A stretch of DNA of 64,000 nucleotides from positions 160,001 through 224,000 of the forward strand of contig CAVPSJ010000008.1 in NCBI GenBank assembly GCA_963708295.1. Direction: 5' to 3'. The notes below the pieces were generated by a model. That model searched no databases, was not told the origin of the DNA, and saw only the letters and a program-made list of their open reading frames with translations. Origin of the DNA: an uncultured delta proteobacterium. Lineage in GTDB: Bacteria > Desulfobacterota > BSN033 > UBA1163. How positions within the stretch are numbered: the stretch's first letter is position 1; every line of letters starts with the position of its first letter. Made by a program: the position numbers and the translations under genes. Below are positions 1-64,000 of this stretch, in pieces.

Positions 1-4
1 TCCC

Positions 5-442
5 ATGCCATTTATGAATACGGCTTTGATCGGCATGTGGATCGTGATTCCGATTGTTCTGGGAGTGAGACGGCTTCCCTATACGGTGCGGGGGACCTTT
101 GCCTCGCTTCTGATCGTTCACCGGTCTTTTGAAGAGGCTGCCGAGAGTGTCGGGGCCAGGAAGACGACAACCTTCAAAGATGTCACCCTGCCTTTGATCT
201 GGAAAGGGGTCTTGGTAGGATCTCTCTATTCTTTTATCCTCGCGCTTCAGGAGGCCTCGGCCACGCTTCTCTTAGTGGTTCCAGGACATGAGATGATGAC
301 CGTCGGAATTTTTAACTTCTACATCGGGGGCTCTGTGAACGAAGCGGCCGCCCTGGGCCTCATTTTGATCATCCTCGGAGCAGTCTGTCTTTTCGCCATC
401 AACAAGATTGCCGGGAATAAAATGGGGGGAGTGTTCGGGTAA
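5..442 (+). CDS. ABC transporter permease, FbpB/iron(III)-type, C-terminal part (truncated by window start)
   Basis: Hydrophobic helices with EAA loop 'SFEEAAESVGARKTTTFKDVTLPL'. Confidence 0.85.
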   Translation: MPFMNTALIGMWIVIPIVLGVRRLPYTVRGTFASLLIVHRSFEEAAESVGARKTTTFKDVTLPLIWKGVLVGSLYSFILALQEASATLLLVVPGHEMMTVGIFNFYIGGSVNEAAALGLILIILGAVCLFAINKIAGNKMGGVFG

Positions 443-443
443 A

Positions 444-1463
444 ATGGGATTAGGCACCATCGTCATTTTGCTCGCCCTTTTCTTTGCCTACTCCAATGGC
501 TTTCATGACGCAGCGAATGTTGTTTCAACGATGATCATGACAAGGGCGGTTTCTCCAAGAAGAGCCCTTCTCATCGCGGCCGCCTGCGAATTAATCGCCC
601 CTCTTTTCTTAGGGGGAGCTGTGGCGAAAACCATAGGAGAAGATATCATCCGGTTTCCTGCTTACGACCCCGCATCGATCCCCACCTCCGCGGCTTTCCT
701 CGTAGCCGCGCTCGCTGGGGCCATCCTGTGGAACCTCATCACCTGGTTCTTTGGTTTTCCCTCAAGTTCTTCGCATGCGTTGATTGGAGGAATGGTCGGA
801 GCCGGGCTGATCGCTTTCGGGCCTGACAAAATTGTGTGGAGAGGGCTCCTTTATGTCGCCGCTTCCCTTGTGATTTCCCCTTTGCTGGGGTTAACCTTCG
901 GCGCGCTTTTCTTAAAAATGACTCTCTACCTCTTCCGAAACGCTACCCCCCGGGCAAATGCCTTTTTCAACAAGATGCAGATTCCTTCCTCGATTGCCCT
1001 CGCCATCAGCCACGGCTCCAACGATGTCCAGAAATCGATTGGCCTGATCGCCATTTCGCTGGTCATCCTTGGACTCTCCACCGGGTTTCGTGCTCCCTTC
1101 TGGGTCGTTGCGAGCTGCGGGGCGGCGACAGCCTTGGGAACAGCGACGGGGGGGTGGCGAATCATGAAGACGATGGGTTCAAAAATTTATCGCCTGAGGT
1201 CCGTCCATGCTTTCTGCGCTCAAACTTCCTCGGCAGCCGTCATTCTGGGGGCAGCGTGGTTGGGTGGTCCGGTATCGACGACCCATGTGGTTTCTTCCAG
1301 CATCATGGGCGTCGGAGCGGGTCAACGGATTTCAGCGGTCCGGTGGGGAGTGGCGAAGAATATCATCCTGGCTTGGGTTATCACTATCCCTGCCTCCGCG
1401 GTGATGGCGGGATTGAGTTTCTATCTCATCCAGGAGATTCTCTTTCATGTCATGAAAGGATAG
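444..1463 (+). CDS. pit: Inorganic phosphate transporter, PiT family
   Basis: PiT signatures 'NGFHDAANVV', 'PSSSSHALIGG', 'HGSNDVQKSIG', 'PVSTTHVVSSSIMGVG'; ATG at 444 follows the upstream stop. Confidence 0.92.
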   Translation: MGLGTIVILLALFFAYSNGFHDAANVVSTMIMTRAVSPRRALLIAAACELIAPLFLGGAVAKTIGEDIIRFPAYDPASIPTSAAFLVAALAGAILWNLITWFFGFPSSSSHALIGGMVGAGLIAFGPDKIVWRGLLYVAASLVISPLLGLTFGALFLKMTLYLFRNATPRANAFFNKMQIPSSIALAISHGSNDVQKSIGLIAISLVILGLSTGFRAPFWVVASCGAATALGTATGGWRIMKTMGSKIYRLRSVHAFCAQTSSAAVILGAAWLGGPVSTTHVVSSSIMGVGAGQRISAVRWGVAKNIILAWVITIPASAVMAGLSFYLIQEILFHVMKG

Positions 1464-1481
1464 AAGAAAGGTTGGTGAAGG

Positions 1482-2270
1482 ATGTTTAGGGGATTCCTCT
1501 TTGATCTCGACGGGACCATCTATCGAAGCGAACAACTCATCCCGGGGGCAGAGGGCGTCATCCGGCTGCTTCGAGAAAAAGGAAGGAAGGTGGTTTTCCT
1601 TTCCAATAAGCCTATTCAGACCAGAGAGGATTATGCCTTGAAGCTGACCCAGCTCGGCATTCCGACTCAGCCTGAAGAGGTGATTAACTCAACCTTTGTG
1701 ATGGTCAATTATCTTAAGAAGGTTGCCCCTCTGGCCAGACTCTTCGTCGTAGGGGAGACTCCTTTTGTTGAAGAGCTGAAAAGGGCGGGTTTTCAAATCA
1801 CCGACGTGCCAAAAGAGATTGAATATGTGATCGTGGCTTTTGATCGGACATTTGATTATGGAAAACTGAACATTGCCTTCCAGGCCATCAAACTGGGAGC
1901 CCATTTTGTTGCTACCAACCCCGACCGGACATGTCCGGTCGAAGGAGGAGAAATTCCGGATTGCGCGGGGATGATCGCGGCCATTGAGGCGGTGACGGAG
2001 AAAAAAGTGGAGGTCATCGTCGGCAAACCTTCTCCCATGATGGTTCAAGCTGCACTGGATGTGCTTCGATTGCAGCCGGCCGATTGTATTCTGATCGGGG
2101 ATCGGATCGAAACGGACATCAAAATGGGGAAGGATTCGGGGATCAGCACAGGAATTGTTCTTACCGGCGTCACCAACGAAGAGATGCTCAAGAAATTCAA
2201 ACACGGCCCGCTTCAGCCCGATTTTGTTTTTCAGAGCATTGCCGACGTCGAAAACTTATTGATAGGGTGA
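1482..2270 (+). CDS. HAD-IIA hydrolase, NagD family
   Basis: Motifs 'FDLDGTIY', 'LSNKP', 'VATNPD', 'GKPS', 'IGDRIETDI'. Confidence 0.92.
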   Translation: MFRGFLFDLDGTIYRSEQLIPGAEGVIRLLREKGRKVVFLSNKPIQTREDYALKLTQLGIPTQPEEVINSTFVMVNYLKKVAPLARLFVVGETPFVEELKRAGFQITDVPKEIEYVIVAFDRTFDYGKLNIAFQAIKLGAHFVATNPDRTCPVEGGEIPDCAGMIAAIEAVTEKKVEVIVGKPSPMMVQAALDVLRLQPADCILIGDRIETDIKMGKDSGISTGIVLTGVTNEEMLKKFKHGPLQPDFVFQSIADVENLLIG

Positions 2271-2350
2271 CACGGAGATACGGGGACGCGGGGACCCGGG
2301 GACACTGAGACGCGGAGAACCGGTGATGGGGAGATGGGGAAATTCGGAAA
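2265..2350 (+). repeat. Tandem 8-mer repeat arm (GAYRCGGR-like)
   Basis: gacacgga-gatacggg-gacgcggg-gacccggg-gacactga-gacgcgga... starting at the HAD stop codon. Confidence 0.8.
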
Positions 2351-2590
2351 CAATAAAATGAAGAAGAGGGAGATGCAGTCATAAGAGTCCAGTAATCTGT
2401 TCCGTGAGCATTTGTTTGATCCCGCAGACACTTTCAACCTGCCACCAATTTCTTCCTGAAATGTTGATTGTTCATTTTAGTTCCATAATACAAGATTTCA
2501 AACGGCAATTGGTAATGTGCTAATAACATTCCTTTCTTCCCAAGTTATTTTACCCCAAAAGACTCTCCAAAAACACTCCCAAAACACTCC

Positions 2591-2638
2591 TTGACAACTT
2601 AATAATAATGAAGTATCTTGCATGAGATTGATTTCATG
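2591..2638 (+). promoter_or_regulatory. Sigma70 promoter with adjacent palindromic operator
   Basis: TTGACA (2591) -17 bp- TATCTT (2614), then inverted repeat CATGAGAT-TG-ATTTCATG (2621-2638). Confidence 0.6.
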
Positions 2639-2687
2639 AAATAAAGTTTACTAGTGCATGCTGCAAACCTCGTAAGGGAGAAAGGAG

Positions 2688-3026
2688 TTGGTTGTGAAAC
2701 ATCTATCTAAATTACTTCGTATTTCACTCTTTATTGCTCTATTGGTTTTGCCAATGACCGCTTGTATGGAAGGTTCGTATGTTCTAAGTTTGACGGTTGA
2801 GACACCTCAGGATAAGGCGACTGTTAGTACGCCTACGGTCACGGTAAGTGGCACAGTCACTAAGACGGCTGAGGTGAAGATTAATGACGTGGTAGTGCCG
2901 TCTAAAGGTAGCAAATTCTCCACCGATATCAAGTTGACCGAAGGGAGCAATGTTATTACGGTTGTCGCTAAATCGGGTAAGGACACGGAAACGAAGACGC
3001 TGACTATTACCTACAAACCAAGTTAG
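2688..3026 (+). CDS. Putative lipoprotein with an Ig-like beta-sandwich domain
   Basis: AAGGAG RBS; signal peptide ending 'LPMTAC'; beta-rich 'VTVSGTV...LTEGSNVITVVAK...TLTITY'. Confidence 0.7.
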   Translation: MVVKHLSKLLRISLFIALLVLPMTACMEGSYVLSLTVETPQDKATVSTPTVTVSGTVTKTAEVKINDVVVPSKGSKFSTDIKLTEGSNVITVVAKSGKDTETKTLTITYKPS

Positions 3027-3132
3027 CAGTCTGGCTAAGAACAGGAATCAAATTCCAAAACTGGGAGCAATTGACGGAGGAGAAGACCTAAAATTGCCTA
3101 CAATAAATTTGTTTACTTAGATTATTAGGCAC

Positions 3133-3222
3133 TACAGGGTCCAGAGATATACAAATATTTCTGGAGGTTAAAAACCTTGATAGTCGGGCCGCTATCTGTA
3201 CGTGGAGGATAGCGGCTTTTTT
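3133..3222 (+). promoter_or_regulatory. Candidate nhaA-I/DUF1646-like (Li+/Na+) riboswitch with intrinsic terminator
   Basis: GGGT(3137)...two hairpins...GTCGGGCCGC(3183-3192), overlapping terminator CCGCTATC/GATAGCGG + T-tract. The terminator is clear; the family assignment is from recalled consensus only. Confidence 0.4.
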
Positions 3223-3281
3223 ATGCAATGAACTAGAGCGGTCTTTCAAAACTTCGATTCAGAATTAAGGGAGGAATCAAC

Positions 3282-3608
3282 ATGGCAACATGGACATTTC
3301 TTACGAATCATGCAATTGTACTTTTCTTTCTGGCTAAACATCCATTAATCACTGGACGAGAGTTGTCAGGATTAATAGGGATTACGGAAAGGTCAGTAAG
3401 AAATATTATTTCTGATCTCGAATCAGAGGGGTATATCCAAAAGTCCAAAGAGGGAAGGCAAGCAAGGTATAAAACCAATCCGCATTTACCTCTTCGGCAC
3501 CGCACTCAGAAGGATAAGGCAATAAAAATTCTCCTCGAAGCATTAGACGGCGAACAAATACGAAAAGGAGCCAAGAAACGGGAAGCATCGTCGAAGGCAG
3601 TTCTATAA
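3282..3608 (+). CDS. Winged helix-turn-helix transcriptional regulator ('WTFLTNHA' type)
   Basis: GGAGG RBS; HTH 'TGRELSGLIGITERSVRNIISDLESEGYI' and wing 'EGRQARY'. Confidence 0.85.
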   Translation: MATWTFLTNHAIVLFFLAKHPLITGRELSGLIGITERSVRNIISDLESEGYIQKSKEGRQARYKTNPHLPLRHRTQKDKAIKILLEALDGEQIRKGAKKREASSKAVL

Positions 3609-3836
3609 AAAAAGGGACTCCAACTTTCTGTGTCTCCTGTTTCATCGCCTCCGTCGATGTATTCAGGTCAAGTAACGATCCACCCCCTTGTTTCAATATT
3701 TCAAACGATAATCTTGATTACTCAGTATGAGCCACCATTGCGGCTTTGTAGGTGCTATACGTAACATAATCTGCTTTTCCTTGTGATATTAGTTAGTTAA
3801 TGGCTGTTTTCCTTTATCACTTTTTTTCTATCCCTG

Positions 3837-4772
3837 TCAAGATAATTCGTTTTCAGCGCCTCCGAGTAACTCCATGCTCTCCTGTTCGTCGTCATCCTCT
3901 TGTTGCGCCTGCGTTCTTTGCAGAACCACCTGCATGGCCTTGTAGTAGTCTCGTTGGACCTTGAGGTTGGCTACGCGGCAGTAGCGCTGCGTGGTGGTAA
4001 TCTGGCCATGTCCCAGAAGGTCCTGAATGGTCGCAAGGTCGGCATCGGCATTGAGAAGCTGTGTGGCCATGGTGTGGCGAAGCCGATGACACGAGACGTT
4101 GAGTCCACTTTGTCGCCCATAGTATTCGATCCTCTTCTGAATGCCTCGGACCGATATCGGTTTGCCTCTCATCGGTCCCTTCTGCACCAGAAACAATCCT
4201 CTGGCTTTCGAGGACCGTTTCGCCAGATACACCGAAAGAGCGGATTGGGCATCTTCACTCATGTAGACCACCCGATCCTTCGCCCCTTTTCCATGGAAGA
4301 CAAAGATCTGTCTTCTCCCGTACTCTACCGCATCAACCGTCAGCTCAGCCACCTCCTGGACCCGAAGGCCGCAGCGGAGCATCAACATGAACATGGCCCG
4401 GTCTCTCAGATCCGTGATGCCATCAAAGAGGCCCCTGACCTGGTCATCCTTCAGGTGCCGGGGCAGTGGCTTGGGCAGACGGAGCGAGATCCGGGTGACA
4501 GGGTTGATGATCGATCTGCCTTCCTCATTTGTGAGATAGTCGAAGAAGAGACGAATCGTTTGCAGGTGGCACGTGATCGTCTTGGGCGTTCGTCTCTTTC
4601 GGAGCAGATGATCGACATAGGCTCCGATCTCCTTACGAGTCACATCAGAGAGAGGCACGGTAAGCCATCGGATGAACTGATCGAGGATGTTGACATAGCT
4701 CTTGACCGTGTGGGCCGAGTAGTTTTTTCTCTTCAAGGCTCTCCGGTACCCAATCAGCTCAGTAGGTTCCAT
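3837..4772 (-). CDS. Tyrosine recombinase/integrase (second gene of the pair)
   Basis: Start MEPTELIG after GGAGGG RBS; 'GLRVQEV', 'GKGAKDR', 'HRLRH', 'LLGH...TTQRY'. Confidence 0.93.
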   Translation of the reverse strand: MEPTELIGYRRALKRKNYSAHTVKSYVNILDQFIRWLTVPLSDVTRKEIGAYVDHLLRKRRTPKTITCHLQTIRLFFDYLTNEEGRSIINPVTRISLRLPKPLPRHLKDDQVRGLFDGITDLRDRAMFMLMLRCGLRVQEVAELTVDAVEYGRRQIFVFHGKGAKDRVVYMSEDAQSALSVYLAKRSSKARGLFLVQKGPMRGKPISVRGIQKRIEYYGRQSGLNVSCHRLRHTMATQLLNADADLATIQDLLGHGQITTTQRYCRVANLKVQRDYYKAMQVVLQRTQAQQEDDDEQESMELLGGAENELS

Positions 4773-5772
4773 CGATCCCTCCTTTCTCGATAATGGCCAT
4801 GGCCCGGAAGTACTCTTGTTCACGGGTTCTGTCCGTGAGCCGGGCGTATCGGCGGGTGACCTCGATGTCCTGATGACCCAGTAGCTGCTGGAGACATTCC
4901 AGGCGCATCCCCGCGTTGAGAAGCTCGGAGGCAAACGTGTGACGCAGACAATGGACCGTGTAGCCTTTCTGTTCAAACCCTGCTTTCTTGAGGTATTTTA
5001 CGAAAAGGTATCTGCCGGTACTGTAACAGAGATGCCCATTGCTCTGGCCGTAAAAGACGAATTCCTTGTTCTTGTCCCTTTGCCTCAGCCAAAGCTTGAT
5101 GGCAAACAGCGCATCGTCACTCAGATACACCACCCTCCCCATGCTGTTCTTCTCTCCCTCGTACAGATCAACCTTTCTACCTTTGATGTCCAGATCGTTT
5201 AACCTTAGTCCCAAGGCCTCGCCGATCCGGATGCCTGTCCGTAAAAGCAGAAGGATCAGAGCCCGGTCCCGGATCTCCTCAATCACCGAGAGAAGTTTTC
5301 TCACATCGACGGGGTTCATCGCCCGAGGCAGGACCTCCGGCAGCTTCAGCTTGATGCCTCGCTTGAGAACGGATCCTGGGATGATATCCTGCTCCATCAG
5401 AAAATGCACAAATGCAAGGATGCAAGCCACCCTCGTCCGCACCGTGGAGATGCGTAATCCCCGGTCCTGCTCCTGCTCGATGAAACCTTCCAGGTCCCTC
5501 CGTTCGAGTTTCTCGATTTCTCTCTTGCCTAACTTCCCATAAAAGTCCAGGAAGAGCCTGACGGAGTTAAAGGAACCGGACAGCGTACTCCGTTTGTGGT
5601 TCAGACGCCACTTGTGGCGCATGTAGCGCTCCAAGTGTTCCTTGGCGGGAAGCTCTAACCAAGAGAGCTTCTGGAGGATGCGGTCGATTGGCGTGGGTGA
5701 AAGAGGCTGTTCACGTACAACTTCATCTTCACACTTGATTGACTCATTGCTGATCAACTGTCCCTGGGTCAT
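4759..5772 (-). CDS. Tyrosine recombinase/integrase (first gene of the pair)
   Basis: Start MTQGQ after AGGAGG RBS; 'GIRIGEA', 'EKNSMGR', 'HCLRH', 'LLGH...VTRRY'; overlaps the next gene by 14 bp. Confidence 0.93.
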   Translation of the reverse strand: MTQGQLISNESIKCEDEVVREQPLSPTPIDRILQKLSWLELPAKEHLERYMRHKWRLNHKRSTLSGSFNSVRLFLDFYGKLGKREIEKLERRDLEGFIEQEQDRGLRISTVRTRVACILAFVHFLMEQDIIPGSVLKRGIKLKLPEVLPRAMNPVDVRKLLSVIEEIRDRALILLLLRTGIRIGEALGLRLNDLDIKGRKVDLYEGEKNSMGRVVYLSDDALFAIKLWLRQRDKNKEFVFYGQSNGHLCYSTGRYLFVKYLKKAGFEQKGYTVHCLRHTFASELLNAGMRLECLQQLLGHQDIEVTRRYARLTDRTREQEYFRAMAIIEKGGIDGTY

Positions 5773-5983
5773 TTCTCTTCCTCCTTTTCTTTTGCAAGAA
5801 AAAGCAGAATAGATCATGACCCTTAGCACTTCTAACGGTCAATCCATTTTGTTACGTATAGGTAGGTGTAACCTGCAACCCACTTTTTCACCTCTTCCTA
5901 CCTGTAACTTTCTCTTCCCTAATTTGTGAAATGAGTGTATATTGCAAGCGGGTGAGGTGTGAAGATAATATTGAAACCAAACT

Positions 5984-6062
5984 GTCCAACTAATCGCTCA
6001 AGCGGACTCGCTGCGTCTATGCTGCGCTTCACCTGCGCTCGCCGCTTGGGGTGGTATTGGAT
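5984..6062 (+). other. Degenerate attC-like integron cassette site
   Basis: R'' GTCCAAC, L'' GCTCAAGCGG ... CCGCTTGGG, R'-like ATTGGAT; imperfect hairpin. Confidence 0.6.
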
Positions 6063-6087
6063 CACACACGATGAAGGGGGGTCATAA

Positions 6088-6651
6088 ATGAGCAGCTACC
6101 GTGTACATTACAAAAAAGGTGATGTCGAGATTGAAGTCGAGTCTACTGACAAGGACTACGTTGGCCAAATGTTGCAGAAATTCCTCCCGCCGCAGGCGCC
6201 TAAGATTCCGGCGGGCAAACCCGCAAAGCAAAAAGGTAAACCCCCCAAAATTGGCCGTCGACATCCCCAAGGCAAGGAAGCCGTAGCGAATGAAGAAGAA
6301 ACCATGATCGATTACGCTGCAGTTGCGAACGCCGTTCATGAGTCGGACAAGACCGAGGATATTCAAAAGAACATCCTGAACAAACGGGACAATCTTGGTC
6401 GCATTCTGCTGTCATTCCACTTCGCTCATGAGGCAGGAAATGAATATCTTACAACCGGCGATGTTGAGAAGATTACCGATCAACTTAGGATTAAAATTTC
6501 TCAACCTAATGTATCGGGCTGCGTGGCCAAAAACCGCAAATACTTCTCAGCGGCGAGAGCGCGACGAAGGGGGGCAGTAGTGCCTTACAAATTGAACAGG
6601 GCAGGGGAGCAGGCTTACGAGAAACTCATAGCCGGCGGGAAGGTGAAATAG
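6088..6651 (+). CDS. Hypothetical protein with a probable C-terminal winged-helix domain
   Basis: 187-aa ORF with RBS; Pro/Lys linker; 'LTTGDVEKI...QPNVSGCV...YKLNRAGEQAY'. Confidence 0.75.
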   Translation: MSSYRVHYKKGDVEIEVESTDKDYVGQMLQKFLPPQAPKIPAGKPAKQKGKPPKIGRRHPQGKEAVANEEETMIDYAAVANAVHESDKTEDIQKNILNKRDNLGRILLSFHFAHEAGNEYLTTGDVEKITDQLRIKISQPNVSGCVAKNRKYFSAARARRRGAVVPYKLNRAGEQAYEKLIAGGKVK

Positions 6652-6652
6652 C

Positions 6653-7441
6653 ATGCCGTCCATAGACAAGAACACTCTTCTCGCTGCAATATGCCCACCT
6701 CTTGACCAACGTCTGGCCGACCAGATGGTTGATGAGTTCATATCATTAGAACGGCGCTACGTGCTTCGTGATTGGGAGCCGGCTACTCTTGACGGAGGTC
6801 AATTCGCGGAAGCGTCAGCAAGGCTACTATACCATCAGGACTCGAGAACCTTGAACCGCCGTAAGGGCGTAAATGAATGCCTCACCTATGTGGAAGACCC
6901 CGCCAATTCAAATCCTCATGCATTTCCGGAGCGAAAAGCAGCCCTCCATATTGACAGGATTATTCGTACCATCTACAAGTTCCGTTCAGATCGTGGTGCA
7001 GTACATATAGACCCCGATTATACGGCGAACCATCTGGACTCCAAGCTTGTACTTGAGAACTGCCGCTGGGTTATATCGGAATTCCTACGGGTGTTTTGGA
7101 CTGCAGACCGGCGCCAGGTTGCAGCTGCAATCCGGCAGATTATTCAGTATGACGTACCAGTAATCGGCGTTTATGACGGATGTCCGCTTGTTCAAAGGGT
7201 CGATTGCTCGGCAGAAGAGGAAATCCTCATCCTACTTCATCACGCCGGGGAAGAGGGGTTGAGCCGCACCGAAATCGGTCGCGCCGTACTGAGAGGGGCG
7301 CCTGCTGTCACAAAAGCTCTGACCATACTCATTTCACCGAGACGCCGCGAGGTCGTGAAGTTACAAAATGGGAACTATCGGCTGACGGATATCGGTATAC
7401 GCCGCGTTCTGACTGAGCTTGCCGATAAACTCGTAATTTGA
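6653..7441 (+). CDS. Putative HEPN-like RNase fused to a C-terminal wHTH
   Basis: Helical region with 'IYKFRSDRGAVH' (Rx4-6H); C-terminal 'LSRTEIG...YRLTDIG'; starts 1 nt after the upstream stop. Confidence 0.65.
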   Translation: MPSIDKNTLLAAICPPLDQRLADQMVDEFISLERRYVLRDWEPATLDGGQFAEASARLLYHQDSRTLNRRKGVNECLTYVEDPANSNPHAFPERKAALHIDRIIRTIYKFRSDRGAVHIDPDYTANHLDSKLVLENCRWVISEFLRVFWTADRRQVAAAIRQIIQYDVPVIGVYDGCPLVQRVDCSAEEEILILLHHAGEEGLSRTEIGRAVLRGAPAVTKALTILISPRRREVVKLQNGNYRLTDIGIRRVLTELADKLVI

Positions 7442-7449
7442 GCGAGAAA

Positions 7450-7513
7450 GTCAAACAAACGGCTGCACCCGCTCCGCCGATAAACCCGGCTCCCGGTGAC
7501 CTTTTCGTTACCC
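7450..7513 (+). other. Degenerate attC-like site
   Basis: GTCAAAC-AAACG-GCTGCACC...GGTGACC-TTTTC-GTTACCC just after the 262-aa ORF stop. Confidence 0.5.
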
Positions 7514-7620
7514 TCTCTTTCAACTCGTAATCTTTGATTCCTGATTATGGTTGTCCGTAATGACTTGTAGGTGTTATATCTATAAGAAGAGATGTTTGTT
7601 GATGTCCCTCCCCTTACCCT

Positions 7621-7696
7621 TTCTCCCAATCTTCTTATCTTCCCATCTCCGCGTCACCGTGTCTCGCCGTCACCGCGTCTATTATCTCACCGCGTC
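7621..7696 (-). repeat. Tandem 8-mer repeat arm, inverted relative to 2265-2350
   Basis: Minus strand reads gacgcggt-gacggcga-gacacggt-gacgcgga-gatgggaa-gataagaa-gattggga after the glpC-fragment stop. Confidence 0.75.
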
Positions 7697-7996
7697 AATG
7701 CATCTCTTAAGATCTGGATAGGATGGAGGACTTTCAATCCAGTGAGGTGACGGATTTGCAGGCGACAGCCTTCGCAGTCGGACAGGATAATTTCGGGTTT
7801 GAGACGGTCGATCGCCTCCTTCAAATCCCTTCCGATCTCCTGAGAGATCTCATATTTTTCTTTCTTAAATCCATAGGTACCGCCCAGCCCGCAGCAATCC
7901 GCTTCGATGTTGTCCAGTTGAAGGCCCGGGATAGAGCGGAGGATTTCAACGGCAGGGAGGCCAATTCCCAGGGCTCTCAAATGACATGGGGCAAAA
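7687..7996 (-). pseudogene. glpC: Duplicated 3' fragment of glpC
   Basis: 7699-7996 aligns without gaps to 9624-9921; encodes FAPCHLRALG...ILRDALTR*; no matching 5' part. Confidence 0.9.
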
Positions 7997-8205
7997 AAGA
8001 AGGGGACGTAGGTTCTGAGACAACTTGGGGAAGAAGCACGAGCCCCAGCCGTTGACAAGAAAGATTCGGTTCCTTCGTCTGGGAAAGAAAAAATGGGGCA
8101 GCCAATTGAGTGTATTGTAATGGAAACACTCCTTTGTTTCGCAGTCTGTGTCAACCAGAATGGCTACTTTATTTTTGACGTGAGACGGTCAGCAGAGCAG
8201 ACAGG

Positions 8206-8640
8206 TTATTTCTTGTTCTCTTGGGAAGATAAGTATTTGATAATCGCTTTCTTATATTTTTCAAAGTCCCTTAAATCCCGGTGAAGAATTGAGACAACAA
8301 TCGTAGGATCGATGGTTTCATATTGATGGACAACGACATTTCTAAATATTGCCATCTTCTCTAATGTTCCGCATAAATTCCTACCAATCACCTTGTTTTC
8401 CATCAAAATCTTAAAAGTATCAGCATAGCCAGTTGGCAGCCTCATTTCCTGGTCAGAAATAATGTGATTCGCAATGTCGACACAAGCCTCGATAAGAATA
8501 TGCAATGTCCTCTCAACGATCCTCTGAGTTTTCCAATCGATTTTATATCGATTCAGAGAAATTCTGGAGAAATCCCCAATCTGTTTAAGATAGGTATCTA
8601 TCTGGACAAGCTTCCTCCCTATCAAGAGCTTATCAACCAA
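8206..8640 (-). CDS. HepT-like HEPN toxin (DUF86)
   Basis: 'FRNVVVHQY' Rx4HxY motif; overlaps the upstream MNT gene. Confidence 0.9.
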   Translation of the reverse strand: MVDKLLIGRKLVQIDTYLKQIGDFSRISLNRYKIDWKTQRIVERTLHILIEACVDIANHIISDQEMRLPTGYADTFKILMENKVIGRNLCGTLEKMAIFRNVVVHQYETIDPTIVVSILHRDLRDFEKYKKAIIKYLSSQENKK

Positions 8641-9049
8641 TGCCGTACCTCCTATGCAGGATCTCTCTTTCTTTTATGGTAAAATCAAAAAATTCTCTCA
8701 GTATTCGAGATTCGTATTTGTGTCTCAGAAAAGGGTCTTTATCAATCAAGATTTTTCTTTTCTGCAAAATCCTTCCAGCGAGGCTAATGGGCGCGGAATT
8801 CAGGACGACCAAGTCGATCTCATCGGTACCGAGAATTCGTGAAATTTCACTGAATAACGAAAGGAAGTCTAATCTCTTTATATTCCTCACGTATATCCCC
8901 AGATCGACATCACTCAAGATTCTCCTTTTGTCTCTTGCCATGCCCCCAAAAAGGTAAGCGAAGATAATATTGGGGTCATCCATGAAAAGATCGGCTAAGA
9001 GATCGAGATGTTTGTGGATGTCTTCCGGTATCCTTTTAAAACGTATCAT
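8633..9049 (-). CDS. MntA-like minimal nucleotidyltransferase antitoxin
   Basis: 'AYLFGGMARD...SDVDLGI...EIDLVVLNSAP'. Confidence 0.9.
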   Translation of the reverse strand: MIRFKRIPEDIHKHLDLLADLFMDDPNIIFAYLFGGMARDKRRILSDVDLGIYVRNIKRLDFLSLFSEISRILGTDEIDLVVLNSAPISLAGRILQKRKILIDKDPFLRHKYESRILREFFDFTIKEREILHRRYGIG

Positions 9050-9133
9050 GGTTAAACCATGTCAAAGAAGGGAGCAAAGTCTAATCAGAATTGTCTTAGC
9101 AATTACCTGCTGGCATATTAACATGACTCAACC

Positions 9134-9328
9134 CTATGTGCGTTTAAGAATCTCAAAAGGTCTTCGGTGTCCATGCTCGACCATCTGTCTTAGCATCTCT
9201 CTCGATTTCCGTTTCATCATTTTGAGGCGCTCTTCAAAGGTCAAAGAAGCGAGGTAATTCAGTTCAAACTCAAGCTCCTTTTCCTCATCGGACTGGGATA
9301 ATTTAAGGATCGATCCATGGCTTCCCAT
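9134..9328 (-). CDS. Small hypothetical protein, antitoxin-like
   Basis: Charged helical ORF 'DEEKELEFELNYLASLTFEERLKMM' co-oriented upstream of the MNT-HEPN pair; start uncertain. Confidence 0.55.
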   Translation of the reverse strand: MGSHGSILKLSQSDEEKELEFELNYLASLTFEERLKMMKRKSREMLRQMVEHGHRRPFEILKRT

Positions 9329-9454
9329 AGGTTCAAAGTAGACTTTTTCCATGTCTAAGTCAAGCCTAATACGGGGTCTTATGCTGACGGAATTAGATTG
9401 AGTTACCAGTGAGGCCATAGTTAAGAAAACGTAATTACACTGCTTCGGTAAATT

Positions 9455-9563
9455 CCCATCCCTTTCCTAACCTCCCCCTTGAAGGGGGAGGAACATAATG
9501 TTTTCCCTCCCCTTCAGGGGGAGGGAAAGGGTGGGGGTGGGTTAATCAGATGTCTACTCAATT
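9455..9563. repeat. REP-like CCCTCCCCTT/AGGGGGAGG palindromic element, copy 1
   Basis: Shares the core and the tail GGGTGGGGGTGG-GTTAATCAGA-GTCTA-TCAATT with 63115-63356. Confidence 0.75.
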
Positions 9564-9614
9564 ATGGACGACTAGTGAGTCTATAGAGAAAGGGAACATT
9601 GAGGAATATGAGGC

Positions 9615-10835
9615 CTACAGAAGTGCATCTCTTAGAATCTGGATGGGATGCAAAACCTTCAGGCCGGTCAGGTGGCGGATTTGCAGGCGACAGCCTTCGC
9701 AGTCGGACAGGATGATGTCGGGTTTGAGACGGTCGATCGCCTCTGCCAAATCCCTTCCGATCTCCTGGGAGATCTCATATTTTTCTTTCTTAAATCCATA
9801 GGTACCGCCCAGCCCGCAGCAGTCCGCTTCGATGTTGTCCAGTTGAAGACCCGGGATAGAGCGGAGGATTTCAACGGCAGGGAGGCCAATTCCCAGGGCT
9901 CTCAAATGACATGGGGCAAAATAGGCCGTTCTTAGCGAAAGTTGTTTAAAATTTATGTTGAGGTTATTCAATTCCTTTAGGTTTGTGAGAAACTCGAACA
10001 CGTCGAAAGTGTGGGCGGCGACTTCCTCCGCTCCGGGAATGGAGAGGAGTTGGCTGTATTCATGCTTGATCATGTAACCGCAACTGGTTCCGGAAAAGAG
10101 AATGTCCAAGCCCGAATGGACGGCCTTCAGAAAAGAGGGGACGTTCCGAAGGGCCATTTCTTTTGCCGTCTTGAAATCTCCATTCCCGAGCATGGGAATG
10201 CCGCAGCAACTCTGCGGGGGAAGGACGACTTCGAACCCATTGGCCTCCAAGACTTGAACCGTTGCTTTTCCGACGTCGACTTCATTGGTATTGGTATAGC
10301 AGCCGTAAAAATAGCCAACCCTTTTGCTCCCTTTTGAACGGTGTTTTTTAAACCATCTTCTGAAGGTCGAAGATTCGTATCCTGGGAGTTCTCTCCTCCG
10401 ATCTATCCTCAGGAGGATCTCTACGAACCTTTTGATGAGACGGTTTTTTAAGAGAGGATTGAGAAGGAAAGAGGAGAGGGATCCAAAACGTCCAAAAAGA
10501 TAGGAATGAGTGAGAAGCCAGTCCCGAAAGGGTCTTCCTTTTTCATCCAGATATTTTGCCTTGGCGATGAGATTTAGCTCGGAGATATTTACCCCCGAAG
10601 CGCAGACCATGTCACAGAGATGGCATCCGATGCAAAGATCAATCCGTTTATCCACAGAGGGTTCATCCGACCTTCGAAACCGTTCCATCCCGGGCCCCGC
10701 TTGCTTCGGGCCTGGAAATTCTGGGGTGACTCGCGCGACAGGGCAGACCGCCGCGCAGGTCGCGCAGCGGATGCAAACATCGGAGTTATTCTTGGGCCAA
10801 CTTTGTTTTTTCATCGCATGATCTAACTTTGGCAT
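9615..10835 (-). CDS. glpC: Anaerobic glycerol-3-phosphate dehydrogenase subunit C
   Basis: Two CxxCxxCxxxC motifs and two CCG domains; in an operon with glpA and glpB; start may be 10814-10841. Confidence 0.92.
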   Translation of the reverse strand: MPKLDHAMKKQSWPKNNSDVCIRCATCAAVCPVARVTPEFPGPKQAGPGMERFRRSDEPSVDKRIDLCIGCHLCDMVCASGVNISELNLIAKAKYLDEKGRPFRDWLLTHSYLFGRFGSLSSFLLNPLLKNRLIKRFVEILLRIDRRRELPGYESSTFRRWFKKHRSKGSKRVGYFYGCYTNTNEVDVGKATVQVLEANGFEVVLPPQSCCGIPMLGNGDFKTAKEMALRNVPSFLKAVHSGLDILFSGTSCGYMIKHEYSQLLSIPGAEEVAAHTFDVFEFLTNLKELNNLNINFKQLSLRTAYFAPCHLRALGIGLPAVEILRSIPGLQLDNIEADCCGLGGTYGFKKEKYEISQEIGRDLAEAIDRLKPDIILSDCEGCRLQIRHLTGLKVLHPIQILRDALL

Positions 10836-10854
10836 CGGCAAAAATGTTATCCAA

Positions 10855-11062
10855 AAATTCGAAATCCGAATATCGAAGCCCGAAGTTGTTTAAACCCTAA
10901 ACACTAAACTCTAAATCCTAAACAAATCCAAAATATAAAACCCAAAGGGTAATTTTCACTTCTCAACCATTGAACGAAATACTTTGTAAGTCGTGGCGTT
11001 TTGAGTTTTCTCATTCGAGCATTTGAGTTTATTTAGAGTTTAGGATTTTGAGTTTAGGATTT
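10855..11062. repeat. Palindromic element with 7-mer repeat arms, preceded by a half arm of the 12382-type element
   Basis: aaccctaaacactaaactctaaatcctaaacaaat ... atttagagtttaggattttgagtttaggattt. Confidence 0.8.
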
Positions 11063-11101
11063 ATGGCCTCGTCAAGAGAAAGTTGTTGATTGGGTAAAGC
11101 T

Positions 11102-12331
11102 TCATTTGAGGGCACCTAAGGCATACTTTGCTGCCGTATATCCTGTTGCTATTTCTATCCCTTCTCTCGATTTCTCATCGATGCACTGATGATGGGCTAA
11201 GAGCGAGCCTGCAACCCATATATTTTCCAGAATTACATTTCCCCCTTCGTCAACGGGTTGAAGAGAGGCGTTGGTTAAAATGCCCGCTCGATGAATCGGA
11301 TGCGGAGGATCGCTGAAGAAGAGGTTTCCGAACCAACCTTCTCGCGAGGGGGGCTGATGGACCGGAAGGTTGAAGGTGGGCTCAAAAATCCTTTCGGCGT
11401 CTGCCCTCAGACCTCCCCCCGTGAAACGTCCTGTTGCAAGGATAAAACGATCCGAAGAGAAAGAGGTGATCACAGGGGGACGAAGCACTTCAATGCCCTG
11501 ACATCTTTTCTCTGTTACGGTTGTTCTCACAACGGGATAACCCAGAAGAAACGTGACGCCTTTCTCGATCAACCACCCTTTAAATCGATCAAAGATCCTC
11601 TTTCCCGGAACCGACGGAGGAAGGATAGGGATTTCGAAAACCCGTGCGCCCGTGATCTCCTCCAAGTCTTCCTTAACCCGAATCGGATCGCCCATTCCCA
11701 GGAGTGCCGGGAATCCAATTCGGGTTTCACCCCGGAGTTGTTTCTTAATCTCCCTCCCGACATTCTGTCTAAAGGATTGCTTTTCCATCGACCTGGCCAG
11801 GGCGGTGGCAGTTCGTTCACGATCGGATAGATCAGGGAAGGGAAGGCTGATCCCGTGGCACTTCAGCCGGTCAGCGACATAATGGGGATAAAAATCCTTG
11901 AAGCCCTCAAACCCCACAATGAGCGTGCGCTTTTCATCGAACGAAGCTGCCTCCATCATGGTCGTGGGGATGAGATACGTGGGTCGAAGTGTGCCTGCAC
12001 CCGTCGGGAGAAGACAATTCATCTGGTCGACGGCATGGAAAGAATAAGAAGGCGGGAACAGAGAAACAAAAGAGGAGAGGGCCTGATCAATTCTTGCTAA
12101 GCCTACTTTAGAATAAGGGTGGTCGGCTTGATCTTTGATCCACTGGGAAAGGCCGTCTTTCATCTTTGTTCCAGTGGGACATTGGCCTAGGAGATCGATC
12201 GTATTTGCGAAGAGGCAGAGAGAACCCATCCCCTTTCCAATGATGAGGACTTTTTGGCCAGCCTCTGCAGCCGTTTTGGCTGCCATCAACCCTGAGAGAC
12301 CCATCCCAATCACAATCAGATCGTAGTGCAT
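11102..12331 (-). CDS. glpB: Anaerobic glycerol-3-phosphate dehydrogenase subunit B
   Basis: 'MHYDLIVIGMGLSG', 'PTGAGTLRPTYL', 'FEIPILPPSVPGKR', 'ILATGRFTGGGL'. Confidence 0.92.
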   Translation of the reverse strand: MHYDLIVIGMGLSGLMAAKTAAEAGQKVLIIGKGMGSLCLFANTIDLLGQCPTGTKMKDGLSQWIKDQADHPYSKVGLARIDQALSSFVSLFPPSYSFHAVDQMNCLLPTGAGTLRPTYLIPTTMMEAASFDEKRTLIVGFEGFKDFYPHYVADRLKCHGISLPFPDLSDRERTATALARSMEKQSFRQNVGREIKKQLRGETRIGFPALLGMGDPIRVKEDLEEITGARVFEIPILPPSVPGKRIFDRFKGWLIEKGVTFLLGYPVVRTTVTEKRCQGIEVLRPPVITSFSSDRFILATGRFTGGGLRADAERIFEPTFNLPVHQPPSREGWFGNLFFSDPPHPIHRAGILTNASLQPVDEGGNVILENIWVAGSLLAHHQCIDEKSREGIEIATGYTAAKYALGALK

Positions 12332-12381
12332 GAAATTGCTTTCTTCTTGTATTTGTTCCAATGAGCCGTGCGAATGTTGAA

Positions 12382-12525
12382 AAATCCGAAATCCGAATAT
12401 CGAAATCCGAAACAAATCCAAAATTCCAATGTCAAATTTTCAAAACACAGCTTCATCCTTTTTTGGAATTTTGGATTTTGGTCATTTGACATTGTTTCGA
12501 GCTTCGAATTTCATGCTTCGAATTT
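12382..12525. repeat. Palindromic element with 7-mer repeat arms
   Basis: aaatccgaaatccgaatatcgaaatccgaaacaa ... ttgtttcgagcttcgaatttcatgcttcgaattt. Confidence 0.8.
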
Positions 12526-12556
12526 ATGCCTTCCCTACACAATTTAGTATAAACGG

Positions 12557-14071
12557 TCAAAGGTTAAAGATTCCTTTATAAATGGATTCAATCAATTCTT
12601 CTTCCTGGAGTGCTGCCCCCCAGAGAATCGGGCGGATTCCTCTCCATCGCTCCTCAAGGAATCCCTTTAATATTCCGCTGGAATCTTCTCCTGTCTTCGT
12701 GAAAGGTTGCAGTGCCCCGAGAAGGCGATAGACGCAGAACCCTCCCTGGCACGTCCCCTTGGCGAGGCGCGTCCGGTGGAGGATGTCTTGAAGGTTCTTC
12801 AGTTTCGCTTTTTTCAAGAATTCCTCAACTTCTTTCCGTTGCACCAGTTCACAATCGCACAGGACCTCTCCTCTGTCCGCCAGGAATTGTCGAAGCCTCT
12901 CTTTTGGCCCGGCAGGGCTGTTTGCACCGGGCAGAGGATTGAGATGGGTCGAGCAGGACACCTTTCTCCCGAGTTTTTCACAGATCAGGTCAGACGCTTT
13001 TTCTGACATCAGACGATAGGTCATCAATTTTCCGCCCGTGATGGTCACCAGGTTTTTTATTCCGTCTCTTTTTCCATGGTCAATGAGCGCAAACCCCCGG
13101 CTGATCGCCCGATCATTCCCTTTTTCTTCAGGCTGGAATAAGGGCCTGATCCCTGCATAGGCCCGAAGGAATCTGGCCCCTTCGATGGCAGGAATCATCT
13201 TTGACGTCTCCCGGATCAAGAGGAAGACCTCGCGGGGAGTGACTTCAAATCGCTCAATCTCTTCCAAACGAATGGATGTTGTTCCGAGGATGGACACGGT
13301 TTCATTCGGAACGACGATGTCTCCGTCCGAGGGGGGACGGCAACGATTGATGACACGGCGTGCGAACCTCTGGTTGGTGATCAACAGAGATCCTTTAGAG
13401 AGAGCCAATCCGATGTGAAGGCCGGCTAGCTTAAGGATCTGGTTTGCCCAGGCACCCGTGGCATTGATGATAAACTCGGCTCCGATTGAAAACTCGTCGC
13501 CGGTGGCAAGATCTTTTGCTTCAACGCCCGCTATTTTATCCCCTTCGATCAGCATCGAAGTGACTTCGGTATGGAGGAAGGATTTTGCGCCGTGGCTCTC
13601 GGCATCTTCGGCGTTTTCCAAAATCAGCTTGAAAGGATCGATTGCCCCATCGGGGACCTTCACCGCACTCAGAAGATCGGGATGGAGTTCGGGCTCCCAT
13701 GCCAGGGTTTCATCTCGTGAACAAAGGGTATTCGGGATCCCCGCTTCTTCGCAGGCTCGAAAGAATCGATCTCGGAAGGGTAAGCTATCGTCGGGGAGAG
13801 ACACGAAAAGACCATCTGTTTCTTCGATGCAGTGGGGGGCGATCTTTCGGAGAATCTTGTTTTCGGAAATACATTCCCGGGCAGCTTCTGGATCGGAGAC
13901 AGCATATCTTCCGCCGCTATGAAGAAGCCCGTGGTTCCGACCCGAAGCGCCGGAGGCAAAATCGCCCTTCTCGACCAAAACCGAAGAGATCCCTCTCAGC
14001 GCCAGATCCCTTAAAATTCCAACCCCGGTGGCACCGCCTCCAATGATCAATACTTCTGTTCTTAGCTTCAC
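12557..14071 (-). CDS. glpA: Anaerobic glycerol-3-phosphate dehydrogenase subunit A
   Basis: 'IIGGGATG', 'GRNHGLLHSGGRYAV', 'ITGGKLMTYRLM', C-terminal 'CDCE...GTCQGGFC'. Confidence 0.95.
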   Translation of the reverse strand: MKLRTEVLIIGGGATGVGILRDLALRGISSVLVEKGDFASGASGRNHGLLHSGGRYAVSDPEAARECISENKILRKIAPHCIEETDGLFVSLPDDSLPFRDRFFRACEEAGIPNTLCSRDETLAWEPELHPDLLSAVKVPDGAIDPFKLILENAEDAESHGAKSFLHTEVTSMLIEGDKIAGVEAKDLATGDEFSIGAEFIINATGAWANQILKLAGLHIGLALSKGSLLITNQRFARRVINRCRPPSDGDIVVPNETVSILGTTSIRLEEIERFEVTPREVFLLIRETSKMIPAIEGARFLRAYAGIRPLFQPEEKGNDRAISRGFALIDHGKRDGIKNLVTITGGKLMTYRLMSEKASDLICEKLGRKVSCSTHLNPLPGANSPAGPKERLRQFLADRGEVLCDCELVQRKEVEEFLKKAKLKNLQDILHRTRLAKGTCQGGFCVYRLLGALQPFTKTGEDSSGILKGFLEERWRGIRPILWGAALQEEELIESIYKGIFNL

Positions 14072-14267
14072 TCAAGTCCCGCTGTCTTAAATTCAGCCCA
14101 CCTTTGTCATTCTCTAACGAGATTGGTGGGATTTGTCAAGGGAAGTGAGAATTGTCTTTCCCGATGCCCGTGTCCCTGACGTAATGCGGCAATACGCGGC
14201 AATACAGAACCAATACAAAACTTGACTTTTCAAAAGATTCAAATAAAATGGCGAATAGAGGCTTACG

Positions 14268-15392
14268 ATGGACGAAATCTTAAAAAGCAAACATCATTTC
14301 CTCGACCTAGTTCAAGTCGCTTTTATCCTCACCGATGGTCACTCCAACATCCTTTACGCCAACAAGTATACCAAACGTCTCTTCGGGTACGAGAGGGAAG
14401 AGATAGAAGGTAAACGGATGAGGGTCCTTTTCCTGGAAGAAGATCTTGCCTACTTTCTCCCCAACATTATCTACCTCTCACTTTACAAGAATGGGTTTGA
14501 AGGGGAGGCCCTTTTGAGGCAAAAAGGCGGAACAAAGGTTTTTGCTCACCTTTACACGACCGCTTTCAAGGAAGGGGGGGAGGTTTTTATTTCCTTTTCT
14601 TTCCAGGAGATTCAACGACTGAAGAAGCTGGAGAGAGAAAGACTGGAGATGGAGCGTTGGGCAAGCCTTGGCATGATGGTGGAAGAGATTGCCCATCAGG
14701 TTCGAAATCCGATCGTTGCCATTGGAGGATATTCGCAACGTCTTCTCCACACACTCCAGTCCTCGCCCAAGGGGAAAACCTATCTCAATCAAATTCTACG
14801 GGAGTCGAAGAGGCTCGAAAATCTGGTCCAGCGGTTAGAGGAGTATGTTCTGTTCCCGAGGCCTGCTTATCGGAGGGAGAGGATTGAAAGGGTGCTGGAG
14901 GCTGTCCTCCAGACCTCTTCGAGAGAAGCGGCAGAACAAGGGGTCTTCTTCAATCTGGAGACAGGCGCCTTGGAGGGGAGAGGGGATTTCTATATTGACA
15001 AAGATCTCATCGCCAAAGCCCTCTTTTACGTTTTGGAAAACAGCATTGAGGCTGTCAGACAGATACCGATGGGGAAAAAGGGTAGGGTCGTGAAGGTATC
15101 CCTCTTCAGAGATGGGGGAGACATCGGGATTTCAATCTCAGACAGGGGGGAGGGGATTCCCAGGAAAAACCTTGACCGAATTTTTGAACCTTTTTTTTCC
15201 ACCCGGCCTGGACGGGTGGGGTTGGGGTTAACCTTTGCTAAGAGGGTGGTGGAGGAACAGGGGGGAAGGATTCGGGTCGAGAGTCGTTTAAAGAAAGGGA
15301 CAACGATCACACTCACTTTCGCAAAGGATCGGCGTAGGATGTTACGTCGGGAAAAACTTTCCCCGGAGGGCGCGGGGACAGATAACAATTGA
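14268..15392 (+). CDS. PAS-domain sensor histidine kinase
   Basis: PAS domain, H-box 'IAHQVRNP', 'DRGEGI', 'FEPFFST', 'GLGL'. Confidence 0.9.
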   Translation: MDEILKSKHHFLDLVQVAFILTDGHSNILYANKYTKRLFGYEREEIEGKRMRVLFLEEDLAYFLPNIIYLSLYKNGFEGEALLRQKGGTKVFAHLYTTAFKEGGEVFISFSFQEIQRLKKLERERLEMERWASLGMMVEEIAHQVRNPIVAIGGYSQRLLHTLQSSPKGKTYLNQILRESKRLENLVQRLEEYVLFPRPAYRRERIERVLEAVLQTSSREAAEQGVFFNLETGALEGRGDFYIDKDLIAKALFYVLENSIEAVRQIPMGKKGRVVKVSLFRDGGDIGISISDRGEGIPRKNLDRIFEPFFSTRPGRVGLGLTFAKRVVEEQGGRIRVESRLKKGTTITLTFAKDRRRMLRREKLSPEGAGTDNN

Positions 15393-15701
15393 GCGACACC
15401 CCACCGTCTCGAACCTATCGTTCCTCCGATTGTTGTCGAATGGTCACACCCCTCCAATCCGCCCGCCGCATAAGTACTTCCTCCGTTCCGTCTTCCTGTC
15501 AAAAAAAAACATAAAAAAGGCATCTTGAACTTTAGGGTTTAGGTTCGATGGAACTTTTTCTTTACAAAAAAGGAGTCGGTGTTGACATCCCCGTCCAGCA
15601 GGTTAAAATAGGGGGGAATTTCGGAACCTGTAAGGCGGAGTTCGTGAATGATGGTTAGGCCAGAGGGTTCGTTAAACTCCCAAGTGTCTCACAGGACGGA
15701 T

Positions 15702-16199
15702 ATGGAAAAGGGATTGATGGAAGTCAAAGTGATGGGTATCGTGGTGGATCCCAAGGCGTCAAACCCCGTCGTCGTCTTGGTGGATCTTTCGGGGCAGAAG
15801 GCTCTGCCGATATGGATTGGAGTATTCGAAGCAGAAGCCATTTCAAGAGGCCTCGAGGATGCGATGACACTTCGCCCCATGACACACGACCTCATGAAGC
15901 AGATTTTGGATACCTTTCAGGTAACAGTCACTCGGGTCGTCATCCATGACCTGAAGGAAAATACGTTTTATGCGAACCTTTACCTGGACGCGGGAGGAAC
16001 TGAGCTGGTGGTGGATAGCCGTCCCAGCGATGCCATCGCCCTGGCGGTAAGGGTGAAGGCTCCTATTTTTGTCGCGGACTCGGTGATTGAGGCAACGAAG
16101 CAAATGGGGGTTCTCGCCTCCAACCTTTTGGAAGGTGATGAACTTAAGACCATCATCGAGAATATGAAACCCGAAGACTTCGGAAAGTATAAAATGTAG
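15702..16199 (+). CDS. Bifunctional nuclease family protein (DUF151)
   Basis: 'LPIWIGVFEAEAI', 'RPMTHDL', 'DSRPSDAIALA'. Confidence 0.93.
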   Translation: MEKGLMEVKVMGIVVDPKASNPVVVLVDLSGQKALPIWIGVFEAEAISRGLEDAMTLRPMTHDLMKQILDTFQVTVTRVVIHDLKENTFYANLYLDAGGTELVVDSRPSDAIALAVRVKAPIFVADSVIEATKQMGVLASNLLEGDELKTIIENMKPEDFGKYKM

Positions 16200-16607
16200 A
16201 GCAACTCATTTTTTTTATACAGCCTCCGTTGACCTAACCTCATGAAGCACAAAGCCTAGATCTTTCCTCGAGACCTTTCCCTAACCCATAATCGAAACTC
16301 AGAACCTTAGACGATATCCCTGCCATTCTAAAATTTTTTCATCCTCTCGCATTTTCGATAATCCTTGGATCCTGGAAGCAGATTAAGCCGACGATGACAG
16401 ATGATGGACCTCCTTTGTAGCATGACATAATTTTTCTAATTATGACAATTTGTCGTTTCTCGCCTGGTTATCATTGGTATTTGGCCTTTCCTGAAGAAGC
16501 AGATCCAATTTAAGAATCAAGTAGTTATCAAATTTGACCTACCCAAGAACTTGTCGGCATATATCTTGCTTAAATAAGCGAAAATCAAAACAAATGGAGG
16601 CAACTCA

Positions 16608-16802
16608 ATGTCTTTGATGGAAAAAGATGTGGTTTTGACCACGGATGAGGCTATTGAATATCTGAAGATCTCCAAACCCACTTTTTTGAAATATATTCGC
16701 TCCGGGAGGATCAGGGCGATTAAGGCTGGAAAGGGATGGAGAATCCTCCAATCAGAATTAAATCGATTCTTAAGAGGAGAGGTGTCCCATGAGATCCAAT
16801 AA
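16608..16802 (+). CDS. Excisionase-like HTH DNA-binding protein (HTH_17)
   Basis: 'LTTDEAIEYLKISKPTFLKYIRSGRIRAIKAGKGWRI'; GGAGG RBS. Confidence 0.88.
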   Translation: MSLMEKDVVLTTDEAIEYLKISKPTFLKYIRSGRIRAIKAGKGWRILQSELNRFLRGEVSHEIQ

Positions 16803-16862
16803 AACATTCTCGTTGGAAGTCTCCTTCTTTGCAGTCAGCAATGGCAAGGAATTAGGGACAGA

Positions 16863-17066
16863 GTGGCCCCTCTTTGTGATTTTGGAGAAACAGGGAACCC
16901 GGTCGCACTCATCGCTGTGAATATTCTTAACGGAATGAGGCCGATGGATATTCCTTCCCAAGTACTTTTGGACCATCGGTTACCAGCGGGTCTGAAGACG
17001 GCCAAACCATTGGAGATCCATATCAATCCCCAAGCCTTGGGTCTGACCCGCCAGGGGATTGAGTGA
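16863..17066 (+). pseudogene. Probable C-terminal remnant of an ABC-type substrate-binding protein
   Basis: 'AVNILNGMRPMDIP...GLKTAKPLEIHINPQAL' resembles the C-terminus of the ABC_sub_bind family; no intact N-terminus. Confidence 0.45.
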
Positions 17067-20000
17067 GGAATGAGATGCTAGGAAGGATCGACAAGAGCCT
17101 GAGATTGAAATGGATGTTCTTTTCCATCCTTTTATCCACCCTCCCGCTGGTCATTGCGAGTTATAGCATTATCCAAATCCATCAAAAAAATTTGAGGCAA
17201 TCGGTCATTACGACTGAAAAAGACAAGGCCGATATGGTTGCTGGGAGAACACGATCCTATTTTGAAAAGATTAGGAGCAATCTGTGTTCCCTTTCTATTG
17301 ATGAGCATTTTAGACAGGGAGGAGCCCCCGAGCATATTGAAAGACTTTTGAAGGACTTTCTTTATCAGAATGATTCTCTTTCGGAGTTGTGCCTTCTGGA
17401 CGAAAAAGGGAAGGAAAGGATCAAGGTCTCAAAATATAACGTATTTAAACCATCGGATCTGAGAGATCAATCAAGAACCGATATGTTTCAAACTGCATCC
17501 AACCTGCGAACCTATTACGGGGACCTTAAACTGATCAACGAGGTTGTGCCCTCCATGGTGATTGCCGTTCCCATCCAGGGATACCAAAGGCGGCCCGCGA
17601 GTGTCTTGAGTGCTGAGATGGACCTCAGGTACTTGTGGAACGTCATTGCACAGACGCGGATTGGGGAAAAGGGGATCACTTACGTGGTGGATAGAGAGGG
17701 ATATCTGATTGCTCACCCGGATACGGAGCATGTGGCAACAAGGACGAAGATAAACTTGAGGCATCTGCCGATGGTTGCCCGGGCCATTGCAGGAGAAGAG
17801 GGGAATTTAGAGTTTGAGGATTCCGCGGGGGAGAGGTATCTGGTGGTGTTTAAACCCATCAAAGAGTTGGGCTGGGGTGTCATTGCGCAGGTTCCTGTGG
17901 AAGAGGCTTATGAACCTGTTCAACAGGTGGCTAAAAGCGCTCTCAAATGGGTTTTCATCGCGCTTGCGGTGGCCCTCATCATTAGTTTCTTGGCGACAAG
18001 AAAATATTCTCATCCCATTAAACAATTGGCACAGGAAATGGGAGAGGTCGCGAAAGGAAATTTGGATGTTTATGTCAAGCCGGCGACGAAAGATGAGCTG
18101 GGAGCCCTGACGGAATCCTTCAACAAGATGACCCAGGACCTGAAGGGATCACGAGAGGCCTTAAAAGAGACGGAGGAGAGATATCGGAGGGTTTTCGAAG
18201 ATTCGAAGGACATGTTGTTTATGACCTCCGTTGATGGAAAGATCGCCGAAGTCAATCAAGCCGGAGTAAATTTGCTTGGTTACGGAAGCAAGGAAGAGCT
18301 GACACAGGCCTACGCCAGGGACACCTATTTTGACCCTGAGGACCAGAAGAGATTGGTGAAGAGGGTAAGAGAAGAAGGGTTTGTAAAAGATTTCGAAGTG
18401 AAACTAAGGAGGAAAGATGGATCTCCGATTGATGTCCTGGCAACAGTCAATGCGAGAAGAGAGGATTCGGGGAGAATTGAAGGCTATGAGGGAACCCTCA
18501 AAGACATCTCTGACCGTAGAAAGATGGAAGAGGAGTTGGTTCAAAGAACGCGGGAACTCGAAGCCTTGAATGAGATGGGGGCTTTGATCAATCAGACGTT
18601 AGAGACAGACAAGGTCTTACCGATTGCTTTAGAGAAGGCAGTGAATCTGACCGGATACGAGATGGGGGGCATCCATCTCGTAAACGAAGTAGAACGAACC
18701 TTTGAGTTGAAGCATCATTATAAGCACTCCTCCCGCTTGGCTGAAATGGCGAAAGTCCTTAAATATGGAGAGGGGGTTGCCGGAAGGGCTGTTCTTTTGA
18801 AACAACCGGTTCTCTTCTCCGTTGAGGATCACCCGGCCTCTCAATTAACCCCTGTTTTAAAAGAGGAAGGAGTTCAAACCGTCCTGGCCTTCCCTCTCCT
18901 GGGCAAAGGGAAAGTCGTCGGTGCGATCACCTTGTTAAGCCGTATCTGCCGTGATCTCAGCCAAAGAGAGGTTCATCTCTTGGAAAGCATCGGGAATCAG
19001 GTTGGGTTTGCTCTCGTGAACGCGAAACTTTTTTCCGACGTGGCCAGAGCCAAATCAGAATGGGAGACGACCTTTGATTCGGTGACCGATCTCCTTACCA
19101 TCCGAGACAAGGATTATCGGATCCTCCTGGCCAATAAAGCGGCGCTCGATCGGTTCGGGTTGAAACCGGAAGAGTTGGTTGGAAAGAAGTGTTATGAGGT
19201 TTTCCGTCATAGCGATAAACCTTGCGCAGGGTGTTATGTCTCTGAAACGATAATGACGAAGAGCCCCGTGTCCGTAGAACTGGAGAGTCAGTATCTCAAA
19301 GGCATCTTTCGATTTAATACGTTTCCTATCTTTGGCCAGGCAGGGGACTTGATCGGTGTCGTCGAAATGGCCAAGGAGATTACCGAAGAGAAACGACTGG
19401 AGACAGAAAAAGATGTGGTAAATAATGTCAATAAGATTCTTGCTTCCAGCCTCGATGTAAAGCAGATGATCCAGGCCGTTCATTCTGAATTGAAAAGGGT
19501 ATTGGAGTGTGAAAGAATGGGAGTTACCCTTTTCGATGATGAGAAAAAAGGGTTTCATTTTTTCCTGTTGTCAAAAGAGTTTGAGTCCGCAAGATTGGTT
19601 CCAGGCATCGTCTATCCTCAAAAAGGGGCTCGTTTTGACAAAGTGGTTGAAACAGGTTTGCCTCTCATTGTTCCGGACACTGCAGGAAGTGATTGTTGGA
19701 CTGACCAAGAATTGCTCAAAGAGGGGATTCATTCCTGTTTGCTTTTCCCGTTGGAATATAAAGGGAGGATCATCGGCACGATGAACTTCGGCAGCAGAAA
19801 AGTGAATCACTTTTCAGAAGCCTCGTTCGATCTGCTGCGACAGATCGCTTCCGGGGTCGCCATCTCCGTTCAAAACGCCCTGCTTTTTGAAGAGATAAGA
19901 AAGAGACTTGATGAATCGACCATTCTCTATGAGATTACAAAGATTTCTTCCCTGGCCTCATTAAATATGGACCAGATGTTAACGGAGATTGCGGAGAATC

Positions 20001-21880
20001 TGAGCCACCTTTTGAAGATTGAATATCTTGTGATCTTCCTGATCGAAGAAAATACAAGAAGGTTGAAGCCTTATACTTCCTCGGAAAGCCGTCGTCATCA
20101 TATCGAGTTTATCGAAGGTCTCGGGCTGAGCATCGGTGTAGGCATTTCTGGCTGGGTGGCTCAAGAAGGTGAGCCTCTTCTCGTGAATAATGTGAAAGAA
20201 GATAGAAGGTATGTCTGTGGCGATGAGGCGATCTGCTCCGAAATGTGTGTTCCTCTAAGGGTGGGGTCTCATGTCATTGGAGTGATCGATGTACAAAGCA
20301 GTGAAGAAAATGCTTTTTCCGAGGACGACCTGCGCTTGCTCAACGTCGTCGGAGGGCAAATCGCTACGGTCATCGAAAATATCCGTCTACGGGATGAGAT
20401 TAGGGAGTCAGAAGAGAAATACAGAACGGTCGTTGAGACCGCCCTGGATGGCGTCTGCGCCTTGGGGGGGGATTACCGGCTTAAGTTTGTTAATCAGAAG
20501 TTCTCGGAAATTCTGGGTTATACAAGGGGGGAATTGCTCAACACGGATTTCCGGGATTTTCTGGATGAAGAAAGCCGTAGGGTCGTGGCTGAACGGGAGG
20601 AGGAACAAAAGAAGGGAATGGAATTATCTCCCCACTTTGAGGCAAGGATCATTCGTAAAGATGGTGGGATGAGGGTTGCGGAAATCAGTGCCCGGATGAT
20701 AAGCGATTCGAAAGGGGAGGTGAACACCATCGTCATCCTGAAAGACGTCACCGAAAGGAAAAAGATGGAGGAAGAGTTGTTCCGGGCTGAAAAACTCGGG
20801 GCCATCGCCGAAATGGCAAGTGGCGTCGCCCATGATTTCAACAACGCCTTAGCGGCCATTCTCGGAAATACTCAACTCTTGCTTTATTCCGCGCAAGAGG
20901 GGGAGGCAAAGGAAACCCTGAAGACGATCGAGAAGGTGGCGAAGGACAGCAGCCAGACGGTCCGGCGACTTCAGGACTTTACGAAGAAGAGAGTTCGTCA
21001 GGAACTTTCCAGCGTGGATGTGAACTCCGTCATGAAGGATTCGATTGAGATTACGAAACCGAAGTGGAAGGATGAGGCCCAAAGCAAAGGGGTTTCTATC
21101 GAAATCGTCTCAACGTTTGAAGAAATCCCCCCTGTATCGGGAAATGACTCTGAACTGAGGGGTGTGTTCACCAACATGATCCTGAATGCCATCGAGGCGA
21201 TGCCAGAGGGGGGAAAGATCGAAATCTCCACGTTTAAGAAGAAGAAGGATGTGATCATCCAGATTTCGGATACAGGCGTCGGGATCGCTGAGGAGGCAAA
21301 AAAGAAGATTTTTGAACCGTTTTTTACGACGAAGCCCTTCACGAATACGGGGTTGGGGTTAAGTATGTCCTACGGGATCATCAAAAGGTTTGGAGGAGAG
21401 ATCGAGGTCGTGAGCGAACCGGGGTACGGAGCAACTTTCACCATCATTTTGCCGTCTGGAGAAGCTGAAAAAGACGAAGCCGTATCACCGCAAGGGATCA
21501 AACAAGGAAAGCAAGCCCGTATCCTCGTGATCGATGACGAGGAGGTTGTCCGGAGCGTCCTTTCTCGCACGCTCGTCAACGTCAACCATCAGGTGACGCT
21601 GGCGGCGAATGGGGAAAAGGGTGTTCAGATCTTTAAAGAGGGAAAATTTGATATGGTTCTCACCGACTTGGGAATGCCCGGGATGTCGGGTTGGGAGGTA
21701 TGCCGGACGATTAAACAGATAAGCCCTGACACGCCCGTAGGAATGATTACAGGATGGGGGGCGGAGATGGACCAAGGCAAAATGGAGGAGTACGGTCTTG
21801 ATTTTCTTCTCCCCAAGCCCTTCGATTTGAACCAAATATTGAACGTGGTGGCCGAAACGATGGAATCCAGGAAGGGATGA
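17063..21880 (+). CDS. Hybrid sensor kinase: Cache-HAMP-PAS-GAF-PAS-GAF-GAF-PAS-HisKA-HATPase-REC
   Basis: Two TM helices around a Cache region, HAMP 'DELGALTESFNKM', 'VAHDFNNAL', C-terminal REC 'ILVIDDE...TDLGMPGMSG...KPF'. Confidence 0.92.
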   Translation: MRNEMLGRIDKSLRLKWMFFSILLSTLPLVIASYSIIQIHQKNLRQSVITTEKDKADMVAGRTRSYFEKIRSNLCSLSIDEHFRQGGAPEHIERLLKDFLYQNDSLSELCLLDEKGKERIKVSKYNVFKPSDLRDQSRTDMFQTASNLRTYYGDLKLINEVVPSMVIAVPIQGYQRRPASVLSAEMDLRYLWNVIAQTRIGEKGITYVVDREGYLIAHPDTEHVATRTKINLRHLPMVARAIAGEEGNLEFEDSAGERYLVVFKPIKELGWGVIAQVPVEEAYEPVQQVAKSALKWVFIALAVALIISFLATRKYSHPIKQLAQEMGEVAKGNLDVYVKPATKDELGALTESFNKMTQDLKGSREALKETEERYRRVFEDSKDMLFMTSVDGKIAEVNQAGVNLLGYGSKEELTQAYARDTYFDPEDQKRLVKRVREEGFVKDFEVKLRRKDGSPIDVLATVNARREDSGRIEGYEGTLKDISDRRKMEEELVQRTRELEALNEMGALINQTLETDKVLPIALEKAVNLTGYEMGGIHLVNEVERTFELKHHYKHSSRLAEMAKVLKYGEGVAGRAVLLKQPVLFSVEDHPASQLTPVLKEEGVQTVLAFPLLGKGKVVGAITLLSRICRDLSQREVHLLESIGNQVGFALVNAKLFSDVARAKSEWETTFDSVTDLLTIRDKDYRILLANKAALDRFGLKPEELVGKKCYEVFRHSDKPCAGCYVSETIMTKSPVSVELESQYLKGIFRFNTFPIFGQAGDLIGVVEMAKEITEEKRLETEKDVVNNVNKILASSLDVKQMIQAVHSELKRVLECERMGVTLFDDEKKGFHFFLLSKEFESARLVPGIVYPQKGARFDKVVETGLPLIVPDTAGSDCWTDQELLKEGIHSCLLFPLEYKGRIIGTMNFGSRKVNHFSEASFDLLRQIASGVAISVQNALLFEEIRKRLDESTILYEITKISSLASLNMDQMLTEIAENLSHLLKIEYLVIFLIEENTRRLKPYTSSESRRHHIEFIEGLGLSIGVGISGWVAQEGEPLLVNNVKEDRRYVCGDEAICSEMCVPLRVGSHVIGVIDVQSSEENAFSEDDLRLLNVVGGQIATVIENIRLRDEIRESEEKYRTVVETALDGVCALGGDYRLKFVNQKFSEILGYTRGELLNTDFRDFLDEESRRVVAEREEEQKKGMELSPHFEARIIRKDGGMRVAEISARMISDSKGEVNTIVILKDVTERKKMEEELFRAEKLGAIAEMASGVAHDFNNALAAILGNTQLLLYSAQEGEAKETLKTIEKVAKDSSQTVRRLQDFTKKRVRQELSSVDVNSVMKDSIEITKPKWKDEAQSKGVSIEIVSTFEEIPPVSGNDSELRGVFTNMILNAIEAMPEGGKIEISTFKKKKDVIIQISDTGVGIAEEAKKKIFEPFFTTKPFTNTGLGLSMSYGIIKRFGGEIEVVSEPGYGATFTIILPSGEAEKDEAVSPQGIKQGKQARILVIDDEEVVRSVLSRTLVNVNHQVTLAANGEKGVQIFKEGKFDMVLTDLGMPGMSGWEVCRTIKQISPDTPVGMITGWGAEMDQGKMEEYGLDFLLPKPFDLNQILNVVAETMESRKG

Positions 21881-22032
21881 TTCCAGTATTCGCGATTTCT
21901 TCCCGAGTGATCTCAGCAGCCTTTTATCCTTGATTCGGCGGATGACCTCAAACATACGCCCCTGGGAAGCCCCTCCATCATAACGTCGTCTCATCGATAA
22001 GACGTCCTTCCTCAGAATCTTTCCTGTTCAAA

Positions 22033-22359
22033 CTTCGACAGCCCGAACCCGATTCTTTGAAATCAGGTTTACCGCAGGGCGAGATTGGTTAAATTCTCCA
22101 CCGCCTCAGCAGTTGCGGTGAGAACCCATCTTGGGTAGGCATGTCCGCCCCTTAAGAGAAAAAGGTGGGGAGGGTCGAGGGAGCTGAAGAGTTGATACAT
22201 TCGACAGCGCTAAACCCGATTTTTAAATCGGGGAAGGACGCCGCTTCCATCGACAAGCCTTTCGACAAGCTCAAGGCCGTGAATCTATCGAACGGCTCAC
22301 GGTCCTGAGTCTACCGAAGGGTTCACCATCCCTTAAGCCATTCCGAGCGAAGTCGAGAG
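22033..22359. repeat. Cluster of nested TTCGACA(A/G)-type REP-like palindromes
   Basis: Several TCGACA...CTCA..G / TGAG..T.TCGAA units; related copy at 49805-49841. Confidence 0.65.
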
Positions 22360-22450
22360 ACAGACCGGAGAATCGGATGGGTTGATTTTTGCCTGGTTTT
22401 ATAATAAATAAATCCATATCCATCGACACCCATGAAAGGAGGGTTTATTT

Positions 22451-23620
22451 ATGAAAAGAGGGGGTTTTCTTTCTGGTATTCTGGTTTTTTTATTTCTTTT
22501 TCTCGGTCTTTCCGCTTACGGACAGGATATTCCTATCGGATTCTTCGCGCCCATCACCGGACCAGCAGCCGCTGACGGCGCAAGCGCCAAGCATGCCGTA
22601 GAATTGGGCTTGAAAGAGGTAAACGACGGGGGCGGGATTAACGGAAGAAAAGTGAATTTAATCATCTATGACGACCGGTTGAACCCACAGGAAGCCGTTG
22701 CCATTGCAAACAAGCTGATCGAGAAGGACAAAGTCGTTGGCGTGGTCAGCGGTGCCTACAGCGGGCCGACCCGAGTCACCGCCCCTATTTTTCAGAAGGC
22801 CGGAATGCCCATGGTCGCGGGTTATGCGGTTCATCCGGACGTCACCTGGGATCCGAAGGAAAAGAAGCCGAACGATTTTTGTTTTCGCAACGGTTTCCTC
22901 GGCGAGATCGAGGGAGCGGCAGCTGCTGAATTTGCAGTCAAGAATTTAAAGGCCAAGAAAATAGCTCTCATTTTTATGGACAATGACTTCGGGAGAGCCA
23001 TCTCTTCGGGCTTTGCCGAAAGAGCGGAAAAACTGGGTGCAAAGGTCCTCACCAAGCAGATGTATAAATTCCCGGGAGAAAAAGATTTTCGTCCTTTTCT
23101 CACTCGAATCAAGGAAGGAAACCCGGATGTCATCTTCGCGGCAGGATATTACAACGAAGCCGCCTCGATTGTAAGGCAGGCCAAAGAGCTCGGAATCAAG
23201 AGTCAGATCCTGGGTGAGGAAGGTTTTGATTCCCCCAAGTTCCTGGAAATCGCCGGGCCAGCCGCAGAAGGTGTGATCATTGCGACCAATCTTGACCGGG
23301 ATGACCCTCGGCCGCTGGTTCAAACCTTCCTGAAGAATTACCGAACCGCCTATAATGAAGATGCGGACATGGTCGGCGCCTCCAGCTATGATGCTTTTAT
23401 GATTCTTGTTAACGCAATCCGAAAAGCCGGGACAGACCCCAAGGCCATTCAGAAGGCCTTGCTCGAAACCAAAGACTATAATGGTCTGACAGGAAAGATC
23501 AGCCGCTTTGTCCAGGGCGAAGTAGTCAAACCAGTCCAGATTCAGGTGGTTAAAGGCGGAAAGTTCCGTCGGCTTGGCGTGGTCGATAACCCAGAGGTGA
23601 TTACCCCGCCTACAAAATAG
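22451..23620 (+). CDS. Branched-chain amino acid-type ABC transporter substrate-binding protein
   Basis: Signal peptide; 'IGFFAPITGPAAADG', 'NDGGGINGRK', 'DNDFGR'. Confidence 0.92.
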   Translation: MKRGGFLSGILVFLFLFLGLSAYGQDIPIGFFAPITGPAAADGASAKHAVELGLKEVNDGGGINGRKVNLIIYDDRLNPQEAVAIANKLIEKDKVVGVVSGAYSGPTRVTAPIFQKAGMPMVAGYAVHPDVTWDPKEKKPNDFCFRNGFLGEIEGAAAAEFAVKNLKAKKIALIFMDNDFGRAISSGFAERAEKLGAKVLTKQMYKFPGEKDFRPFLTRIKEGNPDVIFAAGYYNEAASIVRQAKELGIKSQILGEEGFDSPKFLEIAGPAAEGVIIATNLDRDDPRPLVQTFLKNYRTAYNEDADMVGASSYDAFMILVNAIRKAGTDPKAIQKALLETKDYNGLTGKISRFVQGEVVKPVQIQVVKGGKFRRLGVVDNPEVITPPTK

Positions 23621-23623
23621 GCA

Positions 23624-23738
23624 AGTAGTGATCAGTAATCAGTGCATTAGTTCAGATCATCCCTTCCCCTTTCTCATCTTAGAAGGGAAGGGGATGATCT
23701 TGTGTTCTGATGACTGTTAACTGATCACTGATTACTGG
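23624..23738. repeat. 7-mer-armed palindrome enclosing a strong hairpin
   Basis: agtgatcagtaatcagt ... actgatcactgattact around agatcatcccttccc/gggaaggggatgatct. Confidence 0.7.
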
Positions 23739-23745
23739 ATTTAAG

Positions 23746-24603
23746 ATGCTCTGGCAACAACTCGCTAACGGAATTGCCATAGGCAGCGTCTATGCTCTGA
23801 TTTCTCTCGGGCTGACGATGGTCTATGGAATTCTGCGAATTCTTCACGTTGCCCATGCCGGCATTTACGCCCTGGGGGCTTATGTCGGTCTCCTCTCTTT
23901 TCGGCTCGTTGGCAACTTCTGGCTCTCTCTCATCATCGGTATGGCAGGAGCCGCCGTTGCCGGATTTCTTGTAGAACGGTTTTTATACACGCCGCTCCTC
24001 CATCTGCCAAGAATTGCTCCTCTCATCGTGTCGATCGGCCTCTTCACCGCCATGGAGGAAGCCTTTCGCATTGTCGCGGGACCCCATACGCTGGCGTACA
24101 ACGCCCGTGTCGGGCTGGGTGATCTTTCGGTCGGCAGCTTCCATCTGACAGAAACCCAGATTCTTATCCTCTTTCTTACGTTGGCGATCTTAATTTTTCT
24201 CTGGGCCTTCCTCGCCAAGACCCGCACCGGATTGGCGATGCGGGCCTGCGCCCAGGACCCTGAAACGACCTCGGCATTCGGTGTGAACGTGAGCGCGGTC
24301 ATTGCTGTGAACTTCCTGATCGGTTCGGCTATGGCCGGTGCGGCAGGAGTTCTGATCGGGGTCTACGATAACCAGGTGTGGCCCACCATGGGCAGCATCC
24401 CGGCCTATAAGGCCCTGGCCATTGTTGTTCTCGGGGGGCTTGGAAATATTCCAGGAACGGTGCTTGCATCGATCGTGGTCGGATTGGCGGAGACGTTCTT
24501 CATAGGGGTCTTGGCCGTTCCTTTCCCGAGGGATGCCGTCGCTTTCGTGGCCATGATTATCGTTTTAATGTTTAAGCCCTATGGACTGTTGGGAAAGGCA
24601 TAG
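23746..24603 (+). CDS. livH: ABC transporter permease, LivH type
   Basis: 'YALISLGLTMVYGIL...AHAG', 'TRTGLAMRA', 'VLGGLGNIPG'. Confidence 0.9.
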   Translation: MLWQQLANGIAIGSVYALISLGLTMVYGILRILHVAHAGIYALGAYVGLLSFRLVGNFWLSLIIGMAGAAVAGFLVERFLYTPLLHLPRIAPLIVSIGLFTAMEEAFRIVAGPHTLAYNARVGLGDLSVGSFHLTETQILILFLTLAILIFLWAFLAKTRTGLAMRACAQDPETTSAFGVNVSAVIAVNFLIGSAMAGAAGVLIGVYDNQVWPTMGSIPAYKALAIVVLGGLGNIPGTVLASIVVGLAETFFIGVLAVPFPRDAVAFVAMIIVLMFKPYGLLGKA

Positions 24604-24696
24604 CCCCGGGGATGGGTCATCTTAATGCCAGGACATCAGACAAAAGCTTTCTTGATACCCGGGTTGCCTTGATTTCCTGATGCCCTCAAGAGTTTT

Positions 24697-25590
24697 ATGA
24701 TCAGCGGATATCTTCTCACCATTCTCATCACCATCGTCATCTATGCCATGTTGGCCCATAGTCTCAACATCATCACTGGTCATGCAGGACAAATCTCCCT
24801 CGGTCACGCCTCTTTCTTCGGCATCGGCGCCTATACATCGGCCATGCTCTATACGGAGGCCGGGTTCCCGTTTTGGATCTCCGTTCCCATGGCTGCGGTT
24901 GCGGCGGGGATCGTTGGAGCCTTGCTGGGAATCCCTTGTTTACGCGTCCGCGACGACTTTTTGGCTATCACGACGATGGGCATTAATTTTGTTGTGGAAG
25001 CCATTTTCCTCTATCTTCCGTTCTTCGGCGGTGCGATGGGTATTGGAGGAATCAACCTTCCCAGATGGTTTGGACGTGAGATGACCAAGCCCGAGTATTT
25101 CATTCTCATTCTTGTCGTCTTCGGCCTTCTGCTCGTGCTGGATCGTCGAATGGGACGTTCATGGATTGGATTGGCCTGGGCCTCGATCCGAGAAGATGAA
25201 CAGGCTGCGGGGGCAATGGGAGTGGATGTGGTCCGTTTTAAAGTGTTGGCCTTTATTCTTGGCAGTGCCATTGCCGGGCTGGCCGGAGGATTTTATGCCC
25301 ACTTTTTAACCTTCATCATGCCCCAGAATTTCGGGTTCGGTCAATCCATCGTCATTCTTTCGATGGTGGTCTTCGGCGGAATCGGGAGCCGCTGGGGTCC
25401 GATCGTCGGAGCCATCATTCTGGGGATTCTGCCGGAGGTCTCCAGACCCATCATGGAGTACCGGATCTTGATCTACGGAATTCTTCTCCTGGGCATGATG
25501 CGTTTCCAGCCCGGCGGCCTCTTGGGTCCTGAATCGATTCTTCCGAGAATTCTCCGGCGTTCTGTCTATGGCCTGCGCGGCCAGGAGTAG
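24697..25590 (+). CDS. livM: ABC transporter permease, LivM type
   Basis: 'GQISLGHASFFGIGAY', 'IREDEQAA'. Confidence 0.9.
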   Translation: MISGYLLTILITIVIYAMLAHSLNIITGHAGQISLGHASFFGIGAYTSAMLYTEAGFPFWISVPMAAVAAGIVGALLGIPCLRVRDDFLAITTMGINFVVEAIFLYLPFFGGAMGIGGINLPRWFGREMTKPEYFILILVVFGLLLVLDRRMGRSWIGLAWASIREDEQAAGAMGVDVVRFKVLAFILGSAIAGLAGGFYAHFLTFIMPQNFGFGQSIVILSMVVFGGIGSRWGPIVGAIILGILPEVSRPIMEYRILIYGILLLGMMRFQPGGLLGPESILPRILRRSVYGLRGQE

Positions 25591-25596
25591 AAATCC

Positions 25597-26343
25597 ATGT
25601 CTCTATTGGAAGTGAGGGCTCTGAGTAAGGAATTCGGCGGCCTGCGTGCCCTGGAGGGGGTAAGTTTTGCTGCTGAGGAAGGCGAGATCCTGGGGATCAT
25701 CGGCCCCAATGGAGCAGGCAAGACGACCCTCTTCAATCTTATTTCAGGCGTCTACGCCCCTTCAAGCGGAGAAATGATCTTTCAAGGTGAGTCGATTCTT
25801 CGTCTGAAGCCACACCAGATCAGTCGCCTGGGCATCGGTCGAACTTTTCAAATTGTCCGCCCCTTCCAGAATTTGGATGTTGAGACCAATGTCCTGGTAG
25901 CCCTTGGACATCGTTACTATCCTTCTCTCTGGAAATCCAGTGCGCCCTATAGGCAACCCGGGATCCTCGAGGAGGTTCAGGCCCTCATCGAGAGAGCCGG
26001 CCTCCGGCCCTATACGAACCAGTTGGCCAAAAATCTTCCCCTCGGTTTTAAGAAGCGTCTCGAAATTGCCCGTGCCCTCGCACTCGGCCCGCGTCTCCTC
26101 CTGCTGGATGAACCCTCTGCCGGTTTGCGTTTTGAAGAATCCACGCAGCTCATGGAGCTGATTCGTCAGGTGCTGGAACAAGGCATTGGCGTCCTCCTGA
26201 TCGAGCATAACATGCAGGTTGTCATGGACCTTTGCAAGCGGATCGTGGTTCTGGATCACGGCTCAAAGATTGCGGAAGGCTCTCCCGAGGAGATTCGCTC
26301 AAACCCCCTGGTCATCCAGGCCTATCTGGGAAAGGAGACATAA
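25597..26343 (+). CDS. livG: ABC transporter ATPase, LivG type
   Basis: 'GPNGAGKTT', 'LLLDEP', 'LIEHNM'. Confidence 0.92.
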   Translation: MSLLEVRALSKEFGGLRALEGVSFAAEEGEILGIIGPNGAGKTTLFNLISGVYAPSSGEMIFQGESILRLKPHQISRLGIGRTFQIVRPFQNLDVETNVLVALGHRYYPSLWKSSAPYRQPGILEEVQALIERAGLRPYTNQLAKNLPLGFKKRLEIARALALGPRLLLLDEPSAGLRFEESTQLMELIRQVLEQGIGVLLIEHNMQVVMDLCKRIVVLDHGSKIAEGSPEEIRSNPLVIQAYLGKET

Positions 26344-27051
26344 ATGCTGGAAGCCCGTGAGATGGAGGTTTCTTACGGCGAGTTTTTGGCCCTGAGGGGG
26401 ATAAACTTCACCGTCAAGGAAGGAGAGCTGGTGACCATCATCGGAGCCAACGGTGCGGGCAAAAGCACGATCCTTCGGGCGGTGATGGGTCTGGTGAGGT
26501 GCCGGAAAGGAGCAATCTTCTTCCGAGGCGAAAATATTACGCTGAGTCCTCCTCATCGCCGGGCTCGTTTGGGCATCGGTCTTGTCCCAGAAGGAAGAAA
26601 AATTTTTCCCGACCTAACCGTGGCTGAAAACCTCATCATGGGAGCCTACGTTCAGGAGGACAGGAAGGCGATCCCGTCCCGTATGGAAGAGGCTTTTGGC
26701 CTTTTTCCCGTTTTAAAAGAGAGACGGAGTCAGGTCGGCAAAACGTTGAGCGGCGGAGAACAACAGATGCTGGCCATCGCGCGGGCCTTGATGTCCGGGC
26801 CCCGGGTGATTCTGATGGATGAGGTGTCCTTAGGGTTGATGCCCATTTATGTCGAGGAAACCTTTAAAGTCATCCAAAACCTACACCAGCAAGGAGTGAC
26901 CATTCTGCTCGTGGAGCAAAACGCCCGCAAAGCCCTTGCTGCGGCGGATCGGGGGTACGTGCTCGAAACGGGCGAGATTGTCCTGAGTGATCGGGCTGAG
27001 AAATTGGCCCTGAATCCCCGAGTCAAGAAAGCCTACCTGGGCGGAGCGTGA
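26344..27051 (+). CDS. livF: ABC transporter ATPase, LivF type
   Basis: 'GANGAGKST', 'LSGGEQQMLAI', 'LVEQN'. Confidence 0.92.
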   Translation: MLEAREMEVSYGEFLALRGINFTVKEGELVTIIGANGAGKSTILRAVMGLVRCRKGAIFFRGENITLSPPHRRARLGIGLVPEGRKIFPDLTVAENLIMGAYVQEDRKAIPSRMEEAFGLFPVLKERRSQVGKTLSGGEQQMLAIARALMSGPRVILMDEVSLGLMPIYVEETFKVIQNLHQQGVTILLVEQNARKALAAADRGYVLETGEIVLSDRAEKLALNPRVKKAYLGGA

Positions 27052-27101
27052 GACACGGAGGGGTTATCATGGGAAGTTGTTAGGAACGACGAGGTGAGAA
27101 C

Positions 27102-28820
27102 ATGGAGAAGAAAAAAGCAAAAGTAAAGGTCAGGGAGAAGGCGGAGACACTGACGGGCATTCAGGTCGGGATCAAGGCGCCTCGAGGATCGAAAATCACC
27201 TGCAAGACCTGGCAGACGGAGGCCGCTTTAAGAATGTTGATGAATAACCTCGATTCAGAAGTGGCTGAAAAACCGGCCGAACTCATCGTCTACGGGGGGT
27301 CCGGCAAAGCGGCCAGAAACTGGGAGGCGTACCATTCGATAGTTGAATGTCTGAGGAATTTAGAAAAGGATGAAACGTTGCTCGTCCAATCGGGCAAACC
27401 CGTTGGGATCTTTAAAACCCACGCGGATGCCCCCCGGGTTTTGATTTCAAACGCGATGTTGGTTCCCCATTGGGCCAACTGGGAGAAGTTCAGGGAGTTG
27501 GAAGAGTTGGGGCTTACGATGTACGGCCAGATGACGGCGGGAAGCTGGATCTATATCGGAACCCAGGGGATCCTTCAGGGGACGTATGAAACCTTTGGCT
27601 CGGCGGCGAAGAAACACTTTGGAGGGTCACTCAGAGGGAGACTCATCCTTTCAGCGGGCCTTGGAGGAATGGGGGGAGCTCAGCCTCTGGCGGCCACGCT
27701 GAACGAAGGGGTTTTTTTAGGCGTGGAGGTTGATCCGGCAAGGATGAAACGCCGCCTCGAGACAGGATATCTGGATGTGATAGTGGATCGTTTGGAAGAT
27801 GCCCTTATCCTGGCTTTAGGGGCGAAAGAGAAGGGGATGCCAAAATCCATCGGCCTCGTAGGGAATGCCGCAGAGGTTCATCCGGAGATCGTGAAGCGGG
27901 GCATTATTCCCGACCTGGTCACAGACCAGACATCAGCCCATGATGCGTTAAACGGGTACGTTCCTGCCGGGATCACTCTTGATGAGGCCATTAAACTTCG
28001 AAGGAAAGAACCGCAGACCTATATCCGTCGAGCGATGGAGTCCATGGCCGTTCATGTTCAGGCGATGCTGGAATTGCAAAAGAAGGGATCGGTTGTCTTT
28101 GATTACGGTAACAATATTCGGGCCCAGGCATTCCAGGCGGGAGTAAAAGAGGCATTTCATTATCCCGGATTTGTTCCTGCCTTTATCCGGCCTCTCTTCT
28201 GCGAAGGCAAGGGACCCTTCCGCTGGGCTGCCCTGTCGGGAGATCCGGAGGATATCTATCGAACGGATGATGCGATCCTGAAGGAGTTTCCCGACGATGT
28301 CTCTCTCGCGAGATGGATTCGATTGGCAAGGGAGAAGGTAAGATTCCAGGGACTCCCGGCCAGGATCTGCTGGCTGGGATACGGCCAGAGGGCGAGGATC
28401 GGAAAAGTCTTCAACACGATGGTTACCAAGGGGAAACTCAAGGCACCGATTGTGATCGGAAGAGACCATCTCGACAGCGGTTCGGTCGCTTCTCCCTATC
28501 GTGAGACAGAGGGGATGAGGGACGGAAGCGATGCCATTGCAGACTGGCCTATTTTGAATGCCCTTCTCAACGTGGCTTCCGGAGCGACTTGGGTGTCTGT
28601 TCACCACGGCGGGGGCGTGGGGATCGGTTACTCCATCCATGCCGGGATGGTGGTTGTCGCCGATGGAACAAAGGATGCGGAAAGAAGGCTGCTGCGGGTT
28701 TTGACGACAGATCCCGGGACCGGCGTGATGCGTCATGCAGACGCGGGATATGAAGAAGCGATTCAAACCGCGAAAGAGAAGGGGATTAAAATCCCGGGGG
28801 TGACGATCTACCAACGGTAG
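27102..28820 (+). CDS. hutU: Urocanate hydratase
   Basis: '[26 protein letters not shown]', '[18 protein letters not shown]'. Confidence 0.98.
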
Positions 28821-29315
28821 TTCATATCCCGGGTTCTATGGGCAAAAAGCAACAGGCGATGGAGGCATCTCCAAATCCGTGATAGAAGCTTTTCCTTTTT
28901 ATAACTGACCAGAGTTGGCCGCGACTCCATGACGGAATAGGCGGTCAGGATCCGAAGATCTAGGGCGGAAACCTTTTATCAGCCAGCCACTACGGTAAAC
29001 ACCCATAAAGAGATTGTATTTGTAAGAAGCTCGATTGCCCATAACTCTAAAAGACCGCACCCTAAAGCTAAGGAGCCTGAGTGCCTGTTCCGCCTGTATC
29101 GTCCCTTCATGAATGGTTGCAACACAGTCTCCTGAGGGAGAGGGAACACGGTTTTCAAGGGGGAGAGGGGAACATTCCATGGTTGTCGCGGGAAAAGAGA
29201 TGCTCCTATAGGAAATAAACGATTTGATTTCCTCGAGGGTATGTGATAATAGTTTCAAGTATTTTGTGGAATCCGAAAAGGTTCCCAGATTAATCCTTTG
29301 AAGGAGGGGATGGAT

Positions 29316-30281
29316 ATGAAGAAGAGTTTAGTCGCAGGGGTGATGGTTCTTGCATTTTTAGCGGCGGGTTCTGCATTCGGTGCCGAACCGATCAAGCTGG
29401 GGATGTCTACCTGGCTCGGGTACGCGCCCTTATATCTGGCCAAAGAAAAAGGGTTTTTTAGTAAGCGGGGAGTGGAAGTGGAAGTGGTCGTCATCGAAAG
29501 CCCTGCAGATCGAAGAGCGGCATTTGCTGCGGACAAGATTCAGGGAATGGCGACGACCGTGGACACGCACGTGATGACCACAGCCGCTGAAAACCCGATT
29601 CCGGTAAAACAGGTCCTGGCCCTCGACGATTCCCATGGGGGCGACGGCATGGTGGCAAAAAAGGAGATTAAGACGATCAAAGACCTGAAGGGGAAGACCG
29701 TCGCTGCTCAGCTCGGCGCAGGGGCAAGCTATTTCTGGCTGAACTATGTCCTGGCACAGAATGGGATGAAGCTTAGCGATCTCAAGGCCATCGATATGAA
29801 GGCAGGCGATGCGGGCTCGGCCTTTGTGGCCGGCAAGGTGGACGCCGCCGTGACGTGGGAACCCTGGCTCTCGAAGGCCAAGGAGACCCCCTTCGGCCAC
29901 GTCCTGCTTTCAAGCGATAAGACCCCCGGGATTATCGTGGACTCCCTGGCTTTCAAGCCCGAATTCTTGAAGAAACGCGGGGCGGATGTGAAGAAGATTG
30001 TCGCCGGATGGTATGAGGCGGTCAAGTTTGCTTCCGAGAATCCAAAGGAAGCGGATGCGATCATGGCAAAATTTACAGGCCAGAAGCCCGAGGAATTCAC
30101 AAAAGATAAGACAGGGGTCCGGTTCTATGGCGTAAACGAAAATAAAGATTACTTTGGAACGCCACAAAAGCCCGGCCTCCTCTATACCGTGACCCAACGC
30201 GCGGCAGATTTCTGGTTTGAATTGAAGTTGATCAAGACCAAACCAAAGGCAGCCGATTTGATCGATGGGTCATTCCTTTAG
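29316..30281 (+). CDS. NitT/TauT-family ABC substrate-binding protein
   Basis: Signal peptide; 'WLGYAPLYLAKEKGFF', 'DDSHGGDG', 'VDAAVTWEPW'. Confidence 0.9.
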   Translation: MKKSLVAGVMVLAFLAAGSAFGAEPIKLGMSTWLGYAPLYLAKEKGFFSKRGVEVEVVVIESPADRRAAFAADKIQGMATTVDTHVMTTAAENPIPVKQVLALDDSHGGDGMVAKKEIKTIKDLKGKTVAAQLGAGASYFWLNYVLAQNGMKLSDLKAIDMKAGDAGSAFVAGKVDAAVTWEPWLSKAKETPFGHVLLSSDKTPGIIVDSLAFKPEFLKKRGADVKKIVAGWYEAVKFASENPKEADAIMAKFTGQKPEEFTKDKTGVRFYGVNENKDYFGTPQKPGLLYTVTQRAADFWFELKLIKTKPKAADLIDGSFL

Positions 30282-30284
30282 CCG

Positions 30285-31112
30285 ATGGATGAAAAAAAAG
30301 AAAAAGAACTGGAGAGGGCTCCCCGGGGACTCAGGGATTTTTTGAGCCCGAGGGAGCCCCTCCCGAAAAGCCTCTATCTCATCCTTGCCCTCAGCAGTTT
30401 TGCCTTCTTCCTTCTCCTGTGGTCGATTCTCACCTACGGAAGATTTGTCGACGCCTTGTTTCTTCCCTCTCCGGGAAGGGTTTTCCAGGCGGGTGTGGAC
30501 CTCTTCCTGGAATTCGAGTTCGCGACCGACATCCTCAACAGTGTTTACCGGGTGATGATGGGATTTTTCATCGCAGCGATTATCGGCGTTCCCATCGGTT
30601 TGATTATGGGGACCTTCAAAGCGGCAGAGGCCTTGACCGAACCCGTGGTGGGGTTCATTCGATATATGCCTGCCTCTGCCTTTATCCCTCTGTTCATCCT
30701 CTGGCTGGGAATCGGCGATGTTGAAAAGATTGCCATTATCTTTGTCGGGAGCTTTTTCCAGCTCGTCCTGATGGTGGCGGTCGTCGCCAAGAACGTGCAT
30801 AAGGACTTGTTGGAGACGGCCTATACGCTGGGAGCAAGGCGGTTTCAAGTGATCCGGAAGGTCCTTCTTCCGGCCAGTCTCCCGGGGATTGTCGACACGC
30901 TGAGAATCATCGTCGGATGGGCTTGGACGTATATCATCGTCGCTGAACTGGTCGCCTCTGCTTCGGGGATCGGCTATATGATCATCAGCTCCCAGAGGAT
31001 GCTCCGTACAGGAAATATCATCTTCGGGATTCTTACGATCGGAATGCTGGGTCTCCTCACGGACTTTTTCTCGAAATGGGTTTATAATAGATTATTTCCG
31101 TGGGTGGAATGA
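30285..31112 (+). CDS. NitT/TauT-family ABC permease
   Basis: 'RYMPASAFIPLFILWLGI', 'ETAYTLGA', 'AWTYIIVAEL'. Confidence 0.9.
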   Translation: MDEKKEKELERAPRGLRDFLSPREPLPKSLYLILALSSFAFFLLLWSILTYGRFVDALFLPSPGRVFQAGVDLFLEFEFATDILNSVYRVMMGFFIAAIIGVPIGLIMGTFKAAEALTEPVVGFIRYMPASAFIPLFILWLGIGDVEKIAIIFVGSFFQLVLMVAVVAKNVHKDLLETAYTLGARRFQVIRKVLLPASLPGIVDTLRIIVGWAWTYIIVAELVASASGIGYMIISSQRMLRTGNIIFGILTIGMLGLLTDFFSKWVYNRLFPWVE

Positions 31113-31122
31113 GAAGGTAAAG

Positions 31123-31920
31123 GTGGAAGAAGGGGCCAAACTCCACGTCCATAACGTTTCCAAGATCTACCGCTCGGATGGTCAGGAAGTGATGGCCATT
31201 GATGAGATCGATCTCAAGATAAGGAACAAGGAGTTTGCAACGATCCTGGGCCCCTCGGGCTGCGGAAAGTCCACGCTCCTTCGCATTGTGGCTGGGCTGA
31301 TCAAGCCGACGCGAGGAGTGGTCAGACTGGATGGGAATGTGATCGGCGGACCGGGGCAGGATCGCGGGATGGTCTTTCAGAGCTATACCCTCTTTCCCTG
31401 GCTCACGGTGAAAGAGAATATTCAGTTCGGGCTCGAGATCTCAGGGATGTCAAAAACGCAACAGGAACAGGTCGGTCAAGAGTTCGTGGAGAAAGTTGGC
31501 CTGAAAGGGTTTGAACGGACTTACCCGAAAGGGCTTTCCGGAGGGATGAAGCAGAGGGTTGCCATCGCAAGAGCTCTGGCCAACAATCCTGCCATTTTGC
31601 TGCTGGATGAGCCCTTCGGGGCCTTGGATGCTCAGACGCGGTCACTCATGCAGGAGCTTCTCACCCAGGTCTGGGAGGAACTTCATAAGACCATCCTTTT
31701 TGTTACCCACGATGTGGAGGAGGCCATCTTCCTTTCGGATCGGGTCTTTGTCATGACCGCCAGACCGGGGAAGATCAAGGCCGAGATTGACATCCCTTTG
31801 GAGCGGCCCAGAAGTTACGAGCTCAAGTCCACGGAGGCTTTCCTCAACCTAAAAAAACGGGCTCTCGCCCTCATCCGGGAGGAAGCGATCAAAGCGACGC
31901 TGGGGAAAGAGTCCATCTGA
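31123..31920 (+). CDS. NitT/TauT-family ABC ATPase
   Basis: 'GPSGCGKST', 'LSGGMKQRVAIARAL', 'DEPFGALD'. Confidence 0.93.
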   Translation: MEEGAKLHVHNVSKIYRSDGQEVMAIDEIDLKIRNKEFATILGPSGCGKSTLLRIVAGLIKPTRGVVRLDGNVIGGPGQDRGMVFQSYTLFPWLTVKENIQFGLEISGMSKTQQEQVGQEFVEKVGLKGFERTYPKGLSGGMKQRVAIARALANNPAILLLDEPFGALDAQTRSLMQELLTQVWEELHKTILFVTHDVEEAIFLSDRVFVMTARPGKIKAEIDIPLERPRSYELKSTEAFLNLKKRALALIREEAIKATLGKESI

Positions 31921-31986
31921 TTCGGCCAGGTTGGGAGGGTTATTCGCAGCCCTTGTCCCAGAGCAGAAGAGAGAGGAGAAGATGAG

Positions 31987-33129
31987 TTGAACGCAGAGAA
32001 ACTGACACGAAAGGGGATACTAAGAATTGCATCCTATGTTCCCGGGAAGGCGATCGAGGAGGTTCAAAAAGAGTTCGGGGCTAAAAGGTGGATTAAGCTG
32101 GCTTCCAACGAAAATCTGCTGGGCCCTTCTCCAAAGGCTATCGCAGCCATTCGGAGGGAGCTTCCCAATATTTATCTTTACCCGGAAGGCCCTTGTACGC
32201 TTTTAAGAAAGGCCCTGGCTGAGAAGTTTGGAATTTCAGAAAAAGAGGTCGTGATCTCCAACGGCGCCGATAATCTCATTCTCATGATTGCCAATGCTTT
32301 TGTGAATGAAGGGGACGAGGTCATGATGGCCGACCCTACGTTCTCGGTCTATACGAATGTGACCCAAATCATGGGTGGAAAGCCAGTCAAGGTTAGGTTG
32401 AAAGACTTCGCCCATGATCTGGACGCGATGTTAAAGCGGGTGAGCCGGAAGACAAAACTCATCTTTGTCTGCAATCCGAACAATCCGACGGGTACGACGG
32501 TTTCTCTGGAGGCATTTAACCGTTTTCTCTCCAAAGTCCCCGAACGTGTCATGGTCGTCCTGGATGAAGCCTATGGGGACTTTGCCGAAGAGGCATTCTA
32601 TCCCAATGGCTTAGACTATATCAAAGAAAGAAGGCAGGTCATCGTTCTCCGGACCTTTTCAAAGGTCTATGGGTTGGCGGGGTTAAGAATAGGTTTTGCA
32701 TTGGGGAGGGAGGACTTCGTGGATTGCCTTTATCAGGTGAGAGACCCTTTTCCGGTTCACCGACTGGCGCAGGTGGCTGCAGTGGCTGCTCTAAACGATG
32801 AGGACCATGCCGTACGGTCCATTCAATTGGTTTACGAAGGGAAGAGGTTTCTCTATAAGGAGCTGGATCGGATGGGTTTCTCCTATGTTCCCAGCCAAGC
32901 CAATTTCATCCTGATCGATTTTGAAAAAGACTCGGAAAAGGTTTTTCAGGATTTTTTGAGAGAGGGGATTATCATTCGACCCGGAAAGGTGTGGGGTTAT
33001 CCCACATTTGCGAGGGTGACCATTGGAAGGATGGAGGACAACCGTAGATTCATCCGGGCCCTCAAAAAGATTCTTAGCCGTTCGTCTCTTGATGAACGTC
33101 AGGATCGTTTAGGTCGTAGAAACGGTTAA
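31987..33129 (+). CDS. hisC: Histidinol-phosphate aminotransferase family protein (class II)
   Basis: 'KLASNEN', 'CNPNNPTG', 'DEAY', 'RTFSKVYGLAGLRIG'. Confidence 0.9.
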   Translation: MNAEKLTRKGILRIASYVPGKAIEEVQKEFGAKRWIKLASNENLLGPSPKAIAAIRRELPNIYLYPEGPCTLLRKALAEKFGISEKEVVISNGADNLILMIANAFVNEGDEVMMADPTFSVYTNVTQIMGGKPVKVRLKDFAHDLDAMLKRVSRKTKLIFVCNPNNPTGTTVSLEAFNRFLSKVPERVMVVLDEAYGDFAEEAFYPNGLDYIKERRQVIVLRTFSKVYGLAGLRIGFALGREDFVDCLYQVRDPFPVHRLAQVAAVAALNDEDHAVRSIQLVYEGKRFLYKELDRMGFSYVPSQANFILIDFEKDSEKVFQDFLREGIIIRPGKVWGYPTFARVTIGRMEDNRRFIRALKKILSRSSLDERQDRLGRRNG

Positions 33130-33181
33130 TCCTTGGAGCAGTCTCTTACGGGCAAAACGGACCCGACGAACTCAACCCAAA

Positions 33182-34441
33182 ATGGCCCCGAAAGTTCACG
33201 TTGATCTTGTCATTAAGAACGCTGACGAGCTTCTGACCCTTTCTCCTTCTTCCAGGGAAGATTCAGGGCTGGGGATGATTCAAAATGGGGCGCTCGCCGT
33301 CCGTAGGGGAAGAATCCTCTGGGTGGGGAGGACGGAGGAGATTTCCGGAAAGTTCTCCTTGAGCCGAGATGGGAGGGAAATAGATGCCACGGGTAAAGTG
33401 GTCATGCCCGGTCTCATCGATGCCCATACGCATCTCGTTTTTGCGGGGTCGAGAGAGAATGAATTCGAGCAAAGGATTCAGGGCCTCTCTTACCAGGAGA
33501 TCGCGGGGAGAGGAGGGGGAATCCTCTCAACGGTAGAGGCGACGCGGCATTCTTCCTTTGATGAACTTCTTTCCCTCGGTGCGAGAAGGTTGGACCGGAT
33601 GCTTTCCAAGGGGGTGACGACCGTGGAAGCAAAAAGCGGATACGGACTTTCTCTCCAGGATGAGATGAAGATTCTCGGAGTCATGAAGGCCTTGCGGGAA
33701 AACCATCCGGTTGAGCTCGTCCCGACCTTTTTGGGGGCCCACACCTTTCCAAAAGAATTCAGGGAGGATCGGGCGCGTTATATGGGTCTTCTCACCCAAG
33801 AGATGATCCCTCAGGTAGCACAGGAAAGGCTCGCAGAGTTTTGCGATGTCTTCTGTGAAGAGAAAGCTTTTACCCTTGCAGAGTCGAAAAAGATTCTCGA
33901 GACCGGAAAGCAGTATGGTCTGAAACCCAAGATCCACGCGGACCAGTTGAGTTCAGGCGGCGGAGCGGAGCTGGCAGCGGAGGTCGGTGCCTATTCTGCC
34001 GATCATTTAGAATTCGCGAGCCCGGAGGGTATCCGGAAAATGGCCGAAACAGGAGTCACCGCCGTTTTATTACCGGGAGCGAGTTTTTTTCTGTCGATGC
34101 AGAAATACCCTCCTGCAAGGGAGATGATCGAACAAGGAGTGGCGGTATCGCTCGCGACGGATCTGAACCCCGGTTCTTCGATGACCGAGTCCCTTCCGAT
34201 GATCATGACGATGGGGTGTACGATGTACAGGTTACTTCCCAGAGAGGTGATTCAAGCCACGACGATTCATGCGGCGAAATCCATGGGACGACAGAGAGAG
34301 ATTGGGAGCCTGGAAGTTGGAAAACAAGCCGATCTCTTGGCACTCGACATCCCCAACTATCGTTATTTCCCTTATCACTTTGGCGTGGACCATGTTGAGA
34401 CAGTGATCAAAAAAGGAACGATTGTTTATCAGAGAGCGTAA
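33182..34441 (+). CDS. hutI: Imidazolonepropionase
   Basis: 'PGLIDAHTHLVFAG', 'EAKSGYGL', 'KIHADQL', 'ATDLNPGS'. Confidence 0.96.
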   Translation: MAPKVHVDLVIKNADELLTLSPSSREDSGLGMIQNGALAVRRGRILWVGRTEEISGKFSLSRDGREIDATGKVVMPGLIDAHTHLVFAGSRENEFEQRIQGLSYQEIAGRGGGILSTVEATRHSSFDELLSLGARRLDRMLSKGVTTVEAKSGYGLSLQDEMKILGVMKALRENHPVELVPTFLGAHTFPKEFREDRARYMGLLTQEMIPQVAQERLAEFCDVFCEEKAFTLAESKKILETGKQYGLKPKIHADQLSSGGGAELAAEVGAYSADHLEFASPEGIRKMAETGVTAVLLPGASFFLSMQKYPPAREMIEQGVAVSLATDLNPGSSMTESLPMIMTMGCTMYRLLPREVIQATTIHAAKSMGRQREIGSLEVGKQADLLALDIPNYRYFPYHFGVDHVETVIKKGTIVYQRA

Positions 34442-34457
34442 CTTCCGGGGGGTCCCC

Positions 34458-35354
34458 ATGCGACTTCTTGAATGTGTTCCAAATATCAGCGAGGGCAGAG
34501 ATCAAGAGAAGATTGCTTCCATTTCAGAGGAAATAAGAAAACATAGAAGGGTCAGACTTCTTGACTGTTCTTCGGACAAGGACCACCACAGAAGCGTGTT
34601 CACTTTCGTTGGGGAACCCGAGGCGATTCAAGAAGCTGCCTTCGCGTTCACCCTGAAGGCCCTCGACCTCATTGATATGAGGGGACACCAGGGAGGTCAC
34701 CCTCGTCTGGGAGCAGTGGATGTCGTTCCCTTTGTTCCCATTCATGGGGTAAAAATGGAAGAGGCTGTTCAAATAGCCCATGAATTTGGGAAGGGGCTGG
34801 GGAAAAGGGGGATTCCTGTCTTTTTTTATGAAGAAGCGGCGACCCGACCGGAGAGAAAAGGCCTCCCTTCCATCCGAAAAGGGGAATATGAGGGATTGGC
34901 GGAGAAGCTGAAGGATCCCGACTGGAAGCCCGATGAAGGACCCGATCATTTCGATCCAAGATCCGGGGCTACGGTTGTGGGGGCGCGCTTCCCTTTGGTC
35001 GCCTATAATGTTAACCTTAAAACGAGGGACCTCACTTTTGCCAAAGAGATTGCCAGGAAAGTCCGGTTCAAAGACGGAGGATTCCCTCATGTTAGGGCGA
35101 TGGGAGTGGATCTGAAGGAAAAAGAGATGGTCCAGGTTTCGATGAATCTGACCGATTATCGGGTGACCAATATCCCAACAGTATATGAATTCATCAAAGA
35201 AGAGGCTTTGAAAAAAGGGATCGAGGTTGGGGGTTCGGAAATCGTGGGATTGATTCCTCTGGGTGCTTTGGCGGATATCGCCGGGCGTTATTTGAGCTCT
35301 GAGCAGTTTTCGCTTCGCCAGGTGATCGAACAGCGAATTTTGGAATTTGATTGA
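34458..35354 (+). CDS. ftcd: Glutamate formimidoyltransferase
   Basis: 'ECVPNISEGR', 'DHHRSV', 'HPRLGAVDVVPFVP', 'QVSMNL'. Confidence 0.95.
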   Translation: MRLLECVPNISEGRDQEKIASISEEIRKHRRVRLLDCSSDKDHHRSVFTFVGEPEAIQEAAFAFTLKALDLIDMRGHQGGHPRLGAVDVVPFVPIHGVKMEEAVQIAHEFGKGLGKRGIPVFFYEEAATRPERKGLPSIRKGEYEGLAEKLKDPDWKPDEGPDHFDPRSGATVVGARFPLVAYNVNLKTRDLTFAKEIARKVRFKDGGFPHVRAMGVDLKEKEMVQVSMNLTDYRVTNIPTVYEFIKEEALKKGIEVGGSEIVGLIPLGALADIAGRYLSSEQFSLRQVIEQRILEFD

Positions 35355-35366
35355 GAGGGAGAGATC

Positions 35367-35978
35367 ATGGAACTCAAACGATTCTTGGAAAAGCTGTCGT
35401 CAGATACTCCTACCCCCGGGGGAGGAAGCGCTTCAGCGCTGGCAGGGGCGTTGTCTGCCTCGCTCGTGACCATGGTGGCAGGGCTTACTTCCAAGAAGGA
35501 CAAATCAAAAAAAAAAGAGATGGAGGGGATAAGAAAGAAAGGGATGTCCTTTCAGAAAAGGCTTTTTCGGGCAATTGATGAGGATTCAAAGTCTTATGAG
35601 GCGGTCTTGAAAGCATTTCGACTTCCCAGAAACTCGGGAAAAGAGCGTCTCCGTCGGATCAAGGAGATTCAAAGGGCCTATCAGAGAGCCACCCTGCCCC
35701 CCCAAAAGGTTTGTCAGCAGTCCCTTGAACTCCTGGAATATTGCTGGACGCTTATTTTAAGGGGCAACCCGAATGCCGTCAGTGATGCTGGGGTGGCCGC
35801 ACTTCTCGCCGATGCTGCCTGCGCAGGGGGGTTACTCAATATCAAAATTAATCTCGCAGGCGTGGCTGAAAAAAGCTTTGTCAAGAAAATGAATAAGATG
35901 ACGAGGAGCTGGGCAAAAAAGAGAAATCAACGGATGAAGGCCATTCACAAGAGCCTGACCGGAATTTATTCACGTTAA
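35367..35978 (+). CDS. Formimidoyl-THF cyclodeaminase/cyclohydrolase family protein
   Basis: 'PTPGGGSASAL', 'GNPNAVSDAGVA', 'NIKINL'. Confidence 0.92.
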   Translation: MELKRFLEKLSSDTPTPGGGSASALAGALSASLVTMVAGLTSKKDKSKKKEMEGIRKKGMSFQKRLFRAIDEDSKSYEAVLKAFRLPRNSGKERLRRIKEIQRAYQRATLPPQKVCQQSLELLEYCWTLILRGNPNAVSDAGVAALLADAACAGGLLNIKINLAGVAEKSFVKKMNKMTRSWAKKRNQRMKAIHKSLTGIYSR

Positions 35979-36053
35979 GCGACCGAATTTCCATCCGGAT
36001 GGAACGGGCGGTTTTTTCTAAAATCCCTTAAAGGGTTTCTTTGTGGGGGGGAC

Positions 36054-37493
36054 ATGTCGAAGTCTGGCGTTTTAATCGCAATCGTCCTTTTTCTTATTCT
36101 GAGCTTTTCCACAGTCAGCGGCCAGGAAAACCTGCCCCTTCTCATTAAAAAGACCGAACCCTCGATCGTTGTCATCGTGACTTTTGGAAAAGAGGGAAAC
36201 ATGCTCGGTCAGGGAACCGGGTTTTTTATCAATCAGGAAGGGGACGTGGTCACGAATTCTCATGTCCTGGAGGGGGCAAGCCGCGCTGTCGCCCAGACGA
36301 CCGACGGGAAAGAACACGCTGTCCGGAGAGTTCTTGCCGAAGACAAGGAAGGCGATTTAGTCCGGGTATCGGTAGAGATTTCGAGAGAAGCTGTCAGACC
36401 CTTAGCCGTCCGGGCGGGGCTTCCCGATGTAGGGGAAAGAATTATTATTATAGGGACGCCCCTCGGACTCGACAAAACCGTCTCGGATGGCATTGTTTCC
36501 GCTGTCCGGGATGTCCCTGAATTTGGAAAAATTATTCAGGTGACCGCTCCGATTTCTCCCGGGTCCAGCGGGAGCCCGGTCATCGACATGCAGGGAGAGG
36601 TGATCGGGATCGCAACTTTCTTTGTGGTGGCAGGTCAAAACCTCAACTTTGCCATTCCTGGAGAGAGAATAGCAAGACTGGCCAGCGGTCAAGAAGAAAC
36701 CCTTTCGGAGCGGGATGAAAAGAGAACAAAAGGTTGGCTTGCCTCGGCAGAGGGACTTTATTCAACCGGACTTCATTTCCTTTGGACAGAGGAGTACGCG
36801 AAAGCTCTTCCCTATTTTTTTGAAACGGTTAAGAGAAACCCGGGCCACGGTGCAGGGTATTTCCAGATCGGATATTGTCTGGCCAAACTTGGGCAGTATA
36901 AAGAAGCCATTGAGTTGTATAAACAGGCCCTTCGCGTCATCCCGAAAGAAGCCGGTGTTTATAGTAATCTGTGCACTGCTTACGGAAAGGCCGGTCGCTA
37001 CGATGAAGCGATTGAATCCTGCAAAGCGGCCATCCAGCTCAAGCCCGATTTTGCCGAAGCTTATAGCAATCTGGGGTGGTCCTATCACAAGGCAGGGCGT
37101 CATCAGGAGGCCGTCGAGGCGTGTAAGCAGGCCATTCGTCTCAAGCCTGATTTTTCTTCGGCTCACTATAATCTCGGAAACAGTTACTCTGCTCTGAAAA
37201 AATATGCAGAGGCCATCGATTCCTACAAAGAGGCGATTCGCATCCAATTCGATTACGCCGAAAGCCATTCGGACTTAGGGGCAGCTTATTTTCACACGGG
37301 GCGGATTGAAGAGGCGATCGTATCTTACAAACAGGCCATCCGGTTCAAGCCTGCGCTGGCCGAGGCCCGCCTCAATCTGGGAATGGCTTATTTGAGGCTT
37401 GGGGACAAAGGGTCCGCCATTGAGGAATACAAGGTCCTGAAGGGATTGAATCAGGAACTCGCCAATCGACTTTTTAATCTGATCTATGAGTGA
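36054..37493 (+). CDS. Exported trypsin-like serine protease with TPR repeats
   Basis: 'GTGFF', 'TNSHV', 'ISPGSSGSPV' followed by multiple TPR repeats. Confidence 0.9.
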   Translation: MSKSGVLIAIVLFLILSFSTVSGQENLPLLIKKTEPSIVVIVTFGKEGNMLGQGTGFFINQEGDVVTNSHVLEGASRAVAQTTDGKEHAVRRVLAEDKEGDLVRVSVEISREAVRPLAVRAGLPDVGERIIIIGTPLGLDKTVSDGIVSAVRDVPEFGKIIQVTAPISPGSSGSPVIDMQGEVIGIATFFVVAGQNLNFAIPGERIARLASGQEETLSERDEKRTKGWLASAEGLYSTGLHFLWTEEYAKALPYFFETVKRNPGHGAGYFQIGYCLAKLGQYKEAIELYKQALRVIPKEAGVYSNLCTAYGKAGRYDEAIESCKAAIQLKPDFAEAYSNLGWSYHKAGRHQEAVEACKQAIRLKPDFSSAHYNLGNSYSALKKYAEAIDSYKEAIRIQFDYAESHSDLGAAYFHTGRIEEAIVSYKQAIRFKPALAEARLNLGMAYLRLGDKGSAIEEYKVLKGLNQELANRLFNLIYE

Positions 37494-37600
37494 GGGCTAA
37501 GGCTTGACGGAAGACTTCGGGCCGCACAGGGCTCTCTCAGCGCCCCTGCCGGGACGGCCGGAGTAATTTCCTGTGCCCCCTGGTCTTACTCTGGAGTCTC

Positions 37601-37634
37601 TTACAGCGGGGATGAGAATTCATCCCCGCTGTAA
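37601..37634. terminator. Hairpin between convergent genes
   Basis: TTACAGCGGGGATGA-GAAT-TCATCCCCGCTGTAA perfect 15-bp stem. Confidence 0.7.
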
Positions 37635-37732
37635 TTTTCCGGAGGGATTTGGGTCTCCTGGGCGTTTGATATCCGAATCCCTTTACACAGAAGGTTTCTC
37701 AACAAAGCAAGTGAATGTCCGGTGAAGAATAT

Positions 37733-38035
37733 TTACTTCTTTGGGGGGACGATCGCTTCCTTGCACGCTTTGGCAATGCGCATCTTCACCACGGTCTTGG
37801 CCGGGATATTAATCGCCTCACCCGTAGCCGGATTTCTCCCCACGCGCGCTTTCCGCTTGACCAGGACGAGTTTGCCGATTCCCGGGAAGGTGAAGGCTCC
37901 CACCTTCTTGGTCTCGGCGACCGCCAATCCTGCCATCTCATCGATGACGGTTGAAGCAATCTTTTTGGAGAGGTCAAACTTCTTCGCAAAAAATGAAACG
38001 ATCTGGGCCTTCGTAAGCGGTTTCTTGCCTGCCAT
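37733..38035 (-). CDS. hup: HU family DNA-binding protein
   Basis: 'FPGIGKL...KARVGRNPATGEAINIPAK'. Confidence 0.95.
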   Translation of the reverse strand: MAGKKPLTKAQIVSFFAKKFDLSKKIASTVIDEMAGLAVAETKKVGAFTFPGIGKLVLVKRKARVGRNPATGEAINIPAKTVVKMRIAKACKEAIVPPKK

Positions 38036-38123
38036 ACTCTTTCCTCCTCTTGGTGATATGATTTAAAGTCTAAGTATACAAAAAAGTTTCTAAAAAGCAA
38101 GTACAAAATTATTAAAAAAAAAT

Positions 38124-38199
38124 TGGAGCGGGCAACGGGGATCGAACCCGCGACCCTCGGCTTGGGAAGCCGATGCTCTACCAGCTGAGCTATGCCCGC
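38124..38199 (-). tRNA. tRNA-Gly (CCC)
   Basis: GCGGGCATAGCTCAG...CTTCCCAAG...GTTCGATCC...GCCCGCTCCA cloverleaf. Confidence 0.97.
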
Positions 38200-38272
38200 C
38201 CTCTGACAGGTTCGACGATCAATCGCCCATGTCCAAAATAAAGGAAAATGCCGGGCCTTGTCAAGAAGTTTT

Positions 38273-38471
38273 TAGCAGGCCGCTGAAAAACGTCCATCTG
38301 CGGCGATCCGGTCCCCTTCGGGGACGTGCCAAGAGTTGCTCCTTATTCGTCGTGATGCCACGCTCAGGGTTTCGAGAGCCTCGCCTCTGGCTGCGCGAAG
38401 TCCCGCCTCGCGGGGCGAAGGCAGGAGCATTTTTGAGCTGCCTGGGAGATTACGCTTTTCTCAACAGCTAG
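38273..38471. mobile_element. MITE-like element with GGC(T/C)GCTGAAAAA ends
   Basis: TAGCAGGCCGCTGAAAAACG...TTTTCTCAACAGCTAG; homologous to 44416-44573. Confidence 0.6.
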
Positions 38472-39550
38472 ATTACTTTCAGCTCGTTCGGAAGATAAGT
38501 CAAAACTTCCACTCCTCGAGGGGTGACGAGAACCATATCTTCGATCCGGACTCCGCCTTGGTCAGGGAGGTAAATGCCGGGTTCTATCGTAAAAACCATT
38601 CCTTCCTGAAGGAGGTCTTTGTTTTCGCCGTTGACCGCAGGATCCTCATGGACCGCAAGTCCGATGCCGTGGCCCGTGCCGTGACCGAAATAATCCCCGT
38701 ATCCCTGATTTCGAATGTGGTCTCTTGCTGCTCCGTCGACCTCGCCGATGGGGATGCCCGGCCTCACCTTCTCAATCGCCCGGTCGTGAGCTTCCTTGAC
38801 GATTTGATAGATCTTCGCCTGTTCGGGGGAAGGGTGACTGCAGACCACCGTGCGTGTTTGATCGGAGTGGTAACCCTGAAATCCTGAGCCAAAATCGATG
38901 AGGACAAAATCTCCCTTCTCGATCCGTTTGCCACTGGCCTTCCCGTGAGGAAGAGCGGATCGTTTTCCGGAGGCCATAATTATGTCGAAACCAATAGCAT
39001 CCGCCCCCCCACGCTTCATGAGGGATTCCATTTCCAGAGCAACCTCTCGCTCCACCACGCCTTCTTTGAGCATTTCCGTCGCCTGGAAAAAGGCATTCGA
39101 TGAGATGTCAATCGCCCTCCGGATGAGGGTGAGTTCATGGGCATCTTTGACAGCTCGCAGGTCTTTTATTTCATTCTCCAGCGGATGCAGTTTTGCCTCA
39201 GCGGTCAATCTTTCCGTGATAAAGCGATAGGCCGAGAAGGGAAGGACGGCGGATTCAAATCCGATCTCACTCAATTTCAGGTCAACCAAAAGAGAGAGGA
39301 TCCCCTCCATTTTCCTTTTGTAACGGACGATCTGGGTTCCCTTCACCTCTTCATCCGCCTGGGTCCAGTACCGGGAGTCCGTCAGGAAAAAGGATTCCTT
39401 CTGGGTGATGATGAAGGCGCCATCACTTCCGGTAAAACCGCACAGATAGCGAATGTTTTCAAGGCTGACGAAGAGAATCCCGTCCAGATGAGAGGAATCC
39501 AAAATCTTCCGGGCATTTTTTTGCCGCGCCTCATGAAAAGAATTTCCCAT
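38468..39550 (-). CDS. Xaa-Pro aminopeptidase, M24 family
   Basis: Creatinase-like N-terminus; 'DFG...YHSDQTRT', 'HGTGHGIGLAVHE', 'EPGIY...GGVRIED'. Confidence 0.95.
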   Translation of the reverse strand: MGNSFHEARQKNARKILDSSHLDGILFVSLENIRYLCGFTGSDGAFIITQKESFFLTDSRYWTQADEEVKGTQIVRYKRKMEGILSLLVDLKLSEIGFESAVLPFSAYRFITERLTAEAKLHPLENEIKDLRAVKDAHELTLIRRAIDISSNAFFQATEMLKEGVVEREVALEMESLMKRGGADAIGFDIIMASGKRSALPHGKASGKRIEKGDFVLIDFGSGFQGYHSDQTRTVVCSHPSPEQAKIYQIVKEAHDRAIEKVRPGIPIGEVDGAARDHIRNQGYGDYFGHGTGHGIGLAVHEDPAVNGENKDLLQEGMVFTIEPGIYLPDQGGVRIEDMVLVTPRGVEVLTYLPNELKVI

Positions 39551-39804
39551 CAGTTTGGCCTCCGTTTCCGAATATTAGCCAGCCATTTCTCGAGATGGTG
39601 TATCTTTTCCTCCTTGGAAAGAGGGGAGGAGAAGCCGGAAAGAGGGGAGGAATCCAATTTCTCTCTCAGCTCTTCTAACCTCTTTTCTATTTCTGCATCA
39701 AAGGGATCTTTTTCCGCTAGGATTTTATAAATGTCGTAGGCCTCCTGAAGGTGCCCCTGTTGGAGATAAATCTCAGCAAGTGTCTTCGTCGTCAAGCGAT
39801 CCAT
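39550..39804 (-). CDS. Small TPR-like hypothetical protein
   Basis: 'TKTLAEIYLQQGHLQEAYDIY...LEKWLANI'. Confidence 0.8.
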   Translation of the reverse strand: MDRLTTKTLAEIYLQQGHLQEAYDIYKILAEKDPFDAEIEKRLEELREKLDSSPLSGFSSPLSKEEKIHHLEKWLANIRKRRPN

Positions 39805-39896
39805 AGGCTCCCCCGGCATGAAAGGCCTTTTTAAAAATTAGAGAATAATTTTCAAAAAGTCAACCCCCTTATCCCTCTTGCTCACCCCAGCTCTTC

Positions 39897-40075
39897 TTTG
39901 CCCGCCACCAGGGGAAATCCCCTCCGAGGCTTCATCAGGCCCGCGTTGAGGTATTCGGGATCAAAGTCCTCAATAACATTCAATCCTGCTCTCCCTCGTT
40001 GGTGCTCATGCAGCCAAACTCTGAAGCGGTAGGGCTGATAAAGCCCCTTCAGGGGTCCCCCTGATGGCGGGCAAA
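39897..40075 (-). ncRNA. Candidate structured non-coding RNA (~180 nt)
   Basis: ~45-bp imperfect closing stem whose single-base mismatches become G-U pairs on the minus strand; internal hairpins. Confidence 0.45.
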
Positions 40076-40184
40076 AAAATGACCCGATTCCAGGAAAGAG
40101 GTTCTCCTATCGATCAGGACATCGAGGGCAGGATACAGAGGGACGGGTGGGAGAAGCTTTGTCCCCCCAAAAAAAGAGAGAGTA

Positions 40185-40213
40185 TTGACATGGGGGTGAT
40201 TATCAAATAATAT
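40185..40213 (+). promoter_or_regulatory. Sigma70 promoter
   Basis: TTGACA-17 bp-TAATAT upstream of the aminotransferase. Confidence 0.6.
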
Positions 40214-40246
40214 TATTTGGTTTTTCTCATTTGAAAGGAATCGAAT

Positions 40247-41389
40247 ATGGAAAAGAAATATCTGTTTTCCCCGGGACCGACCATGCTTCCGCCGGAGGTG
40301 CTTCTCAAGATGGCAGAGCCCATCATGCACCACCGGGAGCCGGAGTTTGAGAAGATCTTTGCCGAGATCAGGGAAGGGCTGAAATATCTCTTCCAGACGA
40401 AGAACGAGGTGTTGATCTTCACCTCCTCCGGGAACGGGCGCGATGGAAGGGGCGGTTTCCAACCTCCTTTCGAAAGGGGACAAGGCCATCGTTGTCCGTG
40501 GAGGAAAGTTTGGCGAGAGATGGGGAGAGATCTGCAAGGCCTACGGAATTGAGTTTATTCCCATCGATGTGGAATGGGGCAAGGCCGTCGATCCCAAAAA
40601 AATCAAAGAACTTCTGGAATCGGATCCTTCCATCCGGGCCGTCTATACGCAGGCCAGCGAGACCTCGACCGGCGTGAAGCATCCCATCCGGGAGATCGCC
40701 GAGATTGTGAAAAGATACGAAGACAAGGTCGTTGTCGTCGATGCCATCACGGGGATCGGCGTCTTCGACATTCCGATGGATGCATGGGGACTCGATGTGG
40801 TGATCAGCGGATCTCAGAAGGCCCTGATGCTGCCGCCCGGGCTTTCCTTTGCGGCCTTGAGTGATAAGGCATGGAAGTTTGTGGAGAGAGTCGAACCTGC
40901 CGAAGTACTATTTTGACTTCAAAAAGGAGCTCAAGAATACCAAGAAGAACCAGAGTTCCTACACCCCGGCCATCTCTCTCTTTGTCGGTTTGAGGGAGAT
41001 CGCTCCGTATGATTCGGAAAGAGGGACTGGAAGCCGTCTTTCGGCGGCATGAAAAGTTGGCCGAGGCCACCCGTCGGGCCGTGAAGGCCCTGGGCCTTGA
41101 GCTTTATGCACCCGATTCACCGAGCAATGCGCTTACCGCGGTCAAGATTCCCGGAGGGATCGACGGAGAGAAATTGAAGGACCTCTTTTTTGAGAAATTC
41201 GGAATCACCGTGGCCGAAGGACAGGATCGGGCCAAGGGCAAGATCATTCGAATCGCCCATCTGGGATACTATGACCGACTGGACATGATCATGGTCATTT
41301 CAGCCCTGGAGATGCTTCTCAAGGAGATGGGCTACTCCTTTGAGCTGGGAGCGGGAGTCAAGGCGGCTGAAGAGGTTTTGATGAAATAG
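40247..41389 (+). CDS. Class V aminotransferase (serine/alanine-glyoxylate type), split by apparent frameshifts
   Basis: 'PGPT', 'SETSTGV', 'DAIT', 'SGSQKALMLPPG', 'RIAHLG' spread over several frames. Confidence 0.88.
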
Positions 41390-41422
41390 CGGGCATCCGA
41401 GGCGGCTTGAGGGATAGGTGAG

Positions 41423-43032
41423 ATGGAAGAGATAAAGAAAGTATTGATCAGCGATCCCTTGTCGAACAGGGGATTGGAAATCCTGGCGAAGGCGAAGAAC
41501 CTGAAGTACGATATCAAGCCCGGTCTTTCTCCGGAAGAATTGAAGAAGATCATTCCGGAGTACGACGCGATCATCATCCGAAGCGAGACGAAACTGAAGG
41601 GGGATCTCATCGAGGCCGGCGAACCGTTTGAAGGTGATCGGAAGGGCGGGGATCGGCCTGGACAATGTCGATCTTCCTGCGGCGACGAAGAAGGGGATCG
41701 TGGTGATGAATACCCCCCAGGAGAATGCCATTGCCGCGGCCGAGCATACGATTGCCATGATGTTTTCCATTTCGAGGAAGATTCCCCAGGCCACGGCTTC
41801 GATGAAGGCGGGCAAATGGGAAAAGAAAAAGTTCATGGGGGTGGAACTCTATAACAAGACCCTTGGAGTGATCGGGATCGGAGTCATCGGAACGATCGTG
41901 GCCGATCGGGCAAGGGGTCTGAAGATGAAGGTGATTGGCTATGACCCCTACCTTTCGAAGGAGGTGGCGGAGAAGAAAGGGGTCGACCTGGTGTCCCTCG
42001 ATGAGCTGCTTGACCGGTCCGATTTCATCACCGTCCACACTCCGCTGACGGATGAGACCCGGAATCTGATCGATAAGAAGTGCGTTCCGGAAGATGAAGA
42101 ACGGGGTCATCCTGATCAATTGTGCCCGGGGAGGAATCATCAACGAAAAGGATCTCTATGATGCCATTCAAGGAGGGAAAGGTGGCTGGAGCAGCCCTGG
42201 ATGTTTTTGAAAAGGAGCCCGCCGTCGGAAATCCTCTCTTCGAACTGGAGGAGGTGATCCGTACGCCCCATCTCGGAGCGTCCACAGGAGAGGCCCAGGA
42301 GAATGTCTCCGATTGCCATTGCCCAGCAGGTGGTCGATTTTCTTCCTGTCGGGAGAGGCTCGCAATGCCGTCAACATTCCCGTGGTCAGCCCGGATATCC
42401 TTCCCTTCTTGAGACCCTATCTCCGGCTGGGAGAAAAACTGGGAAGCTTTCTGGGCCAGATTTCCAACTATGCCATCGAAGAGGTGCTGATCGAGTACCA
42501 GGGCGAGGTCGTCGAGTACGGGACCAAACCGATTACGACTTCGGTCTTAAAAGGTCTCCTCACGCCCTTTGTGGGCGAGACGGTCAACTTCGTCAATGCC
42601 CCGGTCATGGCCAAGGAGAGGGGAATCAAGATCACGGAGTCCACCAGCGCGGCAGGCGGAGGATTTTGCGAGCCTGATTGCCATTACCGACCCGGTCGAA
42701 GATGGAGCAGAATTATATTGCAGGGACCCTCTTTGGAAGGAAAGAATTGCGGATCGTCAAGCTGAACGATTTCTTCATCGAAGCCATTCCGGAGGGACAT
42801 ATTCTGCTCATCCACTAATTATGACAAACCCGGAGTGATCGGGAATATCGGGAACGCCCTGGGAAGCCAAAACATCAATATCGCCACCATGCAGTTCGGC
42901 CGCGATCGAATGGGTGGCAATGCCATCTCACTGCTCCATCTGGATGCTCCCTTGCCTCCGGGAATGGTGGGCGAGATTTTGAGGTTGCCCAATATCATTT
43001 CGGTTCGTCAGATTCGCTTTAGAAGCTGTTGA
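41423..43032 (+). CDS. serA: D-3-phosphoglycerate dehydrogenase, multiple apparent frameshifts
   Basis: '[10 protein letters not shown]', 'AAEHTIAM', 'GIGVIG', 'ALDVFEKEP', 'TPHLGAST', C-terminal ACT domain. Confidence 0.92.
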
Positions 43033-43122
43033 GACGTGCCCCTCCTTGGCCGATTCGCTTTCAGGGCCGGCAGGTTAGGGAGGGACTACTCGGGCGGAAG
43101 AAGTGACTTCAGGGTAAGGTGA

Positions 43123-44415
<1,293 letters not shown>

Positions 44416-44419
<4 letters not shown>

Positions 44420-44573
44420 GCTGCTGAAAAACGCTCATCTGCTTCGTTTCCATCATCCTTCGTCATTGCGGCGTACGTCAAAGTACGTCTCATGCCTCAG
44501 GATTTCGGGAGCCTTGCATCTGGGCATTTTTGAGCATCCTGCGAAAAATCATTTTTTCAGCAGACCTGCTTAG
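44416..44573. mobile_element. MITE-like element, second copy
   Basis: CTAGGCTGCTGAAAAACGCTCATCTGC...GCATTTTTGAGCATCCTG...TTTTTCAGCAG. Confidence 0.6.
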
Positions 44574-44620
44574 ATTTTGCTTGACAATTTAACAGGTTTT
44601 TCTTTAACCTTGAATAATAG

Positions 44621-44696
44621 GGGCCGTTAACTCAGGAGGTAGAGTATCTGCCTTTTAAGCAGAGAGTCGTGGGTTCGAGTCCCGCACGGCCCACCA
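44621..44696 (+). tRNA. tRNA-Lys (TTT)
   Basis: GGGCCGTTAACTCAG...CTTTTAA...GTTCGAGTCC...GGCCCACCA; TTGACA at 44581. Confidence 0.97.
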
Positions 44697-44707
44697 ACTC
44701 AAAGAAC

Positions 44708-44815
44708 ATGGAATGATGGAATAATGGAATAATGGAGTGTTGGTTTAATCAACTCGAATTTTAATCGGGTTTTTCGGACGCATTATTCCATTATTCCAAT
44801 ACTCCATTTCCCCAT
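44708..44815. repeat. 8-mer-armed palindrome between the two tRNAs
   Basis: (ATGGAATA)n ... (CATTATTC)n inverted arms. Confidence 0.75.
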
Positions 44816-44826
44816 TTTATTTTAGG

Positions 44827-44902
44827 GTCCCCATCGTCTAGAGGCCAAGGACACCGGCCTTTCACGTCGGCAACAGGGGTTCGAATCCCCTTGGGGACGC
44901 CA
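44827..44902 (+). tRNA. tRNA-Glu (TTC)
   Basis: GTCCCCATCGTCTAGAGG...CTTTCAC...GTTCGAATCC...GGGGACGCCA. Confidence 0.97.
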
Positions 44903-44914
44903 AATAAACGGAGA

Positions 44915-44943
44915 AGGCCCTGATTAGCTCGGGGCTTTTTTTT
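44915..44943 (+). terminator. Intrinsic terminator of the tRNA operon
   Basis: GGCCCTGA-TTAGC-TCGGGGCT followed by a T-tract. Confidence 0.7.
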
Positions 44944-45334
44944 CGGCCCGGGATGAGTGTTCGAGTACAATCGGGACTTCTGAAAGAGATTCATCCGCAG
45001 GATTCTGCTTGATCTTTTTGTCCATTTTTGTACCAAGTTGTTCCATTTCTTCCTATTTGCATCGTCTTTCCATATCGATCGTCTTTTTGTTCTGATCAGC
45101 CATTTGGGCAGCAAGAACCAAGCTCTCCAATCGAAGCTAAGATCCCCGAGCCGCCTATTGAAATCATTAGCATTTTCGGAAAGGGTTCACCATGTCCCTG
45201 TTTTGGATTTGGTTGCTCAACGCACACGAGTTGACCCAAGAAAGACGACTACTTAAGACATGATATCTATTTGGTATTTTTCTTGCAGTTCTAAAGACAT
45301 TTTTCAGCCAAAATTTTACTAAAGGAGGACGACT

Positions 45335-45910
45335 ATGGTCAGGAAAGGGTTGAGCATCGTGATTGTCAGTCTCTGCCTCGGGATCATCCTATCCGGATGC
45401 TCGCAGAAAGCGGTAGTAAAAGAAGAAGCGTCGGCCAAGAGCGCTGAAGAGCTGCGGGCAGAAAAAGACGTGAAAGAGGCGGAAAGGATCAGAGAGGAGC
45501 AGTTGAAAAAAGATTTCGAAAAGAGTCTTGTCGCCAAACAGACTCCCGGAATTGAAGGTGTGATCCATGAAAGTAGCATGCTCAAGGATATACGCTTTGA
45601 TTTTGATAAATACAGCGTCCGGTCCACGGAGGCAGAGATTTTAAAGGAAAACTCTGCTTTGCTGAAGAAATATCCCGGGATGAAATTCCAAGTTGAAGGG
45701 CATTGTGATGAGAGAGGAACGGGCGAATATAACCTTGCCCTTGGAGAGAGGAGAGCCAACAGTGTAAAGAAATATCTGATCTCCCTTGGCATTGAACCCG
45801 GCCGTATCTCAACCATTAGTTACGGGGAAGAGAGGCCTTTTAGTCCAGAGCATAATGAAGAAGCCTGGGAAAAGAATCGAAGAGCCCACTTCGTCATATT
45901 AAAGAAGTAA
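45335..45910 (+). CDS. pal: Peptidoglycan-associated lipoprotein
   Basis: Lipobox 'LSGC'; 'EGHCDERGTGEYNLALGERRA', 'SYGEERP', 'NRRA'. Confidence 0.95.
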   Translation: MVRKGLSIVIVSLCLGIILSGCSQKAVVKEEASAKSAEELRAEKDVKEAERIREEQLKKDFEKSLVAKQTPGIEGVIHESSMLKDIRFDFDKYSVRSTEAEILKENSALLKKYPGMKFQVEGHCDERGTGEYNLALGERRANSVKKYLISLGIEPGRISTISYGEERPFSPEHNEEAWEKNRRAHFVILKK

Positions 45911-46121
45911 TCGGGTTTGCTCTTCACCCAGACATCTTAGTAATGAATTAGTAATGAAGCGATAGGGGGGAAGACTTCTCTGTCCTCGTCTCTTGGCAAT
46001 TACAAAGCCGGAAAGTCCAGGCCGATGCATCAGAAAGTTGACCGTCTTTAGTGCGGATTTCAGAACTCGGATTGCGCCTGCCCATGGCAGGCAGGCGCAA
46101 TAAAACCGGCAAGGAGGGGCC

Positions 46122-47096
46122 TTATTTGGCTAATCCAAGTCTCGCGGCCAGAGCACGTATCGTTTCGTAATCGTTTGCGATAATCTTCCTAAGTTCGGCC
46201 GGAGATTTGTAGTCAACGATATATCCTCTATTCTCAATCTTGGTTTTTAACGCCGGGTTATTAATCGATTTCTCGACGGCGGGGATGAGGACTTTCTTGA
46301 CCTCCTCGGGAATTCCCGCGGGGGCTGTCAGGGAAAACCAGGAAGAGAACATGTCTTCCTTGTAACCCAACTCCTTCATCGTCGGAACATTTGGAAGCAG
46401 GGAGAATTTCCTGGATAACACAAGGACCCTCAGTTTCCCGGCCTCCACATGGGGCATAAACTTGCCGATGGCATCCGCCGAGGCTTCCACATGGCCTCCC
46501 AGCAGGGCGGCGGTGACAGCCTCCCCCCCTTTGAAAGGAATGTGGTTCAGCTGAATTCCGGCCAGGGATTGGATCAACTCCACATTTAAGTGGGACATTC
46601 CTCCCACGCCGATGGTACTCACCCTGATTTTTCCTGGATTCTTCTTGGCGTAGTCGACCAGTTCCGCAAAGGTGTTCCAGGGAGAGCTAGCCTGGACGGC
46701 CAGGGCCAGCGGAAAATAGACGTGCAGTCCCAGGTGATCAAAATCTTTGAGGGAGTCGTAGTGGACGTTATCGGGGTTCATGACCCGGGCAGCGACCAGG
46801 GCGGCCGAGCCTGTATAGCCGATGGTGTAACCGTCCTTCTTGCTTTTTGCAATTGCATCCGTGCCCAGGGTATCGGCTGCTCCGGGCTTGTTTACCGCCA
46901 CAATCTGTGTCCCGAGGATTTTCCCCAGCTCCTCAATGAGTATCCTTGCGTTGACATCCCCGCCGCCCCCCGCAGGAATGGGGATAATGAACTGAATAGG
47001 ACGATTGGGATAGGGTTGTGCCTGGGCAGTCGAAGTCCCCATGCTCAATCCGCATACGACCATCAACAAACCGACGACCACAAGAATCCTTTTCAT
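46122..47096 (-). CDS. Tripartite tricarboxylate transporter substrate-binding protein (TctC/Bug)
   Basis: 'YPNRPIQFIIP...GGGGD', 'NKPGA', 'HIPFKGGEAVTAALLGGHV'. Confidence 0.93.
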   Translation of the reverse strand: MKRILVVVGLLMVVCGLSMGTSTAQAQPYPNRPIQFIIPIPAGGGGDVNARILIEELGKILGTQIVAVNKPGAADTLGTDAIAKSKKDGYTIGYTGSAALVAARVMNPDNVHYDSLKDFDHLGLHVYFPLALAVQASSPWNTFAELVDYAKKNPGKIRVSTIGVGGMSHLNVELIQSLAGIQLNHIPFKGGEAVTAALLGGHVEASADAIGKFMPHVEAGKLRVLVLSRKFSLLPNVPTMKELGYKEDMFSSWFSLTAPAGIPEEVKKVLIPAVEKSINNPALKTKIENRGYIVDYKSPAELRKIIANDYETIRALAARLGLAK

Positions 47097-47511
47097 TTTT
47101 GCCTCCTTTGCAAAGGATATGATATTTCCCGGTGAAGTCCATCGAACGGAAACCCTTGATTGCAGTTTCTGTTTCCCGTTCCAACTCATTCCTCCGTTTG
47201 CGGCGGAGCCTTTGGTAACGATTTCTTCTTGCCGGTGAGATTATACCCAATAGAGATTTAAAGTCAACCCTTCAACTGGTCTGTAAAGCGGAGTACGCGA
47301 GCGCATGATAGGGAAGGAGGGAAGGAAGAGAAGATGATGGAGATGACTGTCACCCGGAAGCAATGATGAGGGAGCCGTCTCGTGTACGGCAGCTCTGTCA
47401 CCTCTAGGGAGGATGGCGGCCTCTATCCTTTTTTTCTTTCTTTACTCCAATATGTTTTTATGTTATTGAAACGTAATCAAAATTGTCTTTATGGTGAATT
47501 GACCCTAATTT

Positions 47512-48237
47512 ATGGGGATATCCTTCCGGACAAGATGGAAATGGCTCTTGCTTCTATTTATTTTGGCAGGGGCCGTTTTTCTTATCACCTATCTCTATCA
47601 TTCCCAGCTATGGACCCAGGTTAGTAAGCTTCATCATCTCTACCAGGACCCCCACCAACTGAAGAAAGTCATCTCCTCTTTCGGACCTTATGCTCCTTTA
47701 GCCTATATCCTGCTCCAAATTACACAGGTCGTCATTGCCCCCATCCCAGGGGGAGCGGTCGAATTCTTAGGGGGCTACCTGTTCGGGGTAAAAGCCGGGC
47801 TTGTCTATTCTATGATCGGTTTGACTTTGGGCTCCTCCCTTGCCTTCAGTCTGGCCAGAATTTTTGAAAAGATAGCTGTCGAAAAGTTTGTTTCAGCCGA
47901 AACAAGAAAGAAATTTGATTATTTAGTGGAGCACGAAGGAGTCATTCTCAGTTTTGTTCTTTTTTTGCTGCCCGGTTTTCCAAAGGACGCACTCTGTTAC
48001 ATCTTGGGCCTGACTCCCATGCATTTTGGAATTTTTCTCATCATTTCCACCCTCGGAAGGATACCGGGAACACTCATAGCCATTCTTCAGGGGGCGAAGG
48101 CTTTCGAGCATGAATATTACACTTTTGGGATGCTTTTGGGGGGGTCTGCTTTGATCATCCTGATCTTTTATATCTACCATGAGGAGATTCACAATTTCAT
48201 AAGAAAAATAAAGGAAGGGAAGAGAGAAGAGCTTTAG
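47512..48237 (+). CDS. TVP38/TMEM64 (DedA-superfamily) membrane protein
   Basis: 'QVVIAPIPG', 'GGYLFG', 'FLLPGFPKDALCYILGL', 'GRIPG'. Confidence 0.9.
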   Translation: MGISFRTRWKWLLLLFILAGAVFLITYLYHSQLWTQVSKLHHLYQDPHQLKKVISSFGPYAPLAYILLQITQVVIAPIPGGAVEFLGGYLFGVKAGLVYSMIGLTLGSSLAFSLARIFEKIAVEKFVSAETRKKFDYLVEHEGVILSFVLFLLPGFPKDALCYILGLTPMHFGIFLIISTLGRIPGTLIAILQGAKAFEHEYYTFGMLLGGSALIILIFYIYHEEIHNFIRKIKEGKREEL

Positions 48238-48244
48238 GGGGTAA

Positions 48245-48643
48245 ATGGGACCGATCAAGAAAGAAGATAAGCGGGGAAAATGGTCCTCTGATCTTGTCTT
48301 AGATCTGTATTCGGATCTTTTGGAAGAGATCTGGGAGTTGGTGTCGGCCTTGATCGGTGAAGCCACTCTGGCCTTCCTCGTCACCCTGGCTGTTCGAAAA
48401 GTAGGAGAGAAATATCCCTTCTTGAACTCTCTCTCGGTCTCCGAGGACGGGATCTCCCTGGATGAGATGAGAGAGGAATGCCGCATCGTTTCTCCGATAG
48501 ATATCCATCGGTGTTTTCAAAGTTTGATTAATCAACTCTCGCATCTGTTCTCCGTTCTGGCGGAAGGGGTGATCAATAAGGAATTGTTCCCGAAAGTTTT
48601 TCCAAAGGTGAAAGAGGCCGAACGGATCATTTCTCCAAAGTAG
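48245..48643 (+). CDS. Hypothetical helical protein
   Basis: 132-aa ORF tightly spaced in an operon with the GGDEF gene. Confidence 0.7.
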   Translation: MGPIKKEDKRGKWSSDLVLDLYSDLLEEIWELVSALIGEATLAFLVTLAVRKVGEKYPFLNSLSVSEDGISLDEMREECRIVSPIDIHRCFQSLINQLSHLFSVLAEGVINKELFPKVFPKVKEAERIISPK

Positions 48644-48658
48644 GGGGGGTAAACGCGG

Positions 48659-49699
48659 ATGAGGTTGATTTTCAAGAATCTGAACGTCCTTCGGTCCACG
48701 ATCAATGCGATTAGCACGAGTGTTGAAATCAAAGAGATCGTCGAGTCCGCGGGAAACAACCTTCCCAACCTCTTTGACTTTTCCTCCTTCGGGGTGTTCT
48801 GGAAAGAGGACCTCCTCCTCTTCCTCTATGAAGAAGAATCTTGTCCTTCTGCCTTCACCCAGGAGGTGGTGAATAACATGCTCAAAGTTTTTTCAACCCT
48901 GGGAGGGGAGTCCGTCCATGCCGGCCAAATTGTCCTTCAAACGGAAAAAAGGAAACTGAGGCCCAGGCAGATGATCATGGATTCAAACGCCGCCTTGAAG
49001 TCCTATCTCACGTTGCCCCTTGCCATGGAAGGGGAGATCTTAGGATGCATTTCTCTTAACAGTGACCAGCCGAACGCCTTTGACGCTCAAGATTTACAAT
49101 TTTTCTCCGTCATCGGATACCAAATGGCAGCCACCTTGAGACATTTTCAGAGATTCAGCTCGGTCAAGAACATGGCTATTTATGACACCCTGACCGGTCT
49201 TCATAACCGGAGATATTTTGAGGAGAGGTTCGAGGTCGAAGCACAAAAATGTCTTAGCAGTAACACCCCTCTTTCTTTGGTGATGGTGGATATCGACTTT
49301 TTTAAGAAAGTGAATGACACTTTCGGGCATACCGAGGGGGATCAGGTCCTCTGCAGAATCGCTTCTCTCTTAAAGACGTCGGTTCGGAAGAAAGATATTG
49401 TCGCCCGTTATGGCGGGGAGGAGTTTATCCTGATATTGCCCGAGGCCAGGTTGGACGAGACTTTTGTGATGGCCGAACGCATTCGGCGGCTGGTTGAGGA
49501 AACCCTCTTCGAAGTGGGGAAGGCTCGGATCAATTTGACTCTGAGCCTGGGGATCTCCAATTTCCCTAGTCATCGGGTGAAGTCGAAAGAAGAGTTAATG
49601 GAGATGGCAGATCGGGCGCTCTATGATGCGAAAAGGGGGGGGCGTAACAGAGTTTGTATTTTTACAGGAAAGTTCGGCCGGAAAACCTCCCCCGCCTAG
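48659..49699 (+). CDS. GAF-GGDEF diguanylate cyclase
   Basis: GAF domain; 'DTLTGLHNRR', 'DIDFFKKVND', I-site 'RKKD', 'RYGGEEF'. Confidence 0.93.
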   Translation: MRLIFKNLNVLRSTINAISTSVEIKEIVESAGNNLPNLFDFSSFGVFWKEDLLLFLYEEESCPSAFTQEVVNNMLKVFSTLGGESVHAGQIVLQTEKRKLRPRQMIMDSNAALKSYLTLPLAMEGEILGCISLNSDQPNAFDAQDLQFFSVIGYQMAATLRHFQRFSSVKNMAIYDTLTGLHNRRYFEERFEVEAQKCLSSNTPLSLVMVDIDFFKKVNDTFGHTEGDQVLCRIASLLKTSVRKKDIVARYGGEEFILILPEARLDETFVMAERIRRLVEETLFEVGKARINLTLSLGISNFPSHRVKSKEELMEMADRALYDAKRGGRNRVCIFTGKFGRKTSPA

Positions 49700-49933
49700 C
49701 AGCACTGTGATCCAAGCCCATTGCAGTGTAAAGACAGAGGTTCTGACTCAGAACAGGGTTTGTTGTCTGGCGGTCTTCTTCCGGCTCTGCTCAGGGGCTT
49801 GAATCCTTCGACAGACTCAGGGCTTTGAGTTTGTCGAAAGGCGGTCGAAGGCTCGCCGCCAAAGGTTATTCCTCTGCGCTCTCGGAGACCCTGAGGTGGA
49901 TTTATCTTTTAGACAGGAATGACTTAAAAGGGC

Positions 49934-49969
49934 AAAAAAAAAGCACACCCGAAGGTGTGCTTTTTTTTT
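49934..49969. terminator. Bidirectional intrinsic terminator
   Basis: A-tract-GCACACC-CGAA-GGTGTGC-T-tract. Confidence 0.85.
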
Positions 49970-50354
49970 ACTTTGCTTTGGGCGAAGCCTTTGGGGCGGC
50001 CGCTTTGATGGATGCAGCGATCAGCTTGTCCCCGTCCTTCTTGTACTCGACGGCGACATTCATTCCCGCCTTCAGATCCTCAAATTTGAGAGCCTCCTTG
50101 CCCTTGGTAATCTTTGTATCAGCGGTGACCACAAAGCTTTTCTCCACCTTCCCCTTGGCAACGGCGATGCTTTTTGCCATTGCGTCCACGTTCTTAACTT
50201 CACCGTTGAACTTTTCTATTTTAGCGGGCGCGGTGGTAGCTGCGGCTGCCGGTGCAGGAGCAGGCGTTTCCGCTTTTGGAGGAGCTGCTGCAATAGCCCC
50301 GGACACAAAAGCTACCAAACTAATCACAACCACGAACAGAATCGTCTTTTTCAT
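49968..50354 (-). CDS. Small exported protein with an Ala/Pro linker and a probable OB-fold-like domain
   Basis: GGGAGGTG RBS; signal peptide; 'FNGEVKNVD...TKITKG...DLKAGMNVAVEY'. Confidence 0.8.
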   Translation of the reverse strand: MKKTILFVVVISLVAFVSGAIAAAPPKAETPAPAPAAAATTAPAKIEKFNGEVKNVDAMAKSIAVAKGKVEKSFVVTADTKITKGKEALKFEDLKAGMNVAVEYKKDGDKLIAASIKAAAPKASPKAK

Positions 50355-50393
50355 TCAATTCACCTCCCTTCTTGTTGAGTTGGTAATGATAAG

Positions 50394-50409
50394 AGCAAAA
50401 GAAGTGCCA
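50394..50409 (-). promoter_or_regulatory. Sigma54 (-24/-12) promoter
   Basis: Minus strand TGGCACTTCTTTTGCT, exact GG-N10-GC. Confidence 0.8.
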
Positions 50410-50490
50410 AGGAGAGCTATCGGATGGAAATTTCTATCTTCTTGAAATAATTCGATAAAATATTTTTGAGGGGAATTTCGAGGGGAAAAA

Positions 50491-50540
50491 GTGTTACAAA
50501 ACTCAACACCATTCCGGAGGGTGTTGCAAGAATCTACAGC
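50491..50540. promoter_or_regulatory. Tandem palindromic enhancer (UAS) sites
   Basis: TGTTACAAAACTCAACA and TGTTGCAAGAATCTACA about 80-130 bp upstream of the sigma54 promoter. Confidence 0.6.
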
Positions 50541-51898
50541 CCTTCCTTCTCCAGCATCCTGTAAAGAGTCACACGATCAATCCCCAGAATTTCGGACGCC
50601 TTCTTTTTATTTCCTCCGGTCTCCTGAAGCACCTTTAGCACATATCTTTTTTCCAACTCTCTTAAGGAGAGTGGTTTTTCAGGGATGAGGACCTCCGGAC
50701 CTCCCGTCTCTTCAAATATTTTTCTCGGAAGGTCTTCCGGAAGGATCATCGGATGAATTGAGAAAATAACTGCTCTTTCGATGGTATGCTCCAGCTCGCG
50801 GACATTCCCCGGCCAGGAATATCGAATAAGGATTTCAAGAGCTTCCGGCGATAAGTGGGATATGTTCTTATGGTTTTCTTCAGAGTATTTCTGCAGAAAA
50901 TGGTTTGCCAGAAACGGAATATCTTCTTTCCTGTCTCTCAAGGGAGGAAGGGTGATCGCTACCACATTGAGTCGGTCAAAGAGATCCTCCCTGAATTTCC
51001 CGCTTTTGATGAGAGGCTCCAGGGGCTGATTGGTCGCCGCGATGATTCGGACATCCACTTTAATGCTTTCCGTCCCCCCCACCCTTTTGATCTCGTGTTC
51101 CTGCAGAAACCTCAAGAGCTTGGATTGCATGGAAAGGTTGAGATTACCCACCTCATCCAGGAAAAGCGTTCCACCCTCTGCCTCTTCAAAGAGCCCTCTT
51201 TTGGCAGAAGAGGCCCCCGTAAAAGCTCCCCGGACATGGCCGAACAACTCGCTTTCGATCAGCGTTTCAACCAGCGAAGCGCAATCGACGGGAATAAACG
51301 TTCGGTTGTTTCTTTGGCTGTTGTAATGAATTGAGCGAGCGATCAGTTCTTTCCCTGTGCCTCTCTCTCCGCAGAGTAGCACTGTGGATTTTGTATCCGC
51401 CACCTTGGCGATGATCTTGTAGACTTGAAACATCTGAGGAGTCCGTCCGATGACATTCTTAAATTGGTACTTGTCCAGAAGTTCCTGGCGATAATGTCTG
51501 TTTTCCTGGACGAGCCTTCTCTGCTCCAAAGCTCGACGGATGGTCAGTTTGATCTCATCCAGCTTGAAGGGTTTGCTGATGTAGTCGTAGGCGCCCTCAC
51601 GGATGGCCTCAATGGCGGTCTCGATGGATCCGAAGGCGGTGATCATAATCACCGTGGAGTCCGGAGCGTTCCTTTTGAAAAATCGAAGCACCTCCACCCC
51701 GTCTTTCTCCCCCATCCGCACATCGGTGATGATGACGTCGAAAAAGTGATCCGTTCCCTGAGCAATCGCTTCTTCGCCGCTCAGGGCGGTCGAGACTTCA
51801 TAGCCTTCTTTGGAAAGCACCTCTTTTAACAGGTCGATGGTGACGGAATCATCATCGACGACCAAGAGGTGCGCGCGTGCTCTGTCCATCGGTTTCAT
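50534..51898 (-). CDS. Sigma54-dependent response regulator (NtrC/AtoC family)
   Basis: REC domain, 'GERGTGKE', 'ESELFGHVRGAFTGA', Fis-type HTH. Confidence 0.95.
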   Translation of the reverse strand: MKPMDRARAHLLVVDDDSVTIDLLKEVLSKEGYEVSTALSGEEAIAQGTDHFFDVIITDVRMGEKDGVEVLRFFKRNAPDSTVIMITAFGSIETAIEAIREGAYDYISKPFKLDEIKLTIRRALEQRRLVQENRHYRQELLDKYQFKNVIGRTPQMFQVYKIIAKVADTKSTVLLCGERGTGKELIARSIHYNSQRNNRTFIPVDCASLVETLIESELFGHVRGAFTGASSAKRGLFEEAEGGTLFLDEVGNLNLSMQSKLLRFLQEHEIKRVGGTESIKVDVRIIAATNQPLEPLIKSGKFREDLFDRLNVVAITLPPLRDRKEDIPFLANHFLQKYSEENHKNISHLSPEALEILIRYSWPGNVRELEHTIERAVIFSIHPMILPEDLPRKIFEETGGPEVLIPEKPLSLRELEKRYVLKVLQETGGNKKKASEILGIDRVTLYRMLEKEGL

Positions 51899-53552
51899 GT
51901 CTCTCAAAGACGGGGAAGGATACAAAAAACGTACTCCCTTTTCCCACGCCACTTTCTATCTCTATTTTGCCGGAGTGTTCTTTGATGATCCTTTCGCAGA
52001 TGGCCAACCCCAGCCCCGTGCCTTCCCCCATCCTTTTTGTCGTGAAAAAGGGCTCGAAGATTTTCTTTTTTGTTTCTTCAGTAATTCCAATTCCCGTATC
52101 GGTCACTGCGATTTCCAGCCATCTTCCATCCTTTGAGGAGAGGGCAGGGGGGCCGAGTCGGGTCCTGATCGTCAGGACTCCTCCTTTGGGCATCGCGTCC
52201 AACGCATTGGTGATCAGGTTGAGAAAGAGGGTTTGGAGTTGCGTGGGGTCCCCCAGGATGGGAGGGAGGTTCGGAGAGAGCTGTTTCGTCAGGTTCACGT
52301 TTCGGGCAAGAAACCAGGGCTCACTCAAATGGATCAATTCTTCCAGGACCTCATTCACTCCCAGAGACTTCAACTGGGATTTCGGCCGACGGGTAAAGGA
52401 AAGAAGATTATTCACCGAATCGGTAATCTTGTCCATCTGCGATTCGACGATTTTGAGTCGATCCTGGTCTTTGGGTCGAAGATTTCCATCCTGGCGTATC
52501 AGCTGAATATACCCGGAGCTCGTGTTCAGGCTGGTTCCGATCTGGTGTCCTACTTCTGTCATGGCCTGTCCCACCGCGGCGAGTTTTTCAGATTGACTTA
52601 ACTGCCTCTGGGATTCAAACAGGGCTTCGTTGAGCAGCCTCAGCTCTTCGTTTCTCTTGGCCAATTCCGAGGTGGCGGCCTCGATTTTTCCGGTCAGCTC
52701 CTCATTGAATTCGCTGACCTGTCTCAAGAGTTGAACATTTTGTTCATGGGTTTCCCGGATCGTCCTGAGCATGCGATTGAAATTTCTTCCTAGTTTCCCT
52801 AGCTCATCTTCCCGTTGAATATACGCTTCCGTGTCCAGGTCGCCTTTTTCCGCGCGCGACATGGCCTCCACCAGTTTTCGGATGGGATCTCCGACCAGTT
52901 TTCCAAAGAGGACCGTGAGGGTGATCAGGATGACGAGAATGCTCAGGCATGTCAGGATGACCGCTCGATCTCTCTTCTTACGCAAAAAAGCCTGGGCTTC
53001 ATCCAGAGAGCTGACCAATCGAATTCCGCCGACCACTTTTGTTCCTGCATGAAGGGGAACCATCACCTCCAGCCACTTTTCCTCCCCCACGTCATGGAGC
53101 GAAGAAAGGTTCTTGTCTTTCTTCAATTGATTCATTTGATCTTTGGACGGGGCTACGGACGTCCGGGTGTCTCTTGAATGAGAGACTACGAGTTCCCAGT
53201 CCTTTGCGGAGAAGAGGAAGACGTCAATCGCCATCAAAAACGGGCGGCTGAGCAACCACTCCTCCACTTCATCCCGGAGACGGGGCAGATCCTCCAGAAT
53301 CGCTCGATCCGGGATCGAGGCGTCGATTTGTTTTGCGATCAGAGTGATTCGATTTAACGAAAGGTCGATCTGGTCTTTTTTTGCAAAATGATAGTCCAGG
53401 TAACTGGCCAGGAGGAGGACTCCGGCGACGATGAAGATAATGAGGAAGGTGATCTTGGTTTTGAGTCCGATCTGGGGAATCCGCTGATAGAGGAGGAATC
53501 GGATCCATCGAATGGCCGGGAGGGTGATGGGAGCGGGTTTGACTGGGTCCAT
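51852..53552 (-). CDS. Membrane HAMP sensor histidine kinase
   Basis: Two TM helices, HAMP 'DELGKLGRNFNRM', atypical H-box 'VGHQIGTSL', HATPase motifs. Confidence 0.9.
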   Translation of the reverse strand: MDPVKPAPITLPAIRWIRFLLYQRIPQIGLKTKITFLIIFIVAGVLLLASYLDYHFAKKDQIDLSLNRITLIAKQIDASIPDRAILEDLPRLRDEVEEWLLSRPFLMAIDVFLFSAKDWELVVSHSRDTRTSVAPSKDQMNQLKKDKNLSSLHDVGEEKWLEVMVPLHAGTKVVGGIRLVSSLDEAQAFLRKKRDRAVILTCLSILVILITLTVLFGKLVGDPIRKLVEAMSRAEKGDLDTEAYIQREDELGKLGRNFNRMLRTIRETHEQNVQLLRQVSEFNEELTGKIEAATSELAKRNEELRLLNEALFESQRQLSQSEKLAAVGQAMTEVGHQIGTSLNTSSGYIQLIRQDGNLRPKDQDRLKIVESQMDKITDSVNNLLSFTRRPKSQLKSLGVNEVLEELIHLSEPWFLARNVNLTKQLSPNLPPILGDPTQLQTLFLNLITNALDAMPKGGVLTIRTRLGPPALSSKDGRWLEIAVTDTGIGITEETKKKIFEPFFTTKRMGEGTGLGLAICERIIKEHSGKIEIESGVGKGSTFFVSFPVFERHETDGQSTRAPLGRR

Positions 53553-53554
53553 CT

Positions 53555-54307
53555 CTATTTTTGGGAAAGAGATCCTTGATCTCTGGCCCTTTTCCCTTCA
53601 ATCACCTTGACCAGAATCACTCCGATCTCGAATAAGAAATACATGGGGACTCCCATGAGACTCATATTAAAAACATCCGGAGTCGGAGTGACGACTGCGG
53701 AAATGACCGCAACGAGGAGGATAGCATACTTGCGGTTTCGAGTCAAAAGAGCTGCATTCACCACCCTGAGGTAACTTAATAGAGCAAGGACCAAGGGAAG
53801 TTCAAAGATCAACCCGAAGCCAAAGACGAAAACGGCGCAAAAGGAGACATATCTCCCCGCAGAGATCATAGGCAGGATACGGGCGGTTTGATACCCCATG
53901 AGAAACTTCACCCCATTCGGCAAAGCGACAAAGAAGCAAAAGGAAGCCCCGAGATAGAAGAGGAAGAGAGAAGCCAAGAGAATGCCGTTGGCCGAGTTCA
54001 ATCCCCTCGAGCGAAAGAGGGGAGAAAACGCTTTCCAGAGGTGGTAGAAGATGACGGGGATCGAGCAGAAGAGGCTGGTGAACAGGGTCAGCTTGAGGAG
54101 GGAGAAAAAAGCCTCTGGAATGGAATAGGCGACGAGGTTGGTTCGAAGGGTCTTTTGACAGAGATACACTAACAGCTCTTTGGATACGGGATAAAGGACG
54201 ATTCCGCACAAAAGGATCACGATGCCGACCTGGAGGAGACCCTTGCGTAAATTGGAAAGGGCGCGGAAGATGTCTTCTCGCTTCAATCCTGAGGCCTGAA
54301 GGATCAT
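53555..54307 (-). CDS. tatC: Twin-arginine translocase subunit TatC
   Basis: 'PEAFF', 'FGLIFELP', 'AVVTPTPD', 'PMYFLFEIG'. Confidence 0.92.
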   Translation of the reverse strand: MILQASGLKREDIFRALSNLRKGLLQVGIVILLCGIVLYPVSKELLVYLCQKTLRTNLVAYSIPEAFFSLLKLTLFTSLFCSIPVIFYHLWKAFSPLFRSRGLNSANGILLASLFLFYLGASFCFFVALPNGVKFLMGYQTARILPMISAGRYVSFCAVFVFGFGLIFELPLVLALLSYLRVVNAALLTRNRKYAILLVAVISAVVTPTPDVFNMSLMGVPMYFLFEIGVILVKVIEGKRARDQGSLSQK

Positions 54308-54546
54308 GGAGGTAATGTAACATATAAAGGGAGGGGCCGAAAGCGGTTCCGTTTATCAGACCGGGGTTTCCCCTCCTGTGGGACCAGAAAGGCCTGCCCA
54401 GAAAAGGATTCTCACGGAGAAAAAATCTCTCAACCGGGTCTCGCACAATTTACAGATCGGGGTTGACAAAGATTCAAAACAGAGATAAAAGAAAAAGATT
54501 ATCAATCCATGCCTGTCCTGCCGAGCACCGGCAGGAATGTTCTGAG

Positions 54547-55581
54547 ATGAAATTGAAAGTCGGCATCACCTATAACCTCAAGAAAGACTTTACTCGACAA
54601 GAAAATCAGCCGATTGATCTTCTGGAGGAGTTTGATTCCGAGGAAACGGTGGATGCCATTGGAAAGGCTCTCGAGAGCGAAGGGCACGAAGTGATCAAAC
54701 TGGGTGGAGACATCGGTTTGATCGATCGGTTAAGGCAGGCATCGGTCGATATCGTTTTCAATATCGCGGAAGGTCTTCAGGGCCGAAACCGGGAGGCCCA
54801 CATCCCGGCTCTGTTAGAGTTTTTGAACATCCCCTATACCGGGTCCGATCCTCTGACGCTCTCTCTTACTCTGGATAAGGCCATGGCAAAGAGAATTGTC
54901 ATGAGCCAGGAGATTCCGACGCCAAGATTCAAAAAAGCGGAGAGGATGGAGGATCTCGACCCTCTCAACCTTCGTTTTCCTCTCTTCATCAAACCGTGTT
55001 ACGAAGGGTCGAGCAAGGGGGTTCGGTTGGATTCAAAAATCTCGGATCCCCGAACACTGCGGGAAAAAGCGAGCGGGCTTTTCGAAACGTATGGCTCGCC
55101 CCTCCTCGTCGAGGAGTTTGTGAAAGGCCCGGAATTCACGGTGGGCATCCTCGGCAACGAAGTTCCCCGGGTCCTCGGCGTCATGCAGATTGAGATCAAG
55201 GGGAGTCCTCCGGAGGAATCCATTTACTCTCTGGAGATCAAGAGGGAATGGGAGGAGAAAGTGCGCTACCATTGCCCCCCCTCGATTGCCCCGGGTCTTT
55301 TAAGCAAGATCGAGGAGGTGGCCCTCCGGTCGTATCGAGCCCTAGACTGCCGAGATGTTTCCCGGGTGGACATCCGCGTGGGTGAGGACCAGACGCCCTA
55401 TTTCATCGAGGTCAACCCTCTCCCGGGCCTTTCGCCCGTTTACGGGGACCTCGTGATCATGGCAAGGAGCATGGGATGGGACTATGCCGACCTGGTCAAG
55501 ACCATTTTCCATCATGCCCTCAAGCGATACGGACGGTGGACGAATAGACCCGGGGGTGATGATGGGAAGCCCGCTGGATAA
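54547..55581 (+). CDS. D-Ala-D-Ala ligase-like ATP-grasp protein (1)
   Basis: 'FNIAEG', 'PYTGSD', 'KPCYEGSSKG', 'RVDIR', 'EVNPLPGL'; non-canonical N-terminus 'VGITYNL...EEFDS'. Confidence 0.9.
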   Translation: MKLKVGITYNLKKDFTRQENQPIDLLEEFDSEETVDAIGKALESEGHEVIKLGGDIGLIDRLRQASVDIVFNIAEGLQGRNREAHIPALLEFLNIPYTGSDPLTLSLTLDKAMAKRIVMSQEIPTPRFKKAERMEDLDPLNLRFPLFIKPCYEGSSKGVRLDSKISDPRTLREKASGLFETYGSPLLVEEFVKGPEFTVGILGNEVPRVLGVMQIEIKGSPPEESIYSLEIKREWEEKVRYHCPPSIAPGLLSKIEEVALRSYRALDCRDVSRVDIRVGEDQTPYFIEVNPLPGLSPVYGDLVIMARSMGWDYADLVKTIFHHALKRYGRWTNRPGGDDGKPAG

Positions 55582-55613
55582 ACAGTCCCCGTTCGTTTGA
55601 TGAGTCATCGTCG

Positions 55614-56699
55614 ATGAATCGACCAGAGCAGACCCTCCACGAGATTATCCTGAAAAACTTTAAGGAGGCGGTCATTTTTGCCGACGCCCGAGGACGAATT
55701 CAATTCCTCAACGGCATCGCGGAGAAGTATTTTCAGATCAGCGGGAAGAAGGTGCTGGGAAAGAGATTGGAGAGGGCGATCCCCCATAAAAATATAAAGA
55801 AACACTTTGACTTCGTCTACGAAAGGAGAGAAGAGGATCACGATGTTGAACTGGCGATTCCCGTTGCCCCTTCTTCGGGCCAGGAAACCCGGATCCTTCA
55901 TTGCAGCTTTTATCCCATTTTTGATAAGAGAGGGACGATGTTTTTGGGCTGTCTGGCGACGTTTGCCGATGTCACGGAAAAAGGCCTGCTCCTGAGGGAG
56001 ATCAGTAAGAGCCGGAATCTTTCCACGATCGGAATGCTGGCCAGATGGATGGCCCATGAGATTCGAAATCCCCTCAGCTCTTTGAACATCAATATTGAAC
56101 TGCTGAGAGAGGAGCTGGGAGGGGAGACCCACCTGTCCCAGAAAGATGAGATTCACTCTCTGATTAATTTTATCAGTTACGAAACCCTCCGGCTGGAGAA
56201 TAATCTGAAAGAATTTCTCGATTTCAATCGTCTCCCTCCCCTCAAATTCGAATGGATTCAATTGAATGAATTATTGGACTCCGTCGTTCGGCTTTCAAGG
56301 CCGGATGCTCAGATCAAAAATGCCAGGATTGAAACCCATTTCCAAAAAAAGCTGCCCGTGCTGAAGATCGATGTCAGCCAATTCAACCTGGCGATTTCGA
56401 ATCTCCTCATCAACAGCATTCAAGCGGTCTCGGAAAAAGGGGAAATTCACCTCTTCACCCGGGGATCCAGGAAGAATGTCTTCATCATTATACAGGACAA
56501 TGGGGTGGGAATCTCCCAAGAGCACCTTCCCAAGATCTTCGATTTTATGTTCAGCACCAAGCCAACAGGGTCAGGGCTGGGTCTCTCGATCGCAAAGAAG
56601 ATCATCTCAGACCATCACGGTGAGATCTCGGTGAAGAGCGAGGTCAATAAGGGATCGATCTTTAGAATACGAATTCCCCTGGGCCCAAAAGGAAACTAA
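55614..56699 (+). CDS. Cytoplasmic PAS sensor histidine kinase
   Basis: PAS domain, 'MAHEIRNPL', 'DNGVGI', 'GSGLGL'. Confidence 0.92.
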   Translation: MNRPEQTLHEIILKNFKEAVIFADARGRIQFLNGIAEKYFQISGKKVLGKRLERAIPHKNIKKHFDFVYERREEDHDVELAIPVAPSSGQETRILHCSFYPIFDKRGTMFLGCLATFADVTEKGLLLREISKSRNLSTIGMLARWMAHEIRNPLSSLNINIELLREELGGETHLSQKDEIHSLINFISYETLRLENNLKEFLDFNRLPPLKFEWIQLNELLDSVVRLSRPDAQIKNARIETHFQKKLPVLKIDVSQFNLAISNLLINSIQAVSEKGEIHLFTRGSRKNVFIIIQDNGVGISQEHLPKIFDFMFSTKPTGSGLGLSIAKKIISDHHGEISVKSEVNKGSIFRIRIPLGPKGN

Positions 56700-56866
56700 T
56701 ACCAATGCAATGACCAAATTCCAAGCACCAATCATCAAATAATAACCCATGTCTCAATGACCCAAATTTTTAAGAAGGAGTTTCGTACTTTTGGAAATTG
56801 GGTAATTGGAGCTTGTTTTGAGTTTGCCTGCCTGCCGGCAGGCAGGGAATTTGATGATTGGAATTT
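56698..56866. repeat. 7-mer-armed palindrome with a nested CCTGCCTGCCGGCAGGCAGG
   Basis: aaattccaagcaccaatcatcaaat ... atttgatgattggaattt. Confidence 0.7.
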
Positions 56867-56931
56867 TTCGGATGGAAACACCAAAGGTGTTATATGAAGG
56901 ATGGCAAGGGTTGATTTCAGTGGTCAGGGAT

Positions 56932-58347
56932 ATGGACAAAAAAGTAATCCTTATTGCGGAGGACGATTCCCGGGTGGGGGAGAGTCTCCGCCTTTTGTTG
57001 AAGAAGAAGGGGCACGAAGTCCTCCTGTCTCCGAACGGGAAGGAGGCCCTCCAACTTGTTCGGCACGAGGCCGTCGATCTGGTGATTACCGATGTGGTCA
57101 TGCCCAAGATGGACGGGATCGAGCTCTTAGAAGCCGTAAAAGGTCTCAGGCCGGAGACCGAGGTCATCGTCATCTCTGCCCAGGGGACGATCGAGAAGGC
57201 GGTGCAGGCGATGAAATTGGGAGCCTTTGATTTTATCGAAAAACCGATCAACCCGAGGGTGATCACTCTCTTGGTGGAGAGGGCTCTGGAAAAACAGACC
57301 CTGATCCTCCAGAATCGAGACCTGCGGTCCAGACTGGAAGACAAGTTTCATTTCAAAAATGTGATCGGGAGGAGCGAGAAGATGGTAAAAATCTTTGAGC
57401 TCATCCGTCATATCGCCCCGTACGATAGCTCTGTTCTGATTATCGGCGAGAGCGGAACGGGGAAGGAGTTGATCGCCAATGCGATTCATTACAATAGTCC
57501 CCGGGCCTCCATGGCCTTCATCAAAGTCAGCTGCGCCTCCCTGAGCGAGGGAATTATCGAAAGCGAGCTATTCGGCCACGAGAAGGGCGCCTTTACCGGA
57601 GCCATCGCTTCTCGAAAGGGACGCTTTGAGCTGGCCCATCAAGGGACCCTTTTTTTGGATGAGGTGGAGGATATTCCCCCTGCGACTCAGATCAAACTTT
57701 TACGGGTCCTCCAGGAAGGCGAATTTGAAAGGGCGGGGGGGAATAAGACGATCCGGGTCAATATTCGAATCATCGCCGCAAGCAACCGGGACCTTCAGGA
57801 GGCTGTCAAAGAGGGAAGATTTCGAGAGGATCTCTATTATCGGCTGAATGTTGTGAATATCAAGCTTCCCCCGTTGAGGGACCGGAGGGATGACATTCCC
57901 TTCCTCATCCATTTCTTCATAGAGAAATATAATCGGAAATATCATATGAAAGTGAAGGGCGTGTCCCAGAAGGCCATGAACCTGCTGACCGACTACGAAT
58001 GGACGGGGAACGTAAGAGAGTTGGAGAATACCCTTGAATCCATCTTGGTGATCAACAACCCGGAGGCCATTGATGTCCAGCACCTTCCTCCAGAAATAAA
58101 GGATTCCAAGCGGAGACCCGAGGTGATTCTGATCAAGATCGGAACGCCTCTCGAGGAAGTGGAGAAGGAGATATTGGTGGAGACGCTCAGGGCGACGAAA
58201 GGGAATAAACGGAAGGCGGCCCAATTGTTGGGGATCAACGTACGGACCATTCATCGAAAGATGGAAGGACTGGAAGGATTCGAAGAGGCTTCAGGGGCAT
58301 CGAACGGGGCGAAGGCAAAAAGAGTGGCAAAAAGTCGTACTCGCTAA
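56932..58347 (+). CDS. Sigma54-dependent response regulator
   Basis: REC 'TDVVMPKMDG', 'GESGTGKE', 'GAFTGA', C-terminal HTH. Confidence 0.95.
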   Translation: MDKKVILIAEDDSRVGESLRLLLKKKGHEVLLSPNGKEALQLVRHEAVDLVITDVVMPKMDGIELLEAVKGLRPETEVIVISAQGTIEKAVQAMKLGAFDFIEKPINPRVITLLVERALEKQTLILQNRDLRSRLEDKFHFKNVIGRSEKMVKIFELIRHIAPYDSSVLIIGESGTGKELIANAIHYNSPRASMAFIKVSCASLSEGIIESELFGHEKGAFTGAIASRKGRFELAHQGTLFLDEVEDIPPATQIKLLRVLQEGEFERAGGNKTIRVNIRIIAASNRDLQEAVKEGRFREDLYYRLNVVNIKLPPLRDRRDDIPFLIHFFIEKYNRKYHMKVKGVSQKAMNLLTDYEWTGNVRELENTLESILVINNPEAIDVQHLPPEIKDSKRRPEVILIKIGTPLEEVEKEILVETLRATKGNKRKAAQLLGINVRTIHRKMEGLEGFEEASGASNGAKAKRVAKSRTR

Positions 58348-58523
58348 AATCGAGGCAAGAAATAAGGGCATTTTGTCGCACCGGTCGTAAACGCCTAGGT
58401 CATTCTTGCCATTTTTATTTTTGGCATTTTGGGTTCGACGAGAAGAACAAAATAGGCCATCCATAAAACCCTTACTATCATTATATATTATCATATGCCC
58501 GGTCAGGGGTCCGCTTGAAAGTT

Positions 58524-58539
58524 TGGCATGAAATTTGAT
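58524..58539 (+). promoter_or_regulatory. Sigma54 promoter (GA variant at -12)
   Basis: TGGCATGAAATTTGAT, GG-N10-GA; possible UAS GGCAAAAAGTCG / GGCATTTTGTCG at about 58325-58380. Confidence 0.6.
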
Positions 58540-58553
58540 ACATCCTTCTGTCT

Positions 58554-58988
58554 ATGAAGGAAAAATTGAAGTGGGCCTTTATTCTCGACAAAGATGAATT
58601 TGTACGGCTCAGCCTTAACAAGATTTTAAAGAAGTATGGGTTCCAGACGGAAGAGATCGAAGATTTTTCTCAACTCGAAAAAAGAAAAAGGGATATCGAG
58701 GGAGGGATCGTCTTCGCAGATGTTGAAATTGATGTTTTGGAAAAAGATTTTGCCTTTTTGAGGAGATGGAGTGACCGATTGATATTGATGATCCCTCTGG
58801 TCACTGACGAGCTGACGGTTCGATTGAAAAAAATGGGTATCCATCGTATTATGAAAAAACCGGTTGATCCAAGATTGCTGAGAAAGGTCATCCGGGAAAT
58901 TTCTTTTATCGATGGGGTAAAGGGAACTTCATTTGGAAAAAAAAGGGAGGGTTCCCATCTCATTCAGAAAGGAGGTGAAGTACTATGA
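58554..58988 (+). CDS. Degenerate receiver-domain-like protein
   Basis: 'FILDKDEFVRLSL...VFADVE...IMKKPVD' follows REC topology. Confidence 0.65.
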   Translation: MKEKLKWAFILDKDEFVRLSLNKILKKYGFQTEEIEDFSQLEKRKRDIEGGIVFADVEIDVLEKDFAFLRRWSDRLILMIPLVTDELTVRLKKMGIHRIMKKPVDPRLLRKVIREISFIDGVKGTSFGKKREGSHLIQKGGEVL

Positions 58989-59179
58989 AGAAGTGGATTT
59001 TTCTTTTCCTCGCATTGGTCTTGGTGATTAATGTTGCAGCAATGAGCATTGGATGCAAAGCCAAGGAAGCACCAAAACCAGCAGCCAAAGAGGAGGCTAA
59101 GCCGCCCGAGGCCCCGGCGCCGCCTGCGCCCGCAGCGACACCCGCCCCGGCACCGGCTCCTGAAGCCCCCAAGAAGTAG
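58985..59179 (+). CDS. Small Pro/Ala/Lys/Glu-rich putative lipoprotein (64 aa)
   Basis: AAGGAGGTG RBS; signal peptide ending 'SIGC'; mature part CKAKEAPKP...PEAPKK. Confidence 0.8.
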   Translation: MKKWIFLFLALVLVINVAAMSIGCKAKEAPKPAAKEEAKPPEAPAPPAPAATPAPAPAPEAPKK

Positions 59180-59200
59180 GGCCTGTTTCATGGTCAACGC

Positions 59201-59240
59201 GTTGGCGCCCCCCCCTCGTTGAAGGAAAGGGGGCGCCAAC
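59201..59240 (+). terminator. GC-rich stem-loop after the small lipoprotein gene
   Basis: GTTGGCGCCCCC...GGGGGCGCCAAC. Confidence 0.7.
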
Positions 59241-59445
59241 AAGAGACCGTCCTGTTTTGAAGAGGAGTTTATTATCACAGATCAACGTCGAAAGAAAAAA
59301 AGGTGCATGTCTGCTCAATACATGAAGGAAGGCTTTTCCTTTATGAGTGAGGAGGTATCGAATGATATCTCCTTTTTTGTTTTCTGGAGAGGTTTTTAAG
59401 AAAGCGGACTGCGTTCGCTCAGCAGATATGCGGGAAGGAGAGAAG

Positions 59446-60729
59446 ATGGAGCCTGCTTCAGACTCAAATTTATCGGTCCCCCAGAGGGGGGCGCGAAGAG
59501 CCGCACAACTTTATTTGTTCTCCCTCTCCACGGAGGGGGAAAAGATTGACGAGTCGCGGGAACCCATCCCCCGGGTTTGGGAGGGGATCTCAGCCAAGGA
59601 ATGGAATGATTGGAGATGGCAGCTTCGACATCGAGTGACCACGTTGGACCAGCTCAAAGAGATCATCGATTTGACCCCTGAGGAGATGGAAGGGATCAAC
59701 CATTCGAAGGGGAGATTGGCCTTAGCCGTCACGCCTTACTTTGCAAGCCTGATGGACCCGGCCAATCCCAATTGTCCCATCCGAAGACAGGCCATCCCTC
59801 GAATCGAGGAGATCCATTTATCCAAAAGTGAAATGGTGGATCCTCTGGGAGAGGACAATCATTCCCCGGTGCCGGGCCTCGTCCATCGTTATCCGGATCG
59901 GGTGCTTTTGCTCGTTACCGATCAATGTGCCGTCTATTGCCGGTACTGCACGCGGAGACGACTAGTGGGGAGCAATGAACGGTCGATCACCCAGGGAAAT
60001 TTTGAGGAAGTTCTCAAATATCTGAAGAGCCATCGAAAGGTGAGAGATGTCCTCATTTCGGGAGGAGATCCGCTCCTCCTGGAAAATGAGAGGTTGGAGG
60101 AAATCGTGAGCCGGTTGAGGGCGCTTCCCCATATCGAGGTCCTCCGAATAGGAACGAGAGTTCCGGTGACGCTTCCCCAGAGGATTACGGGTGGGCTCGT
60201 GAGGATGTTGAGGAGATATCATCCCCTCATGATCTCCATCCATTTTACTCATCCGAAGGAGATTACCGATCGAGTAAGAAAAGCCTGTGGGGAGCTTGCC
60301 GATGGCGGGATTCCACTGGGGAGCCAGACCGTTCTTCTCAAGGGGATTAACGATAAGCCCTACATTATGAAAAAGCTGGTTCAGGAACTCCTCAGGATTC
60401 GAGTCCGGCCGTACTATATCTACCAGTGCGACCTGGCGATGGGAACCGAGCATTTCCGAACCTCTGTGGCGACAGGAATTCAGATCATGGAGAAGCTTCG
60501 GGGGCACACCACCGGTTATGCCGTGCCCACTTATGTCGTCGACGCACCCGGGGGCGGAGGGAAGATTCCGCTACAGCCGGATTACCTGGTTTCGAAGGGC
60601 AGGGGAAAGATTGTTTTGAGAAACTACGAAGGAAAGGTTTTTGAATACCCGGAACCCAATATCATTGAATTCAAAAAAAGCAGGTCCACGGGTGAGGAAA
60701 AAGCGGTTTCGAAGAAAGTGACCGCTTAA
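59446..60729 (+). CDS. kamA: KamA-family radical SAM enzyme (lysine 2,3-aminomutase-like)
   Basis: 'WNDWRWQ', 'HRYPDR', 'CAVYCRYC', 'YQCD', 'VVDAPGGGGKIP'. Confidence 0.93.
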   Translation: MEPASDSNLSVPQRGARRAAQLYLFSLSTEGEKIDESREPIPRVWEGISAKEWNDWRWQLRHRVTTLDQLKEIIDLTPEEMEGINHSKGRLALAVTPYFASLMDPANPNCPIRRQAIPRIEEIHLSKSEMVDPLGEDNHSPVPGLVHRYPDRVLLLVTDQCAVYCRYCTRRRLVGSNERSITQGNFEEVLKYLKSHRKVRDVLISGGDPLLLENERLEEIVSRLRALPHIEVLRIGTRVPVTLPQRITGGLVRMLRRYHPLMISIHFTHPKEITDRVRKACGELADGGIPLGSQTVLLKGINDKPYIMKKLVQELLRIRVRPYYIYQCDLAMGTEHFRTSVATGIQIMEKLRGHTTGYAVPTYVVDAPGGGGKIPLQPDYLVSKGRGKIVLRNYEGKVFEYPEPNIIEFKKSRSTGEEKAVSKKVTA

Positions 60730-60754
60730 GCGTGAACGGAGAAGGAGAGGATCC

Positions 60755-61846
60755 GTGCTCAAAGTAGTGATCTTGTATAATCTTTTTGAACGACTCCGGA
60801 AAGGGGAGGAAAAGGATATCCTGGCAGAGGGGGCGATCGTCGAGGAGATCGAAGCCGTAGAAAGCGCAGTCCGATCTCTCGGCCATCAATGCGCGGTGAT
60901 CGCCGTTCGTGATGAAATTTTCCAGGTCATCCACTGGTTGAAAGAGTACCAACCTGATGTCGTCTTCAATCTATGCGAAAGTGTTTACGGGCATAGCTGC
61001 TGGGAGATGAATATCCCCGCTCTGTTGGATCTTTTTCGAATCCCCTACACCGGATCCTCTCCTCTAACGCTCGGGTTGTGTCAGGACAAAGGAAAGGTGA
61101 AAGACATTCTCCAGTCTCAAGGGATCCTGACCCCTCGCTATCGAATCTTCGAGCGGGCCGTGAGTTCCGTGAAGGAGAGCATCTTTCCGACCATCGTCAA
61201 GCCCCTTCATGAAGACGGGAGTCTTGGAATTTCGAGAGAGAGCGTGGTCTATGACGATGAGGCCCTGATCAAGCAGATTCGATATGTGATCGACCAGTAT
61301 CAGCAGCCTGCCCTCGTGGAGGAATTCGTCGAGGGTAGGGAGCTGAATGTGGGTTTGATAGAGACCAATGGCAAGGTGGGGACCCTTCCCATTTCGGAAA
61401 TTGACTACTCCGAGTTTCCGGAGGGGATTCCCAGGATATGCGGATACGAGGCCAAATGGGTCACCGAGAGCCCCGAGTATCAGAAATCAATACCCATCTG
61501 CCCTGCCCCCCTGGGGGGGATAGTGAAAAAGAGGGTCGAACATATCGGGATCAGGGTTTTTAAACTATTCGGATGCCGGGATTATGCCAGAGTGGATCTC
61601 CGCATCGACCGGGATGGGAAGATCTATGTGTTGGAAGTCAATCCCAACCCGGATATCTCCCCTCAATCCGGGATGGCCAGAGCCCTCAAAGTTCAGGGGA
61701 TTACCTACATGGGGTTCGTCGGAAACCTGATCGAGAGAGCGCTCCGAAGAAAAGACGGGGAAATAAGGAGACAGGGAGACGGGGAGGTGAGCCAAGGCAA
61801 AAAAGTCATTCGCAATTTTCCAACACGGCGGAGCCAAAGCCAATAA
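60755..61846 (+). CDS. D-Ala-D-Ala ligase-like ATP-grasp protein (2)
   Basis: 'VFNLCES', 'PYTGS', 'KPLHEDGSLGI', 'YARVDLR', 'EVNPNPDI'. Confidence 0.9.
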   Translation: MLKVVILYNLFERLRKGEEKDILAEGAIVEEIEAVESAVRSLGHQCAVIAVRDEIFQVIHWLKEYQPDVVFNLCESVYGHSCWEMNIPALLDLFRIPYTGSSPLTLGLCQDKGKVKDILQSQGILTPRYRIFERAVSSVKESIFPTIVKPLHEDGSLGISRESVVYDDEALIKQIRYVIDQYQQPALVEEFVEGRELNVGLIETNGKVGTLPISEIDYSEFPEGIPRICGYEAKWVTESPEYQKSIPICPAPLGGIVKKRVEHIGIRVFKLFGCRDYARVDLRIDRDGKIYVLEVNPNPDISPQSGMARALKVQGITYMGFVGNLIERALRRKDGEIRRQGDGEVSQGKKVIRNFPTRRSQSQ

Positions 61847-61922
61847 GAATTGATCGTTCAGAAGATTCGGTATCCGATACCCTACCGCCCAATCTCTCCT
61901 CACCCCATCCACTAGTAGAAAA

Positions 61923-63104
61923 ATGAATACTTTTCCCAGGATCGTTTTGAAGAAAGGCAAAGAGAAGCCGGTGCTCCGGGGGCACCCGTGGATCTTCTCC
62001 GGAGCCGTCGCCAAGGTAGAAGGTGAAGTCTCGCCTGGTGAGGTCGGAGAGGTTTATTCCCAGGGGGGACAGTTCTTAGGGCGGGGACATATCAACCCCC
62101 GCTCCCAGATCATCGTGCGCCTCCTGACGCAAAAAAAGGAGGAATTAGGAGAAAGTTTTTTCAGGGAGCGGGTTTCGAGAGCAGTCGCTTTAAGGAAAGA
62201 CTGGTCGAGAGGAAAAACGAATGCCTATCGGGTCATCAACGGAGAGGGAGATTTCCTCCCGGGGTTGATTGTGGACCGTTACGGGGAGAGCCTTGTTCTC
62301 CAATGTTTGACAGCCGGGATGGACCGGTTGAAAGAGATCTTCATTCCTTTGCTGGCAAAAGAATTGCGTCCCCGGAGTATCTATGAGAGAAGCGATGTGG
62401 CGACGAGGAGCGAGGAGGGGCTGACCGAGAGCAGCGGCCTTCTTTACGGCAAGGACATTCCGGAATGGATCGAGATTGAAGAACAGGGCTGCCGTTTTAG
62501 GGTCAACGTGAAAAAGGGGCAAAAAACCGGGTTCTATTTGGATCAGAAAGAAAATCGCTTTTCTTTGAGAGAATTTTCAAAAGAAAAGAAGATTTTGGAT
62601 TGTTTCTCTTATACAGGGGCTTTTTCCATTCACGCGGGATCAGGAGGCGCAAAGGATTTCACACTCATCGATTCCTCTCAGGAGGCTCTGGCGATCGCAG
62701 AGGAACATTTCCGGCTAAATCAACTGGAGAAAATTCCCCATCGATTGATTCGAGGAGACGTGTTTGAGGTGATAAGAGGCATTGACCCCGGGTACGATAT
62801 CGTGATTCTCGATCCTCCTCCCTTTGCCAAAAAGAAGGGCCATCTTCCAGGAGCCTCGAAAGGCTATAAAGATCTCAATCTCTGGGCCTTTCGTTTGCTC
62901 AATCAGGAAGGTCTCCTCTTTACCTTCTCTTGCTCTCACCATATGAACTGGGACCTCTTTCAGAAAATTGTTTTCTCCGCGGCCTTGGATTCAGGGAAAA
63001 GCGTCCAGCTTGCAGGTCGAATGGGACATCCCTGGGATCATCCCGTCAATCTATCCCACCCCGAAGGAGAGTATCTCAGAGGCCTGATCTGCAGAGTGGT
63101 GTGA
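61923..63104 (+). CDS. rlmI: 23S rRNA m5C1962 methyltransferase family (RlmI)
   Basis: PUA 'GHPWIFSG', 'GQKTGFYLDQ', 'LDPPPF', 'FSCS', 'PEGEYL'. Confidence 0.92.
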   Translation: MNTFPRIVLKKGKEKPVLRGHPWIFSGAVAKVEGEVSPGEVGEVYSQGGQFLGRGHINPRSQIIVRLLTQKKEELGESFFRERVSRAVALRKDWSRGKTNAYRVINGEGDFLPGLIVDRYGESLVLQCLTAGMDRLKEIFIPLLAKELRPRSIYERSDVATRSEEGLTESSGLLYGKDIPEWIEIEEQGCRFRVNVKKGQKTGFYLDQKENRFSLREFSKEKKILDCFSYTGAFSIHAGSGGAKDFTLIDSSQEALAIAEEHFRLNQLEKIPHRLIRGDVFEVIRGIDPGYDIVILDPPPFAKKKGHLPGASKGYKDLNLWAFRLLNQEGLLFTFSCSHHMNWDLFQKIVFSAALDSGKSVQLAGRMGHPWDHPVNLSHPEGEYLRGLICRVV

Positions 63105-63114
63105 CCAGGCGCAA

Positions 63115-63356
63115 CCCCCATCCTCTTCCGTCGGGCGCCATAGTCCATGTGTTGACTACAACGTCATTACGACGGCTCTGGACTGCGGCGCCTAACCTCC
63201 CCCTAGAAGGGGGAGGAGAATAGCAACTTTCCTCCTCAGGAGAGGAACATAACGATTCCCCTCCCCATCAGGGGCATGAGAGGAACATAACGGTTTCTCT
63301 CCCCTTCAGGGGGAGGGGCAGGGTGGGGGTGGGGTTAATCAGAAGTCTATTCAATT
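63115..63356. repeat. REP-like CCCTCCCC palindromic element, expanded copy 2
   Basis: Same core and tail as 9455-9563, with extra GAGGAACATAAC units and a nested GGCGCCATAGTCCA/TGGACTGCGGCGCC hairpin. Confidence 0.75.
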
Positions 63357-63920
63357 GCCGACCGGTTAACGATTTATCCCTCTTTATGAAAGTGGGGCAC
63401 AGGAAGCTTTAGCTCGTCCCTTCCTTTTTTCAACCCGCTGAAATGTTACTTCTTTTTGAAATCATGTGTAATCAGGTTCTATAAATTTCAAATAATTCAA
63501 ATTCAAATTTTTTCTTGACATTTCAAAACGGTTTGCCTAAGATCTCCCACGGGTGAAATGGTGTAGGTTTTCCTGAACAGAATTTTGGTACACTTTTTTA
63601 TATATTAATCTCTGCCTGGCACGAGGAGGGCGTCGGGATGTAGGGATTAAAACGATAAAGCCTGGCATTTGTACGGATGCACAGGCTTTTTTTTGGAGAG
63701 AATGCAGCGTCGGCATTTAGTGGCGACGAATAATTGTTAGGTTCACTGAAAAATCGCCGTGAGGATTTCCAAGGATTCTCCTCCCTCTTGACGGGGGGGG
63801 GCGGTACGACTCGCAACCGAGGTGCGGATGGGGGCGAATAGGATTATTTCTTAGGCAATAAGTTACGGACACTAAACACTGACACCGTCATGCTGTTTTT
63901 GGAAATTCGGGAGGTGACCT

Positions 63921-64000
63921 ATGCGGTTTAAGAGAATAATTATGGTTTTGGCATTTGGGTTGCTCTTTGCGACCTCGACGTGGGCACAACCAGCTAACTG
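63921..64000 (+). CDS. 5' end of an exported protein (runs off the window)
   Basis: GGGAGGTG RBS; signal peptide MRFKRIIMVLAFGLLFATSTWAQPAN. Confidence 0.65.
   Translation, partial: MRFKRIIMVLAFGLLFATSTWAQPAN

Follow-up and report, generated by a model that had tools for sequence, protein, structure and literature searches.

Positions 3755–5861 of the window (the whole 64,000-nt stretch of DNA analysed here) hold a unit that, on sequence reading, is 2,107 bp long and lies between two copies of GTAGGTG. It appears to be a discrete, cargo-free, mobile and recently active element with two tyrosine recombinase genes. On the reading we prefer, positions 3755–5868 are probably one copy of an IS-like, site-specific element whose only genes are the translationally coupled YR-A and YR-B, in that order (Table 1). 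The unit is short, bounded by inverted repeats, carries mobility genes only and is multicopy with recent identical copies, and would on these features count as an insertion sequence in the broad sense.

Table 1. Features of the two-recombinase element and its surroundings (window coordinates)
Feature	Position	Strand	Details
Whole inserted island	2303–9620	.	Between HAD hydrolase gene and CCG/Fe-S gene
Cassette A, with the element inserted behind it	2450–3754	+	Starts TTCTTCCTGAAATG (Part 2 hairpin), ends TTTCAAACGATAATC-N33-GTAGGTG (Part 1)
Cassette A ORFs	2688–3026; 3282–3608		Lipoprotein-like; winged-helix
Left core GTAGGTG	3748–3754	+	Also the final 7 nt of the cassette A 3′ end (Part 1)
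Left terminal inverted repeat, YR-B side	3755–3770	+	CTATACGTAACATAAT; inverted-repeat pair, kept in related loci
Subterminal box	3767–3783	+	TAATCTGCTTTTCCTTG; abuts left end; inverted-repeat pair
YR-B, Xer-like tyrosine recombinase	3837–4772	−	311 aa; R137 K162 H229 R232 H255 Y264
YR-A, Xer-like tyrosine recombinase	4759–5772	−	337 aa; R182 K208 H274 R277 H300 Y309
Inverted copy of subterminal box	5795–5811	+	Between promoter candidate and YR-A start; inverted-repeat pair
Promoter candidate TTGACC-18-CATGAT	5842–5813 (5813–5842)	−	Reads into YR-A; 9/12 matches
Right terminal inverted repeat, YR-A side	5846–5861	+	ATTTTGTTACGTATAG; inverted-repeat pair, kept in related loci
Right core GTAGGTG	5862–5868	+	Homology of all copies stops here
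Next cassette	5869–7573	+	Part 1 at end, GTAGGTG 7567–7573
Next cassette start	5869–5915		Short linker and degenerate CTTCCT start
Next cassette ORFs	6088–6651; 6653–7441		No family assigned

Ends and copies of the element

The terminal arms are 16 nt long and match at 15 of 16 positions (94% complementary), and each abuts a GTAGGTG, exactly as the original prediction had it for a unit of 2,107 bp. The second inverted motif that it described was also found, as a pair of subterminal boxes matching at 15 of 17 positions. Each end of the element has one such box (TCTGCTTTTYCTTG), and the pair is conserved in relatives; in a subfamily of 54% identity it is replaced by another inverted pair at unchanged positions. 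Non-coding DNA amounts to just 82–89 nt per end. By our own arithmetic, approximately 0.03 inverted pairs of at least 15/16 are expected by chance per 2.4 kb. The real test against chance is recurrence, and the ends and 7-mers are repeated in more than 100 independent copies.

A search for other copies, suggested along with the prediction, recovered them both in this genome and in a relative. This genome holds three full copies and three end fragments; the copies on contigs C8 and C12 are 100% identical across 2,107 bp, and the copy on contig C5 has 94.4% identity. All five right ends in this genome read ...GTATAG GTAGGTG, with flanks that differ beyond that point. The related genome G010 contains four copies with four different flanks, including pairs that are 99.95% and 99.86% identical, and GTAGGTG precedes the left end in all four. 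Contig C12 begins 2 nt before the left inverted repeat; it and one metagenome contig break at 3753, and loose ends of metagenome contigs fall at 5868 and 5870. In one wetland run, the summed contig depth was 309–1469 over positions 3696–5939, compared with 0–118 in the flanking bins; these depth data derive from assembled Logan contigs, in which starts, circles and rare forms are invisible and uncovered parts of the stretch carry no meaning. With multiple copies in many flanks, the predicted mobile two-recombinase unit with a shared 7-bp junction sequence is borne out. Among the matches listed, the element is frequent in wetland and sediment metagenomes, and the family is found in MAGs assigned to several phyla.

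The recombinase pair

The YR-A and YR-B ORFs overlap by 14 nt, and both are matched by Pfam Phage_integrase (4759–5772, E 1e-35; 3837–4772, E 8e-37). Both proteins have SAM-like N-terminal domains, and YR-A has an N-terminal extension of approximately 55 aa. The R-K-HxxR-H-Y residues of each align with those of XerA (4a8e) and XerD (1a0p), and the six catalytic residues are invariant in 10 YR-A relatives and nine YR-B relatives. The tyrosine recombinase superfamily is characterized by the catalytic R-K-HxxR-H/W-Y together with a Phage_integrase domain, and both proteins have both. They are predicted to be catalytically complete, in agreement with the claim of an overlapping pair that keeps these residues. 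YR-A precedes YR-B in 26 of 32 genome loci, the others being cut by contig ends (five) or a truncated copy (one).

The two proteins may act together as one two-subunit enzyme. A prediction of the YR-A and YR-B complex scored 0.20 against a mark of 0.32, which counts neither for nor against binding, and the near-symmetric ends do not explain the need for two different recombinases. The promoter candidate that had been pointed out is present, and its TTGACC lies at a constant distance from the element end in the loci found by protein search, but promoter-type matches are not enriched over shuffles (two found, 1.4 expected).

Core and target

At least 114 distinct YR-A-side junctions were found in the metagenome scan. 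The 7-mer at the junctions listed was CACCTAC in 73, CAGGAAG in 18 and CTTCCTG in eight; the other 15 listed junctions have different 7-mers with one to four occurrences each, mostly 1–2-nt variants of the main three. Where both ends of an element were available, the 7-mers on the two sides were identical in 32 of 40 (25, four and three by type) and not in the remaining eight. In these 32 elements the core on both sides is GTAGGTG or CTTCCTG, the latter in either orientation. One mixed element has CAGGAAG on one end and CACCTAC on the other, and is the intermediate to be expected of a core switch. The core types are interleaved across the YR-A tree. Deeper subfamilies have different 7-mers, such as CTTGCCA, which flanks the element on both sides in a subfamily of 50% identity. 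All CACCTAC junctions (73/73) share one orientation relative to the genes, and the core is a direct repeat. The element is site-specific, in support of the original prediction of a semi-site-specific one.

The preferred target is the 3′ border, here called Part 1, of a cassette-border site that is repeated and approximately 200 bp long. Among 24 YR-B-side flanks of CACCTAC elements, 21 have GATTAC, the Part 1 signature, at +36 to +52. Elsewhere, left flanks read ...ATTGACTT followed by GTAGGTG, and right flanks read GTAGGTG followed by AAGTCGCCAAA. An unoccupied homologue of the right flank with a single 7-mer is present in G015, and in G001 cassette A finishes GTAGATG and the element is absent. 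Strict Part 1 sites number 13 in G000 and 17 in G010.

Here the original prediction needs correction. The sequence to the left, which it took for host flank, is actually the 3′ end of a mobile cassette 1.3 kb in length, and the target site that it reconstructed is really the border of the repeated cassette site, whose second border, CTTCCTG, is also used. In this copy all four arms do carry GYAAY to the letter, but other insertion sites do not bear out the motif, nor do they conform to the target logo RTTRC-N6-core-N6-GYAAY.

Proposed movement

In the cycle that we propose, a promoter inside the YR-A end would transcribe the recombinase pair, and YR-A and YR-B would draw the two ends together, with strand exchange taking place across the identical 7-bp copies of GTAGGTG. 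A circle would be released, in which a 16-bp arm, GTAGGTG and a second 16-bp arm would form a classical core-type recombination site. This junction, in a circle or a tandem, would read ...GTTACGTATAG-GTAGGTG-CTATACGTAAC..., with a predicted junction site of 39 bp. Excision would leave a single GTAGGTG, and the restored site would read ATTGCGGCTTT-GTAGGTG-TAACCTGCAAC. The circle would re-insert at another GTAGGTG via the reverse reaction, the asymmetric 7-mer setting the orientation of insertion.

We infer both excision and the circular form. Searches of 68 genomes of the class, of 187 loci, of this genome and of viral contigs turned up no circle or tandem junction (end, 7 nt, end), and viral contigs yielded no copy of the element end. 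A 7-bp target duplication could also account for finding the same 7-mer at the two ends, and cutting out is indistinguishable from copying out (the route of SEs), as the unoccupied sites may never have held the element. The system is simple, comprising 2.1 kb of DNA and two proteins, with a junction site predicted at 39 bp and a defined target of 7 bp. It lends itself to asking why a single recombinase is not enough for some recombinase transposons, how a 7-bp core is chosen or switched, and whether an element is cut or copied out. Builders of genome-engineering tools may likewise take an interest in a compact, site-specific pair of recombinases whose target rule is readable.

Surrounding cassettes and a possible integron-like alternative

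The element is a marker of a cassette system bounded by repeats, which shapes arrays of accessory genes, at least 50 kb long, in sediment bacteria. The cassettes are bordered by CTTCCTG at the 5′ side, with a hairpin (Part 2), and by GTAGGTG at the 3′ side. This raises a different reading, in which YR-A and YR-B primarily serve an integron-like cassette system as its enzyme, with the 2.1-kb unit as its self-mobile 'integrase cassette'. The two proteins would then cut and insert CTTCCTG-/GTAGGTG-bounded cassettes at both 7-mers, building arrays. We consider this possible but doubtful. Equally tentative is the idea of a platform-less system in which YR-A and YR-B shuffle hairpin-ended cassettes between arrays and intergenic palindromes, and it is with similar reserve that we suggest that the recombinase genes might travel in it as one more cassette-sized unit using both borders.

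The element inserts at precisely the two 7-mers that border cassettes, as an integron-like system would lead one to expect, but the ends of cassettes (core then AAATC or AAGTC) are unlike those of the element (core then CTATACGTAAC). Organization into arrays is evident: seven ordered Part 2-cargo-Part 1 units are present in this genome, and contig C17 (1–50,300) carries an array of approximately 22 sites in a single orientation. Cassettes also change places. Cassette A is found in four contexts overall; on contig C5 the element accompanies it, and in G001 and G009 the cassette lacks the element. The HAD hydrolase and CCG/Fe-S genes that bound the island are adjacent (the locus is empty) in five relatives, and the same locus is variously filled, with differing cassettes, in G000, G006 and G012; one metagenome contig joins 2252 to 7646. 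How YR-A and YR-B could produce such traffic is less clear, as a cassette's two borders differ, so that simple identical-core exchange cannot excise a single cassette, and no cassette circle was seen. Moreover, with promoters and terminators of their own, the cassette genes resemble ordinary chromosomal genes.

Co-occurrence of sites and recombinases cuts both ways. A Nitrospirota chromosome with the element has four Part 1 sites, against none for a control pattern, sites and YR-A are concentrated in one genus, and an intact integron integrase was not found in this genome. Within the genus, however, site BLAST matches were obtained in 13 of 15 genomes and YR-A in seven of 15, a gap for which MAG incompleteness may account. 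The Part 2 hairpin, drawn by hand, is 70% paired, compared with 30–43% in shifted controls, which favours the integron-like reading; RNAalifold found no consensus structure for Part 2, and Rfam had no match in the 56-kb array of contig C17. Cargo-less cassette units are rare (one in this genome), so we do not favour reading the sites simply as MITEs. The regions around two solitary full sites, compared across the genus, are repeat patchworks without clean synteny. PADLOC identified no defence family among the neighbouring cassette genes or in ORF-C, described below.

An optional third gene

The IS-like element that we prefer was expected to be a minimal two-gene unit. This holds for the present copy but not for the whole family, as 19 of 67 classifiable relatives have a conserved, non-recombinase third gene, ORF-C (approximately 400 aa), within the same element ends and 7-mers as the two-gene form. 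The ORF-C protein has no Phage_integrase match and is not similar to YR-A or YR-B by BLASTP, and in a protein atlas it falls only in hypothetical-protein clusters. Its AlphaFold model, from a 6-row alignment, is poor, with a mean pLDDT of 43.6.

The presence of ORF-C inside identical ends allows the two-gene unit to be seen as a non-autonomous deletion derivative of a YR-A/YR-B/ORF-C element, needing ORF-C or another factor in trans. ORF-C divergence parallels that of the recombinases (65–85% identity), and the two- and three-gene states require nine changes on a quick tree, with three or more of the changes on well-supported branches, a pattern consistent with repeated loss. Tn554 and SEs likewise require a small or accessory third protein, according to the accessible part of PMC10214605. 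We nevertheless think this origin unlikely. Two-gene forms are the more numerous (48 versus 19), and the deepest lineages (L047–50 and L186) are two-gene. Neither G000 (91% complete) nor G010 (two contigs, 95% complete), both incomplete MAGs, yielded ORF-C, despite the near-identical two-gene copies that each contains. The two-gene form appears able to move alone.

Relationship to known tyrosine recombinase systems

The accessible part of a 2023 paper counts five prokaryotic transposon groups with genes for tyrosine recombinases, namely ICE/IME, SE, GInt, RIT and Tn554 (PMC10214605), relative to which the present family would be the sixth and the smallest. The element belongs to none of the RIT, Tn554, SE, GInt and integron groups. 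Like RITs, as far as they are described in the available portions of PMC3414803 and PMC10214605, it is small, consists of almost nothing but overlapping tyrosine recombinase genes, has terminal inverted repeats, is multicopy and has a mobility deduced from distribution. However, RITs have three recombinases (RitA, RitB and RitC), whereas only two recombinase genes lie between the ends here and the third gene, where there is one, does not encode a recombinase; this comparison is by description. RIT inverted repeats are 34 bp (PMC10214605, in a note to its Table 1, the source being available in part) and those here are 16 bp. In a plasmid search, the matches listed had at most approximately 26% identity. 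One plasmid match proved to be a recombinase beside an IS91 transposase and not a RIT.

Tn554 resembles the element in having two recombinases and a third protein, site specificity and imperfect inverted ends (PMC10214605, accessible part). It differs in pairing an ordinary with a large recombinase and in requiring the small TnpC; here both recombinases are of ordinary size (337 and 311 aa), this copy has no small third ORF, and the third gene of relatives is optional. Tn554 and SEs have 6-bp flanks, termed footprint and fingerprint, that are unequal at the two ends, and Tn554 leaves a 6-bp footprint rather than identical flanks, in contrast to the identical 7-mers described above. SEs and GInts, from what the same part of PMC10214605 says of them, are likewise non-conjugative, with two catalytic tyrosine recombinases, 13–19-bp imperfect inverted ends and a short circular-joint spacer. 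However, they have four core genes (intA, tfp, intB and srap; ginA–D), including one for a recombinase-like protein that lacks the catalytic motif, are at least 6 kb, carry cargo, and occur in Gamma- and Betaproteobacteria with unequal 6-bp flanks, whereas the present element has two genes (three in some relatives) in 2.1 kb and occurs in sediment and wetland Thermodesulfobacteriota and other phyla. The element matches neither RIT nor Tn554, as had been surmised. The suggestion that it may be undescribed agrees with our literature search, which found no description of the family; the supplementary tables of PMC3414803 and PMC10214605 may list two-recombinase modules.

The surroundings resemble integrons in their one-orientation genes, the structured repeat sites between them and a suspected Xer/IntI-like engine. 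They differ in lacking a fixed platform, since the recombinase genes are mobile in their own right. In addition, the sites are approximately 200 bp with two different 7-bp borders, and the cassettes comprise up to several genes with their own terminators. The integron-integrase model TIGR02249 gave 112.1 and 78.5 bits in two partial stretches, against a cut-off of 265.

That the unit is an invertible switch, or that its genes are chromosomal XerC/XerD paralogues, and that it is no mobile element, is scarcely credible, in spite of the inverted repeats around the genes and best family matches to XerA, XerC and XerD, and is ruled out by the distribution of copies at many unrelated loci and in many genomes: the CACCTAC core is one-oriented and directly, not invertedly, repeated, NCBIfam XerC and XerD give 192 bits (cut-off 335) and 166 bits (cut-off 330), and, where a chromosomal pair would have an equivalog score and a single copy at a fixed locus, this genome has its full copies and fragments as well as separate single-copy Xer candidates on contigs C11 and C13.

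In Helicobacter pylori, the Xer-like recombinase XerT moves TnPZ, an element flanked by copies of one 7-bp motif. A role for XerT in transfer is recorded in the available part of PMC8138268. TnPZ is large and conjugative, has a single recombinase and lacks an inverted-repeat, IS-like form, in contrast to the element described here. Members of IS110/IS1111 that target REP or attC sites are also small elements that insert at one position of a dispersed structured repeat. They use an RNA-guided DEDD transposase (accessible parts of PMC11187229 and PMC11208160), whereas the present element encodes only tyrosine recombinases, supplemented in some relatives by ORF-C. At the identical cassette end, G009 carries a gene that is presumably IS110-like, the family being named from its N-terminal motif.

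Structure of the element

The 2,107 bp element in the window is a real and recently active transposable element of a minimal tyrosine-recombinase type. It belongs to a family that is apparently undescribed so far and is specialised on the 7 bp borders of a repeat-bounded cassette system. All of the features observed in the original prediction, namely ends that match at 15/16 positions, two copies of GTAGGTG, two overlapping recombinases with R-K-HxxR-H-Y, a second motif and a promoter candidate, were confirmed. Nearly the whole unit is taken up by the two recombinase genes, YR-A and YR-B. Each product includes a SAM-like N-terminal domain and a Phage_integrase domain (E values of 1e-35 and 8e-37), and the top curated families were XerA, XerC and XerD, with every score far under the cut-off. 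Both catalytic sites are intact, and the R-K-HxxR-H-Y residues, located by alignment to XerA (4a8e) and XerD (1a0p), are unchanged across 10 relatives of YR-A and nine of YR-B. Promoter hits like the candidate were not enriched relative to shuffles.

Features of the element and the surrounding island (window coordinates)
Feature	Position	Strand	Details
Island enclosing all three units	2303-9620		7.3 kb; HAD hydrolase gene on one side, CCG/Fe-S gene on the other
Cassette A (mobile gene cassette)	2450-3754		First of three consecutive units
Recombinase unit	3755-5868		Second of three consecutive units
Further cassette	5869-7573		Third of three consecutive units
Recombinase element, ends inclusive	3755-5861		2,107 bp; limits set by 16 nt inverted repeats
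Terminal inverted repeats (pair I5)			CTATACGTAACATAAT and ATTTTGTTACGTATAG; 16 nt, 15/16 matching
GTAGGTG copies	3748-3754 and 5862-5868		One abutting each terminal repeat
YR-A	4759-5772	minus	337 aa
YR-B	3837-4772	minus	311 aa; 14 nt overlap with YR-A
Subterminal box, second inverted pair (I6)	3767-3783 and 5795-5811
Promoter candidate TTGACC-18-CATGAT	5842-5813	minus

Copies and mobility

The mobility proposed in the original prediction was borne out by further copies. In the assembly of the genome that contains the window (G000; 20 contigs, 91% complete), contig C12, which starts 2 nt before the left repeat, carries a copy that is 100% identical across 2,107 bp. A copy in C5 is 94.4% identical, and the assembly also contains two right-end fragments and one left-end fragment. 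All five right ends in this genome read ...GTATAG GTAGGTG and diverge thereafter. The nearly closed genome of a relative, G010, includes four copies that are 88% identical to the element in the window and have different flanks in each case; pairs among the four share 99.95% and 99.86% identity.

A protein-guided scan of species genomes returned 32 loci, found in MAGs labelled delta proteobacteria or Thermodesulfobacteriota, one Aminicenantes MAG and one Manganitrophaceae chromosome. Pairing of the recombinases is strict, with YR-A followed by YR-B in 26 of the 32, five loci cut by contig ends and one truncated copy. Scanning metagenome contigs for the pattern gave at least 120 loci. For one wetland run, contig depths summed to 309-1469 over 3696-5939 compared with 0-118 in flanking bins; these values are not copy numbers because they come from contigs only. 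Loose contig ends were found at 3753, 5868 and 5870.

The shared 7-mer

In gene orientation (YR-A then YR-B), CACCTAC, equivalent to GTAGGTG, lies beside the repeat at 73 of the 114 distinct YR-A-side junctions among the matches listed, CAGGAAG at 18 and CTTCCTG at eight. The other 15 have 7-mers that occur one to four times each, mostly 1-2 nt variants of the main three. The same 7-mer is present at both ends in 32/40 both-ended elements among the matches listed (25 CACCTAC, four CAGGAAG and three CTTCCTG), while one is mixed, with CAGGAAG on one side and CACCTAC on the other. The GTAGGTG core is inverted relative to the genes in a subfamily with approximately 54% identity, and CTTGCCA flanks both sides in one with approximately 50% identity. 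Core types are interleaved on a quick YR-A tree (84 rows, five exact duplicates dropped).

Unoccupied sites with a single copy of the 7-mer were found in two relatives. In G015, a homologue of the window right flank lies behind a lone GTAGGTG, and in G001 cassette A ends with GTAGATG and the element is not present. A 7 bp target duplication would yield the same pattern of identical 7-mers, but the element codes for no enzyme besides tyrosine recombinases. The 7-mer looks as the overlap region of a tyrosine recombinase should: it is common to element and target, and it is asymmetric, which should set the orientation, with an occasional core switch arising via a mismatched event.

Insertion at cassette borders

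Homology between the window and the C5 copy starts at 2450 rather than at 3755, which pointed to a family of approximately 200 bp repeats. The full site consists of Part 1 (TTTCAAnCCGTAATC-N34-GTAGGTG), a linker and Part 2. One linker type is N4-CGCCAAATTTTACTATCAACCTGCTCC...CATTTAG, and at least two others are shorter or different. Part 2 starts with CTTCCTG, followed by a hairpin (GAAATnGTTG...CAAnATTTC) and then AAnnGTAATC. In 28 copies, with four off-register or duplicate rows dropped, the hairpin is 70% paired, a value reached in only 16/1000 shuffles, compared with 30-43% for shifted partner columns. There are 50 nhmmer hits to the repeat in G000, and 18 are full sites; 11 of these, together with a similar number of part-site hits, share a single orientation in C17 (1-50,300). 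The remaining hits are half sites, typically with 1-5 kb of cargo between Part 2 and a following Part 1, and seven such ordered units are present. Because the half sites are ordered in this way, we conclude that gene cassettes are bordered by CTTCCTG on one side and GTAGGTG on the other.

The target of the element differs from ordinary host DNA. Insertion is directly behind the GTAGGTG of Part 1. The Part 1 signature is present in 21/24 YR-B-side flanks of CACCTAC elements among the matches listed, all four left flanks in G010 terminate in TGTAGGTG or TAGTAGGTG, and elements with CTTCCTG or CAGGAAG cores are located at the start of Part 2. Strict Part 1 matches (reversed-pattern control in brackets) numbered 13 in G000 (1), 17 in G010 (0), four in the Manganitrophaceae chromosome with one element (0) and none in a class relative without the element (1). 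The target logo originally proposed, RTTRC-N6-core-N6-GYAAY, fails at other insertion sites. A bolder reading, in which the YR-A/YR-B pair moves the cassettes as well, is possible but less likely than not.

The C17 array (loci L059-L061), which reaches the contig start, has approximately 22 cassette-border sites, each of them on the minus strand, with blocks of 0.5-10 kb in between. Its genes are varied and include those for TPR and DUF6599 proteins, an aldo/keto reductase, a metallophosphoesterase, an AMP-binding enzyme, an acyltransferase, a PEP-CTERM protein and a PAS histidine kinase. An 87 aa ORF in C4 (1007421-1007618), which may be an intI remnant, best matches the C-terminal end of an integron-integrase model (positions 250-315, 86 bits); the G000 assembly yielded no intact IntI. 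In the relative G009 (contig C189, locus L015, 2790-2966), cassette A ends with TTTGTAGATA and the next gene is immediately adjoining. The N-terminus of its product presumably resembles that of an IS110-family transposase, and if so, this cassette border is shared by two kinds of element.

The C5 block (98775-102192) is a 3.4 kb duplication of window 2450-5868 and is a mosaic, with 97.7% identity over 2450-3900 and with 99% identity for the YR-B protein and only 90% for YR-A. This suggests recombination between differing element variants, or separate insertions at one cassette end. Two truncated copies in C17 (30878-31556 and 393510-393856) are joined to cassette-border sequence at internal positions, with element position 5203 behind ...TTTTCCTCAG and the left end behind CATCCTG. 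Recombination at pseudo-CTTCCTG sites appears to have produced them.

A third gene in some elements

Among the matches listed, 10/40 complete metagenome elements are 3.3-4.0 kb and include, within the same ends and 7-mers, an approximately 400 aa gene, here ORF-C, behind YR-B. Copies of ORF-C are 65-85% identical to each other. Weak TPR hints aside, no Pfam, NCBIfam or PADLOC family was found, and the predicted model is poor. The 89 elements with a complete YR-A include 48 with two genes, 19 with three and 22 that are unclassifiable. The third gene shares no BLASTP similarity with the recombinases. On the quick tree the two states require nine changes, at least three of them on well-supported branches, and the deepest lineages, under a midpoint root only, are two-gene. 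Neither G000 nor G010 yielded ORF-C, despite near-identical two-gene copies in both, so the two-gene form probably moves without it. A solitary 124 aa ORF in C17 (335381-335674) is 33% identical to the conserved N-terminal domain of ORF-C.

Proposed mechanism and known systems

The internal promoter would drive transcription, and the TCTGCTTTTYCTTG box, which lies between it and the start codon, may serve as an operator. The partner box adjoins the opposite element end, and in the 54% subfamily both subterminal boxes have been jointly replaced by another sequence. The two ends would be brought together in a synapse, and exchange of strands over the 7 bp core would produce a circle with a 16-7-16 site; the circle would then re-insert at a cassette border with a matching 7-mer. 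The element ends are near-symmetric, and one of the two recombinases may bind the subterminal boxes or the target.

Five groups of recombinase transposons are distinguished in PMC10214605, and the element matches none of them in its defining features. BIM modules, according to PMC3414803, consist of one recombinase and an SMC-like protein. No account of such a two-recombinase element was found in searches of article full texts.

The island around the element

The island is absent from five relatives (G002, G003, G004, G007 and G010), in which the HAD and CCG/Fe-S genes are adjacent, and G006 and G012 have different cassette remnants at this position. It is set mid-way in a long intergenic palindrome. 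The CCG/Fe-S gene has a duplicated 3' part (7687-8154 and 9615-10841; 93% identity between 7699-7999 and 9624-9924), leaving a truncated gene copy at the island edge. Within the island, the minus strand carries a HepT/MNT-type toxin-antitoxin pair (8206-9049), made up of a HepT-like ribonuclease (8206-8640) and an overlapping nucleotidyltransferase (8633-9049). An approximately 170 bp repeat (9400-9576) has copies that are 78-93% identical in C4, C12, C15, C16, C17 and at least five relatives. Between the two genes of cassette A there is a terminator-like hairpin (3137-3224) that is also found in C12, C13 and several relatives.

Follow-up and report, generated by a model that had tools for sequence, protein, structure and literature searches.

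The poly-wHTH (PRA-wHTH) class is a computational prediction by Li, Burroughs and Aravind, and in the available text of the preprint it rests on one paragraph (bioRxiv 10.64898/2026.10.19.760177). According to that text, one or more uncharacterised, fast-evolving winged-helix genes are located upstream of an effector, which is "most commonly HEPN". The winged-helix units are single or repeated, and repeated units either stand in tandem or form individual genes; their N-terminal extensions are of at least four kinds and the taxa are diverse. Some loci contain winged-helix genes only, and a PRA-wHTH domain is also found upstream of ParA-Tox-RelA. In the literature covered, which lies largely outside subscription journals, no second paper using the names poly-wHTH or PRA-wHTH was found, and no experiments on the class. 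A second relevant system is the type IX retron, whose defence needs both RT and msDNA. As far as the accessible part of the report describes Retron-Kva2, its HEPN protein alone is toxic, its WH protein alone mitigates this, rRNA and tRNA are the substrates that the RNase cleaves, and HEPN is set free by a phage nuclease (bioRxiv 10.64898/2026.07.14.738597). No account of the pair described below appears in the available text of PMC10853773, PMC12839542, PMC6563490, PMC13092281, PMC10440598, bioRxiv 10.64898/2026.03.17.712381 or bioRxiv 10.64898/2026.07.14.737667.

The locus lies in a window of 64,000 nucleotides, that is, the whole stretch of DNA that was analysed, and it probably represents a member of the predicted class, carried in a decayed cassette: a HEPN-winged-helix effector that is widespread, lacks a family model and has a partner that can be exchanged. 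It consists of two genes on the plus strand: ORF1 (6088-6651, 187 aa), the predicted regulator, sensor or antitoxin, and ORF2 (6653-7441, 262 aa), the predicted RNase effector, which together measure 1.35 kb. Their junction is TAG-C-ATG, as the first-pass annotation had stated in describing two translationally coupled reading frames. Compared with the closest related locus (L001), the identity at codon positions 1/2/3 is 0.62/0.71/0.40 for ORF1 and 0.74/0.89/0.38 for ORF2; since the third positions are far less conserved than the first and second, both are under codon-level constraint and are genuine genes. A promoter-like site at 5942-5969 agrees with the consensus at only 9 of 12 positions. 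Rfam gave no match inside 5984..7513, and in Pfam, PADLOC 2.0 and NCBIfam at E<=1 no family matched ORF1 or ORF2 except MetRS-N at E 0.12. The earlier statement that the pair is not a named system is right only in part: no curated model, PADLOC included, matches either protein, and the layout does fit the predicted poly-wHTH/PRA-wHTH class as outlined in the available preprint text.

In the AlphaFold2 model of ORF2 (pLDDT 86.8), helices are predicted at residues 19-37, 49-64, 73-81, 94-112 and 126-148, followed by a beta-hairpin (171-180) and a MarR-like winged helix (181-262). Structural alignment of residues 14-150 with HEPN proteins gave Z 10.3 for 2hsb (rmsd 3.5, 121 residues aligned), Z 9.4 for the sacsin HEPN 3o10 and Z 9.1 for 1ufb, values that are modest for a helical bundle, as the comparison tool grades a Z of about 10 as ambiguous for such folds and the non-HEPN bundle 6jmu, at Z 9.5, comes close to the HEPN scores. 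Foldseek against PDB and BFVD returned nothing at E<=0.001, and the proposed HEPN fold was in this way recovered by structural Z and not by Foldseek. The C-terminal winged helix aligns with MarR 7wze at Z 10.3, and with MarR-type winged helices in general at Z about 10; a profile search matched MepR at E 4e-5, and MarR-type winged helices were the only matches in PDB sequence searches.

The HEPN Z values alone are indecisive, and it is the conserved motif that settles the HEPN assignment. The segment IYKFRSDRGAVH (residues 107-118) contains the Rx6H motif R111-S-D-R-G-A-V-H118 (nt 6983-7006, plus strand), so that the layout of the model agrees with the previously claimed HEPN-type motif in a helical domain and C-terminal wHTH. 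The alignment of the family holds 108 sequences, namely the query and those 107 of the 150 representatives listed that have a length of 235-300 aa, with identities to the query of 19-74%; each of the residues R111, H118 and E53 is kept in all of them but one (107 of 108). In the model, R111 stands at the end of the core helix 94-112, counted as helix 3, H118 in the loop that follows and E53 in helix 2 (49-64); the same placement of the motif R, H and E is described for HEPN RNases in the accessible text of PMC3710099. In summary, ORF2 is predicted to combine a HEPN fold and an intact, conserved Rx6H site with a fused winged helix, and HEPN biology would make it a dimeric RNase.

The RNase family is large: 803 relatives were found among 2028 candidates, the closest metagenomic ones being 74-93% identical, and at E<=0.001 it amounts to 819 clusters at 50% identity, some of which were probably matched via the winged helix alone. 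None of Pfam, NCBIfam and PADLOC has a model for it. The aligned members match at most generic winged-helix entries among the curated family and defence models, and a PADLOC HEPN match is absent from all 108. An Atlas search proposed Hypoth_Ymh for ORF2 at 0.78, as a lead only; Ymh is presumably a HEPN family, and neither Pfam Abi_C nor Ymh was matched in the sets of 117 or 108 members.

ORF1 has an AlphaFold2 model with pLDDT 77.8, in which a beta-hairpin and helix (residues 4-32) are followed by a disordered Pro/Lys linker (36-70) and a winged helix with a basic wing (about 85-185), just as the layout had been proposed. The winged helix aligns at Z 9.2 both with PadR 5x11 and with AF1382 2qvo, and the pI of the protein is 9.6. 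Homologues of ORF1 number 33 among 147 candidates; a search for longer fused or tandem relatives found none, which is weak evidence. In the four pairs compared, the winged helix of ORF1 is 33-53% identical and the HEPN domain 63-78%, which suggests from conservation that the partner gene diverges faster than the RNase gene.

Further relatives were collected in one GTDB scan, which gave 25 loci out of 70 pattern matches; because the search patterns contained the catalytic motif, motif conservation within these loci is circular, and the set covers close relatives only. One locus (L010) begins at a contig edge, leaving 24 that are informative for the upstream gene. A partner gene precedes the HEPN gene in all 24, over 11 named phyla; it is intact and on the same strand in 23, with a spacing of -11 to +45 nt in 22, and in L024 it is present in pieces. 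The expected pairing of homologues is accordingly found, with the qualification that the partners belong to about seven types, which are exchangeable and of which one locus may have more than one. Four of the 24 are clear homologues of ORF1, four more are so by profile (91.7%), one shares the N-terminal hairpin and two give weak matches; in the remaining 13 (groups C, E and F) no homology to ORF1 is detectable. A winged-helix fold is assigned to ORF1 and, through homology, to groups A and B; the 13 partners of groups C, E and F are read as winged helices from the pattern, with weak Pfam hints, and PDB profile searches with groups C and E found nothing. The N-termini of the partners include a hairpin-helix, a two-helix form and the double zinc ribbon carried by group F. 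In a tree of 24 RNases, from which the fragmented L016 and L022 were omitted, partner type is clustered but changes 9 times where 7 would be the minimum, and the sister RNases of L005 and L011 (support 100/99) have different partners. Conservation across these loci suggests that the RNase is always preceded by a small partner gene, which has been exchanged between lineages. For L027 (2041-2913), a distant relative from an archaeon, located on a plasmid of Natronomonas pharaonis, no upstream partner is annotated on the same strand. In L019 (5382-8777) and L024 (4657-8750), a DndB-family gene stands directly 5' of the zinc-ribbon partner and HEPN gene, which suggests a three-gene variant.

Matched by description, the pair most likely belongs to the predicted poly-wHTH (PRA-wHTH) class. 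As in that class, the winged-helix ORF1 lies directly 5' of a HEPN effector, a partner being present at every informative locus, and the partner diverges fast and has several distinct N-termini. The multiple copies of the class are approached by 5 of the 24 loci (L002, L003, L004, L006 and L020), in which there are two to four small partner genes, those of groups C, E, G and H being winged helices only putatively; relative to poly-wHTH, the copy in the window is a minimal, one-partner form. The most "poly" arrangement found is that of L004 (4240-7232), where the HEPN gene is preceded by three small partner genes and followed by a fourth, which is broken. A winged helix fused to the C-terminus of HEPN, as in ORF2, is not mentioned in the available preprint text, in which the word "integron" has 0 occurrences. 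No ParA neighbour was seen near the 25 loci.

For the class itself, section 37 of the preprint, in its available text, proposes that the winged-helix proteins are the primary defence, coating invading DNA and blocking its expression or replication, with the HEPN RNase as a backup suicide effector, and cites loci composed of winged-helix genes only (bioRxiv 10.64898/2026.10.19.760177). The fast divergence of the ORF1 winged helix and the multiple partner genes in the five loci above are consistent with such coating. The end domain, linker and basic DNA-binding domain of ORF1 may also be arranged much as in xenogeneic silencers. However, here and in most loci a single partner is tightly coupled to the RNase gene, as would be expected of a stoichiometric toxin-partner pair, and the RNase site is almost invariant, both of which make primary coating an unlikely role for this pair. 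The 1.35-kb form is the simplest version in which the antitoxin, sensor or primary-defence role of the winged-helix protein could be told apart.

What we consider slightly more probable than all else taken together is that the pair is a two-gene winged-helix and HEPN conflict system, a minimal member of its class, which acts by abortive infection with ORF1 restraining the RNase. The earlier proposal of an RNase effector with a partner regulator or sensor is upheld as a prediction by the fold, the motif placement, the conservation and the obligate pairing. In the proposed mechanism, and in keeping with HEPN biology, ORF2 would form a dimeric RNase, whose cleavage of tRNA or rRNA would bring translation to a stop. 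By analogy with the HEPN-WH module of type IX retrons, ORF1 may bind ORF2 and keep the RNase shut, and both winged helices may sit on DNA in that state. An invader signal would then free the RNase; it might consist in the degradation of host DNA, in the presence of foreign DNA or in a phage protein that acts on ORF1.

The likeness to the type IX retron is that a HEPN RNase gene is coupled to a winged-helix gene, and the WH protein of the retron alone can act as an antitoxin; according to the available text of PMC7736814, the best template of the type IX HEPN is also 2hsb. The differences are that Rx4-6H is missing from the retron HEPN, which relies on H64 and R122, whereas ORF2 has the canonical Rx6H, that HEPN comes first in the retron operon, and that the retron WH has two alpha-beta HEPN-binding domains. 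The 135 neighbouring ORFs surveyed (up to six nearest per locus) include no RT, ParA or RelA, and a crude screen of 258 ORFs of at least 200 aa, from the 25 loci and positions 1-16000 of the window, contained no YADD motif. Identification as a type IX retron was rejected on the lack of RT among the neighbours and the presence of the canonical motif. A retron-free counterpart can nevertheless be imagined by analogy, with ordinary DNA as the tripwire in place of msDNA: together with the winged helix of ORF2, ORF1 would clamp the HEPN dimer shut on the host chromosome, phage-driven degradation or displacement of this DNA would free the RNase, and a conserved RNase would be reprogrammed by swapped winged-helix sensor genes that are unrelated to one another, sometimes as an integron cassette. 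This version is speculative and we regard it as quite doubtful.

Two other HEPN systems were compared. SadR (Abi_C / AbiJ-type) has the same R-polar-x5-H spacing, with RNEYGDAH, as given in the accessible text of PMC13590631; it differs in that one protein alone makes up SadR, with HEPN at its C-terminus, while in the present pair HEPN is N-terminal and the partner separate. HepT-MntA, of the HEPN-MNT type, shares the organisation of a HEPN RNase toxin in a two-gene operon, and differs in that ORF1 is a winged-helix protein and not a nucleotidyltransferase. As HepT-like models do not match ORF2, a HepT-MNT pair was rejected as the identity of ORF1 and ORF2. A HepT-MNT toxin-antitoxin pair is present elsewhere in the window, at 8206-9049, 0.8 kb downstream of the HEPN pair, flanked by a 300-nt duplicate (7699-7998 and 9624-9923, 93% identical) of the 3' end of a CCG-domain (glpC-like) gene.

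The two genes stand between two attC-like sites, both on the plus strand. The upstream one (5984..6062) has the boxes R'' GTCCAAC, a 5-nt spacer, L'' GCTCAAGC, L' GCTTGGG and R' ATTGGAT, in which the crossover reads ATT where GTT is expected (G to A); the downstream one (7450..7513) begins 9 nt past the ORF2 stop and has R'' GTCAAAC, L'' GCTGCACC and R' GTTACCC. In both, the right arm is 1 nt short. With a weight matrix built from 14 attC of class 1 integrons, the upstream site is the best in the 64-kb window, at 34.2 against 27.0 for the highest of 20 shuffled-window maxima, and the downstream site is third at 24.1, a score of which about 0.25-0.45 are expected per window. When gene flanks were scanned, the two sites scored 36.0 and 25.7, left-out real attC 26.8-60.6, and the maxima over 63 control ORFs were 28.3 for upstream and 13.3 for downstream flanks; that is to say, the downstream site falls just below the range of real sites and above all 63 control downstream flanks. 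The second-highest matrix score, 32.2, belongs to 54592-54735 on the minus strand, which is absent from the covariance matches and is probably due to chance; since this unrelated place scores so high, the matrix is not fully specific.

A covariance model of 11 attC, one of which (VIM-4) was offset by one base, also placed the upstream site first, at 14.9 bits and on the bottom strand, which is the correct one, at only E=0.14; the downstream site was not recovered at E<=10, a miss that is weak evidence, as the model with default filters also missed the real dfrA1 attC. In a rule-based scan the upstream site was joint first at chance level and the downstream one was missed; folding energies were unremarkable (z from -1.5 to +0.2), and blastn of both sites against plasmids gave chance matches only. 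Of the two degenerate hairpins that the first-pass annotation had reported, the upstream one, top by two methods, is fairly convincing and the downstream one weak. Both are damaged and have probably lost the ability to recombine.

In the 25 related loci, no score on the attC matrix exceeded 10.5; a covariance match directly upstream of the partner gene, a weak one (11 bits, E=1.7), is confined to L001. Since none of the 25 has a clear attC, the cassette is to be seen as a vehicle and not as a defining feature of the family, and only for the copy in the window is the earlier idea of a stranded cassette plausible. The window copy is probably such a stranded, decayed integron cassette: it may once have moved as a cassette and would now lie decayed, with its integrase not nearby. 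Integron cassettes are in this sense a possible added route of spread for the HEPN and winged-helix pair. In L013, G-rich stretches on both flanks of the pair (7564-8786) resemble each other by eye and are not attC-like.

Toxin-antitoxin cassettes are common in integrons, and a small DNA-binding gene 5' of a coupled RNase gene, in mobile surroundings that include tandem recombinases and the remains of attC sites, could also be a type II addiction module, in which ORF1 would be an autorepressing antitoxin and the pair would stabilise the cassette or element with no role in phage defence. RNase toxins in cassettes are mentioned in the available text of PMC3710099. This reading is rather unlikely for several reasons. 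The start of ORF1 follows the R' box of the upstream site at a distance of only 25 nt, too short for the cassette to contain a promoter or operator; simple antitoxins do not usually occur as several partners per locus or fused to a zinc ribbon; and a clear attC is absent from all 25 relatives.

The neighbourhoods bear on whether the pair has a conflict role at all. Conflict-type neighbours (R-M methylase, DndB, YhcG, RES, HNH or HEPN) were counted among the six nearest ORFs at 11 of the 25 loci, a raw count with no background control, and the other 14 have none. Many of the loci sit among housekeeping genes, which, like the lack of matches to curated defence models, would suit a non-toxic regulatory pair of a DNA-binding regulator and an RNA-binding or RNA-processing HEPN protein. 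The patchy distribution of related loci over many phyla, their insertion at unrelated sites, the exchange of partners and the intact RNase site argue against this, and we consider it very improbable. The plasmid and phage collections are nearly empty of the family, with one weak plasmid match and no phage match, which speaks against a conflict system. The preferred reading remains the conflict system in which ORF1 restrains the RNase.

No IntI is present within the 64-kb window, as had been noted, and no complete integron of IntI with adjacent attI. The neighbouring recombinases, on which the first-pass annotation is silent, are two tandem XerC/D-like tyrosine recombinases on the minus strand (3837-4976 and 4759-5829), which were considered as IntI and rejected: they score 78 and 111 bits against the TIGR02249 cutoff of 265, are about 25% identical to IntI1 and do not have the IntI insertion. 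They are bounded by 16-bp inverted repeats (3755-3770 and 5846-5861, 15/16 identical), and GTAGGTG adjoins both ends. The segment 3755-5861 looks like a small mobile element, for which no close plasmid relative was found. A 14-bp direct repeat found post hoc (3746-3759 and 7565-7578, 13/14 identical) surrounds the recombinases and the HEPN pair, and could mark one integrative element with the pair as cargo. Farther upstream, a match to the nhaA-I riboswitch family (3137-3197) precedes a gene for a small winged-helix regulator (3282-3608).
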